In this document: positions 1-64,000 of the stretch, in pieces
Position numbering within the stretch: position 1 is the stretch's first letter
Layout: each line of letters starts with the position of its first letter
NCBI GenBank assembly: GCA_035363095.1
Contig: DAOSEK010000003.1
Location: 8,597-72,596, forward strand
Source: Candidatus Woesearchaeota archaeon
GTDB lineage: Archaea; Nanobdellota; Nanobdellia; Woesearchaeales; UBA119
Length of the DNA stretch: 64,000 nt
Direction: 5' to 3'
The notes under the pieces: model-generated
The model's database searches: none
Told to the model about the DNA's origin: nothing
What the model saw: the letters and a program-made list of their open reading frames with translations, nothing else
Program-made: the position numbers and the translations under genes

Positions 1-473
1 TCATCTGATGTGACAATAGTTTTGAAAAACCTATCAATTTTTAGCTTTTTCACTCTTTTAATTTTATATTCTTTTTTTCCATCAGAATCAGAAACTAATC
101 CTAAAGGAACTTTACGATAAAGATATTCAAGTATGTCTTTTGCATCAGAGTAAAGCCTTACATTGTTTTCAAGTTCTGACCAAAAAAGCCTTTCAAAATA
201 GATTATTCTCCTCAAAGAGATATGTGAATTAAGTGTATCTAGTGCTTTTTTTACCCAAAGAGTTCTTGAAAAAAATGCAGGTGTTTTTCCTTCTAAAAGG
301 AAACCTTTCTTTGTTTTATCAAATACTTTTCTAAACTTATTGTAAGGCAGTTTTGCTTCAAGGGCAATAGCTCTTAGTACTTTATTTTCAGATTTAATCT
401 CAGCACTTACAAAGTACTCCAGTGTGTTATCAAAGTCAAAAATAACCGCTTTGATCTCTTTATCTTCTTTCAT
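1..473 (-). CDS. HAD-superfamily hydrolase, N-terminal part; ORF runs off the window start
   Basis: Minus-strand translation starts MKEDKEIKAVIFDFDNTLEYF... and continues to ...GLVSDSDGKKEYK. DxDxT and SDSDG are HAD motifs I and II. The ATG is the reverse complement of cat at 471-473. Not in the ORF track because it is truncated by the window edge. Confidence 0.5.
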   Translation of the reverse strand, partial: MKEDKEIKAVIFDFDNTLEYFVSAEIKSENKVLRAIALEAKLPYNKFRKVFDKTKKGFLLEGKTPAFFSRTLWVKKALDTLNSHISLRRIIYFERLFWSELENNVRLYSDAKDILEYLYRKVPLGLVSDSDGKKEYKIKRVKKLKIDRFFKTIVTSD

Positions 474-561
474 AGCAACCACTCTTTATTACTTATTTTT
501 TTAGTTTTTATTCAAGATTAAATGAAAAACTATTATTCCATTGATACCTTAATTACCTTGC

Positions 562-839
562 TAGATAGTCAAAGTATCTTGGTAGATAGTCTAACTATCT
601 TGTTAGATAGTCTAAGGTTAATCAATTTATGCATTTTTTTGTTTACCTGTTTCTTTTTCCTTCGACCTCAAGACCAAAGTATGCAAAAGACGGATTCATG
701 AGATCGACAACCTCACCATAAAAGGCGAGGTATGTTGGTAATATAAAAGCATACCCTGCATTCAGCGAGGTTGTTGATTACAAGAAAGCATACCGAATCC
801 TCGTATTTAAACACAAGGTATGCTTTTCTATTAATCAAT
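562..839. repeat. Modular hairpin repeat family, copy 1: three 21-22 bp tandem units (tagatagtc...) followed by core palindrome and arm module
   Basis: Contains caacaacctcaccataaaaggcgaggtatgttggtaatataaaagcataccctgcattcagcgaggttgttgattacaagaaagcataccgaatcctcgtatttaaacacaaggtatgcttttctattaatcaa, which matches copies at 10341, 14230, 29033 and 56049. Confidence 0.85.
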
Positions 840-961
840 TAAAATTCTTTAACAAAGTTGCAAAAGGATTAAAATCCTTTGCAAATCCGTGCAAGAATCT
901 TTTAGTTAAAAAAATAGCTTTGAAAAATATACAAAAATATACAAAAACAAAAAAAATACTA

Positions 962-1210
962 TTAGATCATTTCATCTATTGGCTTTTTTGCAATCTTTGG
1001 TTTTTCCTTAGAAGTTTTTTCTTCTGATTCCTTTGTTAAATCCACACCTAAATCGGAAAGAGCTTTTACATGAAGTTGCATAAGCTGTTCGACTACTGAA
1101 TTCATTCTTAAAAGTTCTGAGCGTTCCTTAGCTAACGTAGATAAAGACCCTTTATGAAAACCTATTTGCTCTTCTTTTGACATATCTTGTGTTTGTTCTT
1201 TTTCACTCAT
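962..1210 (-). CDS. Hypothetical small charged, coiled-coil-like protein (82 aa)
   Basis: ORF track; K/E-rich; no recognisable family. Confidence 0.3.
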   Translation of the reverse strand: MSEKEQTQDMSKEEQIGFHKGSLSTLAKERSELLRMNSVVEQLMQLHVKALSDLGVDLTKESEEKTSKEKPKIAKKPIDEMI

Positions 1211-1295
1211 TTAAATCCCCAATGCCTGTGGTTTGCACAGTATTTAAAAAGGTTTCCAAAAGTTTTAAATAGATATCACAAAACACTTTTTGTAA

Positions 1296-1724
1296 TTGGT
1301 GATTAACATGGTGGTATTTGGAATCAATGTCAACAAGATGTTTATTGAGAAGAAAAAGAACCTAGAGAAAGGAATGCAGGTCAATACGAATATTAAGATC
1401 CTCAATGTAATGGATGCAAAAATAAAGACTTCAGAAAGTAATGGCAAAACAGGTCTTTTGGTTTCTTTTGAGGTTAAAACATCATATAATCCAGAGATTG
1501 GAGAAATTCTTTTAAATGGAAACCTTGTATATTCAAAAGAGGATGAAAAGCAAATTTCAAAGATTTTAGAAACTTGGAAAAAGGAACAAAAAGTGCCTGA
1601 AGAAGATTCTTTAGAAATTTACAATGCAATACTTGCAAAAACAAATGTTGAAGCAGTGATCCTTGCAGATAGAATGGGACTGCCTGTTCCTTTCAAGATG
1701 CCCAAATTCAAGAAGGCAGAGTGA
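1296..1724 (+). CDS. Hypothetical protein (142 aa; true start may be the internal MFIEKKKN)
   Basis: ORF track only; no recognisable motifs. Confidence 0.3.
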   Translation: MVINMVVFGINVNKMFIEKKKNLEKGMQVNTNIKILNVMDAKIKTSESNGKTGLLVSFEVKTSYNPEIGEILLNGNLVYSKEDEKQISKILETWKKEQKVPEEDSLEIYNAILAKTNVEAVILADRMGLPVPFKMPKFKKAE

Positions 1725-1910
1725 ATATCTACACCTTGAAATAATTCTTAATTTTTTCTTTAGTTTAATAAAGGATTAATTAGAGATAGAAAATTATTAC
1801 TGAGCTTAAGGCCCATTAAGGCTATTTACATTACATTTGATAGATTAATGATACATATAATCAATGCAAGCCGAGGGGTATTTCAATAAATAAAGGAAAA
1901 AAATCTGTTT

Positions 1911-2129
1911 TTATTTTTTGCTTCCTTTAGTGGTTTCTTTTTTGCCTTGGAAAAATAAAAGGTAAATTATTGGAAGAATCCCTAATGTGTTAAATATCAA
2001 AATACAAATATACCACACTAATTGATTTCTTCTTGCAGACTTCCATAATCCAATACCCTTCCAAACCACTTCCCATACTAGCAAAGGCAAGGTTAATATC
2101 CAAATCCAATTTGCAATTTCAGTTATCAT
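1911..2129 (-). CDS. Small two-TM membrane protein, PLDc_N/DUF-like (72 aa)
   Basis: WIWILTLPLLVWEVVW...LVWYICILIFNTLGILPIIYLLFF resembles the short cardiolipin-synthase N-terminal-type membrane domain proteins. Confidence 0.35.
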   Translation of the reverse strand: MITEIANWIWILTLPLLVWEVVWKGIGLWKSARRNQLVWYICILIFNTLGILPIIYLLFFQGKKETTKGSKK

Positions 2130-2244
2130 TTTAATGGATTGTGAGGTATTGACTTTATAAATTTTACTTAAATTGGGCTAAAGATAACAAAAATTATTGT
2201 AATACTAACACGGCTACTAAATAATTAAAATTTATCCTCTTGAT

Positions 2245-2390
2245 TGTTTGTCCTGCCCCAAGCATAAAGGTTTGGAGTATCTACGGACTCACTGGCAGGG
2301 GATATTTTGAAATTGAAAATCTCACACTAAAGTGCGGGGTATTAAACCCCTAACAAATCTCACATTGTGAGATTTTCAATAAATGATTAA
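2245..2390. other. Nested perfect inverted repeats; candidate structured ncRNA or regulatory element upstream of helicase gene
   Basis: CCTGCCCC...(about 35 nt)...GGCAGGGG hairpin, then a 12-bp perfect IR gaaaatctcaca/tgtgagattttc that encloses ggggtattaaacccc. Confidence 0.3.
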
Positions 2391-2815
2391 TTTAACTAAA
2401 TACACTTTTACTAGACATTATTTAAAAAGCAAATGAATAAACCAAAAGTAATATATACCCTTTAAAAATTCCTTATATAAACCAAATGTGAAATAATCCA
2501 TTAAGATTTTTGAGTAATTTATGTCATTATTGACTGTTTAAAGGATTAAAATAACAATTTAATTAAGGGCGTTTGAAAGATTTTTTAATTAAGTCGCCTT
2601 TTGGTGTATAAGAGAATCGTTTGGTCTTGCTTTTAATTAAAGCAAAAGCAGTTCTTGGATGATTTTCTTAGATATGAAAACAAAATAACAATGCTAGATG
2701 CATTAGGAATAAAGGAATAACATTTGTAGTGATTGTTTTTCAATTTTAATCTGATAATAAAAAAGATAAGATGTTAATCTCCTTTTATAAAAAGAATTTA
2801 AATGAAAAAAAGGTA

Positions 2816-4045
2816 ATGAATATGAAAAGTTTTTTAGAATTTAATTTTAGTAGTGAACTACAAAAAGCAATAGATAGACTTGGTTTTAAAAACCCTACAT
2901 CTATTCAGGAAAAGTCAATTAGAATGATTTTAGATGGAAAGGATGTTATTGGAGAATCAGAAACTGGTTCTGGAAAAACACTTGCCTTTGGAAGCGGAGT
3001 AATAGAAAATTGCTTTCCAGGTAAAGGAATTCAATCAATAATTCTTACTCCCACAAGAGAACTTGCTGAACAGGTTAAAAAGATGCTTTGCGACCTTTCA
3101 GTATATAAACCTTTGAGGATTACTGCGATTTACGGAGGAGTATCAATAAATCCTCAGATACATGCTCTTGAAAGAAGCGATGTTGTTGTAGCAACACCCG
3201 GCAGATTCTTAGACCATATGTTTAGAAATACTATTGATACAACAAAAGTTAAAATTGTTATTTTAGACGAAGCCGACAGGATGTTTGATATGGGGTTTAT
3301 TGATGATGTGGAAAAAATAATAAAAGAATGCCCAAATAGATCGCAGACAATTTTCTTTTCAGCAACGATATCAAAAAAGATTAAAGAACTTGCAAAAAAA
3401 TATATGACAAAACCTGAATACGTTTTGACAAATAACCAAGTTGATCCTAGTAAGCTTAAGCAATACTACTATGATGTTTCTGGGAATTTGAAATTATCAC
3501 TACTTTTGCATTTAATTAAACAAGAGACTTCAGGATTGATTATGGTTTTTTGCAACACAAGAAAAAATACTGATTTTGTAGTTAAGTTTTTAAGACAAAA
3601 CAGAATAGATGCAATAGCAATTCATGGTGGATTTACTCAAGATAAAAGAACTAAAACTCTTGATATGTTTAACAAAGGAAAAATGGAAGTTATGGTTTGC
3701 ACAGATGTTGCTGCAAGAGGGCTTCATATAAACAACGTTTCCCATGTTTACAATTACGATTTGCCAAAAGACCCAACAGATTATGTGCACAGGATAGGAA
3801 GGACTGCAAGGGCTGGCGAGAGTGGCAAAGTGATAAACCTTCTTTCTAATTTTGATTATGATAATTTCTCTAAAATAATGAATGAATTTAGAGATTTTAG
3901 GATTGAAAAATTGCAAAAGCCAAGTTTTCCCAAAATAATGTTTAAAATGGAAAACGATTACAACAGAAACAAAGGCCCTTATAGAACCAGATCTAATAGT
4001 CCACCTAGACAAAGAGGTCGAGGTCAAGGGTATAAAAGACAATAA
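2816..4045 (+). CDS. DEAD-box ATP-dependent RNA helicase
   Basis: Q-motif region (FKNPTSIQ), Walker A ETGSGKT, PTRELA, DEAD-type ILDEADRM, SAT, HRIGRTAR(AG), and a C-terminal RG-rich tail. The ORF begins at 2771, but the conserved N-terminus fits the Met at 2816 or 2822. Confidence 0.9.
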   Translation: MNMKSFLEFNFSSELQKAIDRLGFKNPTSIQEKSIRMILDGKDVIGESETGSGKTLAFGSGVIENCFPGKGIQSIILTPTRELAEQVKKMLCDLSVYKPLRITAIYGGVSINPQIHALERSDVVVATPGRFLDHMFRNTIDTTKVKIVILDEADRMFDMGFIDDVEKIIKECPNRSQTIFFSATISKKIKELAKKYMTKPEYVLTNNQVDPSKLKQYYYDVSGNLKLSLLLHLIKQETSGLIMVFCNTRKNTDFVVKFLRQNRIDAIAIHGGFTQDKRTKTLDMFNKGKMEVMVCTDVAARGLHINNVSHVYNYDLPKDPTDYVHRIGRTARAGESGKVINLLSNFDYDNFSKIMNEFRDFRIEKLQKPSFPKIMFKMENDYNRNKGPYRTRSNSPPRQRGRGQGYKRQ

Positions 4046-4062
4046 AGTCTAAACAAAATATT

Positions 4063-4131
4063 ATTTGATGATTTGTACACTTTTGCGTTGTGCTTTTTTT
4101 AAAAAATAATATATTTATTTTTTTTATTTTC
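4063..4131 (+). terminator. T-tract-rich putative archaeal termination region after helicase gene
   Basis: gctttttttaaaaaataatatatttattttttttattttcgg: multiple runs of 7 or more T directly downstream of the stop. Confidence 0.3.
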
Positions 4132-4461
4132 GGATTATTTAAATTATATTTTTTTCTTGTGTTTTTGAAGGTGAAATAATACAAAATAGAGATTTTTGTA
4201 ATAATACATTTTTTAGTATGGACTTTTAGCGAAATATAGAAAGATTAAAATAGTTAAATAGAAAATAATTTATAGTGATTGAATTAAAAATAATTTTATC
4301 GAATTAAGAATTAATCTACAAAATAATTTTAATAATCAGAGTTAAGAATTAAAAGTAATTACAAAGTACATATTGATAAGGCAATTGAATAAGCATAGTC
4401 TTTTTGACAGGTTTTTTCAAGAGTAACATATTTATAAAGTTTAAATTAAATACTGATTTTT

Positions 4462-4762
4462 GATTTCATGAAATCCAGCATCATTTCGCATACTTTGGCA
4501 AATAGAAAAGCATACCTCGTGTTTTAACAAGAGTACTCGGTACACTTTTCAGTAATCAACAACCTATTTGAATACAGCGCATGCTTTTATATTACCAATA
4601 TGCCTTGCCTGTTAGGGTGAGGTTGTTGATTTTTCAAGCCTAAGTAAGAGTATACGGATTCACGGACGAAAAACCTCGACTATTCACAAGATACCTCGGC
4701 AGTTATACCGAGGTTTTTCATTTTTCAAACCGAAAGTTTGAAAAGACGGATTCAGTAAACGC
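4462..4762. repeat. Modular hairpin repeat family, copy 2 (arm + core + hairpin/T-tract module)
   Basis: atgaaatccagcatcatttcgcatactttggcaaatagaaaagcatacctcgtgtttt...caacaacct...aggttgttga...gatacctcggcagttataccgaggtttttcatttttc...gacggattcag. Confidence 0.9.
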
Positions 4763-4941
4763 TTAACAGCGACTATTGGAGAGATACCAAAGATACTTAT
4801 CCTGAGATTTTTCGTTTAAATAAATGTTTGAGGCTAGCTTTTTAAAGTGGAATTTAAAAGAATCATATTATTGTTTTAAAATAAATGATGTATTGGTCTA
4901 ATGTTTGATTTATGATGCTTAATAAGAGGTGTTTTAAAAAA

Positions 4942-5928
4942 ATGATAAATGTGGCTATAAATGGTTTTGGAAGGATTGGAAGGATGGTTTTTAGGGCGTG
5001 TGATTTTAAAGGTATTAATATTGTTGGTATTAATGATTTAACCACTACTCAAAATCTTGCGTATTTACTAAAATATGATTCTGCCCATAAGAAGTTTGAT
5101 AAGGATATCGGTTATAACAGCGATTCATTAGTTATAGATGGAAGGAAAATAAAAGTGTTTAATCAAAGCGATCCACAATTAATTCCGTGGGGCAAACTTA
5201 ATGTTGATGTTGTTATTGAAAGCACAGGTTTATTTAGAACTAAAGAAGCTATTATGAAACATATTAGTGCAGGAGCTAAAAAGGTTTTACTTTCAGCGCC
5301 TCCAAAGGATGATATTAAAACCATTGTTATTGGTGTAAACGATAAAGAGATTAAAAAAAGTGATATTTTGTTGTCAAATGCATCATGTACAACTAATTGC
5401 CTTGCGCCAATAGCAAAGATTTTAGAGGATAACTACAAGATTAAAAGTGCGTTTATGACGACAACTCATGCTTATACTGCAGATCAAAGACTTGTTGATT
5501 CGCCCCATGAAGATTTTAGAAGGGGTAGGAGTGCAGGCGTGAATATTATACCGACAAGCACAGGAGCAACCAAATCAGTTGCCCAAGTAATTCCTTCACT
5601 AAAGGGTAAGATGAGTGGGATTGCTTTAAGGGTGCCTGTAGTTACAGGCTCAGTTGTTGATTTTGTCGCATTAGTTAATCAAAAAGTAGATGAAAAAGAT
5701 CTAAAAAGTACGTTTTTAAAGTACGCAAAGGGCACAATGAAGGGTATTTTGGAATTTTCGGAAGAAAAGATTGTATCAAGTGATATAATAGATAATTGTG
5801 CATCTTCAATTATAGATTGGGAATTTTGTAGTGTGAATGGAAATCTTATTAAAATTGTCTCTTGGTATGATAACGAATGGGGCTACTCGAAGAGAATGAT
5901 AGATATTGTACAGAAGTGGTGCAACTAA
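4942..5928 (+). CDS. gap: Glyceraldehyde-3-phosphate dehydrogenase, type I (bacterial/eukaryotic type)
   Basis: MINVAINGFGRIGR (Rossmann), active-site SNASCTTNCLAP, and C-terminal WYDNEWGYS. The ORF opens at 4912; the Met at 4942 gives the canonical N-terminus. Confidence 0.9.
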   Translation: MINVAINGFGRIGRMVFRACDFKGINIVGINDLTTTQNLAYLLKYDSAHKKFDKDIGYNSDSLVIDGRKIKVFNQSDPQLIPWGKLNVDVVIESTGLFRTKEAIMKHISAGAKKVLLSAPPKDDIKTIVIGVNDKEIKKSDILLSNASCTTNCLAPIAKILEDNYKIKSAFMTTTHAYTADQRLVDSPHEDFRRGRSAGVNIIPTSTGATKSVAQVIPSLKGKMSGIALRVPVVTGSVVDFVALVNQKVDEKDLKSTFLKYAKGTMKGILEFSEEKIVSSDIIDNCASSIIDWEFCSVNGNLIKIVSWYDNEWGYSKRMIDIVQKWCN

Positions 5929-7203
5929 ATGAGTTTTGATAAAGAAAGCCTAAAGAAAATTAAGGAGATTTTTAAGATTGTTGAAGAGAAGGTTAGACCC
6001 AGAGGTGACTATCTTAAAATTATTAAAGAGGTTACAAAAAGAATTTCTCAAATAATAAAGGATAAAAATATCAAAGCTGATTGTTTTTTAGGTGGCTCTA
6101 TTGGTAAGGGCACTGAAATTTTAAGTGATTTTGATTGTGATATTTTTTTAAGATTTGATAAATCTTATTCAGAGATTGATATGCAAAAACTTTCAAGAGA
6201 AGTTTTAGCATCTTTTAAACCTGATAGATTAAAGGGCTCTAGAGAGTATTACCAGTTTAGAACCAAAGGGATTGATTTTGAGGTTGTTCCAGTACACAAA
6301 ATTAGGAGTAACCAGAGATCGAATAATTCTTCAGATTATTCAGTTCATCATGTAGCATGGGTGAAATCACACAATGAATTTGCATCAGATATAAGAGTGG
6401 CAAAGGCTTTTTGTAAAGGACAAAGAGTATATGGCGCGGAGTCTTATACAAATGGCATTTCAGGGTATGCTCTGGAGATATTAACAATCCACTATAAAGG
6501 TTTTATAAATCTTTTAAAACATGTTTCAACATGGAAGGAAAGAACAATTATCGACACAGAGAATAAATTGGATGGATTAAACCCTTTGATTGTGTTAAAC
6601 AAATCAAAGTTAGGTCCACTCATTTTAATCGACCCAATAACTCCTGGTAGAAATGCAGGGTCTGCACTTAGTGAAAGCAAATATCTGGACTTTAAAAATA
6701 GTTGTAAGAAGTTTATAAAAAAGCCAGATATTAAATTTTTTGAACGGATTTATTTAACTGAAGAAATAGTTGAAAAAAAGATTCATAAAAAAGGTGTTGT
6801 AACAATTCTTTTTTCACAAACACCTATTAAAGACCCATCCCAAGATAAAAGGGGAACAAGGATGCATAGACAATATCTTCAAATTCTTAATAATTTAAAG
6901 TCTTCTGATTTTGAAATTATTAAGAATGATTGGGATTGGGATACAAAAAATAATGCGCTTTTTTTCTTGCAATTTGATAATAAACTTCTTCCAAAAGATA
7001 CGATAGTTAAAGGGCCACCTATTGGGTTTGAAAGTTTTTGCAAAGAATTTAAAAGAAAATATTCATCTTGCTATGAAAAGAATGGAATGTTTTATTCTAA
7101 AATCAAAAGAAAGTATAGAGAGCCTGTTTCTTATATTAGAGAAGAGTTATTCCCAAAACTCTCTTTTGGAAATGAGATTAAAATAACAAGGATTCTTAAA
7201 TAG
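5929..7203 (+). CDS. cca: CCA-adding tRNA nucleotidyltransferase, archaeal class I (tentative)
   Basis: N-terminal GGSIGKGTEILSDFDCDIFLRF fits the class-I polymerase-beta-type GS-x-ARGT-x-L-x-SD-x-D-x-F motif. The length of 424 aa is typical. Its ATG directly abuts the gap stop (TAAATG). Confidence 0.55.
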   Translation: MSFDKESLKKIKEIFKIVEEKVRPRGDYLKIIKEVTKRISQIIKDKNIKADCFLGGSIGKGTEILSDFDCDIFLRFDKSYSEIDMQKLSREVLASFKPDRLKGSREYYQFRTKGIDFEVVPVHKIRSNQRSNNSSDYSVHHVAWVKSHNEFASDIRVAKAFCKGQRVYGAESYTNGISGYALEILTIHYKGFINLLKHVSTWKERTIIDTENKLDGLNPLIVLNKSKLGPLILIDPITPGRNAGSALSESKYLDFKNSCKKFIKKPDIKFFERIYLTEEIVEKKIHKKGVVTILFSQTPIKDPSQDKRGTRMHRQYLQILNNLKSSDFEIIKNDWDWDTKNNALFFLQFDNKLLPKDTIVKGPPIGFESFCKEFKRKYSSCYEKNGMFYSKIKRKYREPVSYIREELFPKLSFGNEIKITRILK

Positions 7204-7426
7204 AATTTTTGAAGTAATGACTTTGTCCTATATTTTTAGATAGGAGTTTTAGATTTTTTTTGTTTATATTTAATTTATTATAAGTTGTGTTTTTTTAATT
7301 GTTTTTTTGAAATCATTATTTAGTTTAACTCATTTTTATTAAAGTATTTTTGATAAAATGATAATTTTTTGATAAAGTAATGGGTATTGATTATTATATC
7401 AAAAAGATTTTTCCTAAATAGCTTTA

Positions 7427-7712
7427 TTTCATGAAATCCTGCTAATTCGCATACTTTTGTCAATAGAAAAGCATACCTCATGTTTTAACATGTGGACTTG
7501 GTACGCTTTTTTGTAATCAACAACCTCGCTGAATGTATTGTATACTTTTATATTACCAACATGCCTTGCCCTTTAGGGTAAGATTGTTGATTTTTTAAGC
7601 CAAAGTGAGAATAGACGGATTTATGCAAGGATTAACCTCGACTATCCAAGAGATACCTCGCCATTTATGCTGAGGTTTTTCATTTTTCAAGCCAAAAGTT
7701 TGAAGAGAGAGA
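7427..7712. repeat. Modular hairpin repeat family, copy 3
   Basis: atgaaatcctgctaattcgcatacttttgtcaatagaaaagcatacctcatgtttt...caacaacctcgctgaatgtattgtatacttttatattaccaacatgcc...agattgttga...gatacctcgccatttatgctgaggtttttcatttttc. Confidence 0.9.
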
Positions 7713-7876
7713 ATCAAAGGTTTAATTAAAAAAAAAGATATTCATAAAACTATTAATATTTAACTTTCTAGTTCTGATATATTCCGGTACTATCTAGTTA
7801 AGATGCATTCTAATATAAGCTTGAAGGTTTTTCGTTTTTAGTATAATTACAACCTATGTTACGATATATTTTATAA

Positions 7877-8521
7877 ATGTATAAGAATTCTTACAATTTT
7901 ATGAAATGTGAGGAGAAAGAGCTTAAAAAAAAGCTTGTTTTCGAGATAAAGAGAAAGATTGTTCATATATTTTTAGGGGTACTAATAATATACTTTTTAA
8001 GTGCAGGAGTAATTGATGATTTTACTCTTTTTGTGGTTTTGGTGTGCTCTATTTTTGTATCTATTTGTTCTAAATACATTCACGTTCCTATTTGGGATCA
8101 GATTCTTCAAAGATTTGATAGACCTGAATCCCGTAGAAACTTTCCGGGCAGGGGGTTTATATATTTTATTGCAGGTGCTCTTTTATCGATAAAGCTTTTC
8201 CCCCAAGATATTGCTTTTGCAAGCATAATGATTGTAACTATTGGAGATAGTGCTTCTTGTATTTTTGGAATGAGTTATAAGCTTATTACTAGGAAAAATG
8301 GGAATAAAAAGGAATTATTTGGCACGTTTTCAGCGTTATTACTTTCTTTAGGATTTGCAATGATATTTGTTGGTTTTAAAGAAGCTTTGATTGCAAGTGC
8401 TATTGCTCTTTTTGCTGAATTTGCTGAGTTTAGGTTAAATAAACAAAAGATTGATGATAATTTAGTAGTTCCGCTTGTTGCAGGTACCACGATTCTTTTG
8501 ATAAGAAAGTTCTTTTTGTAA
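7877..8521 (+). CDS. Polytopic membrane protein, CdsA/dolichol-kinase (CTP-transferase) family-like
   Basis: RKIVH early, then a GDSASCIFG (GD-x-AS-x-x-G) motif, with multiple TM segments. Confidence 0.4.
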   Translation: MYKNSYNFMKCEEKELKKKLVFEIKRKIVHIFLGVLIIYFLSAGVIDDFTLFVVLVCSIFVSICSKYIHVPIWDQILQRFDRPESRRNFPGRGFIYFIAGALLSIKLFPQDIAFASIMIVTIGDSASCIFGMSYKLITRKNGNKKELFGTFSALLLSLGFAMIFVGFKEALIASAIALFAEFAEFRLNKQKIDDNLVVPLVAGTTILLIRKFFL

Positions 8522-8635
8522 GGGTTATTTTTATTTTTAATTTCTTTTTTTCTCAGATATTATTCTCATTATTGTTGTTATTATTACATTATTATTTGAG
8601 TATATTATTTTTTTATATTTCTTTGTTATTAGTTT

Positions 8636-8785
8636 ATTTTATGAAATCCTCGCTCATTTTGCATACTTTGTTCTTTTGAGGTATGTAATAAAGAATAACT
8701 TGAGAAAAGAAGTATTCACATAACGTTTAACTTAGAATATCCTAAAGATATCTAAGACATTTATGCCGAGGTTTTTCATTGAATA
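8636..8785. repeat. Modular hairpin repeat family, copy 4 (single module; inverted partner at 14230-14372)
   Basis: Near-identical reverse complement of 14230-14372 (atgaaatcctcgctcattttgcatactttg...gacatttatgccgaggtttttc). Confidence 0.9.
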
Positions 8786-8889
8786 ATTCAAGTTTAATTC
8801 GAGTTTTTATACAGGATTTATACTTTCAAAAACTTTTAAACAAAGGTTAAAAACAAGATTGTTGTGCAAAGATTATGCTTTCAAACAAA

Positions 8890-9888
8890 TTAAGATACTA
8901 AGAATAGTTTGTCTTTTGCGATGATTACTTCTATTTGCTCACCAATTTTTAATTTTGAGATCATGGTTTTTGAAAGATTTCCTTCTAATTGAGTCTCTTC
9001 AAAGGTTTTGGGATGTAGAACAGATATGTTTGGATATGTTTTGATTACCTGAGCGTTTATAGGAGAGATTATTTCATATTTGTCTTTAAAAGGGTCTATG
9101 TGAAGTTGGATTTTTTGATTAGAAAATAGTTCTTTAACAATTATTTTATTTTTAGTAGAGATAATTTTATAGAAATCGTTCTCTAATCTGATAACTTCAC
9201 CTTTATAAAAAGAGGGTGCGTTATACCTTATGTTTGTTCTAAGAATATCTTTTGAGGTTAGTCGGTTTCTTGAGAACAGCTGAGTGGAAAAATCATAATC
9301 GCCTCCAAAAGTGTCAATAAATTGAGTTATGTCTTTTCTTACTTTTTGGATTGAGCGAAATTTTACATCGAACCCAAATTGAGTTAAACCAATGCTTTTT
9401 ATGTCATAATTTTCTGGTTTTGTTATTATTTCTTCTCTTATGAGGGAAATTATTTTATCTTTTCTCCCTCTTACCTGCAAGATTCCTTCAAAATATCCGC
9501 TAGTTTTTTGGCTACAGTTTAGGCACAATTCTTTGTTTAGTGGTGCTGTATAGATAAGTTCTTGTGAGAATTTCTTTTTTTTAAATAATGAGTTTAGTAA
9601 GAAAACTATCTCATAGGTATTTTTATTGGGCTGAAGTTGTTTGATTTTTATACTTATTTCATACATAGGATTTTTCTTAATTGAATTAAAAAGCAGTTCT
9701 TCAGCCACTTTTTTTATCTCTTTAGTTTCCCATTTCCCTTTGATAAGATATGAATTACATTTGGGACAGGTAACTATTGAAAACTGATTAATTCCAAAAA
9801 TTGGAGGATTTAATTCATAATAACATTTAAGGCAAAGAAATTCTTCCTCTCTTTTTTTCTTTCCACACTTGATACACTTATCGTTCAT
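8890..9888 (-). CDS. NMD3-like zinc-ribbon protein (archaeal homolog of the 60S export adaptor), tentative
   Basis: N-terminus has CIKCGKK...CLKCYYE followed by CPKCNSYL and CLNCSQK Cys pairs. Size 332 aa. Confidence 0.4.
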   Translation of the reverse strand: MNDKCIKCGKKKREEEFLCLKCYYELNPPIFGINQFSIVTCPKCNSYLIKGKWETKEIKKVAEELLFNSIKKNPMYEISIKIKQLQPNKNTYEIVFLLNSLFKKKKFSQELIYTAPLNKELCLNCSQKTSGYFEGILQVRGRKDKIISLIREEIITKPENYDIKSIGLTQFGFDVKFRSIQKVRKDITQFIDTFGGDYDFSTQLFSRNRLTSKDILRTNIRYNAPSFYKGEVIRLENDFYKIISTKNKIIVKELFSNQKIQLHIDPFKDKYEIISPINAQVIKTYPNISVLHPKTFEETQLEGNLSKTMISKLKIGEQIEVIIAKDKLFLVS

Positions 9889-10340
9889 TAAGTTTAGTTT
9901 TAGTTTTTCCTTTAAATAGATTGCTTTAAAAACGGGCTAATTACAGCAAAAAAGAAAGATTAAAAAACCCCAAGATTTAAATAATCAATCTAAATCAATT
10001 AGCAAATTGCTGTTTTGGATGGTTTTTCATGAAATTCGTTTTTTTTTCCAAACTGTGGCATTAATGAGAAAGTAAGAAGAGTATAAAAGAGTTAAGAGGA
10101 AAGTATTTTACTTATGAATAATATGAACTTTTTGCCAGATATCTTGTGGTATTTATGCTTGAGTGGTTTTTCATTTATTTTGAATATTAATTTCGCGGAT
10201 TTCAACAAAATTACTCCAAAATATATAAAGTATCAAATAAAGTTTGCACAAGTATCATATGGTTTTTGGGTATTTTCACAAAATCATAATTGTATTAGAA
10301 TTGGATAAAAAAAACTTGATATAAACGTTGAGAACCTATA

Positions 10341-10610
10341 ATGAAAGACCTCAGCCTAAATGCCAAGATTTTTCGTGAATAATCGAGGTTAATCCTTGCA
10401 TGGATCCGTATATTCAAACTTTTGGCTTGAAAAATCAACAACCTCACCCTAAAGGACGAGGTATGTTGGTAATATAAAAGCATGCGCTGTATTCAGCTAG
10501 GTTGTTGATTACAAAAAAGTGTACCGAGTCCTCTTGTTGAAACACGAGGTATGCTTTTCTATTGGCCAAAGTATGCGAATGAACTGGATTTCATGAAATG
10601 AAAACATACC
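10341..10610. repeat. Modular hairpin repeat family, copy 5 (H1-type module + core palindrome + arm)
   Basis: ...tcaacaacctcaccctaaaggacgaggtatgttggtaatataaaagcatgcgctgtattcagctaggttgttgattacaaaaaagtgtaccgagtcctcttgttgaaacacgaggtatgcttttctattggccaaagtatgcgaatgaactggatttcatgaaatgaaaa. Confidence 0.9.
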
Positions 10611-10637
10611 TGATTTAAATTAATGTAAATATACAAA

Positions 10638-13600
10638 GTGTTTGTTCAAATGACTCAGATAAAAAAGCTTGTAATGAATGGTTTTAAGTCCTTCGCGAAA
10701 AGAACAGAGCTTAATTTTGGAAACAATTTTAATGTAATCTTAGGACCAAATGGCTCTGGGAAATCTAATGTTTTAGATGCTATATGCTTTGTTTTAGGTA
10801 GAATGAGTGCTAAGAGTATGAGGGTTGAAAGGGGCTCAAATTTAATCTATAATGGAGGACCTAAGGGCAAAACACTTGAGAAAGCAGAGGTTTCTATTGA
10901 GTTTGATAACTCCAAAAAAGAGTTCCCCTTAGAAGGAGATGTAAAGATTTCAAGAATAATACATCAAAGTGGACAAAGCGATTATAGAATAAATAACAAG
11001 AGAACTACAAGACAAAATGTAATTGATTTACTGAGTGCGGCAAAGATTAATCCTGAGGGGTATAACATAACTTTGCAAGGGGATATTACTAAGTTTATTG
11101 AGATGTCTAGTAATGAGAAACGCCAGATTATAGAGGAGATCTCAGGAATTTCAATATATCAGGAAAAAAAAGCAAAAGCTGAATCTGAACTATCAAAAGT
11201 AGAAGAAAAACTTAAAGAAGCTGATATTATTTTAAATGAGAGAAAAAATTATCTTAAGGACCTTAAAAAAGAAAGGGATCAAGCTTTAAAATACAAGGAA
11301 ATGAAAGATAAGATTGATCAAAATAGAGCTACATATCTAAATATTCAATTAACTAAGAAAAATGTGGAGTTAGAAGAAATTAAATCCAAAGCTACAAAGA
11401 TAAATGTCGAGGTTGAAAAGGCAAATTCTAAGATAGAACAATACAAAAAGAAAATTTCAGATAATAAGAACAAAAGTGAGGAAATTTCAAAACATATTGA
11501 AGAAAAAGGCCAAAAGGAACAGATTGAACTAAATAGAGAGATTGAAGGACTCAAAGTAGATTTTGAGAAGAATAAAATTATTCTTGAAAATCATAAAAGG
11601 GAGAAAGAAAAGCTCTCTGAGAGAAAGATAGCTATTGAAAATGAGATTTCAGATATTGAATCTAAAATATTATTATCACAATCACTTGTAAAGGAAAATG
11701 AATCCATTCTACTAGCTAAGAATAAAGATATAGAATTAATTAAAACAAAGGTTCAAAAAATAAAAAAAGACTATAATCTTGAAAATATTGGCGATATTGA
11801 AAGCTCATTGGAAAAAAATGATAAAGAGATCGAAGAGCTATCAGCAGAAGCAAATTCTTTAAGGGAGATTCAGCAGTCCCTTTTGAGAGAAAAGGATAGA
11901 CTTGCTTTAGAGCTTGAGATGATTTCAAAGGAAGCCGAAAAGATTGAAGGACTTAAAAAAGAACATAAAAAGGAGATTAGTGAACTTGAATCTAAAAAGG
12001 ATGAATTTAAAAAGGCTACTTTACTTTTGAATAATTTATTAAATGATGATTCTAAGATTTCGCTTGAAATTGGAGAGCTTAAAAAGAAGTCGATTTCTTT
12101 AAGAGAAAGACTTGAATCGCTCAAAATAAAAAGCGAGTCAATTAAGCAATCTCAGGCTTTTGATGTTTCGTTAAAGAAGATTCTTGAACTAAAATCTAAA
12201 TACTCAGGGATTTATGGGAAGATTTCAGATCTTGGTACCACACAGGCAAAATACTCTTCAGCCCTTGATGCTACAGCAGGAGGTTCTATGAATTATATTG
12301 TTGTTGATAACGATCAGACAGCAACTATTTGCATTAAATACCTTAAAGAAAATAAACTTGGGAGTGCTGTTTTTATTCCCTTGAATAAGATAAGATATAG
12401 CGATCCTACTCCTGAACAAAAGAAACTATTGGCAACAACTGGAGCAATTGATTTTGCAATAAACCTTGTGAAGTGTGATCCAAAGTTTAGGAATGCTTTC
12501 AAATTTGTCTTTGGCTCAACAATTGTTGTGAATGATATTGATGTTTCTAGAAGGATTGGTATTGGCAAAATAAGAATGGTTACACTTGATGGAGATTTGA
12601 CAGAAACTAGTGGACTTATGAGAGGAGGTTTTAACAAAACTAAAAGGGTTTCAGGATTTAAAAGCGAAGAGTTCTCAAAAGAGATGGAAGAGCTTGAGAT
12701 TAGTGTACAAAAGAGTGATTCCCAGATTTCTAAGCTTGCAAGGGAAAAAGACGAGATAGAATCTAAGATTTCGGAATTAAGAAATAAAAAGGCATCTTTG
12801 GAAGGAGAAATAATTAAGCTTAGTAAAGGTCTTTATCTTGATGAGAATACACTTGATGTGTCTTCAACTAAGGTCGATATTCTTAAAAAGGAATCTGGCA
12901 GAGTTGATAATGAATTATCAAAGATTGTAAGTAAGATAAGTGAGTTAAACAAGAAATTAGCAGGATTAAAGATTGATAAACAAAAGCTAAAAGAAAGTAT
13001 TTCAAAGATGAAAGACCCTGCTAAGGTTGCAGAGCTTACAACATATGAGGAGACCTTAAGAAAGCTTGAAAGGGATATATTTGAAAAGGAACCTATTATA
13101 AAGCTTGAAAAAGATAAAATTGAGTCATATAAAAAGGAAGTTGATGATTCAAAGCAAGCTATTAAAGAACTTGATAAGGAAGATTTAAAGATTACAAAGG
13201 AGATAAATGAACTTTGTAAAAGAATTGAAAACATAAATAAGGAAATTACGCAAAAAGAAGGGAAGGCTGAGAAGTTTTACGTTGAATTTAAAGAACTTTT
13301 TGAAAAGAGAAGTAAGCTTGAAAAGGAAAACCAAGTAATTGATAATGAGATTAATTCTATTTTCTCAGAGTCAAGAACTCTTGAGCAGAAATATAATCTC
13401 TTATCACTTCAGATTGTTCAGGCTGAAGGTGAGAAATCTAATCTGTGTAAACAGCTTGAACCATATGTTAAGGTAGAGCTTATTAAAAATCCTGATGAGG
13501 AACAAATTAAAAAGGAAATTGCACGATTTGAAATGCTTGTAGAGAGTATTGGTACTGTTAATATGAAGGCTTTGGAGATATATGACCTTGCCGAAGGAGA

Positions 13601-14144
13601 GTATAATAAGTTTTTGGATAAAAAGAAAACGCTTGAATCTGAAAGAGAGGAAGTGTTAAAACTTATTAAGAGTCTTGAACATAAAAAGAAGGAAAAGTTC
13701 TTTGATATTTTTGAGAAGACAAATGATAATTTTAAGAAGATGTTTAGTGAGTTATCTACAAAAGATAGCAGTGCCTACCTTGAGCTTGAGAATCCAGAAT
13801 CTCCTTTTGAAGGAGGAATGAATTTGAAGGTTAAGATTAGTGGCAATAGATATCTTGATTTAAGAAGCCTTTCAGGAGGAGAAAAATCATTAACGGCATT
13901 GGCATTTATTTTTTCAGTTCAGGAGTTTGAACCTGCATCATTTTATGTTCTTGATGAGGTTGATTCTGCACTTGATAAAAAGAATAGCGAAAAACTTGCT
14001 CAGCTCATTAAAAAATATTCAAAGCGAGCTCAGTATGTTGTAATCAGCCATAATGATGAGATGATTTCTGAGGGAGATTTGCTATTTGGAGCAAGCATGG
14101 ATAAGGCTACCTTGATTAGTAAGATTATTTCTGTTAGAGTTTAA
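10638..14144 (+). CDS. smc: Chromosome segregation protein SMC
   Basis: N-terminal Walker A GPNGSGKSN, about 1,168 aa with long coiled coils, a hinge, and C-terminal signature LSGGEKSLTALAFIFS plus Walker B VLDEVD. The functional start is probably the Met at 10650 (MTQIKKLVMNGFKSF). Confidence 0.9.
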   Translation: MFVQMTQIKKLVMNGFKSFAKRTELNFGNNFNVILGPNGSGKSNVLDAICFVLGRMSAKSMRVERGSNLIYNGGPKGKTLEKAEVSIEFDNSKKEFPLEGDVKISRIIHQSGQSDYRINNKRTTRQNVIDLLSAAKINPEGYNITLQGDITKFIEMSSNEKRQIIEEISGISIYQEKKAKAESELSKVEEKLKEADIILNERKNYLKDLKKERDQALKYKEMKDKIDQNRATYLNIQLTKKNVELEEIKSKATKINVEVEKANSKIEQYKKKISDNKNKSEEISKHIEEKGQKEQIELNREIEGLKVDFEKNKIILENHKREKEKLSERKIAIENEISDIESKILLSQSLVKENESILLAKNKDIELIKTKVQKIKKDYNLENIGDIESSLEKNDKEIEELSAEANSLREIQQSLLREKDRLALELEMISKEAEKIEGLKKEHKKEISELESKKDEFKKATLLLNNLLNDDSKISLEIGELKKKSISLRERLESLKIKSESIKQSQAFDVSLKKILELKSKYSGIYGKISDLGTTQAKYSSALDATAGGSMNYIVVDNDQTATICIKYLKENKLGSAVFIPLNKIRYSDPTPEQKKLLATTGAIDFAINLVKCDPKFRNAFKFVFGSTIVVNDIDVSRRIGIGKIRMVTLDGDLTETSGLMRGGFNKTKRVSGFKSEEFSKEMEELEISVQKSDSQISKLAREKDEIESKISELRNKKASLEGEIIKLSKGLYLDENTLDVSSTKVDILKKESGRVDNELSKIVSKISELNKKLAGLKIDKQKLKESISKMKDPAKVAELTTYEETLRKLERDIFEKEPIIKLEKDKIESYKKEVDDSKQAIKELDKEDLKITKEINELCKRIENINKEITQKEGKAEKFYVEFKELFEKRSKLEKENQVIDNEINSIFSESRTLEQKYNLLSLQIVQAEGEKSNLCKQLEPYVKVELIKNPDEEQIKKEIARFEMLVESIGTVNMKALEIYDLAEGEYNKFLDKKKTLESEREEVLKLIKSLEHKKKEKFFDIFEKTNDNFKKMFSELSTKDSSAYLELENPESPFEGGMNLKVKISGNRYLDLRSLSGGEKSLTALAFIFSVQEFEPASFYVLDEVDSALDKKNSEKLAQLIKKYSKRAQYVVISHNDEMISEGDLLFGASMDKATLISKIISVRV

Positions 14145-14229
14145 GTTACTTTATATATTGTTTTGGTGATCATAGTTTTATTTTTTTCTTGGCTTTTAGC
14201 AATATGTTTAATAGCTGTAAATAAGAGAA

Positions 14230-14628
14230 ATGAAAAAACTCGGCATAAATGTCTTAGATATCTTTAGGATATTCTAAGTTAAACGTTATGTGAATACTTC
14301 TTTTCTCAAGTTATTCTTTATTACATACCTCAAATGACCAAAGTATGCAAAATGAGCGAGGATTCCATGAAATGAAAAACCTCGGCATAAATGCCGAGGT
14401 ATCTTTAGGATAGTCAAGGTTAATCCTTGCATGAATCCGTCTATTCTGACTTTGGCTTGAAAAATCAACAACCTCGCTCTAAAGGGCGAGGTATGTTGGT
14501 AATATCAAGGCATGTTGGTAATATAAAAGCATCCGCTGTATTAAAGCGAGGTTGTTGATTACAAAAAAGCGTACCGAGTCCTCTTGTTGAAACATGAGAT
14601 ATGCTTTTCTAGTAATCAAGAAAAGAGA
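14230..14628. repeat. Modular hairpin repeat family, copy 6 (longest: extra module + H1 module + core + arm)
   Basis: Contains H1 cctcggcataaatgccgagg (14380-14399), H2 cctcgctctaaagggcgagg (14472-14491), a 13-bp outer palindrome tcaacaacctcgc/gcgaggttgttga, and an internal duplication of gcatgttggtaatat. Confidence 0.9.
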
Positions 14629-14814
14629 TAGAGTAGATAAATAAGAGATCTAACTCAGAGATATAGATAATAGATGTTAAGAGTAAATATAAAGAATATA
14701 TATAGAGAAAATATATAGATAAGACGTATGAAAAATTGATAAGGAAGATTTATACATAGAACTGATATTGATAATTTATATGAGTAAATAGTAAATGAAT
14801 ATAAAGAGTTTGAA

Positions 14815-15975
14815 TTATTGAGTGTTTTCTAGATAAGTGTCCATTAAATCTGATATTGATGTAGTGGTATTCTCCCAACTAAACCTATTGTGTATTAATT
14901 CCATTCCAGCTTTGCCTATTTTTTCTCTAATTTCGGTTTCAAGGGATAGTTTTTTGAGAATTTTGTATAGTTCATAATCAGAATAAGGGTCAAAAAGATA
15001 GCCGTTCTTACCATTTTTTATTATTTCTGAAGCAATGCCTACTTTTGAAGATATTACAGGGATCTGAGAAGCCATTGCTTCTAAAAGCACAAGACCTGTT
15101 GTTTCGGTAAATGATGGCAAAACAAAGATATCCATTGCTTGATAGTAATCTTGTGGATTATCAACTGATCCGACTAGAATTGTATCAGGAAGTTTTGAGA
15201 ATTGTTCTTTTATATCTAAAATACCATCACCTACAATCAAAAGTTTTGGATTTTTGTGTTTTATATCCATTTTTAACCTTCTAAATGCCCTGTATAGAAC
15301 TTTAAGATTTTTTTCTCTTGCTAAACGACCACAAAAACCGATTACTATGCTATTTTTATCAATACCTAGTTTTTGTTTTGCCTCTTCTTTATTGATTGCA
15401 GGATGAAAATTTTTTAGGTTAACCCCAAGGCGTATTGCAACTTTATTTGATTTTACACCAAGACTTGATATTTTTTCTCCTACTTCATTTGAAGGTACCA
15501 TGATTAAATCAACTCGATTTAAGAGAAATCTTTGAATTAATCTAGTTATGAATCTTACAAATCTTTTCTTGATTAAACAACCTTTTATACTTAGTTGGAA
15601 TAGTTCCCAATCAATTGAGTGAACATAGTATAAGAGAGGTTTTTTCATAAGTTTTGAGAGTAAGATTGAACATATTCCTATTGAACCAGATGTGTTTACC
15701 CAGACTAAATCTGCTTTTGAAATGGCTTTTGATATTACTCTGAATTTGAATTTTGGAATACTATAATCTCCTGCTTTTAAATTAGTCAGTGGAATTCTTA
15801 ATGTATGAACATTTTCAAAAATTCTACTTTGCCCAGAAAAATTTGGTGCGATAACTAACACATTGTATTTTTTTGAGAGCATAGGGATTATTTCAAATAA
15901 AAATCTTGATATGCCATCCCATCTTGGAAGGTATGAGTCCGATGCTATTACTATGGTTTTCATTTGAATAAGCAA
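14815..15975 (-). CDS. Glycosyltransferase, GT4 (GT-B fold) family
   Basis: C-terminal EAMASQIPVISSKVGIASEII..GKNGYLF matches the GT4 E-x7-E region. 386 aa. Confidence 0.75.
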   Translation of the reverse strand: MLIQMKTIVIASDSYLPRWDGISRFLFEIIPMLSKKYNVLVIAPNFSGQSRIFENVHTLRIPLTNLKAGDYSIPKFKFRVISKAISKADLVWVNTSGSIGICSILLSKLMKKPLLYYVHSIDWELFQLSIKGCLIKKRFVRFITRLIQRFLLNRVDLIMVPSNEVGEKISSLGVKSNKVAIRLGVNLKNFHPAINKEEAKQKLGIDKNSIVIGFCGRLAREKNLKVLYRAFRRLKMDIKHKNPKLLIVGDGILDIKEQFSKLPDTILVGSVDNPQDYYQAMDIFVLPSFTETTGLVLLEAMASQIPVISSKVGIASEIIKNGKNGYLFDPYSDYELYKILKKLSLETEIREKIGKAGMELIHNRFSWENTTTSISDLMDTYLENTQ

Positions 15976-16057
15976 TATTTGTTAGTTTGTGCAGATTATT
16001 TTGGTTTCTTGTTTTGGTTCCTTGTTTGAGTTTAATGCTTGAGGAAATTTTATGTGT

Positions 16058-16130
16058 TTGTTATATTAGTTTATTGTTTGAGTATACTGTTTGAGTATGT
16101 TGCTTGAGTATGTTGTGAGTGTATTGTCAG
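16058..16130. repeat. Short tandem repeat (about 11-12 bp unit tgtttgagtat(g)) in glycosyltransferase upstream region
   Basis: gtttgagtatactgtttgagtatgttgcttgagtatgttgtgagtgtattg. Confidence 0.7.
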
Positions 16131-16289
16131 ATCATTATTGTAATATCATAATACATATTTCTTGAATTTATTTTTTAATTCTGTTTGTTGCATTTATTAG
16201 TTGATGCTTATGTCTTTTAGTGAATTCTGTTAATTGATAATTAGGTTGCATGAAATTGATGATGAAGTTGCATGAAATTGATGATTGTG

Positions 16290-17048
16290 TTACATGATTT
16301 TGTAAAATTTTTCAGCAAATAAAGTTCCTGTTTTAATCCCGTTAAATAACATTTCCAAATACATTTTTGCAAGTAAAGATATCATTGAGATTTTTTGACT
16401 TTTAAAGCAAGATATTGCCTGAGATTTTTTTCTTATTTGTTTTGAGATATTTATATATATTACAGGATAACTATTTGATTTTAGGTTAAATATGTTCCAA
16501 ACATCAAATGAAAATACATCTGGTTTATAATCATCTCCTAATGAATTGATAATGTCTAAAAGTATTGTAAGTGAGTTACGATGGTCTATATGTACATCAT
16601 CAGGAGCATGTGTAAATATTTTTACAGGTTTGTATTCTCTTAATATCTTTACAAGCTTTGAGAATGTATCTTTTAGTTTGTATTCCAAAAGAAATTTGCC
16701 TTCGGATAAATCAAAAAAAAATAATTCTTTTGCTTTGATTATTTCGTTAGCTTTTAATGATTCATCTCTTCTGGTTTTTATTGTGAATTTTGTTTTTGTC
16801 AAAGGATTTGCTTTTTGACCAGCCGACAAAACAATTACATAAACATCGTATCCTTCTTCGGATAGTTTTGCAAGGCTTCCACCAGCTCCAAGTATTTGGT
16901 CATCTGAATGAGCACAAAAGGCAAAAACATTTCCTTTTGTTTTTGGGATAAGTGAACCTACTTTATTGTTTTGAGAATCTTTCTTGTTTTCGGCCATATT
17001 AGTTTTAGATGTTTGTGACATGATGTTATTCACCTTTAAAGCATACAA
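16290..17048 (-). CDS. PIG-L/LmbE family N-acetylglucosaminyl deacetylase
   Basis: AHSDDQILGAGG (AHPDDE-like zinc motif) and HIDHRN. Confidence 0.7.
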   Translation of the reverse strand: MYALKVNNIMSQTSKTNMAENKKDSQNNKVGSLIPKTKGNVFAFCAHSDDQILGAGGSLAKLSEEGYDVYVIVLSAGQKANPLTKTKFTIKTRRDESLKANEIIKAKELFFFDLSEGKFLLEYKLKDTFSKLVKILREYKPVKIFTHAPDDVHIDHRNSLTILLDIINSLGDDYKPDVFSFDVWNIFNLKSNSYPVIYINISKQIRKKSQAISCFKSQKISMISLLAKMYLEMLFNGIKTGTLFAEKFYKIM

Positions 17049-17408
17049 TTTTTATTTGTTTTGTTTTTAAATATTAAATTATTCCTGTTAATATCTCTTT
17101 TAGGATATGTATTTTTGCATTTTGAATGGATAACTTTGTGAATTTGTTTTTTTAGGTTAAGTTTTGTGTGTTTAGATATAATTTTTGTGTATGAAAGGAT
17201 TATATATTAAGCTATTGAGCATGGTTTTAAACGAATGTTTGAATTTATTGGTTGAAAGTAAATTTTATTGTTTGAAAGCAATTTTTTAAAGTATAACTTT
17301 TAAAGCATGTATTTCAAAGGAGTATGAATAAAATGTTCATTTAAAGAGTTAACCAAAAAGGTATTGATTAACCTTGTTTGTTGGATGTAATTTAGTAGAT
17401 CTTGTTTA

Positions 17409-18368
17409 TTACATAGTATCAAGTATCTCATGAGGGTTTTGTCTTTCTATTAGATTTTTTGAAAGGAAATATTTAGAATATAGATAAGATTTTTCTTCAT
17501 TTTTAACTCGAGCAAGCTTATCTGCAATTATTAAACCATAGGGATAACCTAAAAAAGTGCCATCTAAAGAGTTTGTTGAAAGTCTGGATAGTGCTTCTAA
17601 AGGATTTGATAGGTGATCAATTCTAAAGGAAAAGTTTGATAAAGGATGTAAATAGGCAAAAGAGGTGGTTATTTTTAATGCACTATCTGCAAATGTAGAA
17701 TCTGAAAAAACGTCAAGGCAGACCCAACGTTTGAAATCAAGAGATTTTGAAAATGTCAATATTTCTTCGTTTAAAATGGCACCTGATTGGGATTTTAATT
17801 GAGAATTTTTTGAAAAGCCTATTAGATTTATCTTTTTTTGGTTTGATATATTGATTAGTTGTTTTAATTCTTCTAAATCATATTCTGTTGGACAAAGAGA
17901 GCCATCAAGGACTAAAAGTTCCCCTTGATTCATATTTTGGGCGATATGGATGGCTAGTTTTAATTCAAATATTCTTCTAATTTGGGATATGAATGTTTCT
18001 TTAGGATTGTCCTTTGCAGAAATGATATGTTTATTTTGAAAAAATGGAAGTTCGTTTGATATCTCACATTCTAAAGGTTGTAAGTTTTTAGTTTTGATAA
18101 ATGTTTGAAAAATCTCATGACTTAGTCTTTTTTCATTTTTAAATTTTACATATGCAAATCTAAGAAGATAAAAGGACTGATTGTAAGTTGAGAATATCTC
18201 TTGAATGCCCCCATCTAAAAAATATGCTGAACCTAATGAAGTGGGGCTTATTTCTATAAAATTCTGGATGTTTAGTTCTTTTGGCTTTAGATTCCCACAG
18301 ATTTTTCCATCTATTTTTGTTAGTTGCTTATTTTCTTTTGAAATATTAAAAAATTCCATTTTATTCAT
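17409..18368 (-). CDS. Hypothetical protein; weak resemblance to NurA-type nuclease domain (DGS motifs)
   Basis: FLDGG at about residue 50 and LVLDGSL at about residue 150. No partner HerA is seen, so the call is speculative. Confidence 0.2.
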   Translation of the reverse strand: MNKMEFFNISKENKQLTKIDGKICGNLKPKELNIQNFIEISPTSLGSAYFLDGGIQEIFSTYNQSFYLLRFAYVKFKNEKRLSHEIFQTFIKTKNLQPLECEISNELPFFQNKHIISAKDNPKETFISQIRRIFELKLAIHIAQNMNQGELLVLDGSLCPTEYDLEELKQLINISNQKKINLIGFSKNSQLKSQSGAILNEEILTFSKSLDFKRWVCLDVFSDSTFADSALKITTSFAYLHPLSNFSFRIDHLSNPLEALSRLSTNSLDGTFLGYPYGLIIADKLARVKNEEKSYLYSKYFLSKNLIERQNPHEILDTM

Positions 18369-18439
18369 TGATAATTTAAGACTTTATAAATAATTTTGTG
18401 AAAGATTTATAAATAGATAATCTATTCATCTTTAGACAT

Positions 18440-19600
18440 ATGCACCACATAAAAGCTTTAGGGATATTATTGGTTTTATTACTTTTTTTGCAATCTCTTA
18501 ACGTGTATTCGCAAGAGGAGAGAGTTTTCAAGATAGACTTTGGTGTTTATGATTTATATGATAGAGAGGAAATTAAATCTAATTTTGCGAAGATTACTGC
18601 AAATTTAAAAGAGAATGGTTCTCAACAAGAATTTATGTTTCAGAATAGGAATTCTTCTGAGTTTAATATAAGCTTTTTTCTAAATGAGGGCAAATGGGAT
18701 TTTAAGGTTGAGATTGATGACCTTAGGACACCGGTTCTTGATTACTACATAATACATTCACTTAATGTAGATAAGGATATTACGCAAAATATCTACCTTT
18801 TAAGGGTTGGAAGTATTAAAGGGTTAGTTAAGGATAATTCAGGAAAGCTTGTAAGCAACGCTAAGGTTAAGTTTGAATGCGAAAGGGATAATTTCATTGG
18901 AATTTTAGAAAGTGATCTTTTTGGAACCTTTTCTACAAGGATTGTTCCTGAAGGCAACTGTAAGGTATACGCAACATATGGGGATTCTGTTGGAATTAGT
19001 GAGATTTTTGTAAAACAAGGCAATGCACATGAGGCAATTGTAGTTCTTGATCAAAAAGTTGTTTTTTTTGATATAAATAACATTATTACTATTTTATCAA
19101 TGTCTTTAGCCGGATTTATTCTTCTGATTTTTATTTTTAAGTTCTCTAAATCAAAAGGAAATAATATTCATGAAAAAGATATAAGAACAGATAATCCTGT
19201 TGAAGAGATAGATCCATTAAACAAAGAAGAAAAAAGCGAAGTGGAGATCTCTTCATATGAACCTGAACACAAGGAAAGTATAAAAAATGATCCTATTCAA
19301 GGGAAAAATGAAGATATTGTTGAGATAGATTATTCTTTTAGCGGAGAAAAACATCATCTGTCCAAAAGGAGTCTTGATATTTTAAATAGTCTTTCAAATG
19401 GACAAAAGAAAGTTGTGGAGTTTTTATTAGAGGAAGGAAACCATTCAACACAGGCAAGAATAAGTAGAGTTGGAAAGATTCCAAAATCAACTCTGCATAG
19501 ATATTTAACTGATCTAGAGGAAAAAAGGATCATAACTAAAAAAGAAGATTTTAACCAGAATAAAGTATTTTTAACCGATTATTTCCTTTCTGAGAAGTAA
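18440..19600 (+). CDS. Membrane-anchored transcriptional regulator: signal peptide + extracytoplasmic domain + TM + C-terminal winged-HTH
   Basis: N-terminal ILLVLLLFLQSLNVYS, mid TM ITILSMSLAGFILLIFIF, and C-terminal VVEFLLEEGNHSTQARISRVGKIPKSTLHRYLTDLEEKRII. Confidence 0.5.
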   Translation: MHHIKALGILLVLLLFLQSLNVYSQEERVFKIDFGVYDLYDREEIKSNFAKITANLKENGSQQEFMFQNRNSSEFNISFFLNEGKWDFKVEIDDLRTPVLDYYIIHSLNVDKDITQNIYLLRVGSIKGLVKDNSGKLVSNAKVKFECERDNFIGILESDLFGTFSTRIVPEGNCKVYATYGDSVGISEIFVKQGNAHEAIVVLDQKVVFFDINNIITILSMSLAGFILLIFIFKFSKSKGNNIHEKDIRTDNPVEEIDPLNKEEKSEVEISSYEPEHKESIKNDPIQGKNEDIVEIDYSFSGEKHHLSKRSLDILNSLSNGQKKVVEFLLEEGNHSTQARISRVGKIPKSTLHRYLTDLEEKRIITKKEDFNQNKVFLTDYFLSEK

Positions 19601-19996
19601 AAAGAGAAAAATAACGCCTTTGAGCTAGAATAGAACTAAAAAGAACTTCAAAAGGCATGTTGTTCTAGATAACATTTATAAATGAGCACCTACTTATCAT
19701 AATTGCGTTTGGTTGTTAGAAAAGATTTTGGTTTTTTTATTTTTATTAAAATTTTTTTAACACCAAAAAATTCTACTAATTCTCTTGGATTCAAATAATA
19801 ATTTAACGATTCAGGGTTAATTTGAATTTTATTCATACACTATCTATTTAATTCGTACAACCATTAAATATTATAGCTATTATAGCTTGAGTAATTAGAT
19901 TTAATAGCTAGCATATATTGTTACTATATTATTTTTCAAACTATAAAATAATATAAACAGATAAATTTCTACAATCGTTATAAGGAGGGGATTTAC

Positions 19997-20299
19997 GTGA
20001 AATGGAAATTAAGAAACATTGCATGGGTATTTTTTGCATTCCTTGTTTTAGGAAATGTTAGTGCATATTCACATTATGCTTTTAATCAAAACCTTGTTAT
20101 TGATAATTCAAGGATTATAACTCCCAATATTTATACAGATGGAATAGTAGGGGTACTAAATACAGGAAAAACAAATATCCTAAGGATTTCCAACCAAGAA
20201 TTTTTAATGCCTCGGAATACTTATTTAGTATTTTGGTTTGAAGAAGGGAATTATCAGTTATTTAATGGAAAAGATAAGGCTTTAGTTTTTTCTAAATAG
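19997..20299 (+). CDS. Small secreted hypothetical protein (100 aa)
   Basis: N-terminal signal-like IAWVFFAFLVLGNVSA. Confidence 0.3.
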   Translation: MKWKLRNIAWVFFAFLVLGNVSAYSHYAFNQNLVIDNSRIITPNIYTDGIVGVLNTGKTNILRISNQEFLMPRNTYLVFWFEEGNYQLFNGKDKALVFSK

Positions 20300-20302
20300 T
20301 AC

Positions 20303-21490
20303 TTAATTTGTTTGATTAATCCATTCAGAATATAAGTGCTCAAAATTTTTTTCTTTTATTGATTTTCTGATTTGTGCCATTATGTCTAGATAAAAGAATA
20401 TGTTGTGATATGAAGCAATTTTGTACGCTAAGAATTCTTGCGATCGAAATAAATGACACAGATAAGCTTTTGTGTATCGCCTACACATCTCACAACTGCA
20501 AAAAGGGTCTAATTTTGAGTTGTCGTGTATGTATTTAGCACCTGATATTCGTATTCTATATTTGTTTTTAAGATTGCCTCCAGATTTAGGATGAATATGA
20601 ATATAACCTGCTCTTGCGATTCTTGTGGGACCTGCACAATCAAAGGTATCAATGCCTTGTAAAACTGAATTGAAAATGTCTTCCACAGTACCAATTCCAA
20701 GTAGATGTCTTGGTTTTTTTTCATCTAAAAACGGAGTTATCCAAAATAGAGTTTCATACATTTGTTTTTTGCCAAATGAGCCTCCAATTGCATACCCATC
20801 AAAGCCAATCTTATTGATTTCTTGTGCTGATTCCTCTCTTAAATCCTTGAACAATCCTCCTTGTATGATGCCATATAGTGCCTGTTGTTTTTTATTGTTA
20901 TTTTTGTGGTAATCAAAACATTCTTTTGCCCAGAGATGTGTTCTGATGTTGGCTTCTTTTGTTGTTTTATAATCAGAAGAAGGAGCGGAGCATTCGTCTA
21001 GTGCAAGTATTATGTCTGCACCAATTTTATGTTGTGTCTGAATTGAAAGTTTAGGAGTTAAAAGGTGTTTTGATTGGTCATATATTGAGCGAAAACTAAC
21101 ACCTTCATCAGTAATATATGCAATTCTTTCCTGTTTTTGTTTTGATTCTTTTACTTTATAATCGAATTTTGATTTTCCCAGTTGAGTTCCAATCCCTAAG
21201 CTAAATGCTTGAAAGCCACCACTATCTGTCATAAAGGGGGTATTTATGCTTGAGAATTCATTTATTCCCCCAAGTTTATCTAAAACTTGCGCTCCTGGTT
21301 TAAGCATTAGATGATATGTATTTGTAATTAAAAGATCTACTTTAAGCTTTTCTAAATCTTCGCTTGATAAGGCTTTTACTGTTGCTTTTGTGGCCACTGG
21401 AACAAATGCAGGGGTGTTAACAATTCCATGTTTTAGTTTTAATTCCCCAAGTCTTAATCCCTTGTAAGTTTTAAGTATTTTAAACTCCAT
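20303..21490 (-). CDS. tgt: tRNA-guanine transglycosylase, queuine-type (bacterial-like, no PUA extension)
   Basis: N-terminal GIVNTPAFVPVAT...NTYHLMLKPG, catalytic LALDEC, and zinc site CSCEMC...H. The 395 aa length is that of Q-type TGT rather than archaeosine TGT. Confidence 0.8.
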   Translation of the reverse strand: MEFKILKTYKGLRLGELKLKHGIVNTPAFVPVATKATVKALSSEDLEKLKVDLLITNTYHLMLKPGAQVLDKLGGINEFSSINTPFMTDSGGFQAFSLGIGTQLGKSKFDYKVKESKQKQERIAYITDEGVSFRSIYDQSKHLLTPKLSIQTQHKIGADIILALDECSAPSSDYKTTKEANIRTHLWAKECFDYHKNNNKKQQALYGIIQGGLFKDLREESAQEINKIGFDGYAIGGSFGKKQMYETLFWITPFLDEKKPRHLLGIGTVEDIFNSVLQGIDTFDCAGPTRIARAGYIHIHPKSGGNLKNKYRIRISGAKYIHDNSKLDPFCSCEMCRRYTKAYLCHLFRSQEFLAYKIASYHNIFFYLDIMAQIRKSIKEKNFEHLYSEWINQTN

Positions 21491-21683
21491 ATGATTCTAC
21501 CAGATTTTTTTTAAGATAATCAATTTGTTTATAAATTTATAGCTGATTTTAGGTTTTAGAGAATAAATGTTGTTTTGAATTGAGAATTATTTTAAAAAAA
21601 CTAGACTCTGTTCGGAATTGTACAATTGAGTATAGTAGCACTAGATGAGACACATAAGTTCACTAAGTGAGATTATGTATGGT

Positions 21684-21838
21684 ATCTTGTCTGAGTGAGG
21701 TTCTATGTTTGAGTGAGATTCTATGTTAGAGTGCAGTTCAGTGTTTGAGCGAGGTTCTATGTTAGAGTGCAGTTCAGTATTAGAATACTGTTCAGTATTA
21801 CAGTGCAGTTCAGTGTCTGAGCGAGGTTGGGTGTTCTA
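21684..21838. repeat. Degenerate tandem repeat, about 18-bp unit (gagtgaggttctatgttt / gagtgcagttcagtgttt), about 8 copies
   Basis: Read directly; it lies in the divergent region between tgt (-) and a small membrane gene (+). Confidence 0.8.
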
Positions 21839-21947
21839 ATTTACATATTATTTCTATTTCAGAAATATTTAAGAAATATTTAAGAACTATTTCAAAGCGA
21901 GCTAAAAATTGCAAAATAATATATATTAGCTTTGTTAGTTTAATACA

Positions 21948-22190
21948 ATGAAAAATAACGTGTTTGATGAAGTAGTAGGCTGGATTGGCATGTCAATAAT
22001 ACTTTTTGCCTATATTCTGATCAGTTTTGGTGTTTTGATGCCTTCTTCAGTGTTGTATCAATTTATTAATATTATTGGTTCAACGGGGATATTATACATT
22101 TCCTTTAAGAAGAAAGCTTATCAACCGGCTTTACTGAATTTGATATGGATTATTGTTGCTTTAGTGGCCATTTTAGCAATTATCATCTAA
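21948..22190 (+). CDS. Small hydrophobic membrane protein (80 aa)
   Basis: ORF track; three predicted TM stretches. Confidence 0.3.
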   Translation: MKNNVFDEVVGWIGMSIILFAYILISFGVLMPSSVLYQFINIIGSTGILYISFKKKAYQPALLNLIWIIVALVAILAIII

Positions 22191-22335
22191 AAAAAATTTC
22201 TAAGAATTTCTGAAAGATTAAAATTTTATTCGATTCATAGATATTAGAATAAGGAGTATAAAAGTAATATATGTAAAAGTAATGTATATACGAATGATAT
22301 ATGCATAAAAAATAGAAAAAAATAGAAAAAAAAAA

Positions 22336-22866
22336 TTAATTTCTCACTCTTTGGCAAAGTTGACAGTTAAATCCTTGAGATTTAAACCCTAGAGAGTTTA
22401 ACCCAAGGTCTGCAACGGAATTTCTTTGTTTTCCTTGAGCGATTGAACCATCTATACCTTTTTTCATTTGCCCAACGCCTAAACCTAACTCTTTTTTTAG
22501 ATTGTTAGCAGTCTCAAAATCTCCTTGTAAGTTTGCATTATGGAGTTCTTTGTATTTCTCAAAGTTATCTTTATTTATCACTTGAAACATCTTACCATGA
22601 GTTGGCAGGTTGTTTTCTTCTCTTATTTTAATCCACTGCTCATAATCATTTGATTTTATGGCTTCTATTAATTGGTCATGGACAACTTGGTCGTAGTTTG
22701 GATTGTTTTCTTTTGGACTACCAATCTGAGCGTAGGTAAATCCTGCAATTGTTAAACTAATCATTAATGTAGTCAGGATAATTCCAAAAATAGCTTTTTG
22801 TTTCAAATTGTTTTTAATTTGGCTGTTGGCATTTATTTTCATATTTTTCTTCTCATTGTTCTTCAT
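22336..22866 (-). CDS. Secreted or anchored hypothetical protein (176 aa)
   Basis: N-terminal TM/signal FGIILTTLMISLTIAGFTYA and a C-terminal CQLC. Confidence 0.35.
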   Translation of the reverse strand: MKNNEKKNMKINANSQIKNNLKQKAIFGIILTTLMISLTIAGFTYAQIGSPKENNPNYDQVVHDQLIEAIKSNDYEQWIKIREENNLPTHGKMFQVINKDNFEKYKELHNANLQGDFETANNLKKELGLGVGQMKKGIDGSIAQGKQRNSVADLGLNSLGFKSQGFNCQLCQRVRN

Positions 22867-23066
22867 ATTCTTTTACCTCTTTTTTTATTTTTTGAAAAAC
22901 CCACTTTTCTTTGGATTATGTTTTTTTAACAAATCCCGTTTTTCATATTGTTTCGAATGTATGAAACCATACAACTATCTTGTTGAAACTGTGGTTAGTA
23001 TCTAAGAAACTATACACAAAGTTAAGTTCATAAGTTTTAAATATAGAGATATTTTCTTTAATTGTT

Positions 23067-23606
23067 ATGAAACTAAAAAAGATTATGATTATTGGTGTGA
23101 TTATACTTAGTTTTATGATTGTAATATTGGGATTTTTATTTTACATTGAACAATCAAAGATTAATAAAAGGCTTAATCCTTTAGAACTTGAAATTATGAC
23201 AAAGGAGCAGATTATACAAATGGTATATTTAAGACAAGAAAAGACAAGTTCTCCGATGTATTATTTTATTCCTATATTTAGCTTTTTTGGACTAGGGATA
23301 GGTGCTACTCTTTATTATGTTCTTAGTAGCAATATTGAAAAGAAGGATAAATTAATCAAGCATAATTCTGATGTTATATTAAAACTATTGAATAATGATG
23401 AGAGAAGGGTTATAAAAAAGATTGTGGAAAATAATGGAAAAGTTCAACAACTTGAGATTACTTACATGCAAGGTTTTAGTAAGGTTAAAGCACATAGAAT
23501 AGTAGAGTCTTTAGTTAATAAAGATATAGTTACAAAAGAAGCGTTAGGTAAAATAAGGTTGATTAGGCTTGATAAAGAATTATATGATATTTTAAGGAAG
23601 AATTAG
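23067..23606 (+). CDS. Membrane-tethered winged-HTH (MarR/TrmB-like) regulator
   Basis: Two TM segments, then ERRVIKKIVENNGKVQQLEITYMQGFSKVKAHRIVESLVNKDIV. Confidence 0.45.
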   Translation: MKLKKIMIIGVIILSFMIVILGFLFYIEQSKINKRLNPLELEIMTKEQIIQMVYLRQEKTSSPMYYFIPIFSFFGLGIGATLYYVLSSNIEKKDKLIKHNSDVILKLLNNDERRVIKKIVENNGKVQQLEITYMQGFSKVKAHRIVESLVNKDIVTKEALGKIRLIRLDKELYDILRKN

Positions 23607-23619
23607 ACTGCAATTTTTT

Positions 23620-23925
23620 TTATTTCATGAATCCGTCATTTACATACTTTGGTTTTGGGGTTTGGTCGCAAGCCCTAAAATTTGAAGAAGCGGATTCACA
23701 TAACGATTAATCTAGAAACAATCTAGCAAGATATCTCCTAGTGTTTATGCTTTAAAGATTTTTTATTTTTGTGAGGCAATTAATCATTTTGCATACTTTG
23801 GTGCATAATACAGTAAGTAAGAACGGATAGATTTAAGATGTGTTTAAAAAAGAGAGATTTAAAAATAATAACCTTGAATTATAAATCTGATACCCAAAGA
23901 ATTTATGCTTAGGTTTTTCATCTTG
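23620..23925. repeat. Degenerate, decayed copy of the modular repeat family (copy 7)
   Basis: Contains fragments catgaatccgtc, catactttgg, ggattcac, ttttgcatactttggtg and tatgcttaggtttttcat shared with intact copies. Confidence 0.5.
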
Positions 23926-23964
23926 TCATATAGATGTTAAAAATTATTTTAAAGTGGATTTTTT

Positions 23965-25224
23965 ATGAAAACTAGTGGAAAAAAAGTTGAGATAATGAGC
24001 CCCGCAGGCTCTTTTGAATCGCTTATTGCAGCAATAAAAGCTGGGGCTGATTCCATATACTTTGGGGCAGGAGAACTTAATATGCGCTCTGGTTCTATTA
24101 GGTTTTCTGTGAGTGATTTAGTAAGGATAGTAAGGATTTGCAAAAAAAACAATGTTCGGTGTTATCTTACACTCAATAGTGTTATGTTTGATGATGATTT
24201 AAATCAAATGAAAAAAATATGTATTAAAGCAAAAAAAGCAGGTGTTGATTCTATTATTGCCTGTGATTTTTCAGTTATTGAATTTGCGAACCAAATAGGA
24301 CTAAAGGTACATCTTTCTACACAGGCTAATGTTTCAAATTTTGAAGCAGTAAGATTTTTTTCAAGATATGCAGATACTATTGTTTTGGCTAGAGAGCTTT
24401 CCTTAGCTCAAATTGATTATATTTGTAAAATGATTCAAAAAAACAAGCTTAAAGGACCATCTGGAAAACTTGTTGAAATAGAGGTTTTTGTACATGGTGC
24501 TCTTTGCGTTGCAGTGTCTGGTAAGTGTTATATGAGTTTAGCACAATATAATAGCTCTGCAAATAGGGGAAAATGCCTTCAGGCTTGCAGAAGAAGATAT
24601 AGGATTATTGATGATGAGACTAATGATGAGTTAGTTGTTGATAATAATTTTATTATGTCACCTAAGGATTTATGCACTATTGCAATGATAGATAAGCTGA
24701 TTGAGTCAGGTGTTAGTGTATTTAAGATTGAAGGAAGGGCAAGAGCCCCTGAGTATGTATATACTGTTACTAAAATATACAAAGAGGCTGTTTTAGCTGT
24801 TGAAAATAAAAGCTATTCTCCTTTCAAGGTCGCAAAGTGGAAAAAAGAGCTAAATAAGGTTTTTAACAGAGGATTTTGGGAAAATGGATATTATCTAGGA
24901 AAGAAAAATGGAGAATGGGCAAACGCCTATGGATCAGTTGCTACAACGGAGAAACTAAAAATTGGAAAGGTTATTCACTTTTATGGTAAGAATAAAATTG
25001 CTCAGATATATATAGAAAGTAATGGTTTGTCTTTAAACGATAAGATAATGATTTCAGGAAAGACTACAGGACCTGTTTTCTTAAAAGTAGAAAACATTGT
25101 TGATTTTTCTGGGAAAGTAGTAAATGTTGCATCTAAGGGAATGAAGGTTACTATTCCTATTAAAGAAAAGGTAAGAATAAATGATGAGGTATTTTTGTTT
25201 AGAGATAGAATTTCTTATCAATGA
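23965..25224 (+). CDS. Peptidase U32 family protein (collagenase-like / RNA hydroxylase family)
   Basis: N-terminal EIMSPAGSFESLIAAIKAGADSIYFG and central CxxxxxxC...C cysteines, typical of U32. Start may be Met at 23995. Confidence 0.75.
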   Translation: MKTSGKKVEIMSPAGSFESLIAAIKAGADSIYFGAGELNMRSGSIRFSVSDLVRIVRICKKNNVRCYLTLNSVMFDDDLNQMKKICIKAKKAGVDSIIACDFSVIEFANQIGLKVHLSTQANVSNFEAVRFFSRYADTIVLARELSLAQIDYICKMIQKNKLKGPSGKLVEIEVFVHGALCVAVSGKCYMSLAQYNSSANRGKCLQACRRRYRIIDDETNDELVVDNNFIMSPKDLCTIAMIDKLIESGVSVFKIEGRARAPEYVYTVTKIYKEAVLAVENKSYSPFKVAKWKKELNKVFNRGFWENGYYLGKKNGEWANAYGSVATTEKLKIGKVIHFYGKNKIAQIYIESNGLSLNDKIMISGKTTGPVFLKVENIVDFSGKVVNVASKGMKVTIPIKEKVRINDEVFLFRDRISYQ

Positions 25225-25732
25225 AGTTTTCTGTATTGCTTATAATGCCCTGAGAGAAAGTTTTTGAATAGTATGTCTTGATTGCAAATTGGGAATATTA
25301 ACACCTAATTTTTCAATTTATTTTGTTTTTGTGAACTCTTGTTCTTTCTGCTAGTCTGATTCTTTGAAATATCAAAGAAGAGTAGAATGAATGAATTAAT
25401 TGATATCCTCATAATATCATCAAATATTGAGAAGATATCTATGGGATTTATGCCCAGTTAATTCAATCATATTTTTGTTTCCTTCATACCGCTTTCTATA
25501 CTATATTTCTTTAAGAGTATCTGTTTTTTTATTTTTGCAAAAGATTAATTCAATAATTTATTAATTAGTGTGATTTTATAATTATAATGAGTTAAAAAAT
25601 TTTATAAAAATTTTATTATAATTCTGTATAATTTACAGTAAAAAAGAAAAGATTTAAATATAAGTTCTTACAAGGATTGTAATAGGATACAAAAAAGTAT
25701 GCTGATTACGACAATACGTTGTTTTCCACACT

Positions 25733-26377
25733 TTGAATATCCGAGATAGAGTTGGTATGCAAATGGAGCAAGAAACGCTTTTCACAGCGGCCAAATGGAG
25801 TGTTCTAAAATCACTCTCATTTGAAAAGAAATCACCTTTAGAGCTTGCACAAGCAAATAATACCTCTATGTCAAATATTAGTCAGGCATTACGATTTTTA
25901 GAACTTGCAGGTCTTGTGAAAAGTGAACGTGTCTCAAATAGAGATAAAGGACAACCAAGAATAATATATTCTATTGCTAAAGACAATGCGTATTTAATTC
26001 TTACATCTAAATCATTTGTGGATAAAAGACTAATAGATTTAGATGAACACAAAAAAGCAATAGTTCGAATATGGTTTTTTGAAAATTCTTCGATGCACTT
26101 CTTTTTGGAGAAAGCATTTGAAATAATTGAAAAAAATTTAGAGAAATATGAAGCAATCTATGTAGATAAAAATACACTTACTGAAGTTAAGCTTCTTGTT
26201 GTTTTGAAAAAAAGCGATTCGAAAATTGATTTGAAAGATTTCAATGTGACAAACAATGGGATCTCAAAAAAAGTTTCTTACAAGGCTGTTACAAAGGAGT
26301 TTGTGAAAAAAGAAAATAATTCACTATATGCAATTTACGATCCTCAAAATCTCATAGAGGAAAAAATACATGTTTGA
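25733..26377 (+). CDS. Winged-HTH transcriptional regulator (ArsR/TrmB-like) immediately upstream of secreted paralog cluster
   Basis: WSVLKSLSFEKKSPLELAQANNTSMSNISQALRFLELAGLVKS. Confidence 0.5.
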   Translation: MNIRDRVGMQMEQETLFTAAKWSVLKSLSFEKKSPLELAQANNTSMSNISQALRFLELAGLVKSERVSNRDKGQPRIIYSIAKDNAYLILTSKSFVDKRLIDLDEHKKAIVRIWFFENSSMHFFLEKAFEIIEKNLEKYEAIYVDKNTLTEVKLLVVLKKSDSKIDLKDFNVTNNGISKKVSYKAVTKEFVKKENNSLYAIYDPQNLIEEKIHV

Positions 26378-26397
26378 AAATATAGGGAGGGTTTAAT

Positions 26398-27114
26398 ATG
26401 AAAAAAATAGAAAAGATATTTGTGTTTTTGGTGGTGGCAGTGGCCTTTTGCACTGTGTTTGCGTTGGCAGAACCTTATGGAGCAGATGATGTAAGTTATG
26501 TTACATCTTCAAGATATAATACCAGTGCAATCTCTCCAGATTCTATTGAGGCAATAGCTGGAAATGTTACAGAAATAACACTTAATGCAACAACAGTAAC
26601 AACATCTTGGCAGGGTTTTTACGGAAATGTTACGGGAAACATAATATTAGCAGATTCCAGCGGGAATAATTTTTATGATTGGAACCTAACAAATCCATCA
26701 GGACAGGTATATGCAAGCAGATCAAATGCTGTTACGTGGGCAAGTATCGCTTGTATAACTCCAGTATTACTTTCTGGAGAGGAAACCTATCTAGGACAAA
26801 CTTCTGATGATGGAGACAGTGTTACAAATACTTATACCCTGACAAATCATCCTTGGTTTTTATCTGGTACAACCAACATAACTGGTTGCAATGCAACTAA
26901 AGCATATGATTCTACTGGAGGTCCAGGAGCAGATAGTTTTTGGCAGGTTTTATTGAGCGATGGTGTAAATACGGTATATAGCACTATTCTTGAGGATGGC
27001 CTCACAAACGGGTTTAACAATGCTCCTTGGCATTTTGAGTTATTAGTTGGTGAGAATGGAAAAACCGGTAACGAAGGTTCAACACCTTATTACTTTTATG
27101 TAGAATTACAATAA
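26398..27114 (+). CDS. Secreted N-glycosylation-sequon-rich protein, paralog family member A
   Basis: Sec signal VFLVVAVAFCTVFALA and many N-x-S/T sequons. Shares with 27281 and 36629 the blocks W(Q/K)G(F/A)YGNVTG, (F/I)Y(D/N)W, (V)Y(A/S)SR, and a C-terminal YYF(Y/F)VE. Confidence 0.6.
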   Translation: MKKIEKIFVFLVVAVAFCTVFALAEPYGADDVSYVTSSRYNTSAISPDSIEAIAGNVTEITLNATTVTTSWQGFYGNVTGNIILADSSGNNFYDWNLTNPSGQVYASRSNAVTWASIACITPVLLSGEETYLGQTSDDGDSVTNTYTLTNHPWFLSGTTNITGCNATKAYDSTGGPGADSFWQVLLSDGVNTVYSTILEDGLTNGFNNAPWHFELLVGENGKTGNEGSTPYYFYVELQ

Positions 27115-27280
27115 ATTGGTTTTTATTTTTTTATGGTTTTTATTGTTTTTTTAAATTGTATTTTTTTATTTTTTATTGAATGTGTTTGTAGGATTTTATA
27201 ATTTTAAGGGTTTGATTGTTTGGTTAATAATGAATTTGCACTCATGCTTATGATTAATTTAAATTAAAAAAAATAAGGAA

Positions 27281-28021
27281 GTGATTAAAATTAAAGTCAA
27301 AAAAACAAGAATTATTAGATTTTTAACTATGTTTTGTGCGGTGGGTTTTATTTTTATGGTAGCATTATTTACCAAAGCAGACCCTTCAAGTGGAACAACA
27401 ATTAGCAGTAATGTAACTGATAGTGGAAGAACTTATACCCCAGCAAACAGAACGGATCCTGGGGGAACAATTACAACTTTTTCTGTTGATGCTCAACAGC
27501 AAGATACCAGATGGAAGGCTTATGTGGGAAATGTTACAGGAAGTTTAACTTTAGATGATAGTAATGGGATGACAATATATAATTGGACAGTGGGACTTGC
27601 AGATATTACAGGTGAAGTGTATTCTTCACGTGCTTCATCCATATCTTGGAGTCTTATAAGGTGTGCAAACACTACAATTGTTGCTTCAGAACAAACTACC
27701 TTAGGAATGAATTCATCTTCAGCAGATACTATCACAAAGACATTCAATGAAACTACTCATCCTCAATTTGTTACTGCAGGTAAAACCATTAGTTCAGGAT
27801 GTAATGCAACAGCAACCTATGTAAATGACCAAAGACAAGAACAAGCCTCAGCAACATTTCCGATAATTTTGTTAGATGATCAAACTAATTTAGTTTATAC
27901 AACTTTAATGAATCGAAATTCAACAGGTTTTGATAACAGAAGGTATGATTTTCAGATGATTGTTGCAAATAATCCTGCAAGCACCACCACTTATTATTTT
28001 TTCGTAGAACTAGGTAATTAA
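27281..28021 (+). CDS. Secreted N-glycosylation-sequon-rich protein, paralog family member B
   Basis: RWKAYVGNVTGSLTLDDSNGMTIYNWTV...EVYSSRASSISW...YYFFVELGN. Start may be the internal Met at about 27329. Confidence 0.6.
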   Translation: MIKIKVKKTRIIRFLTMFCAVGFIFMVALFTKADPSSGTTISSNVTDSGRTYTPANRTDPGGTITTFSVDAQQQDTRWKAYVGNVTGSLTLDDSNGMTIYNWTVGLADITGEVYSSRASSISWSLIRCANTTIVASEQTTLGMNSSSADTITKTFNETTHPQFVTAGKTISSGCNATATYVNDQRQEQASATFPIILLDDQTNLVYTTLMNRNSTGFDNRRYDFQMIVANNPASTTTYYFFVELGN

Positions 28022-28022
28022 A

Positions 28023-28928
28023 ATGCAAAGTCGTGAAGCAATTAGGAATGTGTATAAGTTAGCATTTTTGTTAATTTTAATTTTCACGTTATTCTTTGCA
28101 TTTTCAGGAATAGTGGCGTCTTATAACTACGAACACGTAAATGTTACATCAAAGGTTAATGTAACTAACGCAGGTCCAGAGATATTAAATACATACATTA
28201 GTTCACCAGTGGTATTAAATGCCGGCACTACAAAAATTGTTTATTGTAATGCAACAATAAGAGATTGGAACGGATTTGGAGATATAGATAATGTTAATGC
28301 TACTTTTTATTATCACTTGAATAATTCACATGATCCTGACGATAATAATGTACATTATACAAACGGTTCTTGTGAAGCAATATCAGATGATGGAGTATAC
28401 ATCGCAAATTATTCGTGTTCATTTGAGGTTTATTATTATGCGAATAACGGAACTTGGAGATGCAATATTTCTGCAAATGATAGTTATTCTTATAATGCCT
28501 CAAACACTACATCAAATGCTACAATAAATGCACTTTATGCTTTGAATGTTACAGATGTAATAGATTACGGAGATCTTTCTGTTACTGATACTAGTGGAAA
28601 TATCACTGCAACAGTAACAAATTTTGGTAATGTTCCAATTAATGTAAGTGTTTTGGGATATGGCGTTACACAAGGTGATGGTGTAGGGTTAGTTTGTGAG
28701 TATGGTTCAAACATAAGTGTTGAGAATCAAAGATTTTCAGGAGCATTAGTCAGTTGGGATGATAAGACATTGCTTGGAACAGAAAATAAGGATGTAGAGA
28801 TTACAATTGGAAAACAAACCGAACCTTTAACTCAGATAACCGCTAATACATATTGGCAACTTTATGTCCCACCAAATCCTTTTGGTCTTTGTACGGGAAC
28901 TATAAGATTCACAGCAACTACACCATAA
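28023..28928 (+). CDS. Secreted sequon-rich surface protein (301 aa)
   Basis: Signal/anchor LAFLLILIFTLFFAFSGIVAS and very many NxT/NxS sites (NVT, NAT, NGS, NYS ...). Confidence 0.5.
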   Translation: MQSREAIRNVYKLAFLLILIFTLFFAFSGIVASYNYEHVNVTSKVNVTNAGPEILNTYISSPVVLNAGTTKIVYCNATIRDWNGFGDIDNVNATFYYHLNNSHDPDDNNVHYTNGSCEAISDDGVYIANYSCSFEVYYYANNGTWRCNISANDSYSYNASNTTSNATINALYALNVTDVIDYGDLSVTDTSGNITATVTNFGNVPINVSVLGYGVTQGDGVGLVCEYGSNISVENQRFSGALVSWDDKTLLGTENKDVEITIGKQTEPLTQITANTYWQLYVPPNPFGLCTGTIRFTATTP

Positions 28929-29032
28929 AAGGTTAGCTATTTTTGTTTTGAAAAGATTGAATCTCACTGGTCTTTGAGGGTCTCTGATTTTTTGTTTTTA
29001 GCTCTTTAATTAATTTGTTACAATATTTTAAA

Positions 29033-29168
29033 TTCAACAACCTCACCTTAAAGGGCGAGGCATGTTGGTAATATAAAAGCATGCACTGTGTTAAAGCAAG
29101 GTTGTTGATTACAAAAAAACGTACCGAGTCATCATGTTGAAACACGAGGTGTGCTTTTCTATTAATAA
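29033..29168. repeat. Modular hairpin repeat family, copy 8 (core + arm only)
   Basis: tcaacaacctcaccttaaagggcgaggcatgttggtaatataaaagcatgcactgtgttaaagcaaggttgttgattacaaaaaaacgtaccgagtcatcatgttgaaacacgaggtgtgcttttctattaataaa. Confidence 0.9.
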
Positions 29169-29199
29169 ATAATCTTACATTAATAGTCAAGGGGATTTT

Positions 29200-30408
29200 A
29201 TGAGCGATAATTATAGGTTTACAAGAATTGTTAATATGCAGATTGTACTAGTGGTTTTTTTGATAATTTTTGCAAACTTTGGAGTATCTGCATTATTAGG
29301 AGTTAATAGGGTTAGTTTGACTTATAATGATGTTTTAAGAGGGGGATATGCACAGGATAATGTAGTTATAACAATTGGAAGTGATGAATTAATACCTGTA
29401 AATTTTGAGGCTAAAGGAGATATTAAAGAATGGATACGTTTTGAGCCTTTGGATGGCCCTTTACTTGTAAATAAAGATAATAGTGGCATGCTAAAAATAA
29501 TTGTAGAGCCCCCTATTGATTCTAGAGTAGGAGCTTATGAAGGGAAGGTGCTCATTACTACGGGTTCATTAGGCCGAGTTGAATCCGAGATGGGCTCAAG
29601 TGTCGAGGTTGCCTTTGAATTGAAGATTGTAGTGATTATATCTGATACTCAGATCTTATCATGCAACTCTGGCGGATTTGAGATAAAAGACTCTGAGATT
29701 GGACAACCTAATGAATTTTTTGCAACAATTATGAATAATGGCAATGTGAGAATTAAACCATTTATTGAATTTAAAATTTTTGACCAATTGCAAGAACAAG
29801 AGATACTAAGTACGTCATATTTATCTAAAAATGAAATATTACCCACTACATCTCAAGAGATTATTGATTTTATAGAGTTAAATCTTTCAAAAGGACAGTA
29901 CTGGGTTGAGATTAAAAGTTCTGAATGCAGTGGAGATGGTGCACTTAGAACTTTTTCTATACTTGAGAAAGGAGAAATTGGTGATGTTGGCGAGTTTGTG
30001 AGAATAGATAATTTGCCTTGGGCAAGTACTAAAGAGTTAATCCCTATTGTCGCTCATTTCAGAAATAGAGGAGAGAGAAGTGTGTCTGCACAATTTAAAG
30101 GAACTATTAGTAAGGATGGTAAAATTGTCCAAGTTTTAGAATCTGATATTTTAACCGTTGCACCACAGGAAACAGTACCTATTGAAATGTTTTTTAGCCC
30201 AAAAGATATTGGTCAGTACAAAATTAATGGCAGGGTATACTACAACAACAAAATTACCTTTCAAAAGGGTTCTATTATTAATGTTAATCCATCTAATTCA
30301 TTGGAAGAATCAAATGGGGAATTTATGTTAAGTATAATTTTATCGGTAATAATTGTAATTATAGCAGTATTTGTTTTCTTGATAATAAAAAGGAAAAAAA
30401 ATAAATGA
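29200..30408 (+). CDS. Large surface protein with N-terminal signal anchor and C-terminal TM anchor + basic tail
   Basis: N-terminal VLVVFLIIFANFGVSA; C-terminal ILSVIIVIIAVFVFLIIKRKKNK. Confidence 0.5.
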   Translation: MSDNYRFTRIVNMQIVLVVFLIIFANFGVSALLGVNRVSLTYNDVLRGGYAQDNVVITIGSDELIPVNFEAKGDIKEWIRFEPLDGPLLVNKDNSGMLKIIVEPPIDSRVGAYEGKVLITTGSLGRVESEMGSSVEVAFELKIVVIISDTQILSCNSGGFEIKDSEIGQPNEFFATIMNNGNVRIKPFIEFKIFDQLQEQEILSTSYLSKNEILPTTSQEIIDFIELNLSKGQYWVEIKSSECSGDGALRTFSILEKGEIGDVGEFVRIDNLPWASTKELIPIVAHFRNRGERSVSAQFKGTISKDGKIVQVLESDILTVAPQETVPIEMFFSPKDIGQYKINGRVYYNNKITFQKGSIINVNPSNSLEESNGEFMLSIILSVIIVIIAVFVFLIIKRKKNK

Positions 30409-30535
30409 AGCCTTTAAAGCATAAATGTCCTATGCATCTAGCAGATATTAGAGATTTTTCTTTGGGTTAATCTATCTTATATTAGTTTGAATACTTAGTT
30501 TGATCTCAAATACCAACACCCGCGAATAAAGGACT
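30405..30535. repeat. Partial module of the repeat family (cataaatg...cagatattagag variant)
   Basis: ccttaaagcataaatgtcctatgcatctagcagatattagag matches 32942-32985 and 46770-46790. Confidence 0.6.
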
Positions 30536-30600
30536 TCTCTAGATTAAAGTATGTAAATATTAGGATTTTAAAATATAAAATTATTAAAAAAAACATACTT

Positions 30601-32757
30601 TCAGTAAATTTTTATGTTCTCAGGCGTATGTTGTAGTGAAATGTTTTTTACTGAGCTTAGGTCTTCTAATGAGTTAATTCTTAAAAGATTTAATGATTTG
30701 GTATAAAGCAAATCTTCAATGTATAAACTTCTTTCTACACCTGCACCTAAGTATCTATTAGCACCAGTGGAGTGGTCTATTAAACCTCTTAGTGTTATTG
30801 AGTCTTTACTTATATTGTATACTAAAGCACCATTATAATTTTCAGAGGTTTTCTCATAGTTATAGTTATATCCTGGGATTACCAAGAGGTTTTTTTCTCT
30901 TGAAAACAAGAATGCTTTGTGTTCGTAAAGAGCAGTGGAATCTGAGTAACGCTCTTCTGATAAATAACTTGCAATCTCTTTAGGTTGCGATACATCACTT
31001 ACATCAAAAAGCGATATTTTAAGCCCTTTGATTCTGCCGGTTTGTGTTGCATCTTTTCCAATCCCAATTATTGTTGATTCATCATAAGGATGTAGATAGT
31101 TTGAAAACCCTGGAATTTTTAACTGACCTAACTCTTTGATTTCAAAAGGGTCTGATAAATCAATTACAAAGAATGGATCTATTTGCTTAAAGGTAACCAT
31201 ATAGAGCTTATCCGCAATAAACCTTGTTGAATATATTCTTTCATCCTCAGCAAGACCATCTAGTTTATCAAGAATTTTAAGGTTTTTATCAAGTGTATAT
31301 ATTTGATTTGTTGAAACTTTTCTTGAGGTGTCATAACTAGACCATCTAGGGCTTAATGTCGTTGCAATCCTGAATACTTCGTTATATTCATCCATGGAAA
31401 ATTGATTAATTATACTTCCTGCAACCTTATTATTTGCACTAGGAGTTATTTCACCTTTTTCAACTGAGATCTTATTGATTACCGTAAATTCAAAGGCCTC
31501 AAAATCCTGAAGTTTCTTTTTTATTTCTTCTTCAAGCATATCTTCTATTTCTTCTTGTTTATCAGGATCAAGAGAATTGAAATAATCGTTATATACATTA
31601 AGTATCTTATATCTTTTTTCGTAGAGAGTAAGCACATCATTATCAGTAGCCTTTACTTTTTCGATGTATGTTTTTTGTTTATCTGTTAATTTGTCTTTGA
31701 ACAACTCAATTGTCAAGTCTTGCTTTAACTCGTACTCATTGATATATTTGGTATATGTTATATATATGTTTTCTTGGGACATGTATATGTTTTGAGAGCC
31801 TTCAACCAAGAACGATTTTGATTTGATTTGATTGTCTGGTTTTGCTATATTTAGAGAACTAATTGTAACAAAAATAGGGTTATCGTAAGGTATTGGGTAA
31901 TAGTAAAGATTTGATACATCAACCTGTTTTGGTGTCATTCCCTCGTAATATATAGGAATTGGGTAATCTCTTCGATATGAAGGATAAGTCGTTGTTAAAA
32001 AATATATATAACCTTGCGACATCCTTGAATTAAAGTAGTTTCCTTCAAATTTATACTCAGCCGTAAGGACTGGTGCTGACCTATCAGCGATATCATAAAG
32101 TTCAAAAAAACTGAATTGTTGATTTGGAATATATGCATCTATCGATCTTATAAAAGGGTCATTTCTTCCAATGTTTCCAAAGACTGCTAGATTATCTTCA
32201 TAAATGAAAAGACCAGCTGGAGAGTTATTAAATTTAATTGTAGATATTACTTTGGCATCTTCTCCAGGATATGCCTTGATGATATATAGTATGTTTTTTG
32301 AAATGGTGTATATGTAATTGCCATCTGTTTTAAGTATATCTCCTTCATCAATTCCTGTAACCTGCACATTTGTTTCAGAGTAGTCTAAAGATTCTCCTTT
32401 AGCAACACTTGCTTGAGAAAGAACCATTGAACTATCACTTGCAAGTGAATCCATTGAAAAAGAACTTTCCATGTTTCTTAAATATGGATAAGCATAGTAA
32501 TCTTGATTAGAATTTCGATTTAAAAATTCGAAAACTTCTTCAGCAGACTTAAATTGTAGTGCTTTTAGGTCTTTAGATTTTGCTAGATTTTCAAATGTAT
32601 ATTCTTTTGTTAATCCAGATGGATTCTTTGAAATTGTGATGGTGTTTACACAGGAACTAAAAATAAAGCCCCCTATTAAAATTATAGCTAATACAAAAAT
32701 TAGATTTGTTTTTTGAATACTTTTTTCATTCATAATCGTTTTATCCATTAAAATCAC
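30601..32757 (-). CDS. Secreted beta-propeller domain protein (718 aa)
   Basis: N-terminal signal anchor LIFVLAIILIGGFIFSSC, then repeated strand-like segments consistent with a beta-propeller domain family protein. Confidence 0.5.
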   Translation of the reverse strand: MILMDKTIMNEKSIQKTNLIFVLAIILIGGFIFSSCVNTITISKNPSGLTKEYTFENLAKSKDLKALQFKSAEEVFEFLNRNSNQDYYAYPYLRNMESSFSMDSLASDSSMVLSQASVAKGESLDYSETNVQVTGIDEGDILKTDGNYIYTISKNILYIIKAYPGEDAKVISTIKFNNSPAGLFIYEDNLAVFGNIGRNDPFIRSIDAYIPNQQFSFFELYDIADRSAPVLTAEYKFEGNYFNSRMSQGYIYFLTTTYPSYRRDYPIPIYYEGMTPKQVDVSNLYYYPIPYDNPIFVTISSLNIAKPDNQIKSKSFLVEGSQNIYMSQENIYITYTKYINEYELKQDLTIELFKDKLTDKQKTYIEKVKATDNDVLTLYEKRYKILNVYNDYFNSLDPDKQEEIEDMLEEEIKKKLQDFEAFEFTVINKISVEKGEITPSANNKVAGSIINQFSMDEYNEVFRIATTLSPRWSSYDTSRKVSTNQIYTLDKNLKILDKLDGLAEDERIYSTRFIADKLYMVTFKQIDPFFVIDLSDPFEIKELGQLKIPGFSNYLHPYDESTIIGIGKDATQTGRIKGLKISLFDVSDVSQPKEIASYLSEERYSDSTALYEHKAFLFSREKNLLVIPGYNYNYEKTSENYNGALVYNISKDSITLRGLIDHSTGANRYLGAGVERSLYIEDLLYTKSLNLLRINSLEDLSSVKNISLQHTPENIKIY

Positions 32758-32934
32758 CTTTATGCTCTCTTTGATTGGAGCTTATTAAATTTAATGGTTT
32801 AATCAATTATTTGTAATTTAAATATGTGTTGTATAACTTCTAATATCATTGAAGTGATTTTTAGCAAGAAAGTGATATTGGCAGTATTGTGTGGGTTATA
32901 CATTTATCAGGATTACTTCAATCTTTCTATATTA

Positions 32935-33505
32935 ATAATTAATGAGAAACCTTAAAGCATAAATGCCTTAGGTGTCTTGCAGATAGTTAAATGTTTTCCT
33001 TGCTTAAATTTCTAATTGTTAATCGTTAAGTGAACCCATCTCTTCTTACATAGGACCCAAAAGGTCAAGATGTGTAAAATGAGCTAGACTTCGCAATAAT
33101 GAAAACCCTCTGAATAAATGAAAGGTGACTTGCGAATACTCAAGGTTAATCGTTTAGTGAATCCATTTCTTCAAACTTCAGGCCCAAAGACCAAACCTCA
33201 AGACCAAAGTATGGGAATGAACTGGATTTCATGAAATGAAAAACCTCGGCATAAATGCTCCAGTTATCTCGCGAATAGTTGAGGTTAATCCTTGCATGAA
33301 TCCGTCTATTCAAACCTTAGGCCTCAAAACCAAAGTATGCGAAGTGATGCTGGATTTCACGAAATGGAAAATCAACAATCTCTCCCTAAAAGGCGAGCTA
33401 TGTGCTAATATAAAAGCATGCACTATATTTAGCAAGGTTGTTGATTACAAAAAAGCGTACAGAGTCCTCGTGTTTAAACACGATATCTCCTTCTCTATTA
33501 ATCAA
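32935..33505. repeat. Tandem array of three module variants + core + arm of the repeat family (copy 9, about 570 bp)
   Basis: Successive units start at about 32942, 33056 and 33200 (each ...ccaaag..atgaaaa(a)cc..taaatg..gaggttaatc..gaatcc..caaac). They are followed by tcaacaatctctccctaaaaggcgag...aaggttgttgattacaaaaaagcgtacagagtcctcgtgtttaaacacga. Confidence 0.85.
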
Positions 33506-33711
33506 TGTAAATAAAACATACTAGTACAAAAATTAATTATTTTAAAATTATATATTTGAACGCAGAATACAACTTAGAATATTTGGAATCTAATTAATAA
33601 AATCTAAAGGGATATTATTGAAAATGTTAGTTTTTTGCTCATAATTCAACTAAAAAAGAAAATATTTAAAAATAGAAAACACAAACGCTATTTATAAGAG
33701 GTGTTTTTAGT

Positions 33712-34050
33712 ATGGCTAAAAAGAAAGAAAATAATCAAAATGTGCTTGGGATGCTCTCCCATTTGCTGATTTTTGTTGCAGGATTTGTTGTTCCGCTTAT
33801 CTTTTACCTAATATACAAGGAAGATAAAGCCAATAAGTTTGTTTCTGAGAACGCAAGACACGCTTTGAATTTTTGTATAAGTTTATTTATATATTGGATA
33901 GCAGTTTTTGTGTTATCTTTTGTTGTTATAGGTATTTTCCTTATGCCTGTGCTTGGAATATTTGCGTTTGTAGTAGTAATACTTGCAAGTGTTAAATCTT
34001 ACAAAGGCGAGATATATAAATACCCTTTAGAGATTGAATTTATAAAATAA
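33712..34050 (+). CDS. DUF4870-like small membrane protein
   Basis: TM-x-ENARHALNF-x-TM-TM pattern and 112 aa, characteristic of the DUF4870 family. Confidence 0.45.
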   Translation: MAKKKENNQNVLGMLSHLLIFVAGFVVPLIFYLIYKEDKANKFVSENARHALNFCISLFIYWIAVFVLSFVVIGIFLMPVLGIFAFVVVILASVKSYKGEIYKYPLEIEFIK

Positions 34051-34130
34051 GAAAATAATTTTATTTTTTATTTATTTTTTTTAAGCTTCTGTTCATTTAT
34101 AGCTCACATTGAATGCAAGAAATTTTAGTT

Positions 34131-34544
34131 TTATTCACCGATTATGTGGACTAAAACCCTTTTTCTTCTTTGTCCATCAAATTCACCATAAAATATTTGC
34201 TCCCAAGGACCGAATTCCATATTTCCTTCTTTTAGCGCAATTACCACTTCTCTTCCCATTATCATTCTCCAGTGATGGGCATAACCATTTGTCTCTCCGG
34301 TCTTATTGTGTTCGTAGACTGAATCCTTCGAGGCTAAATTCTCAAGCCATTTCTCAAAATCCTTTAAAAGCCCTTTTTCTGCATCATTTATGAAAACTGA
34401 TGCTGTAACGTGCATTGCATTCACTAATACTAACCCATTTTTAATTGAACTTTTCTGGATTATCTCATCAACCTTAGAAGTAATATTAGAGATTTCAATT
34501 TTCTTTTCGCTTGTTACATATATATATTCTGTGTGTGCCTTCAT
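34131..34544 (-). CDS. YjbQ/UPF0047 family protein (secondary thiamine-phosphate synthase family)
   Basis: [20 protein letters not shown]...[17 protein letters not shown]...[12 protein letters not shown]; 137 aa. Confidence 0.7.
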
Positions 34545-34935
34545 ATAAAATCACCTTTTTAATAAGCTATTATTTCCTTCAAATACTTTCTGATTAGTCT
34601 TATATTATAAAACTTATTCTTTTTTGGCGTTATAAGAAATTACTGAATTTTCTATACTTGCGCCTTATACGCTAAATAAGCCCACAAAATGAATTTATTT
34701 ACATTTCTGTCTTCCAAGCAGAAGCATTATTTTAATATGTAGTGTTTCTTTTTGAACAGAGTATAATTTTTAGGATTAAATTAAGTGATAATGCGTCATA
34801 AAACGGCATTTAGAGGTGGTGTTTTCTCATTTTGTTTAGGTAGATAAATGGATAAATTTGTTTAAAATATTATAAAATATGAACAAAAGCAACATAAACC
34901 TATATAAATTATGATTTGACCCCATATTTTAAGAT

Positions 34936-35901
34936 ATGAAGATAAAAAAAAGTCCAGGAATGAGCAGTAACCCGAAAGATAAAAATCGTTCTAAAGGTTT
35001 AATCAAGAGGATTACACTTTTGTCAGCAATAGGGCTTTCTTTTGCTGTTGGTTTTAACTTTATTTACGAAAAAGCAAAGTATGCACATTTTTTACTTAAT
35101 AAGGAGAAATACATACAAGAGTATATACTTACTTCGTTTCATAGTCACTCTCAAACAGGAGGAGGTGATGGTTTTAGAAGTGTTGAATGGATAATAGAGA
35201 ATGCTTATTTGGAGGGTTATGGTATTTATTCTATTACAGACCATGAACAGCCACCAGAATTGAATGCCCACGATACAATGTCTAAACTTGAAGAACTCGC
35301 AGAAACCAACTTTGGGGATTTTGATGTTACCAAAGTTAATGAAACCACTTATAAAGTAACGCATCCAGATAAAGATCATGTGCTTTATGTTTTAAACGGC
35401 GCTGAAATAACTGTTAAACACGAAGGAAGGGACACTCATGTTTTGGGCATAGGAATTAGTAGTGTTCCTGATTCTTCAATGACTCTTGATGAAGTTTTAA
35501 GTAATTTATCAAATCAAGGCGCTTTAATTGGAGCACCTCATCCAACTACAAAAATGGCTTTTGGATTAGGAGAAAATGCAGTAACTCAATACCAAGCATA
35601 TTTTGATTTTTTAGAAGGCAATGGCTCTTTGCCTTTTCCTGTAAATATAATTAAAAATGGTACCGCAGAGAACTTAGCAAAAAAACTAAATATTCCTTAC
35701 CTCACACAAAGTGATGCGCATCTAACTACACTTTATTTTAACAAAGCCCTTGTAATGATTGAAAAAAGCGATACTTTTGATGAGAATAATATAGTTGGAT
35801 TTCTTAAAGAACAAATAAGTGAAGGCAAGTATAAAAATGTATTAATTACTGTTGATAATCTTAAGTTGTATGAGTGGATTTTATTTGGCAAGCGTCAGTA
35901 G
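34936..35901 (+). CDS. PHP-domain metal-dependent phosphoesterase, membrane-anchored
   Basis: FHSHSQTGGGDG...YSITDHEQ histidine motifs typical of PHP; N-terminal TM. Confidence 0.5.
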   Translation: MKIKKSPGMSSNPKDKNRSKGLIKRITLLSAIGLSFAVGFNFIYEKAKYAHFLLNKEKYIQEYILTSFHSHSQTGGGDGFRSVEWIIENAYLEGYGIYSITDHEQPPELNAHDTMSKLEELAETNFGDFDVTKVNETTYKVTHPDKDHVLYVLNGAEITVKHEGRDTHVLGIGISSVPDSSMTLDEVLSNLSNQGALIGAPHPTTKMAFGLGENAVTQYQAYFDFLEGNGSLPFPVNIIKNGTAENLAKKLNIPYLTQSDAHLTTLYFNKALVMIEKSDTFDENNIVGFLKEQISEGKYKNVLITVDNLKLYEWILFGKRQ

Positions 35902-36004
35902 CCAATCTCTGAATTAAGAGAATAAAGTTATTAGATTAAAAGGTTTTTATATATCATTTCTTTTAATACACAATCCTAAGCTAGTTAATTACGATGATAA
36001 TAAT

Positions 36005-36241
36005 TTATCTTATAAACTCAAATCTAGGCAAATTTTTATCTTGATAAACAACAGTTTCTAAAAACATTTCTTTGGGACGAATCCAGATTGCATTTTTACC
36101 AAAATCTTTTGATTCATAAAGCGCCATATATACTACATACTCTTCTAAAGTCTCACTATTTCTCCCAACACCTAATACTGCATAAAAATTGCCTTTATAG
36201 TGCTTGTATATTCCGGTTTTTACATCTTTTGTTTGTGTCAT
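36005..36241 (-). CDS. DUF1653 family protein
   Basis: GIYKHYKGNFYAVLGVGRNSETLEEYVVYMALYES....IWIRPKEMFLETV matches the DUF1653 signature. Confidence 0.6.
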   Translation of the reverse strand: MTQTKDVKTGIYKHYKGNFYAVLGVGRNSETLEEYVVYMALYESKDFGKNAIWIRPKEMFLETVVYQDKNLPRFEFIR

Positions 36242-36628
36242 ACGAGGTTTTTAAATTTTTGAGATATTTAAATCTATTCTTTAACTGTCAAAATACGATT
36301 TAGATATAAGTTAACAAGAACATACTTTGATACAAACCTAAAATTAATAGTTTAGTGTAATTTATTTAATTTAATAAATAATAAATTAGTGTAATTGTTT
36401 ATTTAAAGAAATAACAAAATTATAATAATACTTAATTACAATAACAGAGCAATACAGAATTACAAAAGTACAGCAACACTATAAAAAATTCTTTTTTGAT
36501 TTTTCAAAGAATAAGTCGGTAAAAAACTCAAAATAAGAAAAAAATACAGTATATATACAACTAAAAATTAAAATTTTAAACAACGATTTAGTTAAATATA
36601 AAATTTATAATGTATGCCTAAAACAAAT

Positions 36629-37369
36629 TTAGGATATCTCTGCAAAGAAATAATAGGTACTAGGCGTTGGACTTGTTGGATCCTCAGGAACTATTAACTG
36701 GAAGTTGTAGTTTGCTAAATCATATCCTGCAGTCGAATCCTCAAGTATTGTTGTATAAACAACATTTCCATCTATATCAGATAATAATACCTCTTGGAAA
36801 AATGAATCTTCTGAAACTTCTTGGATACTATCATTTACATAAGTGGATATTGCTCTACAACTACTATTTGATATTTTTACTGTTCCAACATAAAAGGACT
36901 TATGAGTAGTAGTATTAAAAGTATTATTAATACTATCAGATAAAGAGCTATTAATATTGAGAGTACTCTCTTCTGAACTGATATCCGTTGGTTCACTGCA
37001 ATTTATAGTTGACCAATTTATCTGAGAGCTTCTTGATACATATATCTCCCCAGAGATTATTGCAAGGTCCCAGTTATATATTGATTTTCCACTAGCATCA
37101 TCTAAAGTTAATAGCCCTGATATATTACCTACATAGGCCTTCCACCTTTCGGTTTGGAAGCTTCCATTAAGTATCATTGTAGTAAATGAGCCACCAGCCG
37201 TTGTCAGTGAAGCTGCTTGACTAGGAGCAATAGTTTCAGTGACATTATAAGTAATATTAAGACCTGTTGGAATCGCCAATACAATCAAAGGGTTTAATAT
37301 TATACAAAGGCTGATCAGTAATAAAAACAGATATGTGACTTTTATAGATTTAGTTAAAGGAGGTATCAT
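36629..37369 (-). CDS. Secreted N-glycosylation-sequon-rich protein, paralog family member C
   Basis: ERWKAYVGNISGLLTLDDASGKSIYNWDL...EIYVSRSSQINW...YYFFAEIS. Start MIPPLTKS overlaps the upstream stop as ATGA (37366-37369). Confidence 0.55.
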   Translation of the reverse strand: MIPPLTKSIKVTYLFLLLISLCIILNPLIVLAIPTGLNITYNVTETIAPSQAASLTTAGGSFTTMILNGSFQTERWKAYVGNISGLLTLDDASGKSIYNWDLAIISGEIYVSRSSQINWSTINCSEPTDISSEESTLNINSSLSDSINNTFNTTTHKSFYVGTVKISNSSCRAISTYVNDSIQEVSEDSFFQEVLLSDIDGNVVYTTILEDSTAGYDLANYNFQLIVPEDPTSPTPSTYYFFAEIS

Positions 37370-37950
37370 TTTTGAACACCCCCTGATTTTTGATGAGATG
37401 ATTTTTGAGAGTTTAACTTTTTTTGAGCTCTTGATAAAACTGTCCAAATTGTCTTTGGGCTTTTGTTTAGAAGTGATGCGATTTCATTCAAGTTTAGAGA
37501 TTTTTCCTTAAGACTTAGTGAGATACACTCCAAAATAGATAGATTAGAATTTCTAAATACTTCTGTATTTACAAAAAATCCTTTATTTAAGAATAACTCG
37601 GCGGTAAAACGTTTTTGAGTTTTTACAGCGTTATATGTTGACCATATTGTTCTTGGGTCTCTACCTAATAAAACTGCAATCTGAGAAAAAGAAAGGGATT
37701 TCACTTCAATTAAATACTTTACAATTGCTCTAAGTCCACTAATTTTTGTGGAGAAAATTTTAATTGGGAGTTCTACACCTTTTTTTTCAAGTAAATTTTC
37801 TTTTGAAGGCTTTAACAAATCAAAAACAACAGGTCTTCCAAACTCATCAAAACTATCGCCTATATTTACTGAATAAGAAACAGAATACTCGCAATTACCT
37901 GTTTTTTGAAAGAACATATACTTATCATGTAAGAACTTATTTATAAACAT
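37366..37950 (-). CDS. DNA-binding protein with two sigma-70 region-4/LuxR-like HTH repeats
   Basis: LSFSQIAVLLGRDPRTIWSTYNAV and LNLNEIASLLNKSPKTIWTVLSRAQKKL. Stop is translationally coupled (ATGA) to the secreted paralog C. Confidence 0.5.
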   Translation of the reverse strand: MFINKFLHDKYMFFQKTGNCEYSVSYSVNIGDSFDEFGRPVVFDLLKPSKENLLEKKGVELPIKIFSTKISGLRAIVKYLIEVKSLSFSQIAVLLGRDPRTIWSTYNAVKTQKRFTAELFLNKGFFVNTEVFRNSNLSILECISLSLKEKSLNLNEIASLLNKSPKTIWTVLSRAQKKLNSQKSSHQKSGGVQK

Positions 37951-38266
37951 TTCTAAATAAATGATAGATTATACTTATTATGTAAGTGAATATGATAGAT
38001 TTTACTTACTATGTAGGAAATTTAACAATATTTTTGAAAAATGAAAAACCTAGTTATAAACATACAAAAATATCTCAAAAAGTCGATTTTTTTCTTAGTG
38101 ACTCTGTTTTTTGTTGAATGTGTTTTATGTCAGGATTTATTATGTGATATAGGTTTTAAAGATCAAGTTGTGCAAAATGATTGAGTATTTCATAAAAATT
38201 AAGAAATGTAATTATTCCAAATATTTTTAAGCAATTGTTATAAATAAAATAGTTCTTTTTATACTG

Positions 38267-38941
38267 ATGAAAATAAAAGAATTAAGTGAAAGTGATAGGC
38301 CAAGGGAAAGGCTTTCAAAGGTAGGAGTTTCAAATCTATCTGATTCTGAGGTTTTAGCACTTGTACTTCAAATGGGATCTAAAAAAGAGAGTGTGATTGA
38401 ATTAAGTAACAAAATGATCTCACTATTTGGTCTTTTGAATCTTTCAAATGCTACACTTCCAGAGCTTAAACAAATTAACGGTATAGGAGATGCTAAAGCA
38501 ATGAAAATAATTGCTATGTTTGAGATAAATAAAAGAGTTAATAAGTTAAATAGGATAAAAAATACAAAAAAAATTACAATGTCTTGTGATGTCAATGAAA
38601 TATTTTATGAAGAATTAAAGGATGAAAAACAAGAAAATGTATTTTTATTATGTCTTGATAATTCAAATAGTATAATTAGTTCTAGTTTGTTATTCAAAGG
38701 AACTTTAAATGAATCTGTAATACATCCAAGAGAAATTTTTAAAGAGGCTGTAAGATCAAGTGCAAATTCAATAATTCTTGTTCATAACCATCCATCCAAT
38801 AACAAAAATCCGTCTCCAGAAGATATCAAGATCACATCGGTTCTAAATAATGCTGGAGAGATGATGGGAATAAAGCTTTTAGATCATGTAATCATTTCAA
38901 AGGCAGGATTTTTTAGTTTTAAAGACAAAGGAATGCTATGA
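38267..38941 (+). CDS. radC: RadC-like JAB/MPN domain protein
   Basis: N-terminal HhH (RPRERL...LSDSEVLALVL), C-terminal JAB motif ILVHNHPSNN, and a ...SPED... motif. Confidence 0.7.
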   Translation: MKIKELSESDRPRERLSKVGVSNLSDSEVLALVLQMGSKKESVIELSNKMISLFGLLNLSNATLPELKQINGIGDAKAMKIIAMFEINKRVNKLNRIKNTKKITMSCDVNEIFYEELKDEKQENVFLLCLDNSNSIISSSLLFKGTLNESVIHPREIFKEAVRSSANSIILVHNHPSNNKNPSPEDIKITSVLNNAGEMMGIKLLDHVIISKAGFFSFKDKGML

Positions 38942-39381
38942 AATTGATTTTTATAAATATTAATTGTTGTTAAATCAGCCAAAGGATAAAATTATTGTGT
39001 TTTCGTAACTGGCAACAGTGTAGCTAAACACATATGCACTTTTAGAAATGATTATCAGTATAACAGTAAATAAAACCATAAGTATTATACTAACAATGGC
39101 ACTGGTATAAGAATCAAACACTTTCAATTTAAATATTTTCAATCACCTTCAGTTTATATTCTCGCTAAAACCTCATTATCAAGTTGGTTAATTTAGTAAA
39201 AGTTATATTTTGAAGTTATATTTATTTAAATTTGTGTTTATTTCTTAGTGAGAACAAAGATTTATAATAGAGAAAAGATAAAAATGACATGTCTTGTTGT
39301 ATCTCTTATTAATTACAAGTTTAGCAATCTAAAAATTTTAATAAAAAAGGTAGTTTAAACGAAAAGAATAATGGCTTAAAA

Positions 39382-39837
39382 ATGGTTAAACTAAAAAAAA
39401 ATAATAAGGCACAATTTGCAATGGAGTACGTGCTTACTATTGCAATCGTTTTAGCTATTTCAATTCCTGCAATATCCATTGCTTACAGAGAAACAATGGG
39501 AAAAACTAAGGAACTTGAAAAAAATCAGCTACAAACCCTTGCTGAAACGATTGTTACAAATTCCGAGGTTGTTTACTATCACGGTGTTCCAAGCAGGGTT
39601 ACTGCACAAGTTGTTATTCCAACAGATATAACTAGGATAAGAGCAGGAGGCCCTGAGCACGATCACATTATTTTTGATACCCAAAAGTATGGAGAGATTG
39701 CCTTTCCGGGCACAGTTCCTCTAAATTTTTCAATTGTAGGACTTGGAAAAGGAAAAACAAGATTAAAATTTGATTGCGTATATTATACTCTTTCCGATGG
39801 AGGGAAAAAAGCAATTGTTAACATTACTAAATCATAA
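39382..39837 (+). CDS. Archaeal type IV pilin-like protein (class III signal peptide)
   Basis: KA|QFAMEYVLTIAIVLAISIPAI: predicted prepilin peptidase site gives Q+1 and E+5. Confidence 0.55.
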   Translation: MVKLKKNNKAQFAMEYVLTIAIVLAISIPAISIAYRETMGKTKELEKNQLQTLAETIVTNSEVVYYHGVPSRVTAQVVIPTDITRIRAGGPEHDHIIFDTQKYGEIAFPGTVPLNFSIVGLGKGKTRLKFDCVYYTLSDGGKKAIVNITKS

Positions 39838-39876
39838 TAGATCTTAGACTATTTTACGAATATAAATTATTTTAAT

Positions 39877-40323
39877 ATGAAAAAATCACAATCCGCTACT
39901 GAGCTTGCAATAGTAATTGGAATAATGATGGCAGTGATGGTTGTTTTTGTAATGGCCATCTTTTCAAGATACTATGAATTTGCAAAGCTTGAGACACGAA
40001 GAAATTTAGAAGATGTAGCTAGTTATATTGAAAGTGAGATAAAGTTTGCAATAAAAAGCGAAGCAGGCTTTGTTAGAACTTTTTCCCTTCCACAAAATAT
40101 TGCGGGGTTGGGGTATTCCATAACAATTGATAACCCTAAAACTGATTTTTCAGTAATAATTATTAAATATAATAACAACATGGGTTCTGATATAACAATC
40201 CCTTTTGATTATAACATTACAGCAAATAATAATAGGATTAATACAGGTAGCAGTACGAATAAATTAAATAAAAGTACTTCACATCCAAATGTTATCCAAC
40301 TTAATGACCCTCATTTAGAATAG
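39877..40323 (+). CDS. Archaeal type IV pilin-like protein
   Basis: KS|QSATELAIVIGIMMAVMVVFVMAI: Q+1, E+5. Confidence 0.55.
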   Translation: MKKSQSATELAIVIGIMMAVMVVFVMAIFSRYYEFAKLETRRNLEDVASYIESEIKFAIKSEAGFVRTFSLPQNIAGLGYSITIDNPKTDFSVIIIKYNNNMGSDITIPFDYNITANNNRINTGSSTNKLNKSTSHPNVIQLNDPHLE

Positions 40324-40335
40324 TAAAAAGCGTTT

Positions 40336-40773
40336 TTGACAATGGCAAGGAAGAAATCACAAACATGGTCTTTTGATATTGTAGTAGCAACAGTAATCTT
40401 TGTAGGGGTTTTTTTGCTAGTTTTCTTTATTACATCAGAAAAGGTAAATCATCCAACCAACAAGAAAATCTTTGTTCAGCAAGATAGTATTGATAGGGTT
40501 TTCTCAATTAGGACTAACCCTGCACATGGTTTTTTAAATGAACAAAATGTAGTTGACCCCGCAAAACTTCTAAAATTCGCTAAAGACGGCTATGAGAGCT
40601 CAAAAAAATTGCTTGGGGAGAACTATGAGTTTTGCGTAATCTTTGAAGACGAGGAAGGAAAGATTCAACCAATAATTACTCAAGATGGAAAATATTATGT
40701 AGGTATTGGTTCAAACCTTGTGACTATAAAAGGAGATAGCTCGACGACCTATACTTGTGGAGTAGTCATCTAG
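40336..40773 (+). CDS. Archaeal type IV pilin-like protein
   Basis: KS|QTWSFDIVVATVIFVGVFLLVFFI: Q+1, D+6. Confidence 0.45.
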   Translation: MTMARKKSQTWSFDIVVATVIFVGVFLLVFFITSEKVNHPTNKKIFVQQDSIDRVFSIRTNPAHGFLNEQNVVDPAKLLKFAKDGYESSKKLLGENYEFCVIFEDEEGKIQPIITQDGKYYVGIGSNLVTIKGDSSTTYTCGVVI

Positions 40774-40808
40774 TATAAACGTGATGGTTAATAGAAAAAA
40801 CGCTAATT

Positions 40809-42692
40809 TTATGCTCTTCGTTTAAAGAGTTTTTCAAGGTTTTCTTCATCAAATTCAATAATGGTAGGTCTTCCATGAGGGCAAGTGAAAGGATTTACGC
40901 ATTCAAAAAGCTCTTTTAATATATTGTTCATCTGCACAAATGAGAGCTCTTCACCTGCTTTTATTGATTTTTTGCAAGCAATCGTATATAGGATTCTTTG
41001 ATCTATCAAATCAGCTATTGATTTATCTAAGAAATTCTGAGCCAACTCTTCAACTAAAATGTTTGTTTGGTTTTCGTCCATCTCTTTTCCTAAGATAAGG
41101 GGTATTGAACGAATAATCACTTCATTTTCCCCAAACTCTTCTATTTCAAAGCCAATTTTTTTAAAGTAGTTCTTTTTCTCTTTTAGCACTTCTTTATACT
41201 TTTGATTAAGAAAAATTAAGAATGGCTTTAAAAGGACTTGAGAGCTTATTAATCCAGAGTTGTATTCCTTTTCAATCTTTTCAAAATTTATTCTCTCGCA
41301 TGCCGCGTGTTGGTCAATTAATGCAAGCCCTTTTGAGGTTTGAGCAACAATGTATGTTTTATTAACTTGCCCTAAAATTCTGAATATAAGTTTATCTTTT
41401 CCATACAAGACATTTATTTGTGTATTCTCATCTTTAGAGCCAGTTTTAGTAGCGATTATTTCATTTTCTTTTAGATCTAATGATGAGAAATCTTTTTTCA
41501 TGAATTTCTCATTTTTAAGTGTTGTAAGTTTTGATTGATTTAATGAGTATTTTGTCTCTTTCTCATTGGTATAGAATTTATCCTGTGATTTGGTAAGTTC
41601 ATCATTTCTAATTGTTCTATTTTCATCTGCGCTTGGATATGATTTATCTTTATTAAGAAATGGGCTATAATTGGGCTTTTTGATTTCCTGACTCTCAATC
41701 AGATTGTTTTCTTTTAAAGTTTTTTTAATTGCTTCATAAACAGAATAATAAACTAGTTGTTCATTATCAAATTTTACTACGAGCTTAGAAGGATGAACAT
41801 TTACATCTATTCTTTTAGGGTCCAAAGTTATTTTTAGTATCACTATAGGCTTTCTTTTTAAAAAAAGCATTGATTTATAAGAATCTATAATTGAAGAGTT
41901 TATTAAATCTGATTTTACATACCTTCCATTAACAAAAATGCTTATGTAATCATTTGATTCTCTAGCAATAGTGGGTTTTCCGGCAAAACCTTTAATTTTG
42001 ATAAATTCATTTTCAAAACTCACATCACAAAGATTTTTTGCAATAAGATTTCCATAAATATAGCTTATTCTGGAGATTTCATCAATCCCATTTGGAACCT
42101 TTAAAAATGGCTGTTTCTCTTTATATAAAAAAAAGCTTATATTCGGAAATGAGAGAGCATATCTTTGTATTAGATCTGATATATGCGAGAATTCAGTCGC
42201 ATCAGATTTGAGATATTTTTTTCTTGCAGGAGTATTATAAAATAAATCCTTGACAATCACACTTGTTCCTAATGGATGTGATACTTGGGTAATTTTGCTA
42301 TCTTCGGAGTTAATTTGGTATCCAACGCTTGTTTCTTTTGTTCTTGAAGTTACGCTAACTCTACTAATTGAGGCAATTGATGCTAATGCTTCACCTCTAA
42401 AACCCATTGTAGCAATATTATATAAATCCTCTTCGGTGATGATTTTGCTTGTTGCATACCTTTCAAATAACAAAGGCAAATCATCTTTTTGAATTCCTTG
42501 ACCATTATCTGTAATTCGAATCTCTTTTTTCCCAGATGAAAATATTGTTATTTTTATTTCATCAGCATTAGAATCAATTGAATTTTCAACAAGTTCTTTT
42601 ACAACTGAAACAGGTCTTTCAACTACTTCTCCTGCTGCAATTTTTGCAACAATTTTACCATCCAATCGGTTTATTTTTTGCATTTTATTCAA
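40809..42692 (-). CDS. mutL: DNA mismatch repair protein MutL
   Basis: N-terminal GHKL ATPase IAAGEVVERPVSVVKELVENSIDS...DNGQGI; 627 aa. Confidence 0.9.
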   Translation of the reverse strand: MNKMQKINRLDGKIVAKIAAGEVVERPVSVVKELVENSIDSNADEIKITIFSSGKKEIRITDNGQGIQKDDLPLLFERYATSKIITEEDLYNIATMGFRGEALASIASISRVSVTSRTKETSVGYQINSEDSKITQVSHPLGTSVIVKDLFYNTPARKKYLKSDATEFSHISDLIQRYALSFPNISFFLYKEKQPFLKVPNGIDEISRISYIYGNLIAKNLCDVSFENEFIKIKGFAGKPTIARESNDYISIFVNGRYVKSDLINSSIIDSYKSMLFLKRKPIVILKITLDPKRIDVNVHPSKLVVKFDNEQLVYYSVYEAIKKTLKENNLIESQEIKKPNYSPFLNKDKSYPSADENRTIRNDELTKSQDKFYTNEKETKYSLNQSKLTTLKNEKFMKKDFSSLDLKENEIIATKTGSKDENTQINVLYGKDKLIFRILGQVNKTYIVAQTSKGLALIDQHAACERINFEKIEKEYNSGLISSQVLLKPFLIFLNQKYKEVLKEKKNYFKKIGFEIEEFGENEVIIRSIPLILGKEMDENQTNILVEELAQNFLDKSIADLIDQRILYTIACKKSIKAGEELSFVQMNNILKELFECVNPFTCPHGRPTIIEFDEENLEKLFKRRA

Positions 42693-42945
42693 TTATGTGT
42701 CTTTATTAAATTGTAAGGACTTGAATATATTTAATAATTATAGTGATGATTATATTATCAATAATAATCAATGTTAATATTAATAATAACAACATACAAT
42801 CATCATCATAATGATGATAAGTATGATAAAGCCCATTAGTATAATGATGATAATTATAATAACAACCTACAATCATTAATATAATGACAACATTGATAAT
42901 AATAGTAATAATAATATATCACAGGGCATAAATTGTGTTAAATTA

Positions 42946-45510
42946 TTATTTTTCCCAATTTCTAAAAAGCTCTAATTGTTTGGGTTCTTTTTTTCCTGAG
43001 ACCTTATTTAACATATCATTATCTTTAAAAAATTGTTCTTGAATCTCCTTTGAACGCTCTATTATTTCGTTTGGGATTCCTGCTAATTTTGCAACATGAA
43101 TCCCATAGCTTTTATCTGTTGAGCCTCTAACTATTTTTCTTAAAAAAACAATACCTTCTTCTCTTTCTTTTACCAATATGTTGTAATTTGTTATGTTTTT
43201 ATATTCTTCGGTGAGCTTATTTAATACATGGTAATGCGTTGCGAAGATAGTTTTTGCCTTTATATGTTTATATATGTACTCTGCTATTGACCAAGCAAGG
43301 CTTACACCATCATAAGTTGATGTTCCTCTTCCTAACTCATCAATGATTATCAATGAATCGCTTGTTGCATTGTTTAAAATGTTAGCAGTTTCACTCATTT
43401 CAACCATAAATGTGCTTTGTCCTTGGCTTAGGATATCATGTGCTCCAACCCTGGTGAAAATTCTATCAACCACTCCAATTTTTGCGTGTTTACAAGGAAC
43501 AAAAGAACCTAATTGAGCCATTAGAACTATTAGTGCAATCTGTCTCATAAATGTAGATTTTCCAGCCATATTTGGGCCAGTCAATATTATAAGCTCATTT
43601 GAGGATATTAATATATCATTAGTTATGAAATTATCAATGTGTTGTTCAACAATTGGGTGTCTACCCGACTGGATTTCAATGATTTTATCTCTGTTAATTA
43701 GTGGTTTAGTGTAATTATTTTCAATAGCAATTAAAGCTAAATTTGTTAATACATCAATTAAAGCAAGCTGTCTTGCAATTTGCTGTATATCTTCAATAGT
43801 TTTATACACTGCATTTAGTATTTCTAGGAATAACGAATTCTCAAGGTCTAAAATCCGCTCTTCAGCTCCAAGTATTTGGTTTTCTAGTTCTTTTAGCTTT
43901 TGAGTGGAGTATCTGCTCCCAGAGACAAGAGTTTGTTTTACAACATAATCTCTTGGAACAAGATCTTTTTTTGCATTGCCAATACTAATAAAGTAACCTA
44001 TAACCTTATTGTAATTGATTTTAAGTGTTGAGATATTTGATTTTTGTCTTTCTTCATATTCTAATTGCTGGATGAATTTTTTGCTATTTTTTTTAATTTG
44101 TCTTAAATCATCTAGCTCTTTACTATACCCTTCTTTTATTACATTTCCTTCTCCCACTTTCAAGGCAGGCTCATCTGTTATGCTTTGATCTAAAAGATTT
44201 TTTAAATCAGTTAAGAGAGGTAATGTAGAAATATTTTTTAGTAATGAAGAATTGAATGTAGAAAGCAGATTTTTAAGTTGAGGGAGTTTTCCAATAGTAT
44301 GCCTCAGGGAAGCTAAGTCTTTTGGATTTGCAGATTTAAAAGATACCCTACTAGATATTCTTTCAATATCAAAGCATCCTTCTAAAAGGGTAGAAAGTTC
44401 ATCGCAATTGATTTTATTCTTCTTGAGTTCATCAATTGCTTCAAGCCTTTCTTTTATTTTATCTACATCTTTTAAAGGAGATAAGATCATTCTTTTTATT
44501 AGTCTTGAGCCCATTGCAGTTTTAGTTTTGTCTAATACCTCTAATAAAGTGTATTTTTTGGTTTTATCGTATATATTTTCACATAGTTCAAGATTTCTTA
44601 TGCTATATTCATCTAATACCATGTAATCATTGAAATCAACAAATTTTAGGTTTTTTATGTTTGATATTCCCTGCTTTTGAGTTTCTAAAAGATAACCCAA
44701 TAGTGCACCAGCACTCTTTATTGCAATCTCTTTTGATTCAACACCAAAACGAATCAAAGAGCCTACCTGGAAATGCTCTTTTAATGTATCATATGCATAA
44801 TCATATGAAAAAACTTTGTCATGCAGATATGTTATATAGATCTGTTCTTCTTTTATTTTTGAGATTAGTTCTTTATTTATTGCATAGCTTTCAGGGATTA
44901 AGCATTCGGAAGGAATATAGGATTTTAACACGGAAAATAGATTGTTTATTCCAACACCTTCAGATATTATGAACTCACCTGTAGAGATATCACAAAGTGC
45001 TATTCCAAAACCCTGCGCATTGACAAAGAATGATGCTATAAAATTGTTATTTCCTTTTTCTAAAAGCTCATCCTCTATTATTGTTCCAGGGGTTATTATT
45101 CTTACAATATCCCTTTTTACAAGTCTCCCTTTGGCATTTTTTGGATTTTCTATTTGTTCAACTATTACAACCTTATATCCTAATGTAACAAATTTCTTAA
45201 GATATCCATTTAACGAGTGATATGGAATACCGGCAAGTGGTGCTTTTTTTTCTCCTTTGCCCCTTGAAGTCAAGGTAATTTCTAAAACCCTTGAAGAAGT
45301 TATTGCATCCTCATAAAAAGTTTCATAAAAATCTCCCATTCTAAAAAGAACTATACAATCAGGATGTTTTTGTTTTATCTCAACATACTGTTTCATCGCA
45401 GGGGTTAATTGACTATCATCAAATATCCCATCTTGTTGTTTTTGGTCCATAAAAATAAAGAAGGGAATATTCTTTTTTAAATCTTTATATTTAGCTGTTA
45501 TTTTTGGCAC
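42946..45510 (-). CDS. mutS: DNA mismatch repair protein MutS
   Basis: N-terminal mismatch-binding TPAMKQYVEIKQKHPDCIVLFRMGDFYETFYEDA, Walker A TGPNMAGKST, and DELGRGTSTYDG; 854 aa. Confidence 0.9.
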   Translation of the reverse strand: MPKITAKYKDLKKNIPFFIFMDQKQQDGIFDDSQLTPAMKQYVEIKQKHPDCIVLFRMGDFYETFYEDAITSSRVLEITLTSRGKGEKKAPLAGIPYHSLNGYLKKFVTLGYKVVIVEQIENPKNAKGRLVKRDIVRIITPGTIIEDELLEKGNNNFIASFFVNAQGFGIALCDISTGEFIISEGVGINNLFSVLKSYIPSECLIPESYAINKELISKIKEEQIYITYLHDKVFSYDYAYDTLKEHFQVGSLIRFGVESKEIAIKSAGALLGYLLETQKQGISNIKNLKFVDFNDYMVLDEYSIRNLELCENIYDKTKKYTLLEVLDKTKTAMGSRLIKRMILSPLKDVDKIKERLEAIDELKKNKINCDELSTLLEGCFDIERISSRVSFKSANPKDLASLRHTIGKLPQLKNLLSTFNSSLLKNISTLPLLTDLKNLLDQSITDEPALKVGEGNVIKEGYSKELDDLRQIKKNSKKFIQQLEYEERQKSNISTLKINYNKVIGYFISIGNAKKDLVPRDYVVKQTLVSGSRYSTQKLKELENQILGAEERILDLENSLFLEILNAVYKTIEDIQQIARQLALIDVLTNLALIAIENNYTKPLINRDKIIEIQSGRHPIVEQHIDNFITNDILISSNELIILTGPNMAGKSTFMRQIALIVLMAQLGSFVPCKHAKIGVVDRIFTRVGAHDILSQGQSTFMVEMSETANILNNATSDSLIIIDELGRGTSTYDGVSLAWSIAEYIYKHIKAKTIFATHYHVLNKLTEEYKNITNYNILVKEREEGIVFLRKIVRGSTDKSYGIHVAKLAGIPNEIIERSKEIQEQFFKDNDMLNKVSGKKEPKQLELFRNWEK

Positions 45511-45788
45511 ATATTGATAATCCTATTTTGCGTTCGTATTATTTTATCTGGGCATTATTTTGTTTAGAGAATATTTCATTTAAGTGTTTGATATAGTTTT
45601 ATTTTAAGAACATAAATAGATCATATTTTACACCTTGAGAATATACTTATACAAGAATATCTAGACATAAGTATCAATAGAGATATTTTTAAATTTAGGT
45701 TGTAAAAAATCTGTAAGAAATCTATATCTGAAAAAAATTTTGTTTTAGAAAACTTTAATAAGAAAACCACTTAAGCTAAGCTTAGATT

Positions 45789-45862
45789 GGGCCTATAGCA
45801 TAGCCAGGATAGTGCGGTCGGCTTCGGACCGATTGACGGGGGTTCGAATCCCTCTAGGCTCA
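45789..45862 (+). tRNA. tRNA-Arg (anticodon TCG)
   Basis: Cloverleaf folded by hand: acceptor GGGCCTA/TAGGCTC, D-stem GCAT/GTGC, anticodon stem GTCGG/CCGAT with loop CTTCGGA, T-arm GGGGG-TTCGAAT-CCCTC, discriminator A; 74 nt, no intron. Confidence 0.75.
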
Positions 45863-45992
45863 TAATTTTAAATGTAAAAGTATTTGTTTAAGATTTTAAG
45901 TTATGAATGTTTTTTTTAGAGTATATCTTAAAGAATTAGAAATATTTGATAAGAATTAATCAGGTTATCAATAAGATATAATAATTCATTAC

Positions 45993-46652
45993 TTAAGATA
46001 TTTTAATTAACTCTTCTATGTTTGAGAGTGCAATTATTGCAAAGTTAAAGTGTTTATTTTGGGAGTGCACCAAAAATGCCTTTTTGGCTTTTGAGATAGA
46101 GTTAAGTAAGCGTGTTTTCTCTAGGTCTGTTAAAACTTCATCTTCTATTGCTTTTTTTGCTTCGGAGATTAATTTTTCCAAGCCACTTATACTATACTCC
46201 ATAGAAAACTCTTCAAGATAACGGATATATTTATTAAATAAGTCTATTTTTAAGCTTTTACCAGTTTCATTTATAGATTTTTGGCGCAGTTCAAATAGCT
46301 TATTCATAGTTGATATGGCTTTTCTACTTCTACTTTTATAAGATGTTGCTCCCATTATAAACTGAATAATTATAACACAGATAAATATCAAAAATGAATA
46401 GTGTGTTGGAATAGCAAAATTACAATTGGAATTTATATGAAATAAGAAAAAAAGCAGGTTTAAATCAAACCAAAATACTAAAAACCCTTTCAAAAAATAA
46501 AGGAGTGATATATCAAGCAATTCTTCATTTTTCTTTGATTTAATCTCTTTTAATGCAAAATAATAAGATAATGAGAAGAATATTAAACCTATTGCTCCAG
46601 GTAACCAACGGAATTCTAAAATGCAATTCATAAGTATTTTAAATGAGTGCAA
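45993..46652 (-). CDS. Hypothetical membrane protein with C-terminal coiled-coil region
   Basis: ORF track; N-terminal TM segments; no recognisable family. Confidence 0.35.
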   Translation of the reverse strand: MHSFKILMNCILEFRWLPGAIGLIFFSLSYYFALKEIKSKKNEELLDISLLYFLKGFLVFWFDLNLLFFLFHINSNCNFAIPTHYSFLIFICVIIIQFIMGATSYKSRSRKAISTMNKLFELRQKSINETGKSLKIDLFNKYIRYLEEFSMEYSISGLEKLISEAKKAIEDEVLTDLEKTRLLNSISKAKKAFLVHSQNKHFNFAIIALSNIEELIKIS

Positions 46653-46761
46653 CGTATAAAAAACTTATTTATTATTGTTAAATAGTTAAAAAAATACAGT
46701 TAAAAAATATAGTTAATATAGTTAGAATAAATAATAGATAAAAAAACCTTGGACTAATTAC

Positions 46762-46908
46762 CAATGTATCTCGCAGATATTAGAGCTTAATCGTTTAGTA
46801 AATTCATCTCTTTTTACACAGGCACCAAATTCAAAGAGAGGTTGTTGATTTAAAAAAAGAGTACGGAACCCTCGTGTTGAAACACGAGGTATCCTTTTCT
46901 ATCAATGA
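46762..46908. repeat. Modular hairpin repeat family, copy 10 (partial module + arm with perfect H3 hairpin)
   Basis: tctcgcagatattagagcttaatcgtttagt...aggttgttgatttaaaaaaagagtacggaaccctcgtgttgaaacacgaggtatccttttctatcaatg; H3 cctcgtgtt-gaa-aacacgagg at 46870-46889. Confidence 0.85.
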
Positions 46909-46915
46909 AAGATTA

Positions 46916-47839
46916 TTATTTCTTTTTCTTTTTTACCTTCTTTATCTCTTTTTCAAGGTTTAATTTATCCAATAATTCTTTGTATCTATTTCTTATTGTT
47001 ACCTCAGTTACTCCTGCGACATCAGCGACCTCTCTTTGGGTTCTCTTCTCTCCGTTCATGAGTGCAGCAACATACAAAGCAGCTGCTGCGATTCCAGTTG
47101 GACCTCTACCTGATGTCAGTTCTGAATTTTGAGCCATATCTAAAATTTCAACAGCCTTTGATTGTGTCTCGGGAGCAAGTTTTAGAGAAGACGCAAATCT
47201 TGCAATGTAATCTATTGGATTTGAAGGTAATATCTTTATCTCAAGTTCTCTTGTAATGAAACGATACGTTCTTCCAATCTCTTTTTTATCAATTCCTGAT
47301 GCTTCTGAAAGTTCGTCAAGAGTTCTTGGAACCTCATGTCTTCTGCACGCAGCGTATAGCGAACCTGCGACAACTGATTCCATACTCCTGCCTCTTACAA
47401 GCCCTCTTTGAACAGCTTGTGTGTATATCCTTGCAGATTCTTCTTCTACAGAAACTGGAAGCTTTAGATATGAAGAAACTCTTTTTAGTTCTGCTAAAGC
47501 GAGTTTTAGGTTTCTTTCAATAGCAGTACTAATTCTATACTGCCATTTTCTTAATCTAAAAAATTTATTTTTGGTTTTCCCTGAGAATTTTGATATGTCA
47601 GATTTTCTGCCGATTTCAGTTCCTAAACCCATATCGTATTGGGTATAGGTCATTGGAGCACCTGCCCTTTTTATTGTGCCACTTTCGCTATCTTCAAAGT
47701 TTCTCCACTCTTGACTAAAATCAATCATTTTATCTTCTATTACAAGACCGCAGTCTTTACAAATAATTTCTCCTCTTTCCTTATTATGGAAGAGATTAAT
47801 ACTTGAACATTCCGGACATTTTTTTATGAATTGATCCAT
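46916..47839 (-). CDS. tfb: Transcription initiation factor TFIIB (TFB)
   Basis: N-terminal zinc ribbon CPECSS...CKDCG and two cyclin-fold repeats (RTLDELSEASGIDKKEIGRTYRFI / REVADVAGVTEVTIRNRYKEL). Confidence 0.9.
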   Translation of the reverse strand: MDQFIKKCPECSSINLFHNKERGEIICKDCGLVIEDKMIDFSQEWRNFEDSESGTIKRAGAPMTYTQYDMGLGTEIGRKSDISKFSGKTKNKFFRLRKWQYRISTAIERNLKLALAELKRVSSYLKLPVSVEEESARIYTQAVQRGLVRGRSMESVVAGSLYAACRRHEVPRTLDELSEASGIDKKEIGRTYRFITRELEIKILPSNPIDYIARFASSLKLAPETQSKAVEILDMAQNSELTSGRGPTGIAAAALYVAALMNGEKRTQREVADVAGVTEVTIRNRYKELLDKLNLEKEIKKVKKKKK

Positions 47840-48100
47840 TTTGATCTCTCACATTATTATTTTATTGTACTTCGAAGGGTACACATAATTTGTTTTTTTA
47901 ATTGGTTATTTTATATTTTAAGCATCTATTTTTTAAAAAATATTTTAAATTTTGCGATAGATTTATAAAAAGATAAACTTACTCATATATAAAGCTTTGG
48001 GTATTTCTCGTCTCGACGATTAGAAAATATAGCCCAACCAAGAATATTTTTAGAAAAATAATTTAACGATTAAAAACAATGCTTTTTTATTAAGGGGGTT

Positions 48101-48841
48101 CTATATTTTTATTCGTAATTTATCTCCTATTGAAAAATTATAAAAGTTTGATAATCCAGCATTTATTTCAAATACATATTTTGAATTAAATGAATCATTT
48201 TTTAAAGGATTATAAGATGGGCAGGTTAGATTACATAATGGTAGATTTTTTTCGATATGTACAATTTCACTTTTTTCATTGACCCAGATGATATCTATTG
48301 AAAATAACATTCCTTTCATCCAAAAAGAAAGTGAACCTGGTTTTTCAAATACAAATAACATTCCTGAATCATTTGAAATATTATCTCTTAAACCAAGCCC
48401 TTTTTGTCTTGAACTTAATGTATTTGAAATTTCAGTATAAAAACAGGCTTCTTTAATACATAAAATCGGAAGGTTTTCTTTGTCAAGATTAGAATTTAAA
48501 AGCTCTGAAGACACATAATTTTGCAGTTCCACATTTCTTTGGTCCAATAGTCTTAAATCATCTTCAAAAGAAAATTCCTTATTTAATATTTCATTTTCAC
48601 TTGATTGATTTTTAGAATTAAATGAAGAATTAAAAGAGTGATTAGTTGTTGTGTTATATTCTAAATAAATATCTTTTCTACTAAGATTATAATCATTAAT
48701 TTCTTTTTCTTTAGAAAAGGTTAAAAAAGAATTAGCAGAGTATATATTGGAAATAATTAAGTATGTTACAAACAAAAAAATAATAGCTACTCCTAAACCT
48801 AGTAAATTCTTAAAAATATTGTTTTCAAATCTTTTAACCAT
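48101..48841 (-). CDS. DUF192 domain protein with N-terminal membrane anchor
   Basis: GLGLRDNISNDSGMLFVFEKPGSLSFWMKGMLFSIDIIWVNEKSEIVHI...PLCNLTCPSY matches the DUF192 signature. Confidence 0.55.
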   Translation of the reverse strand: MVKRFENNIFKNLLGLGVAIIFLFVTYLIISNIYSANSFLTFSKEKEINDYNLSRKDIYLEYNTTTNHSFNSSFNSKNQSSENEILNKEFSFEDDLRLLDQRNVELQNYVSSELLNSNLDKENLPILCIKEACFYTEISNTLSSRQKGLGLRDNISNDSGMLFVFEKPGSLSFWMKGMLFSIDIIWVNEKSEIVHIEKNLPLCNLTCPSYNPLKNDSFNSKYVFEINAGLSNFYNFSIGDKLRIKI

Positions 48842-48920
48842 TTGTTTTTACTCTTTAATTTTAACAATTTTTTTAACAATTTTTCTAAAAACAAATCTTA
48901 TATGCATTTTTTTGTGGACA

Positions 48921-49205
48921 TACTTTCCAATCTCTATTAATGAAAAACCTCGGGGTAAAGACCTAAGTGTCTCGTATATAATCGAGGCTAATCGCTTAGT
49001 GAATCCGTCTATTCAAACTTTCGGCTTGAAAAATCAACAACCTCACCCTAAAGAGCAAGGTATGTTGGTAATATAAAAGCATGCGCTGTATTCAAATAGT
49101 TTGTTGATTACAAAAAATTTTACCGAGTCCTCTTGTTAAAACACGAGGTATGCTTTTCGATTAACCAAATTATGCAAAATGAGCGAGCATTTCACGAAAT
49201 CATTT
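48921..49205. repeat. Modular hairpin repeat family, copy 11 (H1 module + core + arm + start of next module)
   Basis: tgaaaaacctcggggtaaagacc...gaggctaatcgcttagtgaatccgtctattcaaactttcggcttgaaaaatcaacaacctcaccctaaagagcaaggtatgttggtaatataaaagcatgcgctgtattcaaatagtttgttgattacaaaaaattttaccgagtcctcttgttaaaacacgaggtatgcttttcgattaaccaaattatgcaaaatgagcgagcatttcacgaaat. Confidence 0.9.
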
Positions 49206-49351
49206 GGTTAATATCATTTAGGGGGATAAGTTTTAAAATAAAAACTCTTGGATTAATAAAGCAAGGTAAGTATTGGCTATTAAACCATTTCTAAATGTAT
49301 TTTAAAAATGTTTATATAACAAAATATTAATTATTCTAAATTGAAGATGAG

Positions 49352-50446
49352 ATGAATACTAAAAAGGATTTTTCGGAAACAGATATTTTAGATAAAGGAA
49401 TTAAAGAAGCGAGTTTTTATAAGAGTATTAATATAATCAATAAGATAAATCATTGCAATGAATTCAATAAAAATAATGATGTTATTTGCCTTTTGTGTCC
49501 ACACAAGTGCAAGATTTCTGAAGGCAAGAGGGGAATTTGCAGAGCAAGATTAAATATAGGCGGAAAACTATATGATACGAATTATTCCAATCTTTGTGCT
49601 TTTTTTGTGGACCCTATTGAAAAAAAACCAATGTTTCATTTTATTCCTAGTTCTAAGACTTTATCTGTTGCAATTGCAGGATGCAATCTAAAATGTCTAA
49701 ACTGCCAAAATTTTGAAATATCTTTAGGAGATTCAAAAAAAACAGTTATTATCAAACTTACACCTCATGAGTTGGTAGAAGAAGCAATTAAAAAAGGGGT
49801 AAAGATTATTTCTTACACTTATACTGAACCTACAATATTTTATGATTATATGATTGATACTGCTAAAATAGCAAAGAGAAAGAATATAAAGAATATTATA
49901 GTCAGTAACGGCTATATTAATCCAAAGCCACTTGAAGAGCTTTGTAGTCTTTTGGATGGAGCAAATATAGATTTAAAGTGTTTTGATGAAAAAGGGATGC
50001 AAAGACTTACAAGTGGAAGTATTTATCCTGTTCTTAAGTCTTTAAAGCTCATTAAATCTAAAAAGGTTTTTTTGGAAATAACAAACCTAATAGTGCCACA
50101 ATATTCTGATGATTTGAAGGCAATAAAAGATATGTGTAAATGGATTGTAAAAAATCTTGGAAAAGACACCCCTATCCATTTTTCGGCGTTTTATCCAACA
50201 TATAAACTTTCTAATCTGAATGTAACACCTAATGAATTATTAAAACAAGCAAGAAAAATAGCTGTCGATGTTGGTCTTAATTTTGTATATATTGGAAACA
50301 CAAGAATCTTGGATGCAGAAAACACTTATTGCCCAAGTTGCAAACATATTTTAATTGAGAGAAAGGGATATCAAATTTATAACAACAATATTGATAATGG
50401 AAAATGCAATTTTTGTAAACAGATTATCCCTGGAGTTTGGGATTAG
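49352..50446 (+). CDS. AmmeMemoRadiSam-system radical SAM enzyme (PflA-like activase family)
   Basis: N-terminal CLLCPHKCKISEGKRGICRAR, radical-SAM cluster CNLKCLNCQN, and C-terminal CPSC...C..C; 364 aa. Confidence 0.7.
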   Translation: MNTKKDFSETDILDKGIKEASFYKSINIINKINHCNEFNKNNDVICLLCPHKCKISEGKRGICRARLNIGGKLYDTNYSNLCAFFVDPIEKKPMFHFIPSSKTLSVAIAGCNLKCLNCQNFEISLGDSKKTVIIKLTPHELVEEAIKKGVKIISYTYTEPTIFYDYMIDTAKIAKRKNIKNIIVSNGYINPKPLEELCSLLDGANIDLKCFDEKGMQRLTSGSIYPVLKSLKLIKSKKVFLEITNLIVPQYSDDLKAIKDMCKWIVKNLGKDTPIHFSAFYPTYKLSNLNVTPNELLKQARKIAVDVGLNFVYIGNTRILDAENTYCPSCKHILIERKGYQIYNNNIDNGKCNFCKQIIPGVWD

Positions 50447-50582
50447 AAAATAGGCTTAGTTAAAACCTTGGTTAAAAAAATGATTTGGATTCCTATCTTT
50501 CTAGTTAATGGATAAAAATTGAATATCAGTACCAGATTCATCTTGCCAAGATTTTGAAATATCTAATTCGTTTTTTGTTTAT

Positions 50583-51638
50583 TTATATATCAGATTTATT
50601 GTTTTTGGAGGATTTTTGGCAAGGATATATCAAATAAAATGTCTCAGTTGGAATTTCAAAGGTTTCAAATTGATAAACTAATCGACTTAGCATTCTTTCA
50701 AGCCAACGCTTTTTTGTTACATTCATGTTTTTCCCAGAGATAGTTTTTTTAGGAAAACTAGCAACAATCATTCTCGCATCAATTAGCCTGAATAAAATCT
50801 CAGAATTTTTATGTCCTTTTTCTTCTATTAAATCTATTATTTTAAAAAGTAATGCAATATCACATGAAAAACTGCTGTTTTTAATGAATATATCGGACTC
50901 ACTCTTTTTAAAAGATTTGATTTTACTAAAATCACCTTCAGAACAGACGGTACAAATTTTTATAGGATTTTGTTTTGCAGATTTATCCGAATATTGTTTA
51001 ATAATTTCAAATACATCAAGATTTAAGGTTGTTCCATTCAGTTTTTTTTCTTTAAAGAACATTTCAATAATATTTAAAACCCTTTTATCTACATCAACTG
51101 CAAGGTATTGAGAAGAATTTAAGAAATTTTTTTCAATAAATACATAAGACAAAGGATTAAGTCCACAACCCAAATCAATAAATTTTATTTTTTTATTTTT
51201 ATTCACAGGAAAGTTTGTTTTGAATCTTTTAAATATTGTTTTATATATCAAAGGATAGTATTGAAATCTTTCAAATGACGACTTATGGGTAAGTAAGATT
51301 TTATTGATGTTTTGCACACCAAGGGGTTTTTTACTAGATTCTTTTAAAATTATTTTTTCTTCCTTATTTTTTAGGTACAAGCCAGTTTTTTTTCTTAGTT
51401 TTGACCTGCAGAATTTAACGCAATTTTTAAAATAAGTTGACTTTGAGAAATCAGTAATATTTCTTGATTTAGTAATAGCTTTTTTAAGAAATGTATAATT
51501 TTCATATGAAAAAATTTTTAGTTCTTTTAAAATAATACTATCTAATAAGAGATTAAACTCTTTTTTTTCTTTTACAGATTCAACAAGTTTTTGAGTATAA
51601 TTTTTTGGAATTTCCAATCCGTTTATGTTTAGATCCAT
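50583..51638 (-). CDS. Class I SAM-dependent methyltransferase-like protein
   Basis: Motif I KFIDLGCGLNPLSY, then an acidic YLAVDVD motif II-like segment. Confidence 0.45.
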   Translation of the reverse strand: MDLNINGLEIPKNYTQKLVESVKEKKEFNLLLDSIILKELKIFSYENYTFLKKAITKSRNITDFSKSTYFKNCVKFCRSKLRKKTGLYLKNKEEKIILKESSKKPLGVQNINKILLTHKSSFERFQYYPLIYKTIFKRFKTNFPVNKNKKIKFIDLGCGLNPLSYVFIEKNFLNSSQYLAVDVDKRVLNIIEMFFKEKKLNGTTLNLDVFEIIKQYSDKSAKQNPIKICTVCSEGDFSKIKSFKKSESDIFIKNSSFSCDIALLFKIIDLIEEKGHKNSEILFRLIDARMIVASFPKKTISGKNMNVTKKRWLERMLSRLVYQFETFEIPTETFYLIYPCQKSSKNNKSDI

Positions 51639-51797
51639 TTTTTATAACTATTGATGTAATAGTTTTTTGGCTTTTCTTTGTGGTTTTTGTTGTTTTTTAT
51701 TTTAATCATTATTTGCTAGTTTTTTTGATACAAAGCTTTTAAACATTACGTTTAGACATTAGTCTTTAAACATTTGTGTTTTTAATTCAATAAAAAA

Positions 51798-51831
51798 ACT
51801 TTCAAGCTTCTTTCAAGCTTCTTTCAAGCTT
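51798..51831. repeat. 11-bp tandem repeat x3 (ctttcaagctt)
   Basis: actttcaagcttctttcaagcttctttcaagctt. Confidence 0.8.
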
Positions 51832-51948
51832 AAATATTTAAGGTTAAAGCGTAGGTCTTAAGGGCAGGTATAATTTATGATTCTATCAAGTGCGTTTATT
51901 TAAGCATTTAAAAACGAAAGGTTTAAATATATTCTCATCAAAAAAAGA

Positions 51949-52530
51949 TTGATGACACAAACAAGTTCACTTAGAGGGACAATAGAATTCTTAACAGCTT
52001 TAGGAGCTTTTGATGTAGTTTTTCCATTTTTGCTTGTATTCACTTTGGTATATGCAGTATTAGAAAGATCAAAAGTATTAGGTGAAGCAAATAATGAATC
52101 TAAGCACAACCTAAATTCTATGGTTGCTTTTGTTTTGGCATTTTTTACTATAGCATCTGCTTATATGGTTGAAATCATAACCTACCTCTCTCAATGGGTA
52201 GTACTTTTTGTAGTAATCGGAGTCTTTTTTGTGTTTTTGATAGTAACTTTTAATCCAGGAGCAGACTCAAAAAACATATTGAATAGCACTCCTGCAAAAA
52301 TTATTGGAGCGATACTTTCAATTGTTATTATGCTAATTTTATTCCTCACAGCAGTTTTAAAAGATTCAGATCTTCAGGGAGTAGCCAACTTCTTTGATTG
52401 GTTTGCTGGTTTGTTCAGCGAACAAACACTAATGACTTTAGGTTTTTTAGCGTTCATATTATTTTTCATAATGATTGTAACAAAAGGAGGAGGCGGAGGA
52501 AAACGTACTTCAGGAAGCAAAACAGAATGA
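51949..52530 (+). CDS. Polytopic membrane protein, tandem paralog 1 of 4 (unknown family), Gly-rich basic tail
   Basis: Shares N-terminal (L)..FGV.EV.LPF.LIFT.LY..L and a P(G/A)I.G..V.I.L...VLA.VMP block with the next three ORFs. Confidence 0.5.
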   Translation: MMTQTSSLRGTIEFLTALGAFDVVFPFLLVFTLVYAVLERSKVLGEANNESKHNLNSMVAFVLAFFTIASAYMVEIITYLSQWVVLFVVIGVFFVFLIVTFNPGADSKNILNSTPAKIIGAILSIVIMLILFLTAVLKDSDLQGVANFFDWFAGLFSEQTLMTLGFLAFILFFIMIVTKGGGGGKRTSGSKTE

Positions 52531-52641
52531 TGTATTAATAATGATAATCTGGATGCTCTTTTTGTTTAATCATAAAAAAATATAGTAAATTAAGTTAATT
52601 GACATTGTTTTATAAAAATTGAAAATTGAGGTGTATTAATA

Positions 52642-53292
52642 ATGGGTCTTGTAGAAATATTGGAAAATCTTGACAAGTTTGGAGTGGTCGAAGTAATGCT
52701 TCCTTTTATACTGATATTTACAGTTTTATACTCTTTACTTAACAGCATAAAATTTCTATCAAAAGATCCAGAGGATAATAAAAGATATTCTGTTGTAATT
52801 GCGCTTGTAATGAGTTTGCTTGTTATTTTTGGACATGTTGCAGGAGTCACAGTTGCAGGTATAGATATAGTTGATTTTATTAATCAATCTTTACCAGGGA
52901 TAGCCGGTCTTGTAGTAGCCATTGTTTTATTCTTTATTGTACTAGCTTTAGTTATGCCAACCATGTTTGAAGAAGGAAAGAGTTTTCCAAGGATAATAAT
53001 TATTGTGGCTGTGATAATATCAATTTACATATTTGGTAATGCACTAGGCTGGTTTAAATTTTCACCAAATGTAAACATAGAAGGAACTTGGTTAGGAGAA
53101 TCAAGTAACCAAGCAATTCTCTTAGTATTATTTGGTTTCATCGTATTCATAAGGATTATTATTGGTGGTAAGCAAAAAGATCCAAGTACGAACAATAGTG
53201 CCCTGGGAAATATAGGCAAATTCATAGGATGGTTATTTGAAAACTCAGAATATGCGAATACTAAAGGCCCTCCTCCTAATACAAGTGGTTAA
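52642..53292 (+). CDS. Polytopic membrane protein, tandem paralog 2 of 4
   Basis: MGLVEILENLDKFGVVEVMLPFILIFTVLY...LPGIAGLVVAIVLFFIVLALVMP. Confidence 0.5.
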   Translation: MGLVEILENLDKFGVVEVMLPFILIFTVLYSLLNSIKFLSKDPEDNKRYSVVIALVMSLLVIFGHVAGVTVAGIDIVDFINQSLPGIAGLVVAIVLFFIVLALVMPTMFEEGKSFPRIIIIVAVIISIYIFGNALGWFKFSPNVNIEGTWLGESSNQAILLVLFGFIVFIRIIIGGKQKDPSTNNSALGNIGKFIGWLFENSEYANTKGPPPNTSG

Positions 53293-53339
53293 AAAACCCT
53301 TATTGAACCTAAACTTATCATTTAAAATTTAGATTAAAA

Positions 53340-53906
53340 ATGGCAACACTGCTAGATTTTGGATTCATTGCAAATTTTAGTCCGTTATTCACCTTCATAA
53401 TAGTATTTGTGCTTACCTATGTAGTATTAGGGCTATTAAAGGTAGGAGACAAGGCAATTTTAGAAGGCAAATCAGGATTAACCGCAATTATTGCATTCAC
53501 ATTAGCGATTTTGTTTTCAATATCTCCTAACATGTCAAAGCTTATAGAACAAATGGCTCCAGGATTTGTGCTTTTTATTGTATTTTTGATGTTTGTCTTA
53601 ATAACAATGAGTACAATAGGTTTGGGCAAGTCTGATTTAATAGGGCTTTTTGGTTCTGATGGTTCCACTAAAGGAATGACCTGGCTTGTCATAATAGTAT
53701 GCCTTGTAATAGCAATAGGTGCTGTAAGTAGCATATTTGGTGACCAGTTGTTAGGAGAGGAAAGTGCAAATGGAGATGAGAGTGCTTTTCAAAAGAACCT
53801 AAAGAGCGCCTTTTTTAGCCCAAAGGTTTTAGGAATGGTTTTCATTTTTTTCATTGCAATGTTCACAATTTTGTTTGTAGGTCCAAAGGCAGTTGGAAAA
53901 AAATAA
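53340..53906 (+). CDS. Polytopic membrane protein, tandem paralog 3 of 4 (most divergent)
   Basis: FSPLFTFIIVFVLTYVVLGLLKVGDK... and similar TM topology. Confidence 0.45.
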   Translation: MATLLDFGFIANFSPLFTFIIVFVLTYVVLGLLKVGDKAILEGKSGLTAIIAFTLAILFSISPNMSKLIEQMAPGFVLFIVFLMFVLITMSTIGLGKSDLIGLFGSDGSTKGMTWLVIIVCLVIAIGAVSSIFGDQLLGEESANGDESAFQKNLKSAFFSPKVLGMVFIFFIAMFTILFVGPKAVGKK

Positions 53907-53940
53907 TTTCGATTAAAGCTTTTTAAAATAATAAGGAGAT

Positions 53941-54591
53941 GTGATTATATTGGATTTGATGCAAATTATAACTAATTTAAATGAACTGGGCATTAGAGAA
54001 GTATTTTTGCCTTTTGTACTTATTTTTACAATTTTGTTCACTATTTTAGACAAGACAAGAATCTTTGTAAGAATAGCATCTAATGAATCAGAAGAAGATA
54101 GAAATAGGAAAATTGCAGAAAATAAGAAATTCGCTACAATTATATCTCTTGCTATCTCTCTGACAGCTATATTTATGCACATTAGAGGAACAACAATTGG
54201 AGGGTTTGATATTGTCAATTTTATAAATTCTGCAGTTCCAGGTATTACCGGTTTAATTGTAGCAATCTTTGCATTATTCGTGGTACTTGCCTTGGTTATG
54301 CCTTCCTTATTTCCAGAAACTGCAAGGCTTAATATGCCAGTTGGTTTTATCATAATAGTTGTAGCGCTTGTTATATACCTCTATGCAGCGTCTCTTGGAT
54401 GGATGGGACCTTCTGCAAACCTTGGTTTTGTTAATACTTGGCTTGAAAATGAAACATTAGTGTCACTAGGGATTGTATTCTTAGTTGGCGGAGCAGTGAT
54501 ATTTTGGATAATATCATCAAAAAAACCTCCTAAGACAAAATCTCACTTAGGTGAAATGTGGAAACATATATTTAGAAGACCAGAGTATTAA
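53941..54591 (+). CDS. Polytopic membrane protein, tandem paralog 4 of 4
   Basis: LNELGIREVFLPFVLIFTILFTIL...VPGITGLIVAIFALFVVLALVMP, closest to paralog 2. Confidence 0.5.
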   Translation: MIILDLMQIITNLNELGIREVFLPFVLIFTILFTILDKTRIFVRIASNESEEDRNRKIAENKKFATIISLAISLTAIFMHIRGTTIGGFDIVNFINSAVPGITGLIVAIFALFVVLALVMPSLFPETARLNMPVGFIIIVVALVIYLYAASLGWMGPSANLGFVNTWLENETLVSLGIVFLVGGAVIFWIISSKKPPKTKSHLGEMWKHIFRRPEY

Positions 54592-54750
54592 TCCTTTGAT
54601 TGTTATTATTTCAATTTTTTTATTCAAGAAAAATGTTAAGTAATTGAATATTTGTTTAGATTGTTCTGATAAACAAATTCATTGAAGAATAGAATTAAAC
54701 AATTTTTGTTATTTTAGTATTAATTTATTTTAACTTAGGAGGGAGAATAA

Positions 54751-56064
54751 ATGATAAAAAGAATATATGCAAGACAGGTATTTGATTCAAGAGGAAACCC
54801 TACTATTGAAGGAGAAGTTACAACTGAGCAAGGGATTTTTAGTTCTATGGTCCCTTCAGGCGCTTCAACTGGACTTTATGAAGCAGTGGAGCTAAGAGAC
54901 CAAGAAAAAGATTACTTAGGAAAGGGAGTTTTTAAGGCTATTGGAAATGTTAATTCTATTATATCAAATAAGATAGTAGGACTTGATGAAACAAAACAAT
55001 TTGAGATTGATGAGATAATGATTAGGTTAGATGGAACAAAAAACAAGTCTAATTTAGGAGCTAATGCGGTTCTTGCAGTTTCAATGGCTGTTGCAAGAGC
55101 AGGAGCAAAAACACTTAATCTTGAGCTTTTTGAATACCTTAAGATACTTTATGATTCATTATCTACAGAAAAAAACATTGATAAAAGCAATATCAAAAAA
55201 AAGGAATTTGTTATGCCTTGTCCTTGTTTTAATGTAATAAATGGTGGAGAGCATGCAGGAAATGATCTTGATATTCAAGAATACATGATTGTTCCCCTAA
55301 ATGCCAAAAACTTTTCAGAAGCCATGAAAATTGGAACAGAGATTTATCATACCCTTAAAAAGATTCTTAAAGAAAAATACGGTCCACAAGCTGTTAATGT
55401 GGGTGATGAAGGTGGGTTTGCTCCACCTTTGAAATCTGCTAAAGAACCGCTTTATTTAATTATGGATGCAATTAAGAGAACAGGCTACATTGATAAAGTA
55501 AGTATCGCTTTAGATGTTGCAGCTTCAGAGTTTTTTGATAATGGCTCGTATATGTTTGAAGGAAAAAAGCTATCTGGCGATGAATTATTGGATTTTTACA
55601 AAGAGATCGTATCAGAATTTCCAATATGCTCAATTGAGGACCCTTTTGAGCAAAATGACTTTGAATCTTACTCAAGGCTTACAGATCAACTTAAAGGAAT
55701 TCAGGTTGTAGGAGATGACCTTTTGGTAACAAACATTGAAAGAATTAAAATTGCAATTGAGAAAAAAGCCTGTAATTCGCTTTTATTAAAGTTAAACCAA
55801 ATTGGTACATTAAAAGAAGCTTTAGAAGCTGCTAACCTTTCAAGTAAATCTAATTGGGGAGTAATGATATCTCATAGAAGCGGTGAAACAGAGGACTCAT
55901 TTATTGCTGACCTTGCCTGTGCACTTTGTTTAGGACAGATAAAAAGCGGAGCGCCTGCTAGAAGCGAAAGACTTGCTAAGTATAATAGAATCTTAAGAAT
56001 TGAAGAGAAGTTAAAGGAAAGAGCTTCTTTTTCAAGGGTTTTAAAATCAAAAACCTCGGTCTAA
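54751..56064 (+). CDS. eno: Enolase (phosphopyruvate hydratase)
   Basis: N-terminal IYARQVFDSRGNPTIE, and VGDDL / SHRSGETED / LKLNQIGT active-site blocks. The last about 17 nt including the stop lie inside repeat copy 12. Confidence 0.9.
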   Translation: MIKRIYARQVFDSRGNPTIEGEVTTEQGIFSSMVPSGASTGLYEAVELRDQEKDYLGKGVFKAIGNVNSIISNKIVGLDETKQFEIDEIMIRLDGTKNKSNLGANAVLAVSMAVARAGAKTLNLELFEYLKILYDSLSTEKNIDKSNIKKKEFVMPCPCFNVINGGEHAGNDLDIQEYMIVPLNAKNFSEAMKIGTEIYHTLKKILKEKYGPQAVNVGDEGGFAPPLKSAKEPLYLIMDAIKRTGYIDKVSIALDVAASEFFDNGSYMFEGKKLSGDELLDFYKEIVSEFPICSIEDPFEQNDFESYSRLTDQLKGIQVVGDDLLVTNIERIKIAIEKKACNSLLLKLNQIGTLKEALEAANLSSKSNWGVMISHRSGETEDSFIADLACALCLGQIKSGAPARSERLAKYNRILRIEEKLKERASFSRVLKSKTSV

Positions 56065-56180
56065 AGGGCGAAGAGTTGGTAATATAAAAGCATGCGCTGT
56101 GTTAAAGCGAGGTTGTTGATTACAAAAAAGCGTACCAAGTCCTCGTTTTTAAACACGAGGTATGCTTTTCTATTAATCAA
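56049..56180. repeat. Modular hairpin repeat family, copy 12 (core + arm), overlapping enolase 3' end
   Basis: aaaacctcggtctaaagggcgaagagttggtaatataaaagcatgcgctgtgttaaagcgaggttgttgattacaaaaaagcgtaccaagtcctcgtttttaaacacgaggtatgcttttctattaatcaa. Confidence 0.9.
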
Positions 56181-56257
56181 TATTTGAAGTTCTAAGCGGT
56201 ATTTAAAATTTGTTTAAATTAGATATGAAGATTAAATATCACAATTAGATATAAAGA

Positions 56258-56923
56258 TTATATATCCATTATATCAAAAAGATTCACTATCGGTTTTTGA
56301 ATCACATCAAAATCATCTACACCAATCCTTGGACAAGCAGTGTTCACAAAACAATCAATAAACCTAAAATCTTCAAGCTCTGAAAAATTATAGCTATCAT
56401 TTATTAAGGGATAAAACTTTTTATCCTTGAATTTTTTTTTTAATATATCTAACTTAAAATCCTTAAATTGACCAGGTTTTACTGTAAAAAGAACACCTAT
56501 GTTTTCTGAGAAGAGAAATTTGGCAATCTTTGCATTTTTTATTTTTGTTGATTGAGAATCATATTTAATTGTATTATATTTTAAAGCAATGGGATCAAAA
56601 CAAAAGACATCTTTTTTATTAGCATAAGTAAGCGCTTTTGGATGAAATTTTCCTTCACCTATATATAAGAACGCTTCAAAATCCCCTTTTATTTCTAAGA
56701 TATTACATCCAAGTATTTGTCCTTTTATATTTGTATGATTCAATTTTTTTAATAAAACTATTTTACCGTTTTGTTCCAACTGATTCTTGATAGAACTAAT
56801 TTGATTAACGTATTGTGCTGTTGTAAATAACATTACCTTTAAAGGCAAATTATACATAAGTTTTTTTGGAATTACAATCTTTCTTTTGTAAAAGAATGGA
56901 ATATTGATAAGCTTCATTTTCAA
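56258..56923 (-). CDS. Dph2-like protein (diphthamide synthesis radical-SAM family), short form; tentative
   Basis: C-terminal FVNTACPRIGVDD and internal conserved Cys. The 221 aa length is shorter than the typical archaeal Dph2 of about 340 aa. Confidence 0.4.
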   Translation of the reverse strand: MKMKLINIPFFYKRKIVIPKKLMYNLPLKVMLFTTAQYVNQISSIKNQLEQNGKIVLLKKLNHTNIKGQILGCNILEIKGDFEAFLYIGEGKFHPKALTYANKKDVFCFDPIALKYNTIKYDSQSTKIKNAKIAKFLFSENIGVLFTVKPGQFKDFKLDILKKKFKDKKFYPLINDSYNFSELEDFRFIDCFVNTACPRIGVDDFDVIQKPIVNLFDIMDI

Positions 56924-56995
56924 GATACACTTATTAAATTTAATATTTTCATTTCAAAGAGTTATAACTTTCAAAAAGAGATATTTAACTCCTTT

Positions 56996-57526
56996 TTATG
57001 GACAGGCCAATGGTCTTTTTTGAGATAAGGAGTAAGCACTACACACAATCTCTTTCCCACCGTTTTTAATTATTGGAATAAATGTTACATCTAAAATTTC
57101 TCCAATATCTTCTTTACTATAAGAAACTGGCTCTTTTCTTTTATCTAAGGTGTTTCCAGGAGCCCAAGAGTCTAAAACAACTGTTGAGTCAAGAATCCCT
57201 TTTGATCCAAGTATTGAAACCTTTAAGGAAGTAATTTGCTTATCACCTATGTTTTTTAGGACATACAATAAAGAGTTAGTTGAATCATCTAAAGATTTAT
57301 AACATACATAGGGTATCTCTAAAACCACTATATTCATATCAACACCAAAGCACAATCTTTTTGATAATTGCTCTTCATTATTTGTTTGGTTATATCCTGC
57401 AGGTTGTGGGATTACCATTACATTTATTACAACTACTGCCAAAGATACCGCAAAGGCTATCAAAAATACTGTTGCTAAAAGAGGTGAGATTGCCTTTTTA
57501 TTTTTCATTTTTACCATAATAATCAT
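56996..57526 (-). CDS. Archaeal class III signal peptide (type IV pilin-like / DUF361-like) protein
   Basis: MKNKKAISPLLATVFLIAFAVSLAVVVI is the canonical archaeal pilin/archaellin-type N-terminus. Confidence 0.6.
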   Translation of the reverse strand: MIIMVKMKNKKAISPLLATVFLIAFAVSLAVVVINVMVIPQPAGYNQTNNEEQLSKRLCFGVDMNIVVLEIPYVCYKSLDDSTNSLLYVLKNIGDKQITSLKVSILGSKGILDSTVVLDSWAPGNTLDKRKEPVSYSKEDIGEILDVTFIPIIKNGGKEIVCSAYSLSQKRPLACP

Positions 57527-57598
57527 TTTTATATTTTAAACCTTTGTTTTCAGCGACCGTAAGTCTTAAAATTCTATTTTGTTAATTATTTATATTAA

Positions 57599-57725
57599 TA
57601 ATGAAAAACCTCTGCATAAATGGGAGGTATCTCGTGGATAGTCAAGGTTAAAGGTTTAGTGAATCCGTCTCTTCAAACTTTAGACCTTAAGACCAAAGTA
57701 TGCAAAATGAGCTGGATTTCACAAA
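57599..57725. repeat. Modular hairpin repeat family, copy 13 (H1-type module only)
   Basis: atgaaaaacctctgcataaatgggaggtatctcgtggatagtcaaggttaaaggtttagtgaatccgtctcttcaaactttagaccttaagaccaaagtatgcaaaatgagctggatttcac. Confidence 0.85.
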
Positions 57726-57811
57726 AATCTAAATAACTTAGACTCGGTTGTTTTCTTAGTATGTTATTTTCTTAGTATGTTGTTTTCTTATTATATTGTT
57801 TTTTGTATAAT

Positions 57812-59251
57812 TCATATAACTATTTTTCGAGTACTTTCGATTACTAGCAGTGCAAAGTACATTGGAACTACTACAAAGGCAATCAGTATCGAAATTGATA
57901 TAAAAAGTATTTGTATTCCAAAAAATTGCGCTATTAGTGCTCCTAATGCCACAAAAATTATTGATGGGATGGATACAATAAAGCTTGAGGATTTAAAGTA
58001 AGCTAATCTTTTTTCTGTTGATATCATATCCATAAAAGCCATTCCAAGTGCGCTTTCAGCAATTGAAGAGCCTAAAATACCCAAAAGTGTAGCTATTGCT
58101 AAAGACATAAGTCCTCTATTAAAATATACTGCAAAAGGAAGTATTGCGCTTAAAAGTGTTCCAAATATTAAAAGCGGAAGCTTTCCAATATAACGTGAAT
58201 TGCTCCTTACAATGTATGGGCCTAACATAGAGGAAAATAATGCTATAATAAAAATCAATGCAACATTTCTAAACGCCCCAAAACCAGTATTACTTAAAGA
58301 GGTGTATATGAAGATTCCAAGGTATGCATTAACTAATATGTTAGCGATAAAAGATATAATGGAGCCAATTGATAAAATCATAAGTTTTTTGTCTGAGAAT
58401 ATTTCTTTTAAGGTTTTTATCGCGTAACTAATCTTTGTAAAAATATCTATTCTTGGGATAGGCTCATCTTCAGTAGTTTTAGATCTAAAAAAAAGCATTA
58501 TCAAAAAAGCCATAAAAAGCATTAGTGCGCTAGAAAAATAGATTATTGCAGGGGAGTTTATACTGAATTGAAATATTTGGATTTTACCAAAAAGATCTTG
58601 TGCAAAAGAAAAATAATCTAAAATCCAAGCGGATAAAAAAATACCAATTGCTGTGAAAATAAGCCCTGTTAGTGCTATGTGTCTTATAAAAAAACCTCTG
58701 TTTTCACTCTTTAATAAAATGTATGATACCTTGTTGTATTTTATTGAATAAATCAGGATAAATGATGAGTAAAACAAAAACGATATAAGTAATCCTAATT
58801 TATTTGAGGTTATAGAAAACACACCCATTGCTAAAACAAAAACTATACTTAAAAACTTTGTAAATAGCGATAGTGTTTTATTTTTAAGTCTTCTTCGTCC
58901 TTCAAATAAAAATGATACAATTAGTTGAATGAATAAATTGATACCATGTATTAATCCTATTATAAAAAGATTTATTCCAAATAAAAAAAAGAATATGTTG
59001 GTGTATTGAATAGAACTTAATCCAAACCCAATTCTATCAAAGAGCTCTAGACCAAAAATTCCAAGTCTGCCTCTCATCACTTTATTTTTGTTTTCCCTTT
59101 TAATCTGAGATAATGCTTCATCAATTGCAATCTGAGCATCGTTTGGAAGGTAGCCTTTTTGGATCAGAATTTGAAATGCAACTTCACTATCCATCATCTC
59201 GATCAATTTGCCCTTTGCAATTTCTATAGCGTTCTTATCTATCATAAGCAT
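57812..59251 (-). CDS. Polytopic membrane protein, possible transporter (MFS-like), with soluble N-terminal domain
   Basis: About 12 predicted TM helices after a roughly 60-aa N-terminal domain; no definitive motifs. Confidence 0.35.
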   Translation of the reverse strand: MLMIDKNAIEIAKGKLIEMMDSEVAFQILIQKGYLPNDAQIAIDEALSQIKRENKNKVMRGRLGIFGLELFDRIGFGLSSIQYTNIFFFLFGINLFIIGLIHGINLFIQLIVSFLFEGRRRLKNKTLSLFTKFLSIVFVLAMGVFSITSNKLGLLISFLFYSSFILIYSIKYNKVSYILLKSENRGFFIRHIALTGLIFTAIGIFLSAWILDYFSFAQDLFGKIQIFQFSINSPAIIYFSSALMLFMAFLIMLFFRSKTTEDEPIPRIDIFTKISYAIKTLKEIFSDKKLMILSIGSIISFIANILVNAYLGIFIYTSLSNTGFGAFRNVALIFIIALFSSMLGPYIVRSNSRYIGKLPLLIFGTLLSAILPFAVYFNRGLMSLAIATLLGILGSSIAESALGMAFMDMISTEKRLAYFKSSSFIVSIPSIIFVALGALIAQFFGIQILFISISILIAFVVVPMYFALLVIESTRKIVI

Positions 59252-59457
59252 TTAATTCTTTTAAGAAGATATATAAACGTTTCGATGAAGTCTTTAATTT
59301 GTGCCATACATTATAAAAACAAATGAGATTTCGATTAGGATTTGCTAACTAATTAAAAATTCACACACTAAAAATTCACACACTGGACGTGTTTATCTAA
59401 ATTTCACAAGGTAATTTTAGGATAATTTCAGGATAATAATCAATTTGCTTATTTGTT

Positions 59458-59554
59458 GATATCATGAAATCCTGCATCATTTCGCATACTTTGGTCAATA
59501 GAAAAGCATACCTCGTTTTGAAAAACGAGGACTCGGTACGCTTTTCTATAAATC
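59458..59554. repeat. Modular hairpin repeat family, copy 14 (arm module only)
   Basis: atgaaatcctgcatcatttcgcatactttggtcaatagaaaagcatacctcgttttgaaaaacgaggactcggtacgcttttctataaatca. Confidence 0.9.
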
Positions 59555-59676
59555 AGGGCTTAAAAGACTTATAGGACTTTTTTAATAATTTGTTAAAAAC
59601 CTGTTAAAAAAAGTTGTTAAACTATTTAAGAGTAGTAAATTAACTATTTAAAGGAGGATTTCTACTATTTGGATAG

Positions 59677-60936
59677 ATGGCTTTTGAAAACGTGTTTGGC
59701 AAAGGAAAGAAGGAATTGATTGAGGAATGGAGATTTAATTCAAAAAATCCAATTGTCTCCTCATTAGTTGCTTCCAATCTCTCAAATAATGGAGAAAATT
59801 TAATCATATTTGGCACTAAAAGTGGTCAGGTTTTCGCAATAAGTGATAAGTCTGAAATAAAATGGTTATACAAAATCAAAAGGAATATTGATAAAATTCA
59901 AGCGTTCTTCGTTGATGAAACAAGGGATAATTCTATATATGTAAAACCATTTGCATACGACATTAATAATGATGGGAAAAAAGAGATTTTAATTGGCTCA
60001 GATTCAGGAGAGGTTATATGCCTTGATATTAATGGAAAAGAGCTATGGAAGTTTGAAACCCAAGGCAAGATTAGAGGAATGCCCTTTGTTGCAGAAACAT
60101 CAAAGGGACTTATGGTGGTTGTAACCTCAACAAAAGGCAAGATTTTTTGGCTTGATGTGAACGGAAATATAGTTGATGAAAGACAAGTTGAATCAGGGAT
60201 TGAATCCACTCCACTGTTTTTTAAAGATAATGGAAAAGATAGGTTAGTATTCGGATCAAATGATGGTTATATATATTGCTTTAATGAGCAAAAAGAAGTA
60301 TTATGGAGATATAAAACACAAGGAAAGGTAAGTGCAAGACCTGTTATCACAAATCTTGATACGAAAGATAAGATATTCATAATCATTGGTTCTCATGATG
60401 GTTTTTTGTATGCTTTAGATTCTTTTGGAAACTTTCACTGGAAGTTTAAAACTCAGGATAAGATAGTAAACGAAATTGCACTTGCTGATTTTAATAAAGA
60501 TGGAATTCCAGAAATTGTGTTTTGTTCTTATGATTCAAATATCTATGCACTTAATGCAAGTGGGGATTTAATTTGGAACTATCAAACAGATTTCTGGATT
60601 GAAGAAAGACCAATTATTGAAGATATTGATAATGATGGAAATCAAGAAGTGATTGTAGGTTCATATGACCATTCATTGTATATTTTAGATGCACAAGGCT
60701 CATTTTTACTTAACTACGTTCCAGGTATATCAAAGTTATCTAACCAAGCAGGTCATTTTAGTGATTTTGTAACAAGTGATCCGGGACAATATAAAGGAAA
60801 AAAATTGGCAAAAGAAGACCTTGGTGGAATTGTAATTGGAACAGATCTTATAATCGATAAAAACAAAAAAAAATGGATTATTGTTGCCGTGAAGAATGGT
60901 GACATTCAAAAATTTGAATTCAAAACAAAAGGTTAA
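59677..60936 (+). CDS. PQQ-like beta-propeller repeat protein (cytoplasmic; no signal peptide)
   Basis: Repeated SDSGEVICLD..GKELWKF / SNDGYIYCF..KEVLWRY / SHDGFLYALD / SYDSNIYALN / SYDHSLYILD blades. Confidence 0.7.
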   Translation: MAFENVFGKGKKELIEEWRFNSKNPIVSSLVASNLSNNGENLIIFGTKSGQVFAISDKSEIKWLYKIKRNIDKIQAFFVDETRDNSIYVKPFAYDINNDGKKEILIGSDSGEVICLDINGKELWKFETQGKIRGMPFVAETSKGLMVVVTSTKGKIFWLDVNGNIVDERQVESGIESTPLFFKDNGKDRLVFGSNDGYIYCFNEQKEVLWRYKTQGKVSARPVITNLDTKDKIFIIIGSHDGFLYALDSFGNFHWKFKTQDKIVNEIALADFNKDGIPEIVFCSYDSNIYALNASGDLIWNYQTDFWIEERPIIEDIDNDGNQEVIVGSYDHSLYILDAQGSFLLNYVPGISKLSNQAGHFSDFVTSDPGQYKGKKLAKEDLGGIVIGTDLIIDKNKKKWIIVAVKNGDIQKFEFKTKG

Positions 60937-60938
60937 AG

Positions 60939-61763
60939 GTGAAAATCATGGGAATTCCTTTAGTAAGTGATAAAAATGAGATCATAAGGGTCAAGACGTA
61001 TGTCGAAGGTTTGGATGAGGTTATGCAGGGAGGTATTCCTAAGGGGCATGTAATTTTAGTTTCAGGAACTAGTGGTACTATGAAATCTTCTCTTTCTTTT
61101 GTAACACTTTATTATAATGCACTTGAAAAGCGAAATTGCGTTTATCTTTCACTTGAACAATCCTACATCTCACTTATCAATCACATGGTAAATCTTGATT
61201 TGGACCTATCAAAAATTAATATGATCATTACAACAGATATTTCAAAGCTTGAAACTAGGTCTCAAGAGGCAAAAAACTCAAAAAAAGGGAATTTGTTTGT
61301 AATAGATCTTGCAGCCTTAAGAAAAGAGATTAAGGACACAAAAACCGGAGAGAGCGGGAATTGGGTAAATGTTATACGAAATGTGATTAAAAAGGTCAAG
61401 GAATATATAACTTTAGATATACTTGTAATAGATTCTTTATCAGCACTTTATGTTCTTTCAAACTTCGTGAATCCAAGAGTTGAGTTATTCCACGTATTTG
61501 AATTCTTAAGAGATGAAGGCATCACAACGTTTCTAATATCAGAAATGCCCCTTGACAAATCAAAGTTTGGTGATTATGAGATTGAGGACTATTTATCTGA
61601 TGGAATCATTCTTGTAGAAAGAACAGAAAAGTATAGAAAGGTAGTAAGGTCTATTTCAATTGTAAAGATGAGGGCAACTAAATGTGATTTGGATGTGTAT
61701 TCACTTGAATATACTGATCGAAAATTCAGAGCTCTTTACGGAGGTCAGCCACCACTCGTATAA
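60939..61763 (+). CDS. RecA-superfamily ATPase, KaiC/RadA-like single domain
   Basis: GIPKGHVILVSGTSGTMKSSLS (Walker A) ...LDILVIDSLSAL (Walker B); starts 3 nt after the PQQ gene stop. Confidence 0.65.
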   Translation: MKIMGIPLVSDKNEIIRVKTYVEGLDEVMQGGIPKGHVILVSGTSGTMKSSLSFVTLYYNALEKRNCVYLSLEQSYISLINHMVNLDLDLSKINMIITTDISKLETRSQEAKNSKKGNLFVIDLAALRKEIKDTKTGESGNWVNVIRNVIKKVKEYITLDILVIDSLSALYVLSNFVNPRVELFHVFEFLRDEGITTFLISEMPLDKSKFGDYEIEDYLSDGIILVERTEKYRKVVRSISIVKMRATKCDLDVYSLEYTDRKFRALYGGQPPLV

Positions 61764-61930
61764 TCCCTCATTGTTTTTTTGTTATATTAATTCTTATTAG
61801 ACTACAATGCTTAGATTGTAGGAGTATTTTTCAAATAGAATTTTTTTGAGTATAATGTATAGATCTGTTTAACTTGGATGATTTGTTATTCGATTTATTC
61901 TTAATATCATCGTCATCGCTACTTTTTATC

Positions 61931-61984
<54 letters not shown>

Positions 61985-62073
61985 GCCACAATATGGTTGA
62001 ACAATAATTAGTTTTTATACTACATAAATAGGTATTAGGTAACTTTTTAAATAGAAAAGATTTATGATTTAAT

Positions 62074-62712
62074 ATGGTTCAAAATAAAAAGAAAGACACT
62101 ATAAAAAAGAAAGGCACAAAGACTCCTTTTGAAAAGTCATCAATAAATTCCTCATTAATTGACCCTCAAGAGATAATGGAAGATAAAAATTCTTTAAAAG
62201 ATATTCAAGATAAACTAACAAAGCCTAAAAGTCTTTTAGGTACAAATGCTTTAATTTCTAAGCGAGTATTAGCCTTTTTAATAGATATAATCATTATTTC
62301 ACTATTGATTTTACCTGCATATCTTCCAGTCGCAAATGATTATCAAGGACTTAGTTTTGAGCAAATAGGCCAAAAGGTGGAAAGTGATCAATATCTTTTG
62401 ATGCTTCCATTTTATGCAGGGCTTATTGCTTTTTTTTACTTCACGCTTTTGGAGTATAGTTTCTCTCAAACCTTTGGAAAAAAAGCATTTGGAATTTATG
62501 TAGTCAATCTTGAAGGTAAAATGACTTTTGGCAAAGCATTATTACGTTCTGTTCTATTTTTAGATATCCCTTTTTTTGGTTTATTAAGGGCATTTGATTT
62601 TGGGTATGCATTGTTTAATCCAAACAACCAAAGGCTTTTAGAGCAATTTTCAAAAACAAAATCTATCCAATTTTATACATTAAACAAAGAGCAAGTAAAT
62701 TTAGGAGCATAA
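62074..62712 (+). CDS. RDD-family membrane protein
   Basis: ISKRVLAFLIDIIIISLLILP (R-x-x-A-x-x-ID) followed by TM segments. Confidence 0.45.
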   Translation: MVQNKKKDTIKKKGTKTPFEKSSINSSLIDPQEIMEDKNSLKDIQDKLTKPKSLLGTNALISKRVLAFLIDIIIISLLILPAYLPVANDYQGLSFEQIGQKVESDQYLLMLPFYAGLIAFFYFTLLEYSFSQTFGKKAFGIYVVNLEGKMTFGKALLRSVLFLDIPFFGLLRAFDFGYALFNPNNQRLLEQFSKTKSIQFYTLNKEQVNLGA

Positions 62713-62715
62713 TAT

Positions 62716-63639
62716 TTATTCTTTCATTATTCTGCAAAACCTGCAGACCTCTGTTGAAGTTGGAAATCCACAACTTTTGCAGAGAATCAGGGTTCCAGAG
62801 GTTTTTTGTTTTTGTTTCACATTGGAAATAGGGATTGACTCAAGAGATTTCAGAAAGCCTTCTTTTAATTTATTAACACTTTTTAGAAAGGCTAGCTTTT
62901 TATCCTTGGAATCTAAAAGGTAGGATATCTTTTTTTTCATAATCACTTGTGTGCTTTCTTTAGAATAAGGACATTCGTCCATATAATGTGGCAAGTTATT
63001 TATTAAACAATATATTGTACTTTCTTTCTCAGTTAGATTATAAAGTGGCTTGGCCCTGCCAATCAATCTTTTTTCTTTTTCAGTTTTTGTGATTTTTCCA
63101 CTCCTTAAGAAATAATCAAGATGCTGGTTTGAAAGGTTGTTTATAGTAAAATATAGTTCATCATCAAGATTATGCCCTGTTAACACATAATCAAAATCAT
63201 TATCAAACGCAAATCTATTCATAATGTATCTTTTTATTGTACCACAAACAGAACATACATTCTTTGTTGATTTTGCAATGTTATCAATGTCTTTTGGGTA
63301 ATCTGATAATCTTACAAGGTTTAGTTTAACATCACACATAGAGCAAAGCTTTTGGATACTGGAAATTGATTTTTCAGAGTAATTCATTATTCCAAGGTCT
63401 ATATAAAATGCTTCCGTTTCAAAAGGCACCTTTTTTTCTATTTGAGATAATGAATACATTAGAGCAGTTGAGTCTTTTCCGCCACTAATAGCAACTAGAA
63501 GTTTTTTATCCCTAAATAACACACTATCCATTACTTTTTTTACTTTTTTTTCAAAATAACTCTTAAAATGCTTCTTGCAAAGCCTTTTATCTGAATAGAT
63601 TGAATTTGACTTACAAAGCGAACATCTCATACTTATCAC
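62716..63639 (-). CDS. tRNA thiolation PP-loop ATPase, TtuA/Ncs6(NcsA) family
   Basis: N-terminal zinc finger CSLCKS...CKKHF, PP-loop LVAISGGKDSTAL, CSVCG, and C-terminal CKSCGFPTS..CRFC. Confidence 0.7.
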   Translation of the reverse strand: MISMRCSLCKSNSIYSDKRLCKKHFKSYFEKKVKKVMDSVLFRDKKLLVAISGGKDSTALMYSLSQIEKKVPFETEAFYIDLGIMNYSEKSISSIQKLCSMCDVKLNLVRLSDYPKDIDNIAKSTKNVCSVCGTIKRYIMNRFAFDNDFDYVLTGHNLDDELYFTINNLSNQHLDYFLRSGKITKTEKEKRLIGRAKPLYNLTEKESTIYCLINNLPHYMDECPYSKESTQVIMKKKISYLLDSKDKKLAFLKSVNKLKEGFLKSLESIPISNVKQKQKTSGTLILCKSCGFPTSTEVCRFCRIMKE

Positions 63640-63863
63640 AACATAAGAATTTTCTTATTGAATTTAAAATTAACTAAAAGAAAAGATATAACGTGTCTAC
63701 ATGTAAAAGGCCCCATGTAAAAGGCCCCACATAAAAGACCTTTAATCTAAAAAAATAGCGCAACCACATTTAATTGCATAAAACACAAAAATTTTGCAGG
63801 TGATTTTTATATTTGAAAATATAAATACATTTCCAAACAACTAAAAACCACTTTTTTATTTTT

Positions 63864-64000
63864 TACTTTCTACCAAGGGTTATTTCTATTGTAGAGACTC
63901 TAACGTCTTTACCTTCAGTATTTTGAAAGCCTTCAGAATCGATCTTAATGGATTTAACCTCAACTTGTCCATCCAAAAATCTCTTTGAAGCCACTTCTGA
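63864..64000 (-). CDS. C-terminal end of an unidentified protein (ORF continues beyond window)
   Basis: Minus-strand frame reads ...SEVASKRFLDGQVEVKSIKIDSEGFQNTEGKDVRVSTIEITLGRK* with stop at 63864-63866. Confidence 0.3.

Follow-up and report, generated by a model that had tools for sequence, protein, structure and literature searches.

A head-to-tail array of modular non-coding repeats in an uncultured archaeon, probably re-assorted by recombination between dispersed copies

BOX elements of Streptococcus pneumoniae (boxA-boxB(n)-boxC; PMC3049150) are small, non-coding, modular intergenic repeats with tandem internal modules, a composition that varies by locus and strain, predicted stem-loops, spurious ORFs and a history of reshaping by unequal crossover, and the archaeal repeat family described here resembles them in all of these respects. 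In contrast with this family, BOX elements are bacterial and carry terminal inverted repeats and target duplications, and their tandem part consists of near-identical 45-nt boxB modules (PMC3049150) rather than whole, diverged 130-nt elements of different subfamilies. PATEs (palindrome-associated transposable elements), the IS200/IS605-derived elements of Haloquadratum walsbyi, are, like our family, archaeal elements of insufficient length for a protein-coding gene; as described (PMC3119063, PMC4810608), they also share with our family the lack of terminal inverted repeats and target duplications, similar near-terminal palindromes (in our case those of C), a conserved terminal oligonucleotide, and a heterogeneous membership that includes long and core-less versions as well as element-in-element conglomerates. 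Unlike PATEs, our family has no related IS605-type transposon or Y1 transposase in the ~190 kb that we sampled, the palindrome at its T end differs from that at its U end, and its copies stack head to tail in order with a fixed 3-nt overlap, an arrangement that the available part of the PATE description (PMC3119063) does not mention.

The REP/BIME sequences of Proteobacteria (PMC2817692) are similar in forming mosaic intergenic hairpin clusters of high copy number that serve as rearrangement substrates, but REPs are 20-40 nt long, alternate in orientation and are tied to a RAYT gene. We rejected membership in this group since our modules are 35-130 nt long, all face one way within a cluster, and no RAYT gene was seen. 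MITEs, such as the SM elements of Sulfolobus, are non-autonomous, short, intergenic and multi-copy, and are defined by terminal inverted repeats and target-site duplications. Our family shares the former properties without the defining ones, so the "nested MITEs" of the preliminary description do not fit. The family is a previously undescribed one of a known kind, with BOX elements and haloarchaeal PATEs as its closest analogues.

The locus lies within a 64,000-nt stretch of DNA that was analysed as a whole and that we refer to as the window. The GC content of the host is 30%, and its archaeal genes include those for TFIIB, NMD3, an archaeal CCA-adding enzyme, NurA and diphthamide synthesis. 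The existence of a head-to-tail array of three related units, which had been proposed from inspection of the sequence, was borne out by three analyses. By blastn self-comparison, 33145-33371 aligned with 33018-33243 at 69% identity over 241 columns (E 6e-18); a repeat search of the array returned three copies spaced by 127 and 139 nt; and placement by nhmmer, with profile HMMs trained on the remaining copies of the window, resolved the ~570-bp stretch at 32941-33505 into the order U1-T1-U2-T2-U3-T3-C, T1 being assigned from its similarity to other T copies. The module names are our own (U, ~95 nt; T, ~35 nt; C, ~130 nt). The features of the locus are as follows.

30601-32757, minus strand: flanking gene for a Beta_propel (PF09826) protein (Pfam)
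32941-33061, plus strand: U1, the most degenerate U (nhmmer U profile, E 1.8e-7, 30 bits)
~33057-33100, plus strand: T1, a degenerate T (CCAAAAGGTCAAGATGTGTAAAATGAGCTAGACTTCGCAATAAT), 64% identical to the T copy at window 14330
33098-33189, plus strand: U2 (nhmmer, E 3.8e-16, 57 bits)
33172-33209, plus strand: doubled 20-nt spacer (CAAACCTCAAGACCAAAGAC) between U2 and T2 (Tandem Repeats Finder)
33204-33237, plus strand: T2 (nhmmer), 97% identical to the T copy at window 10566
33235-33329, plus strand: U3, the best preserved of the three U modules (nhmmer, E 2.5e-25, 87 bits)
33236-33514, plus strand: spurious 92-aa ORF across U3-T3-C (ORF call)
33330-33365, plus strand: T3 (nhmmer, E 5.8e-11)
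33371-33499, plus strand: C (nhmmer C profile, E 2.2e-36)
33371-33446, plus strand: C1 half of the core (C profile; predicted pairing)
33447-33499, plus strand: C2 half of the core, called the arm in the preliminary description, with a nested hairpin (AAAAGCGTAC..CCTCGTGTTTAAACACGA)
33500-33505, plus strand: terminal word AATCAA, common to C-ending and T-ending elements
33712-34050, plus strand: flanking gene for a DUF4870 membrane protein (Pfam)

U1 opens with the 5' hairpin CCTTAAAGCATAAATGCCTTAGG and carries a 28-nt insert, while T1 falls below the nhmmer threshold and is only ~64% like other T copies. The doubled spacer is a subfamily feature, being found also at L024 10021, L002 17222 and window 23616. 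In the predicted fold, C1 forms a long-range stem between ATCAACAATC (33371-33380) and GGTTGTTGAT (33436-33445) within which lie a hairpin and the invariant word TAATATAAAAGCATG; C2 is partly degraded in the array (ATATCTCC versus the consensus GGTATGC). A core and an arm had been reported to follow the three units. The core is present with both its halves, but no T module ("ccaaagtatgcgaa...catgaaat") follows it, and the stretch instead ends in CTATT-AATCAA at 33505. The near-identity claimed between the arm end and the module start came down to an overlap of 3 nt, the last three nucleotides of T2 (AAT) being the first three of U3, plus a shared 6-nt word (ATGAAA). The units are related: global identity was 57% between U1T1 and U2T2, 58% between U1T1 and U3T3 and 71% between U2T2 and U3T3, compared with 50% (sd 2%) for shuffled sequences. 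Because the units are so diverged, Tandem Repeats Finder called no ~130-nt period in the array, only the 20-nt repeat at 33172-33209.

At least 16 loci of the family lie in the window, about one per 4 kb, and together make up at least 4.6% of its length. The elements usually take the form U-C-T or U-T; lone C modules and arrays also occur. Other copies include the following.

704-832 and 29034-29163: stand-alone C (nhmmer)
4463-4816, minus strand: U-U-C-T (HMM profiles)
7426-7684, minus strand: U-C-T (HMM profiles)
8636-8780, minus strand: U-T (HMM profiles)
10340-10604, plus strand: U-C-T, the reference full-length copy (HMM profiles)
14229-14611, plus strand: U'-T-U-C, the second array of the window (HMM profiles)
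23616-23751, minus strand: U-T (HMM profiles)
46742-46902: partial copy, U-C2 (nhmmer)
48939-49200, plus strand: U-C-T (HMM profiles)
56046-56174, plus strand: stand-alone C (nhmmer)
57600-57726, plus strand: U-T, the reference short form (HMM profiles)
59459-59551, minus strand: partial copy, C2-T (nhmmer)

Self-concatenation, which had been suggested for this array, recurs at window 14229 and 4463 and on three related contigs (L024, L025 and L028). Module order varies between loci (U-C-T, U-T-C, U-U-C-T); since whole U-T units repeat and the order is variable, a BOX-type organization with fixed outer modules and a variable inner count was rejected. Copies are almost entirely intergenic and lie in either orientation (11 sense and 5 antisense to neighbouring genes), and copies within the window are on average 84% identical.

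The family was also found in one further species representative, whose SMC gene has 79% nucleotide identity to that of the window and whose orthologous proteins show 62-88% identity. Between the two genomes the C consensus is nonetheless 98.5% identical; the copies of the related species were fetched with a 26-nt pattern inside C, which biases them towards conserved ones. Three intergenic regions occupied by elements in the window measure 673, 368 and 749 nt; their orthologues in the related species are short (184, 85 and 132 nt) and hold no elements, and the alignments between them were too diverged for insertion boundaries to be drawn. Searches of viral contigs with three family patterns returned 0 matches.

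The 92-aa ORF called across the array is spurious, as had been supposed. A 1-nt insertion in the U3 hairpin (GCTCCAG) opens it, its length is 69 aa in 99%-identical strains, and it has no Pfam match. The same ATG occurs in 32 other copies, where the median frame is 13 codons. This 13-codon frame is the sole one that recurs in the elements; a conserved 13-aa peptide (MKNLGINAEVSRE) was rejected since substitutions are mostly non-synonymous and the peptide is not conserved.

Recombination between copies, one of the processes initially proposed, is directly supported by alternative arrangements in strains that are ~99% identical. The left part of the locus (beta-propeller-U1T1U2T2) is joined at the identical T/U junction to three different right parts, namely U3-T3-C-DUF4870 (in the window and on 9 further contigs), a different U-T followed by the hjc gene (L049), whose third unit is absent from the other arrangements, and U-T-C with an AlaRS flank (L045). 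Conversely, U3-T3-C-DUF4870 has two left partners, either the array or an RNase Z-like gene directly (L002 and L003, from two samples). In L028, the RNase Z-like gene is followed by a U that matches U3 with one mismatch for 78 nt and then diverges. The synteny breakpoint between strains lies at ~33234, within T2. A second break was found at the window 7426 locus, at the T/C edge, in L019 and L020. These contigs are short-read metagenome assemblies in which chimeras at repeats can occur. Against this, stretches of exact identity spanning the junctions are 44-63 nt, shorter than the k of 141 suggested by the contig names, L002/L003 and L019/L020 are independent assemblies, and L049 has a third unit of its own.

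Because alternative partners exist on both sides of the T/U junction, recombination between copies remodels the array and rearranges the chromosome. We consider it probable (roughly 70%) that the locus is a conglomerate of dispersed non-coding modular repeats that ectopic homologous recombination has re-assorted, and not a product of local duplication. The array would consist of three short U-T elements stacked head to tail before a stand-alone C, and would have been assembled and continually re-assorted by exchange in stretches common to different copies, the chief exchange site probably being the junction between a T end and a U start (GGATTTCATGAAAT joined to GAAAAACCTCGGCATAAATGC). Each exchange would also swap the flanking chromosome segments, which would make the array a rearrangement hotspot. 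That homologous recombination, and not a site-specific enzyme, makes these exchanges is what we infer. Homologous recombination covers the spread and shuffling of T/U junctions, but not the origin of the first one.

The family as a whole behaves like a non-autonomous selfish element, with star-like divergence from a consensus that is near-identical in two species. Its original spread may have relied on transposition functions provided in trans, most plausibly those of an IS200/IS605 (PATE-like) system that recognises hairpins. The case for transposition comes solely from the pattern of divergence and the between-species comparison, because close strains showed no clean presence or absence of an individual element at the loci around six other window genes, where only the same occupancy or rearrangements were seen. 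An indel between L028 and L002 was rejected as a clean element insertion since a block of 200 nt gives way there to one of 1130 nt.

Repeated insertion into a preferred site within the element, also raised in the preliminary description, may have taken place, and on this account the stacking itself could reflect targeted transposition. New U-T or C elements would insert at a short site carried by resident copies, using a Y1/HUH (IS200/IS605-type) transposase in trans, and the family would be a PATE. We regard this account as unlikely. Modules start with ATGA or ATCA and elements end in AATCAA, so that copies would stack in a fixed register, and the same register with its 3-nt overlap is indeed seen at all T/U junctions of 5 independent arrays. 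ATCA, ATAA or ATGA follows the ...GAA or ...TTA ends in all but a few copies, and reported IS605B/ISC target sites are of the ATCA, ATAA and ATGA type, with insertion without duplication (PMC4810608). However, the search recovered no empty site, which leaves target and element ends indistinguishable, and the perfect 14-nt palindrome formed by GATTTCATGAAATC suggests that CAA is part of the element rather than of the target.

The element termini can be read in the same light. The ends GAAAAACCTC... and ...CATGAAATCAA have only ATGAAA/TTTCAT in common and form no terminal inverted repeat; the flanks of ~30 copies contain no direct repeat indicative of a target-site duplication, and the AATCAA found at either edge of C belongs to the conserved module ends. 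These properties, together with a length too short for a transposase, agree with the PATE definition (PMC3119063). Three hairpins with the common foot CCTCG...CGAGG-TAT lie in one orientation. C has near-terminal palindromes, CCTCACCC-TAAA-GGGCGAGG at 7 nt from its start (counted from ATCAAC) and CCTCGTGTT-GAA-AACACGAGG at ~21 nt from its end, and U-T has different palindromes at its two ends. U-profile scores climb from 5' to 3' in 4 of the 5 arrays, suggesting ordered accretion, but this gradient may reflect subfamily bias of the profile, and insertion upstream of ATGA would make the newest copy the 5'-most, opposite to what is observed. The ~190 kb sampled (the 64-kb window and ~125 kb of related loci) also contained no gene for a Y1 transposase, TnpA, TnpB or IscB, no IS605-type transposon, and no repeated, multi-copy or transposase-like ORF. 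No U...T pair was found to enclose a transposase-type ORF that could represent an autonomous partner.

It is rather doubtful that the units are instead functional structured RNAs or cis-regulatory modules under selection (terminators, insulators, mobile promoters or small RNA genes), with the array being regulatory upstream of the DUF4870 gene. The near-identical consensus in the two species could mean selection for function instead of a conserved mobile source, and its unpaired stretches, e.g. the TATA-box-like GGTAATATAAAAGCATG, are invariant. A U-C-T copy folds more strongly than its shuffles (z = -4.0), while the whole array is barely better than shuffles (z = -2.1). A long-range helix is predicted between the 3' part of U and T, enclosing C, in which one pair covaries (AU 8, GC 8, GU 4), and the covariation score of 0.113, against 0.086 in shuffles, was reached by 1 of 500 shuffles. 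However, most of the pairs that RNAalifold predicted for 16 U-C-T and 22 U+T copies were invariant, with little covariation, and pairs that never vary are uninformative. Runs of T follow the hairpins on the opposite strand, but hairpins are broken in many copies and the mixed orientation to neighbouring genes argues against this account. Promoter and terminator scans returned counts no higher than in shuffles, using a promoter model that is bacterial for a host that is archaeal. A.C mismatches outnumber G.T mismatches in two hairpins (52 versus 21), a bias that would point to folding of the complementary strand, but most of them were inherited from the consensus, so no conclusion was drawn. 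If the elements were regulatory RNAs, discrete transcripts would be expected to start ~25 nt 3' of TAATATAAAAG or to end at the T-runs.

No Rfam family matched the elements at its own threshold: gathering thresholds returned only a tRNA-Arg in the window, and E-value thresholds returned chance-level matches plus a weak, partial match to HEARO, the omega-RNA of IscB (RF02033). C1 aligns with the first domain of HEARO, in which the outer stem is UCAAC...GUUGA and the inner hairpin carries a CCCUAAAGG loop. However, the E-value of 0.014-0.021 was obtained only in a search of 221-341 nt, no match was reported at E<=1 in 16 kb, and the large 3' domain and the IscB gene are missing here. HEARO membership was rejected on a score of 20.9 bits, against a gathering score of 83, for the first domain only and with no IscB gene. 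A more speculative combination, to which we give little credence, is that the family is a self-targeting single-strand satellite (Y1/HUH, IS200/IS605 superfamily) with a degenerate omega-RNA-like (HEARO P1-like) core, whose modules all begin with the ATGA/ATCA target word, so that each insertion would create the next landing site, and whose ordered arrays would be portable recombination cassettes that reshuffle the chromosome, or alternatively that the elements are mobile promoter/terminator units with a TATA-like box.

That one U-T unit was multiplied locally, by tandem duplication or by replication slippage (the latter proposed at the outset), is very improbable and already largely refuted. 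Head-to-tail units with a near-constant spacing are what it would produce, and small-scale slippage does occur inside elements, as seen in a 15-nt duplication in C of L004-type strains, in the 20-nt spacer, and in a 19-nt tandem duplication in the C of the 14229-14611 array (window 14464) that is polymorphic between strains. However, array mates are only 52-72% identical in the U module, whereas U3 shares 89% identity with a copy from a different locus, and U2 shares 80% with its nearest relative, the copy at window 57600. Because each unit is thus closer to copies elsewhere than to its mates, slippage or recent local duplication is unlikely. The stacked units also belong to different subfamilies, and strains exchange whole right-hand parts rather than differing in unit number by simple steps. 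That the array is an assembly artefact collapsing or chaining dispersed copies can be practically dismissed: contigs of this host often end at repeats and many are 1-6 kb long, but the same array was found at 99-100% identity with both unique flanks in independent assemblies from at least 7 samples and different pipelines (ENA, JGI), and its units are too diverged for collapse.

This previously undescribed, very dense modular repeat family belongs to an uncultured, low-GC archaeal lineage. In natural populations, stacks of these repeats are sites at which close strains have exchanged chromosome segments. The repeats explain the fragmented assemblies of the host and the spurious ORFs of gene callers, and they serve as a warning that synteny-based binning can fail at repeat loci. 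The family offers a tractable case for studying how repeats lacking terminal inverted repeats and target-site duplications spread in archaea, and whether they are IS200/IS605 derivatives.

The array at window positions 32935-33505 lies in a divergent intergenic region (32758-33711) and has a G+C content of 37-40%, compared to 18-26% in its surroundings. We divided its repeated sequences into three modules and used profile HMMs made from the better copies to map every occurrence.

Modules of the repeat family
U: about 95 nt, consensus AATGAAAAACCTCGGCATAAATGCCGAGGTATCT..GATAGTCGAGGTTAATC..CATGAATCCGTCTATTC..CTTTGGC.T.AAAA
T: about 35 nt, consensus CCAAAGTATGCGAA..GGATTTCATGAAAT
C: about 130 nt, consensus ATCAACAACCTC...GAGGTTGTTGAT, then TACAAAAAAGCGTACCGAGTCCTCGTGTTGAAACACGAGGTATGCTTTTCTATT

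Module map of the array and its flanks (E-values from the profile HMMs)
30601-32757, minus strand: Beta_propel gene, left flank
32941-33061: U1, E 1.8e-7
about 33057-33100: T1, degenerate
33098-33189: U2, E 3.8e-16
33204-33237: T2
33235-33329: U3, E 2.5e-25
33330-33365: T3
33371-33499: C, E 2.2e-36, followed by AATCAA ending at 33505
33712-34050, plus strand: DUF4870 gene, right flank

The U modules and C are placed by the profiles with significant E-values, and the array is confirmed as real and beyond chance. The preliminary description had drawn a stack of modules followed by a core and an arm; the stack is borne out by the profile map, but the T expected after the core is absent at this locus. 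The end of the arm had also been described as nearly identical to the start of the H1 module, whereas the overlap between T and U is just 3 nt long and ATGAAA is the one word common to both. Alignment of the three sub-units gave identities of 57%, 58%, and 71%. Within the region, blastn matched 33145-33371 to 33018-33243 (69% over 241 columns, E 6e-18), and a repeat search found a 67-nt core three times, spaced by 127 and 139 nt. Tandem Repeats Finder called no period of ~130 nt in the array because the copies are too diverged.

The 64-kb window has at least 16 loci with these sequences, spread over both strands; their orientation to the neighbouring genes is mixed, with 11 sense and 5 antisense by our count. 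Two forms are common: U-C-T, with a length of ~255-260 nt (at window 10340, 48939, and 7426, and in 10 copies in a related genome), and U-T, ~130 nt long (at window 57600 and 8636). C stands alone at 704, 29034, and 56046, and partial copies exist too. Profile matches cover 4.6% of the window, which is a lower bound because, upstream of the 10340 U-C-T, the profiles missed a very degenerate minus-strand copy at 10020-10180 (…GGTATTTATGCTTGAGTGGTTTTTCATT…). Positions 550-616 carry 3.2 copies of a 21-nt unit (TAAGTATCTTGCTAGATAGTC), immediately upstream of the element at 660-848; since the unit resembles the central palindrome of U (GTATCT..GATAGTC), this stretch appears to be a U whose interior has been triplicated. 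Three genes terminate within modules (56046-56064, 28915-28928, and 30397-30408): enolase (56062-56064) and a 301-aa gene (28926-28928) have as their stop codon the TAA that lies in the loop of a hairpin of the type found in C1, the first half of C, and a 402-aa gene stops at the TGA within AATGAAG, the start of U. The last codons of all three appear to have been replaced by elements.

One hairpin foot, in one orientation, is common to three hairpins.

Hairpins with the common foot
U start: CCTCGGCA-TAAA-TGCCGAGG-TAT
C start: CCTCACCC-TAAA-GGGCGAGG-TAT
Second half of C (C2): CCTCGTGTT-GAA-AACACGAGG-TAT

T (CCAAAG...CGGATTCATG) and the 3' part of U (CATGAATCCG...CTTTGG) form an imperfect inverted repeat, and U-T therefore folds as a long hairpin with the core of U-C-T in its loop. 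On either strand, a U-C-T copy folded more strongly than shuffled sequence (z = -4.0 and -3.7), and the whole array only marginally so (z = -2.1). Covariation was weak overall because most pairs are invariant, the exception being one U:T helix pair (AU 8, GC 8, GU 4). In our three-helix model, 79% of cells pair, and its covariation score was 0.113; shuffles gave 0.086, with 1 in 500 reaching the model's score, and sliding the partners gave 0.03-0.06.

The elements terminate in AATCAA (…CATGAAATCAA or …CTATTAATCAA), with C beginning AAATCAAC; neither terminal inverted repeats at their ends nor flanking direct repeats were found. Rfam returned no family at threshold for them. Against the first domain of HEARO (IscB omega-RNA), C1 gave a weak partial match of 20.9 bits, where the gathering score is 83. 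The match occurs at window 10434-10559 and in further C1 copies, with E 0.014-0.021 when small searches were run, and C1 and HEARO have a UCAAC/GUUGA stem and a CCCUAAAGG loop in common; this likeness is an unproven lead. Every C copy contains the word GGTAATATAAAAGCATG (window 33389-33404 in the array) with little or no variation, and the folds leave it unpaired. The word is similar to an archaeal TATA box, and the C2 hairpin, which starts ~25 nt downstream and ends in CTTTTCTATT, could form a small transcription unit with it.

The 92-aa ORF called across the array is spurious, as first suggested; it starts at the ATG within AATGAAAAACC of U3 and has no Pfam match. The equivalent frame in 32 other copies stops after a median of 13 codons, the short peptide not being conserved, and the U3 frame stays open only because of a 1-nt insertion in the U3 hairpin; in 99%-identical strains the ORF has 69 aa. 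The 13-codon frame itself (MKNLGINAEVSRE; 33235-33276 for U3), present in most U copies and ending at a conserved TAG, is probably not a peptide gene either, since its substitutions are mostly non-synonymous.

Recent local duplication is ruled against by the low identities of the three units and by U-module identities of 52-72% between array mates compared to 80-89% to copies elsewhere: U3 is 89% identical to a copy on contig L028 and 87% to one in CAZTMQ01, a MAG of a related species, while the figure for U2 and the copy at window 57600 is 80%. Replication slippage, one of the origins first proposed, is not supported either, and a nested MITE lacks its defining features here, terminal inverted repeats and target-site duplication. 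U2-T2 contains a 14-16-nt spacer (…CTCAAGA..AACCTCAAGA), a subfamily mark also present on contigs L024 and L002 (17222) and at window 23616. That the element self-concatenates is supported by further head-to-tail stacks at window 14229 (U'-T-U-C) and 4463 (U-U-C-T), on L024 (a second (U-T)x3-C, adjoining a tRNA and the AlaRS gene), and on L025 and L028 (U-T-U-C); the short contig L027 has the same U-T-U beginning. The register of the T/U joint is identical in every case (GGATTTCATGAAAT/GAAAAACCTC).

Contigs with ~99% identity to the window showed the following arrangements.

Arrangements at the array
Beta-propeller-U1T1U2T2, then U3-T3-C-DUF4870: window and nine other contigs (five of the nine with a 15-nt tandem duplication in C)
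Beta-propeller-U1T1U2T2, then a different U-T and the hjc gene, without C: L049
Beta-propeller-U1T1U2T2, then U-T-C and the AlaRS flank, 92% identical to L024: L045
RNase Z-like gene flank, then U3-T3-C-DUF4870: L002 and L003 (two samples)
RNase Z-like gene flank, then U (first 78 nt as U3 with one mismatch), different sequence, T-C-T, and hjc: L028

Thus, nearly identical strains carry alternative partners at one T/U joint, in agreement with the earlier suggestion of recombination between copies. Exact identity across the joints spans 44-63 nt. Elsewhere, L019 and L020 match window 4608/4858-7461 at 99.96% identity and part from it exactly at the T/C edge, beyond which they carry another U variant and another gene. 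The simplest reading of these sequences is that ectopic homologous recombination within conserved module parts exchanges left and right partners; it would explain why breakpoints seem to lie at module edges and would yield mosaic units and a rearranged chromosome. A caveat is that the contigs are short-read assemblies and the junctions could be chimeras. However, the shared identity is far under the k=141 suggested by the contig names, two junctions were each recovered twice in independent assemblies, and the third unit of L049 is sequence absent from the other arrangements.

Small tandem duplications within C also vary between strains (window 33426-33445; about 11095-11125 on L004, L002, and L003; window 14464-14514): GGTTGTTGATTACAA (15 nt) is doubled in L004-type strains, and L045 and L046 lack the 19-nt doubling of window 14464, which a C copy of L024 at another locus does carry. 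A substitution cluster at 33418-33433 (ACTATATTTAGCAA in the window, GCAGTATTAAAGCGA in the otherwise 99% identical L004 and L002) suggests a gene-conversion patch from another repeat copy.

Recombination leaves the first T/U joint unexplained. Targeted insertion is possible: ATCA, ATAA, or ATGA almost always comes next after …GAA or …TTA at element ends, these tetranucleotides are reported targets of IS605B/ISC transposons, which insert without duplication (PMC4810608), and U-profile scores climb 5' to 3' in four of five arrays. However, no empty site was recovered among the loci compared, GATTTCATGAAATC is a perfect palindrome, suggesting that CAA is part of the element, and the about 190 kb examined held no Y1 transposase, TnpB, IscB, or other repeated ORF. 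Microhomology (ATGAAA) is likewise a possible origin.

The host (30% G+C) encodes in the window TFIIB, NMD3, an archaeal CCA-adding enzyme, NurA, a diphthamide synthesis protein, and a queuine/archaeosine tRNA-ribosyltransferase (TGT) homologue, a gene set that marks it as an archaeon; 99-100% identical contigs occur in many metagenome samples and in NCBI MAG GCA_029556185.1. When one genome per species was scanned, the core pattern turned up in only one MAG, CAZTMQ01 (deposited as 'uncultured Methanosarcinales archaeon', an unverified label), besides one contig binned elsewhere; no copy was found in viral contigs. The SMC genes of CAZTMQ01 and the window are 79% identical in nucleotides and orthologous proteins 62-88%, while the C consensuses differ at 2 of 130 positions. 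Mean pairwise identity of copies is 84% in the window and 95% in CAZTMQ01, the latter biased upwards by retrieval with a 26-nt pattern. In the syntenic block GAPDH-CCA-x-NMD3-SMC, an element lies upstream of GAPDH in both species, whereas the three window intergenic regions with elements (673, 368, and 749 nt) have short counterparts without any element in CAZTMQ01 (184, 85, and 132 nt). Near-equal consensus with differing occupancy is the pattern that would be expected of copying from a conserved source, selection on the repeat sequence being the alternative. In the related MAG, a serine recombinase (Resolvase and Recombinase domains; L011 6124-6951) lies ~500 nt from a lone T module (5600-5634), by proximity only.

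Other loci in the window include an intergenic array unrelated to the family (21688-21831; 18-nt period, TGTTTGAGTGAGGTTCTA, ~6.5 copies, 36- and 54-nt super-periods), a perfect (TTA)17.7 microsatellite (61932-61984), and a 16-nt unit (GTTGTTTTCTTAGTAT) repeated 3.5 times at 57747-57802, adjoining the U-T at 57600, where a 16-nt gap in L029 and L031 may be a copy-number change. Three paralogous proteins of ~240-270 aa (26398-27114, 27281-28021, and 36629-37447; 34-46% mutual identity) have no Pfam domain, and L016 holds two more. Adjacent MutS and MutL genes of bacterial type (40809-45510) are present in this archaeon.

The family belongs with small modular non-autonomous intergenic repeats. 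Its behaviour is most like that of pneumococcal BOX elements, which are modular and strain-variable with tandem inner parts, stem-loops, and spurious ORFs (PMC3049150). In end structure it is most like haloarchaeal PATEs (PMC3119063), of which it is a candidate member: both lack inverted terminal repeats and target duplication, end in a conserved oligonucleotide, and include conglomerates and versions without a core. Of the near-terminal palindromes typical of PATEs, C carries similar ones at both ends, whereas the two ends of U-T carry different ones. It differs from REP/BIME in lacking their short units in alternating orientation. The array is a polymorphic recombination junction in natural populations, a feature that is well documented here.
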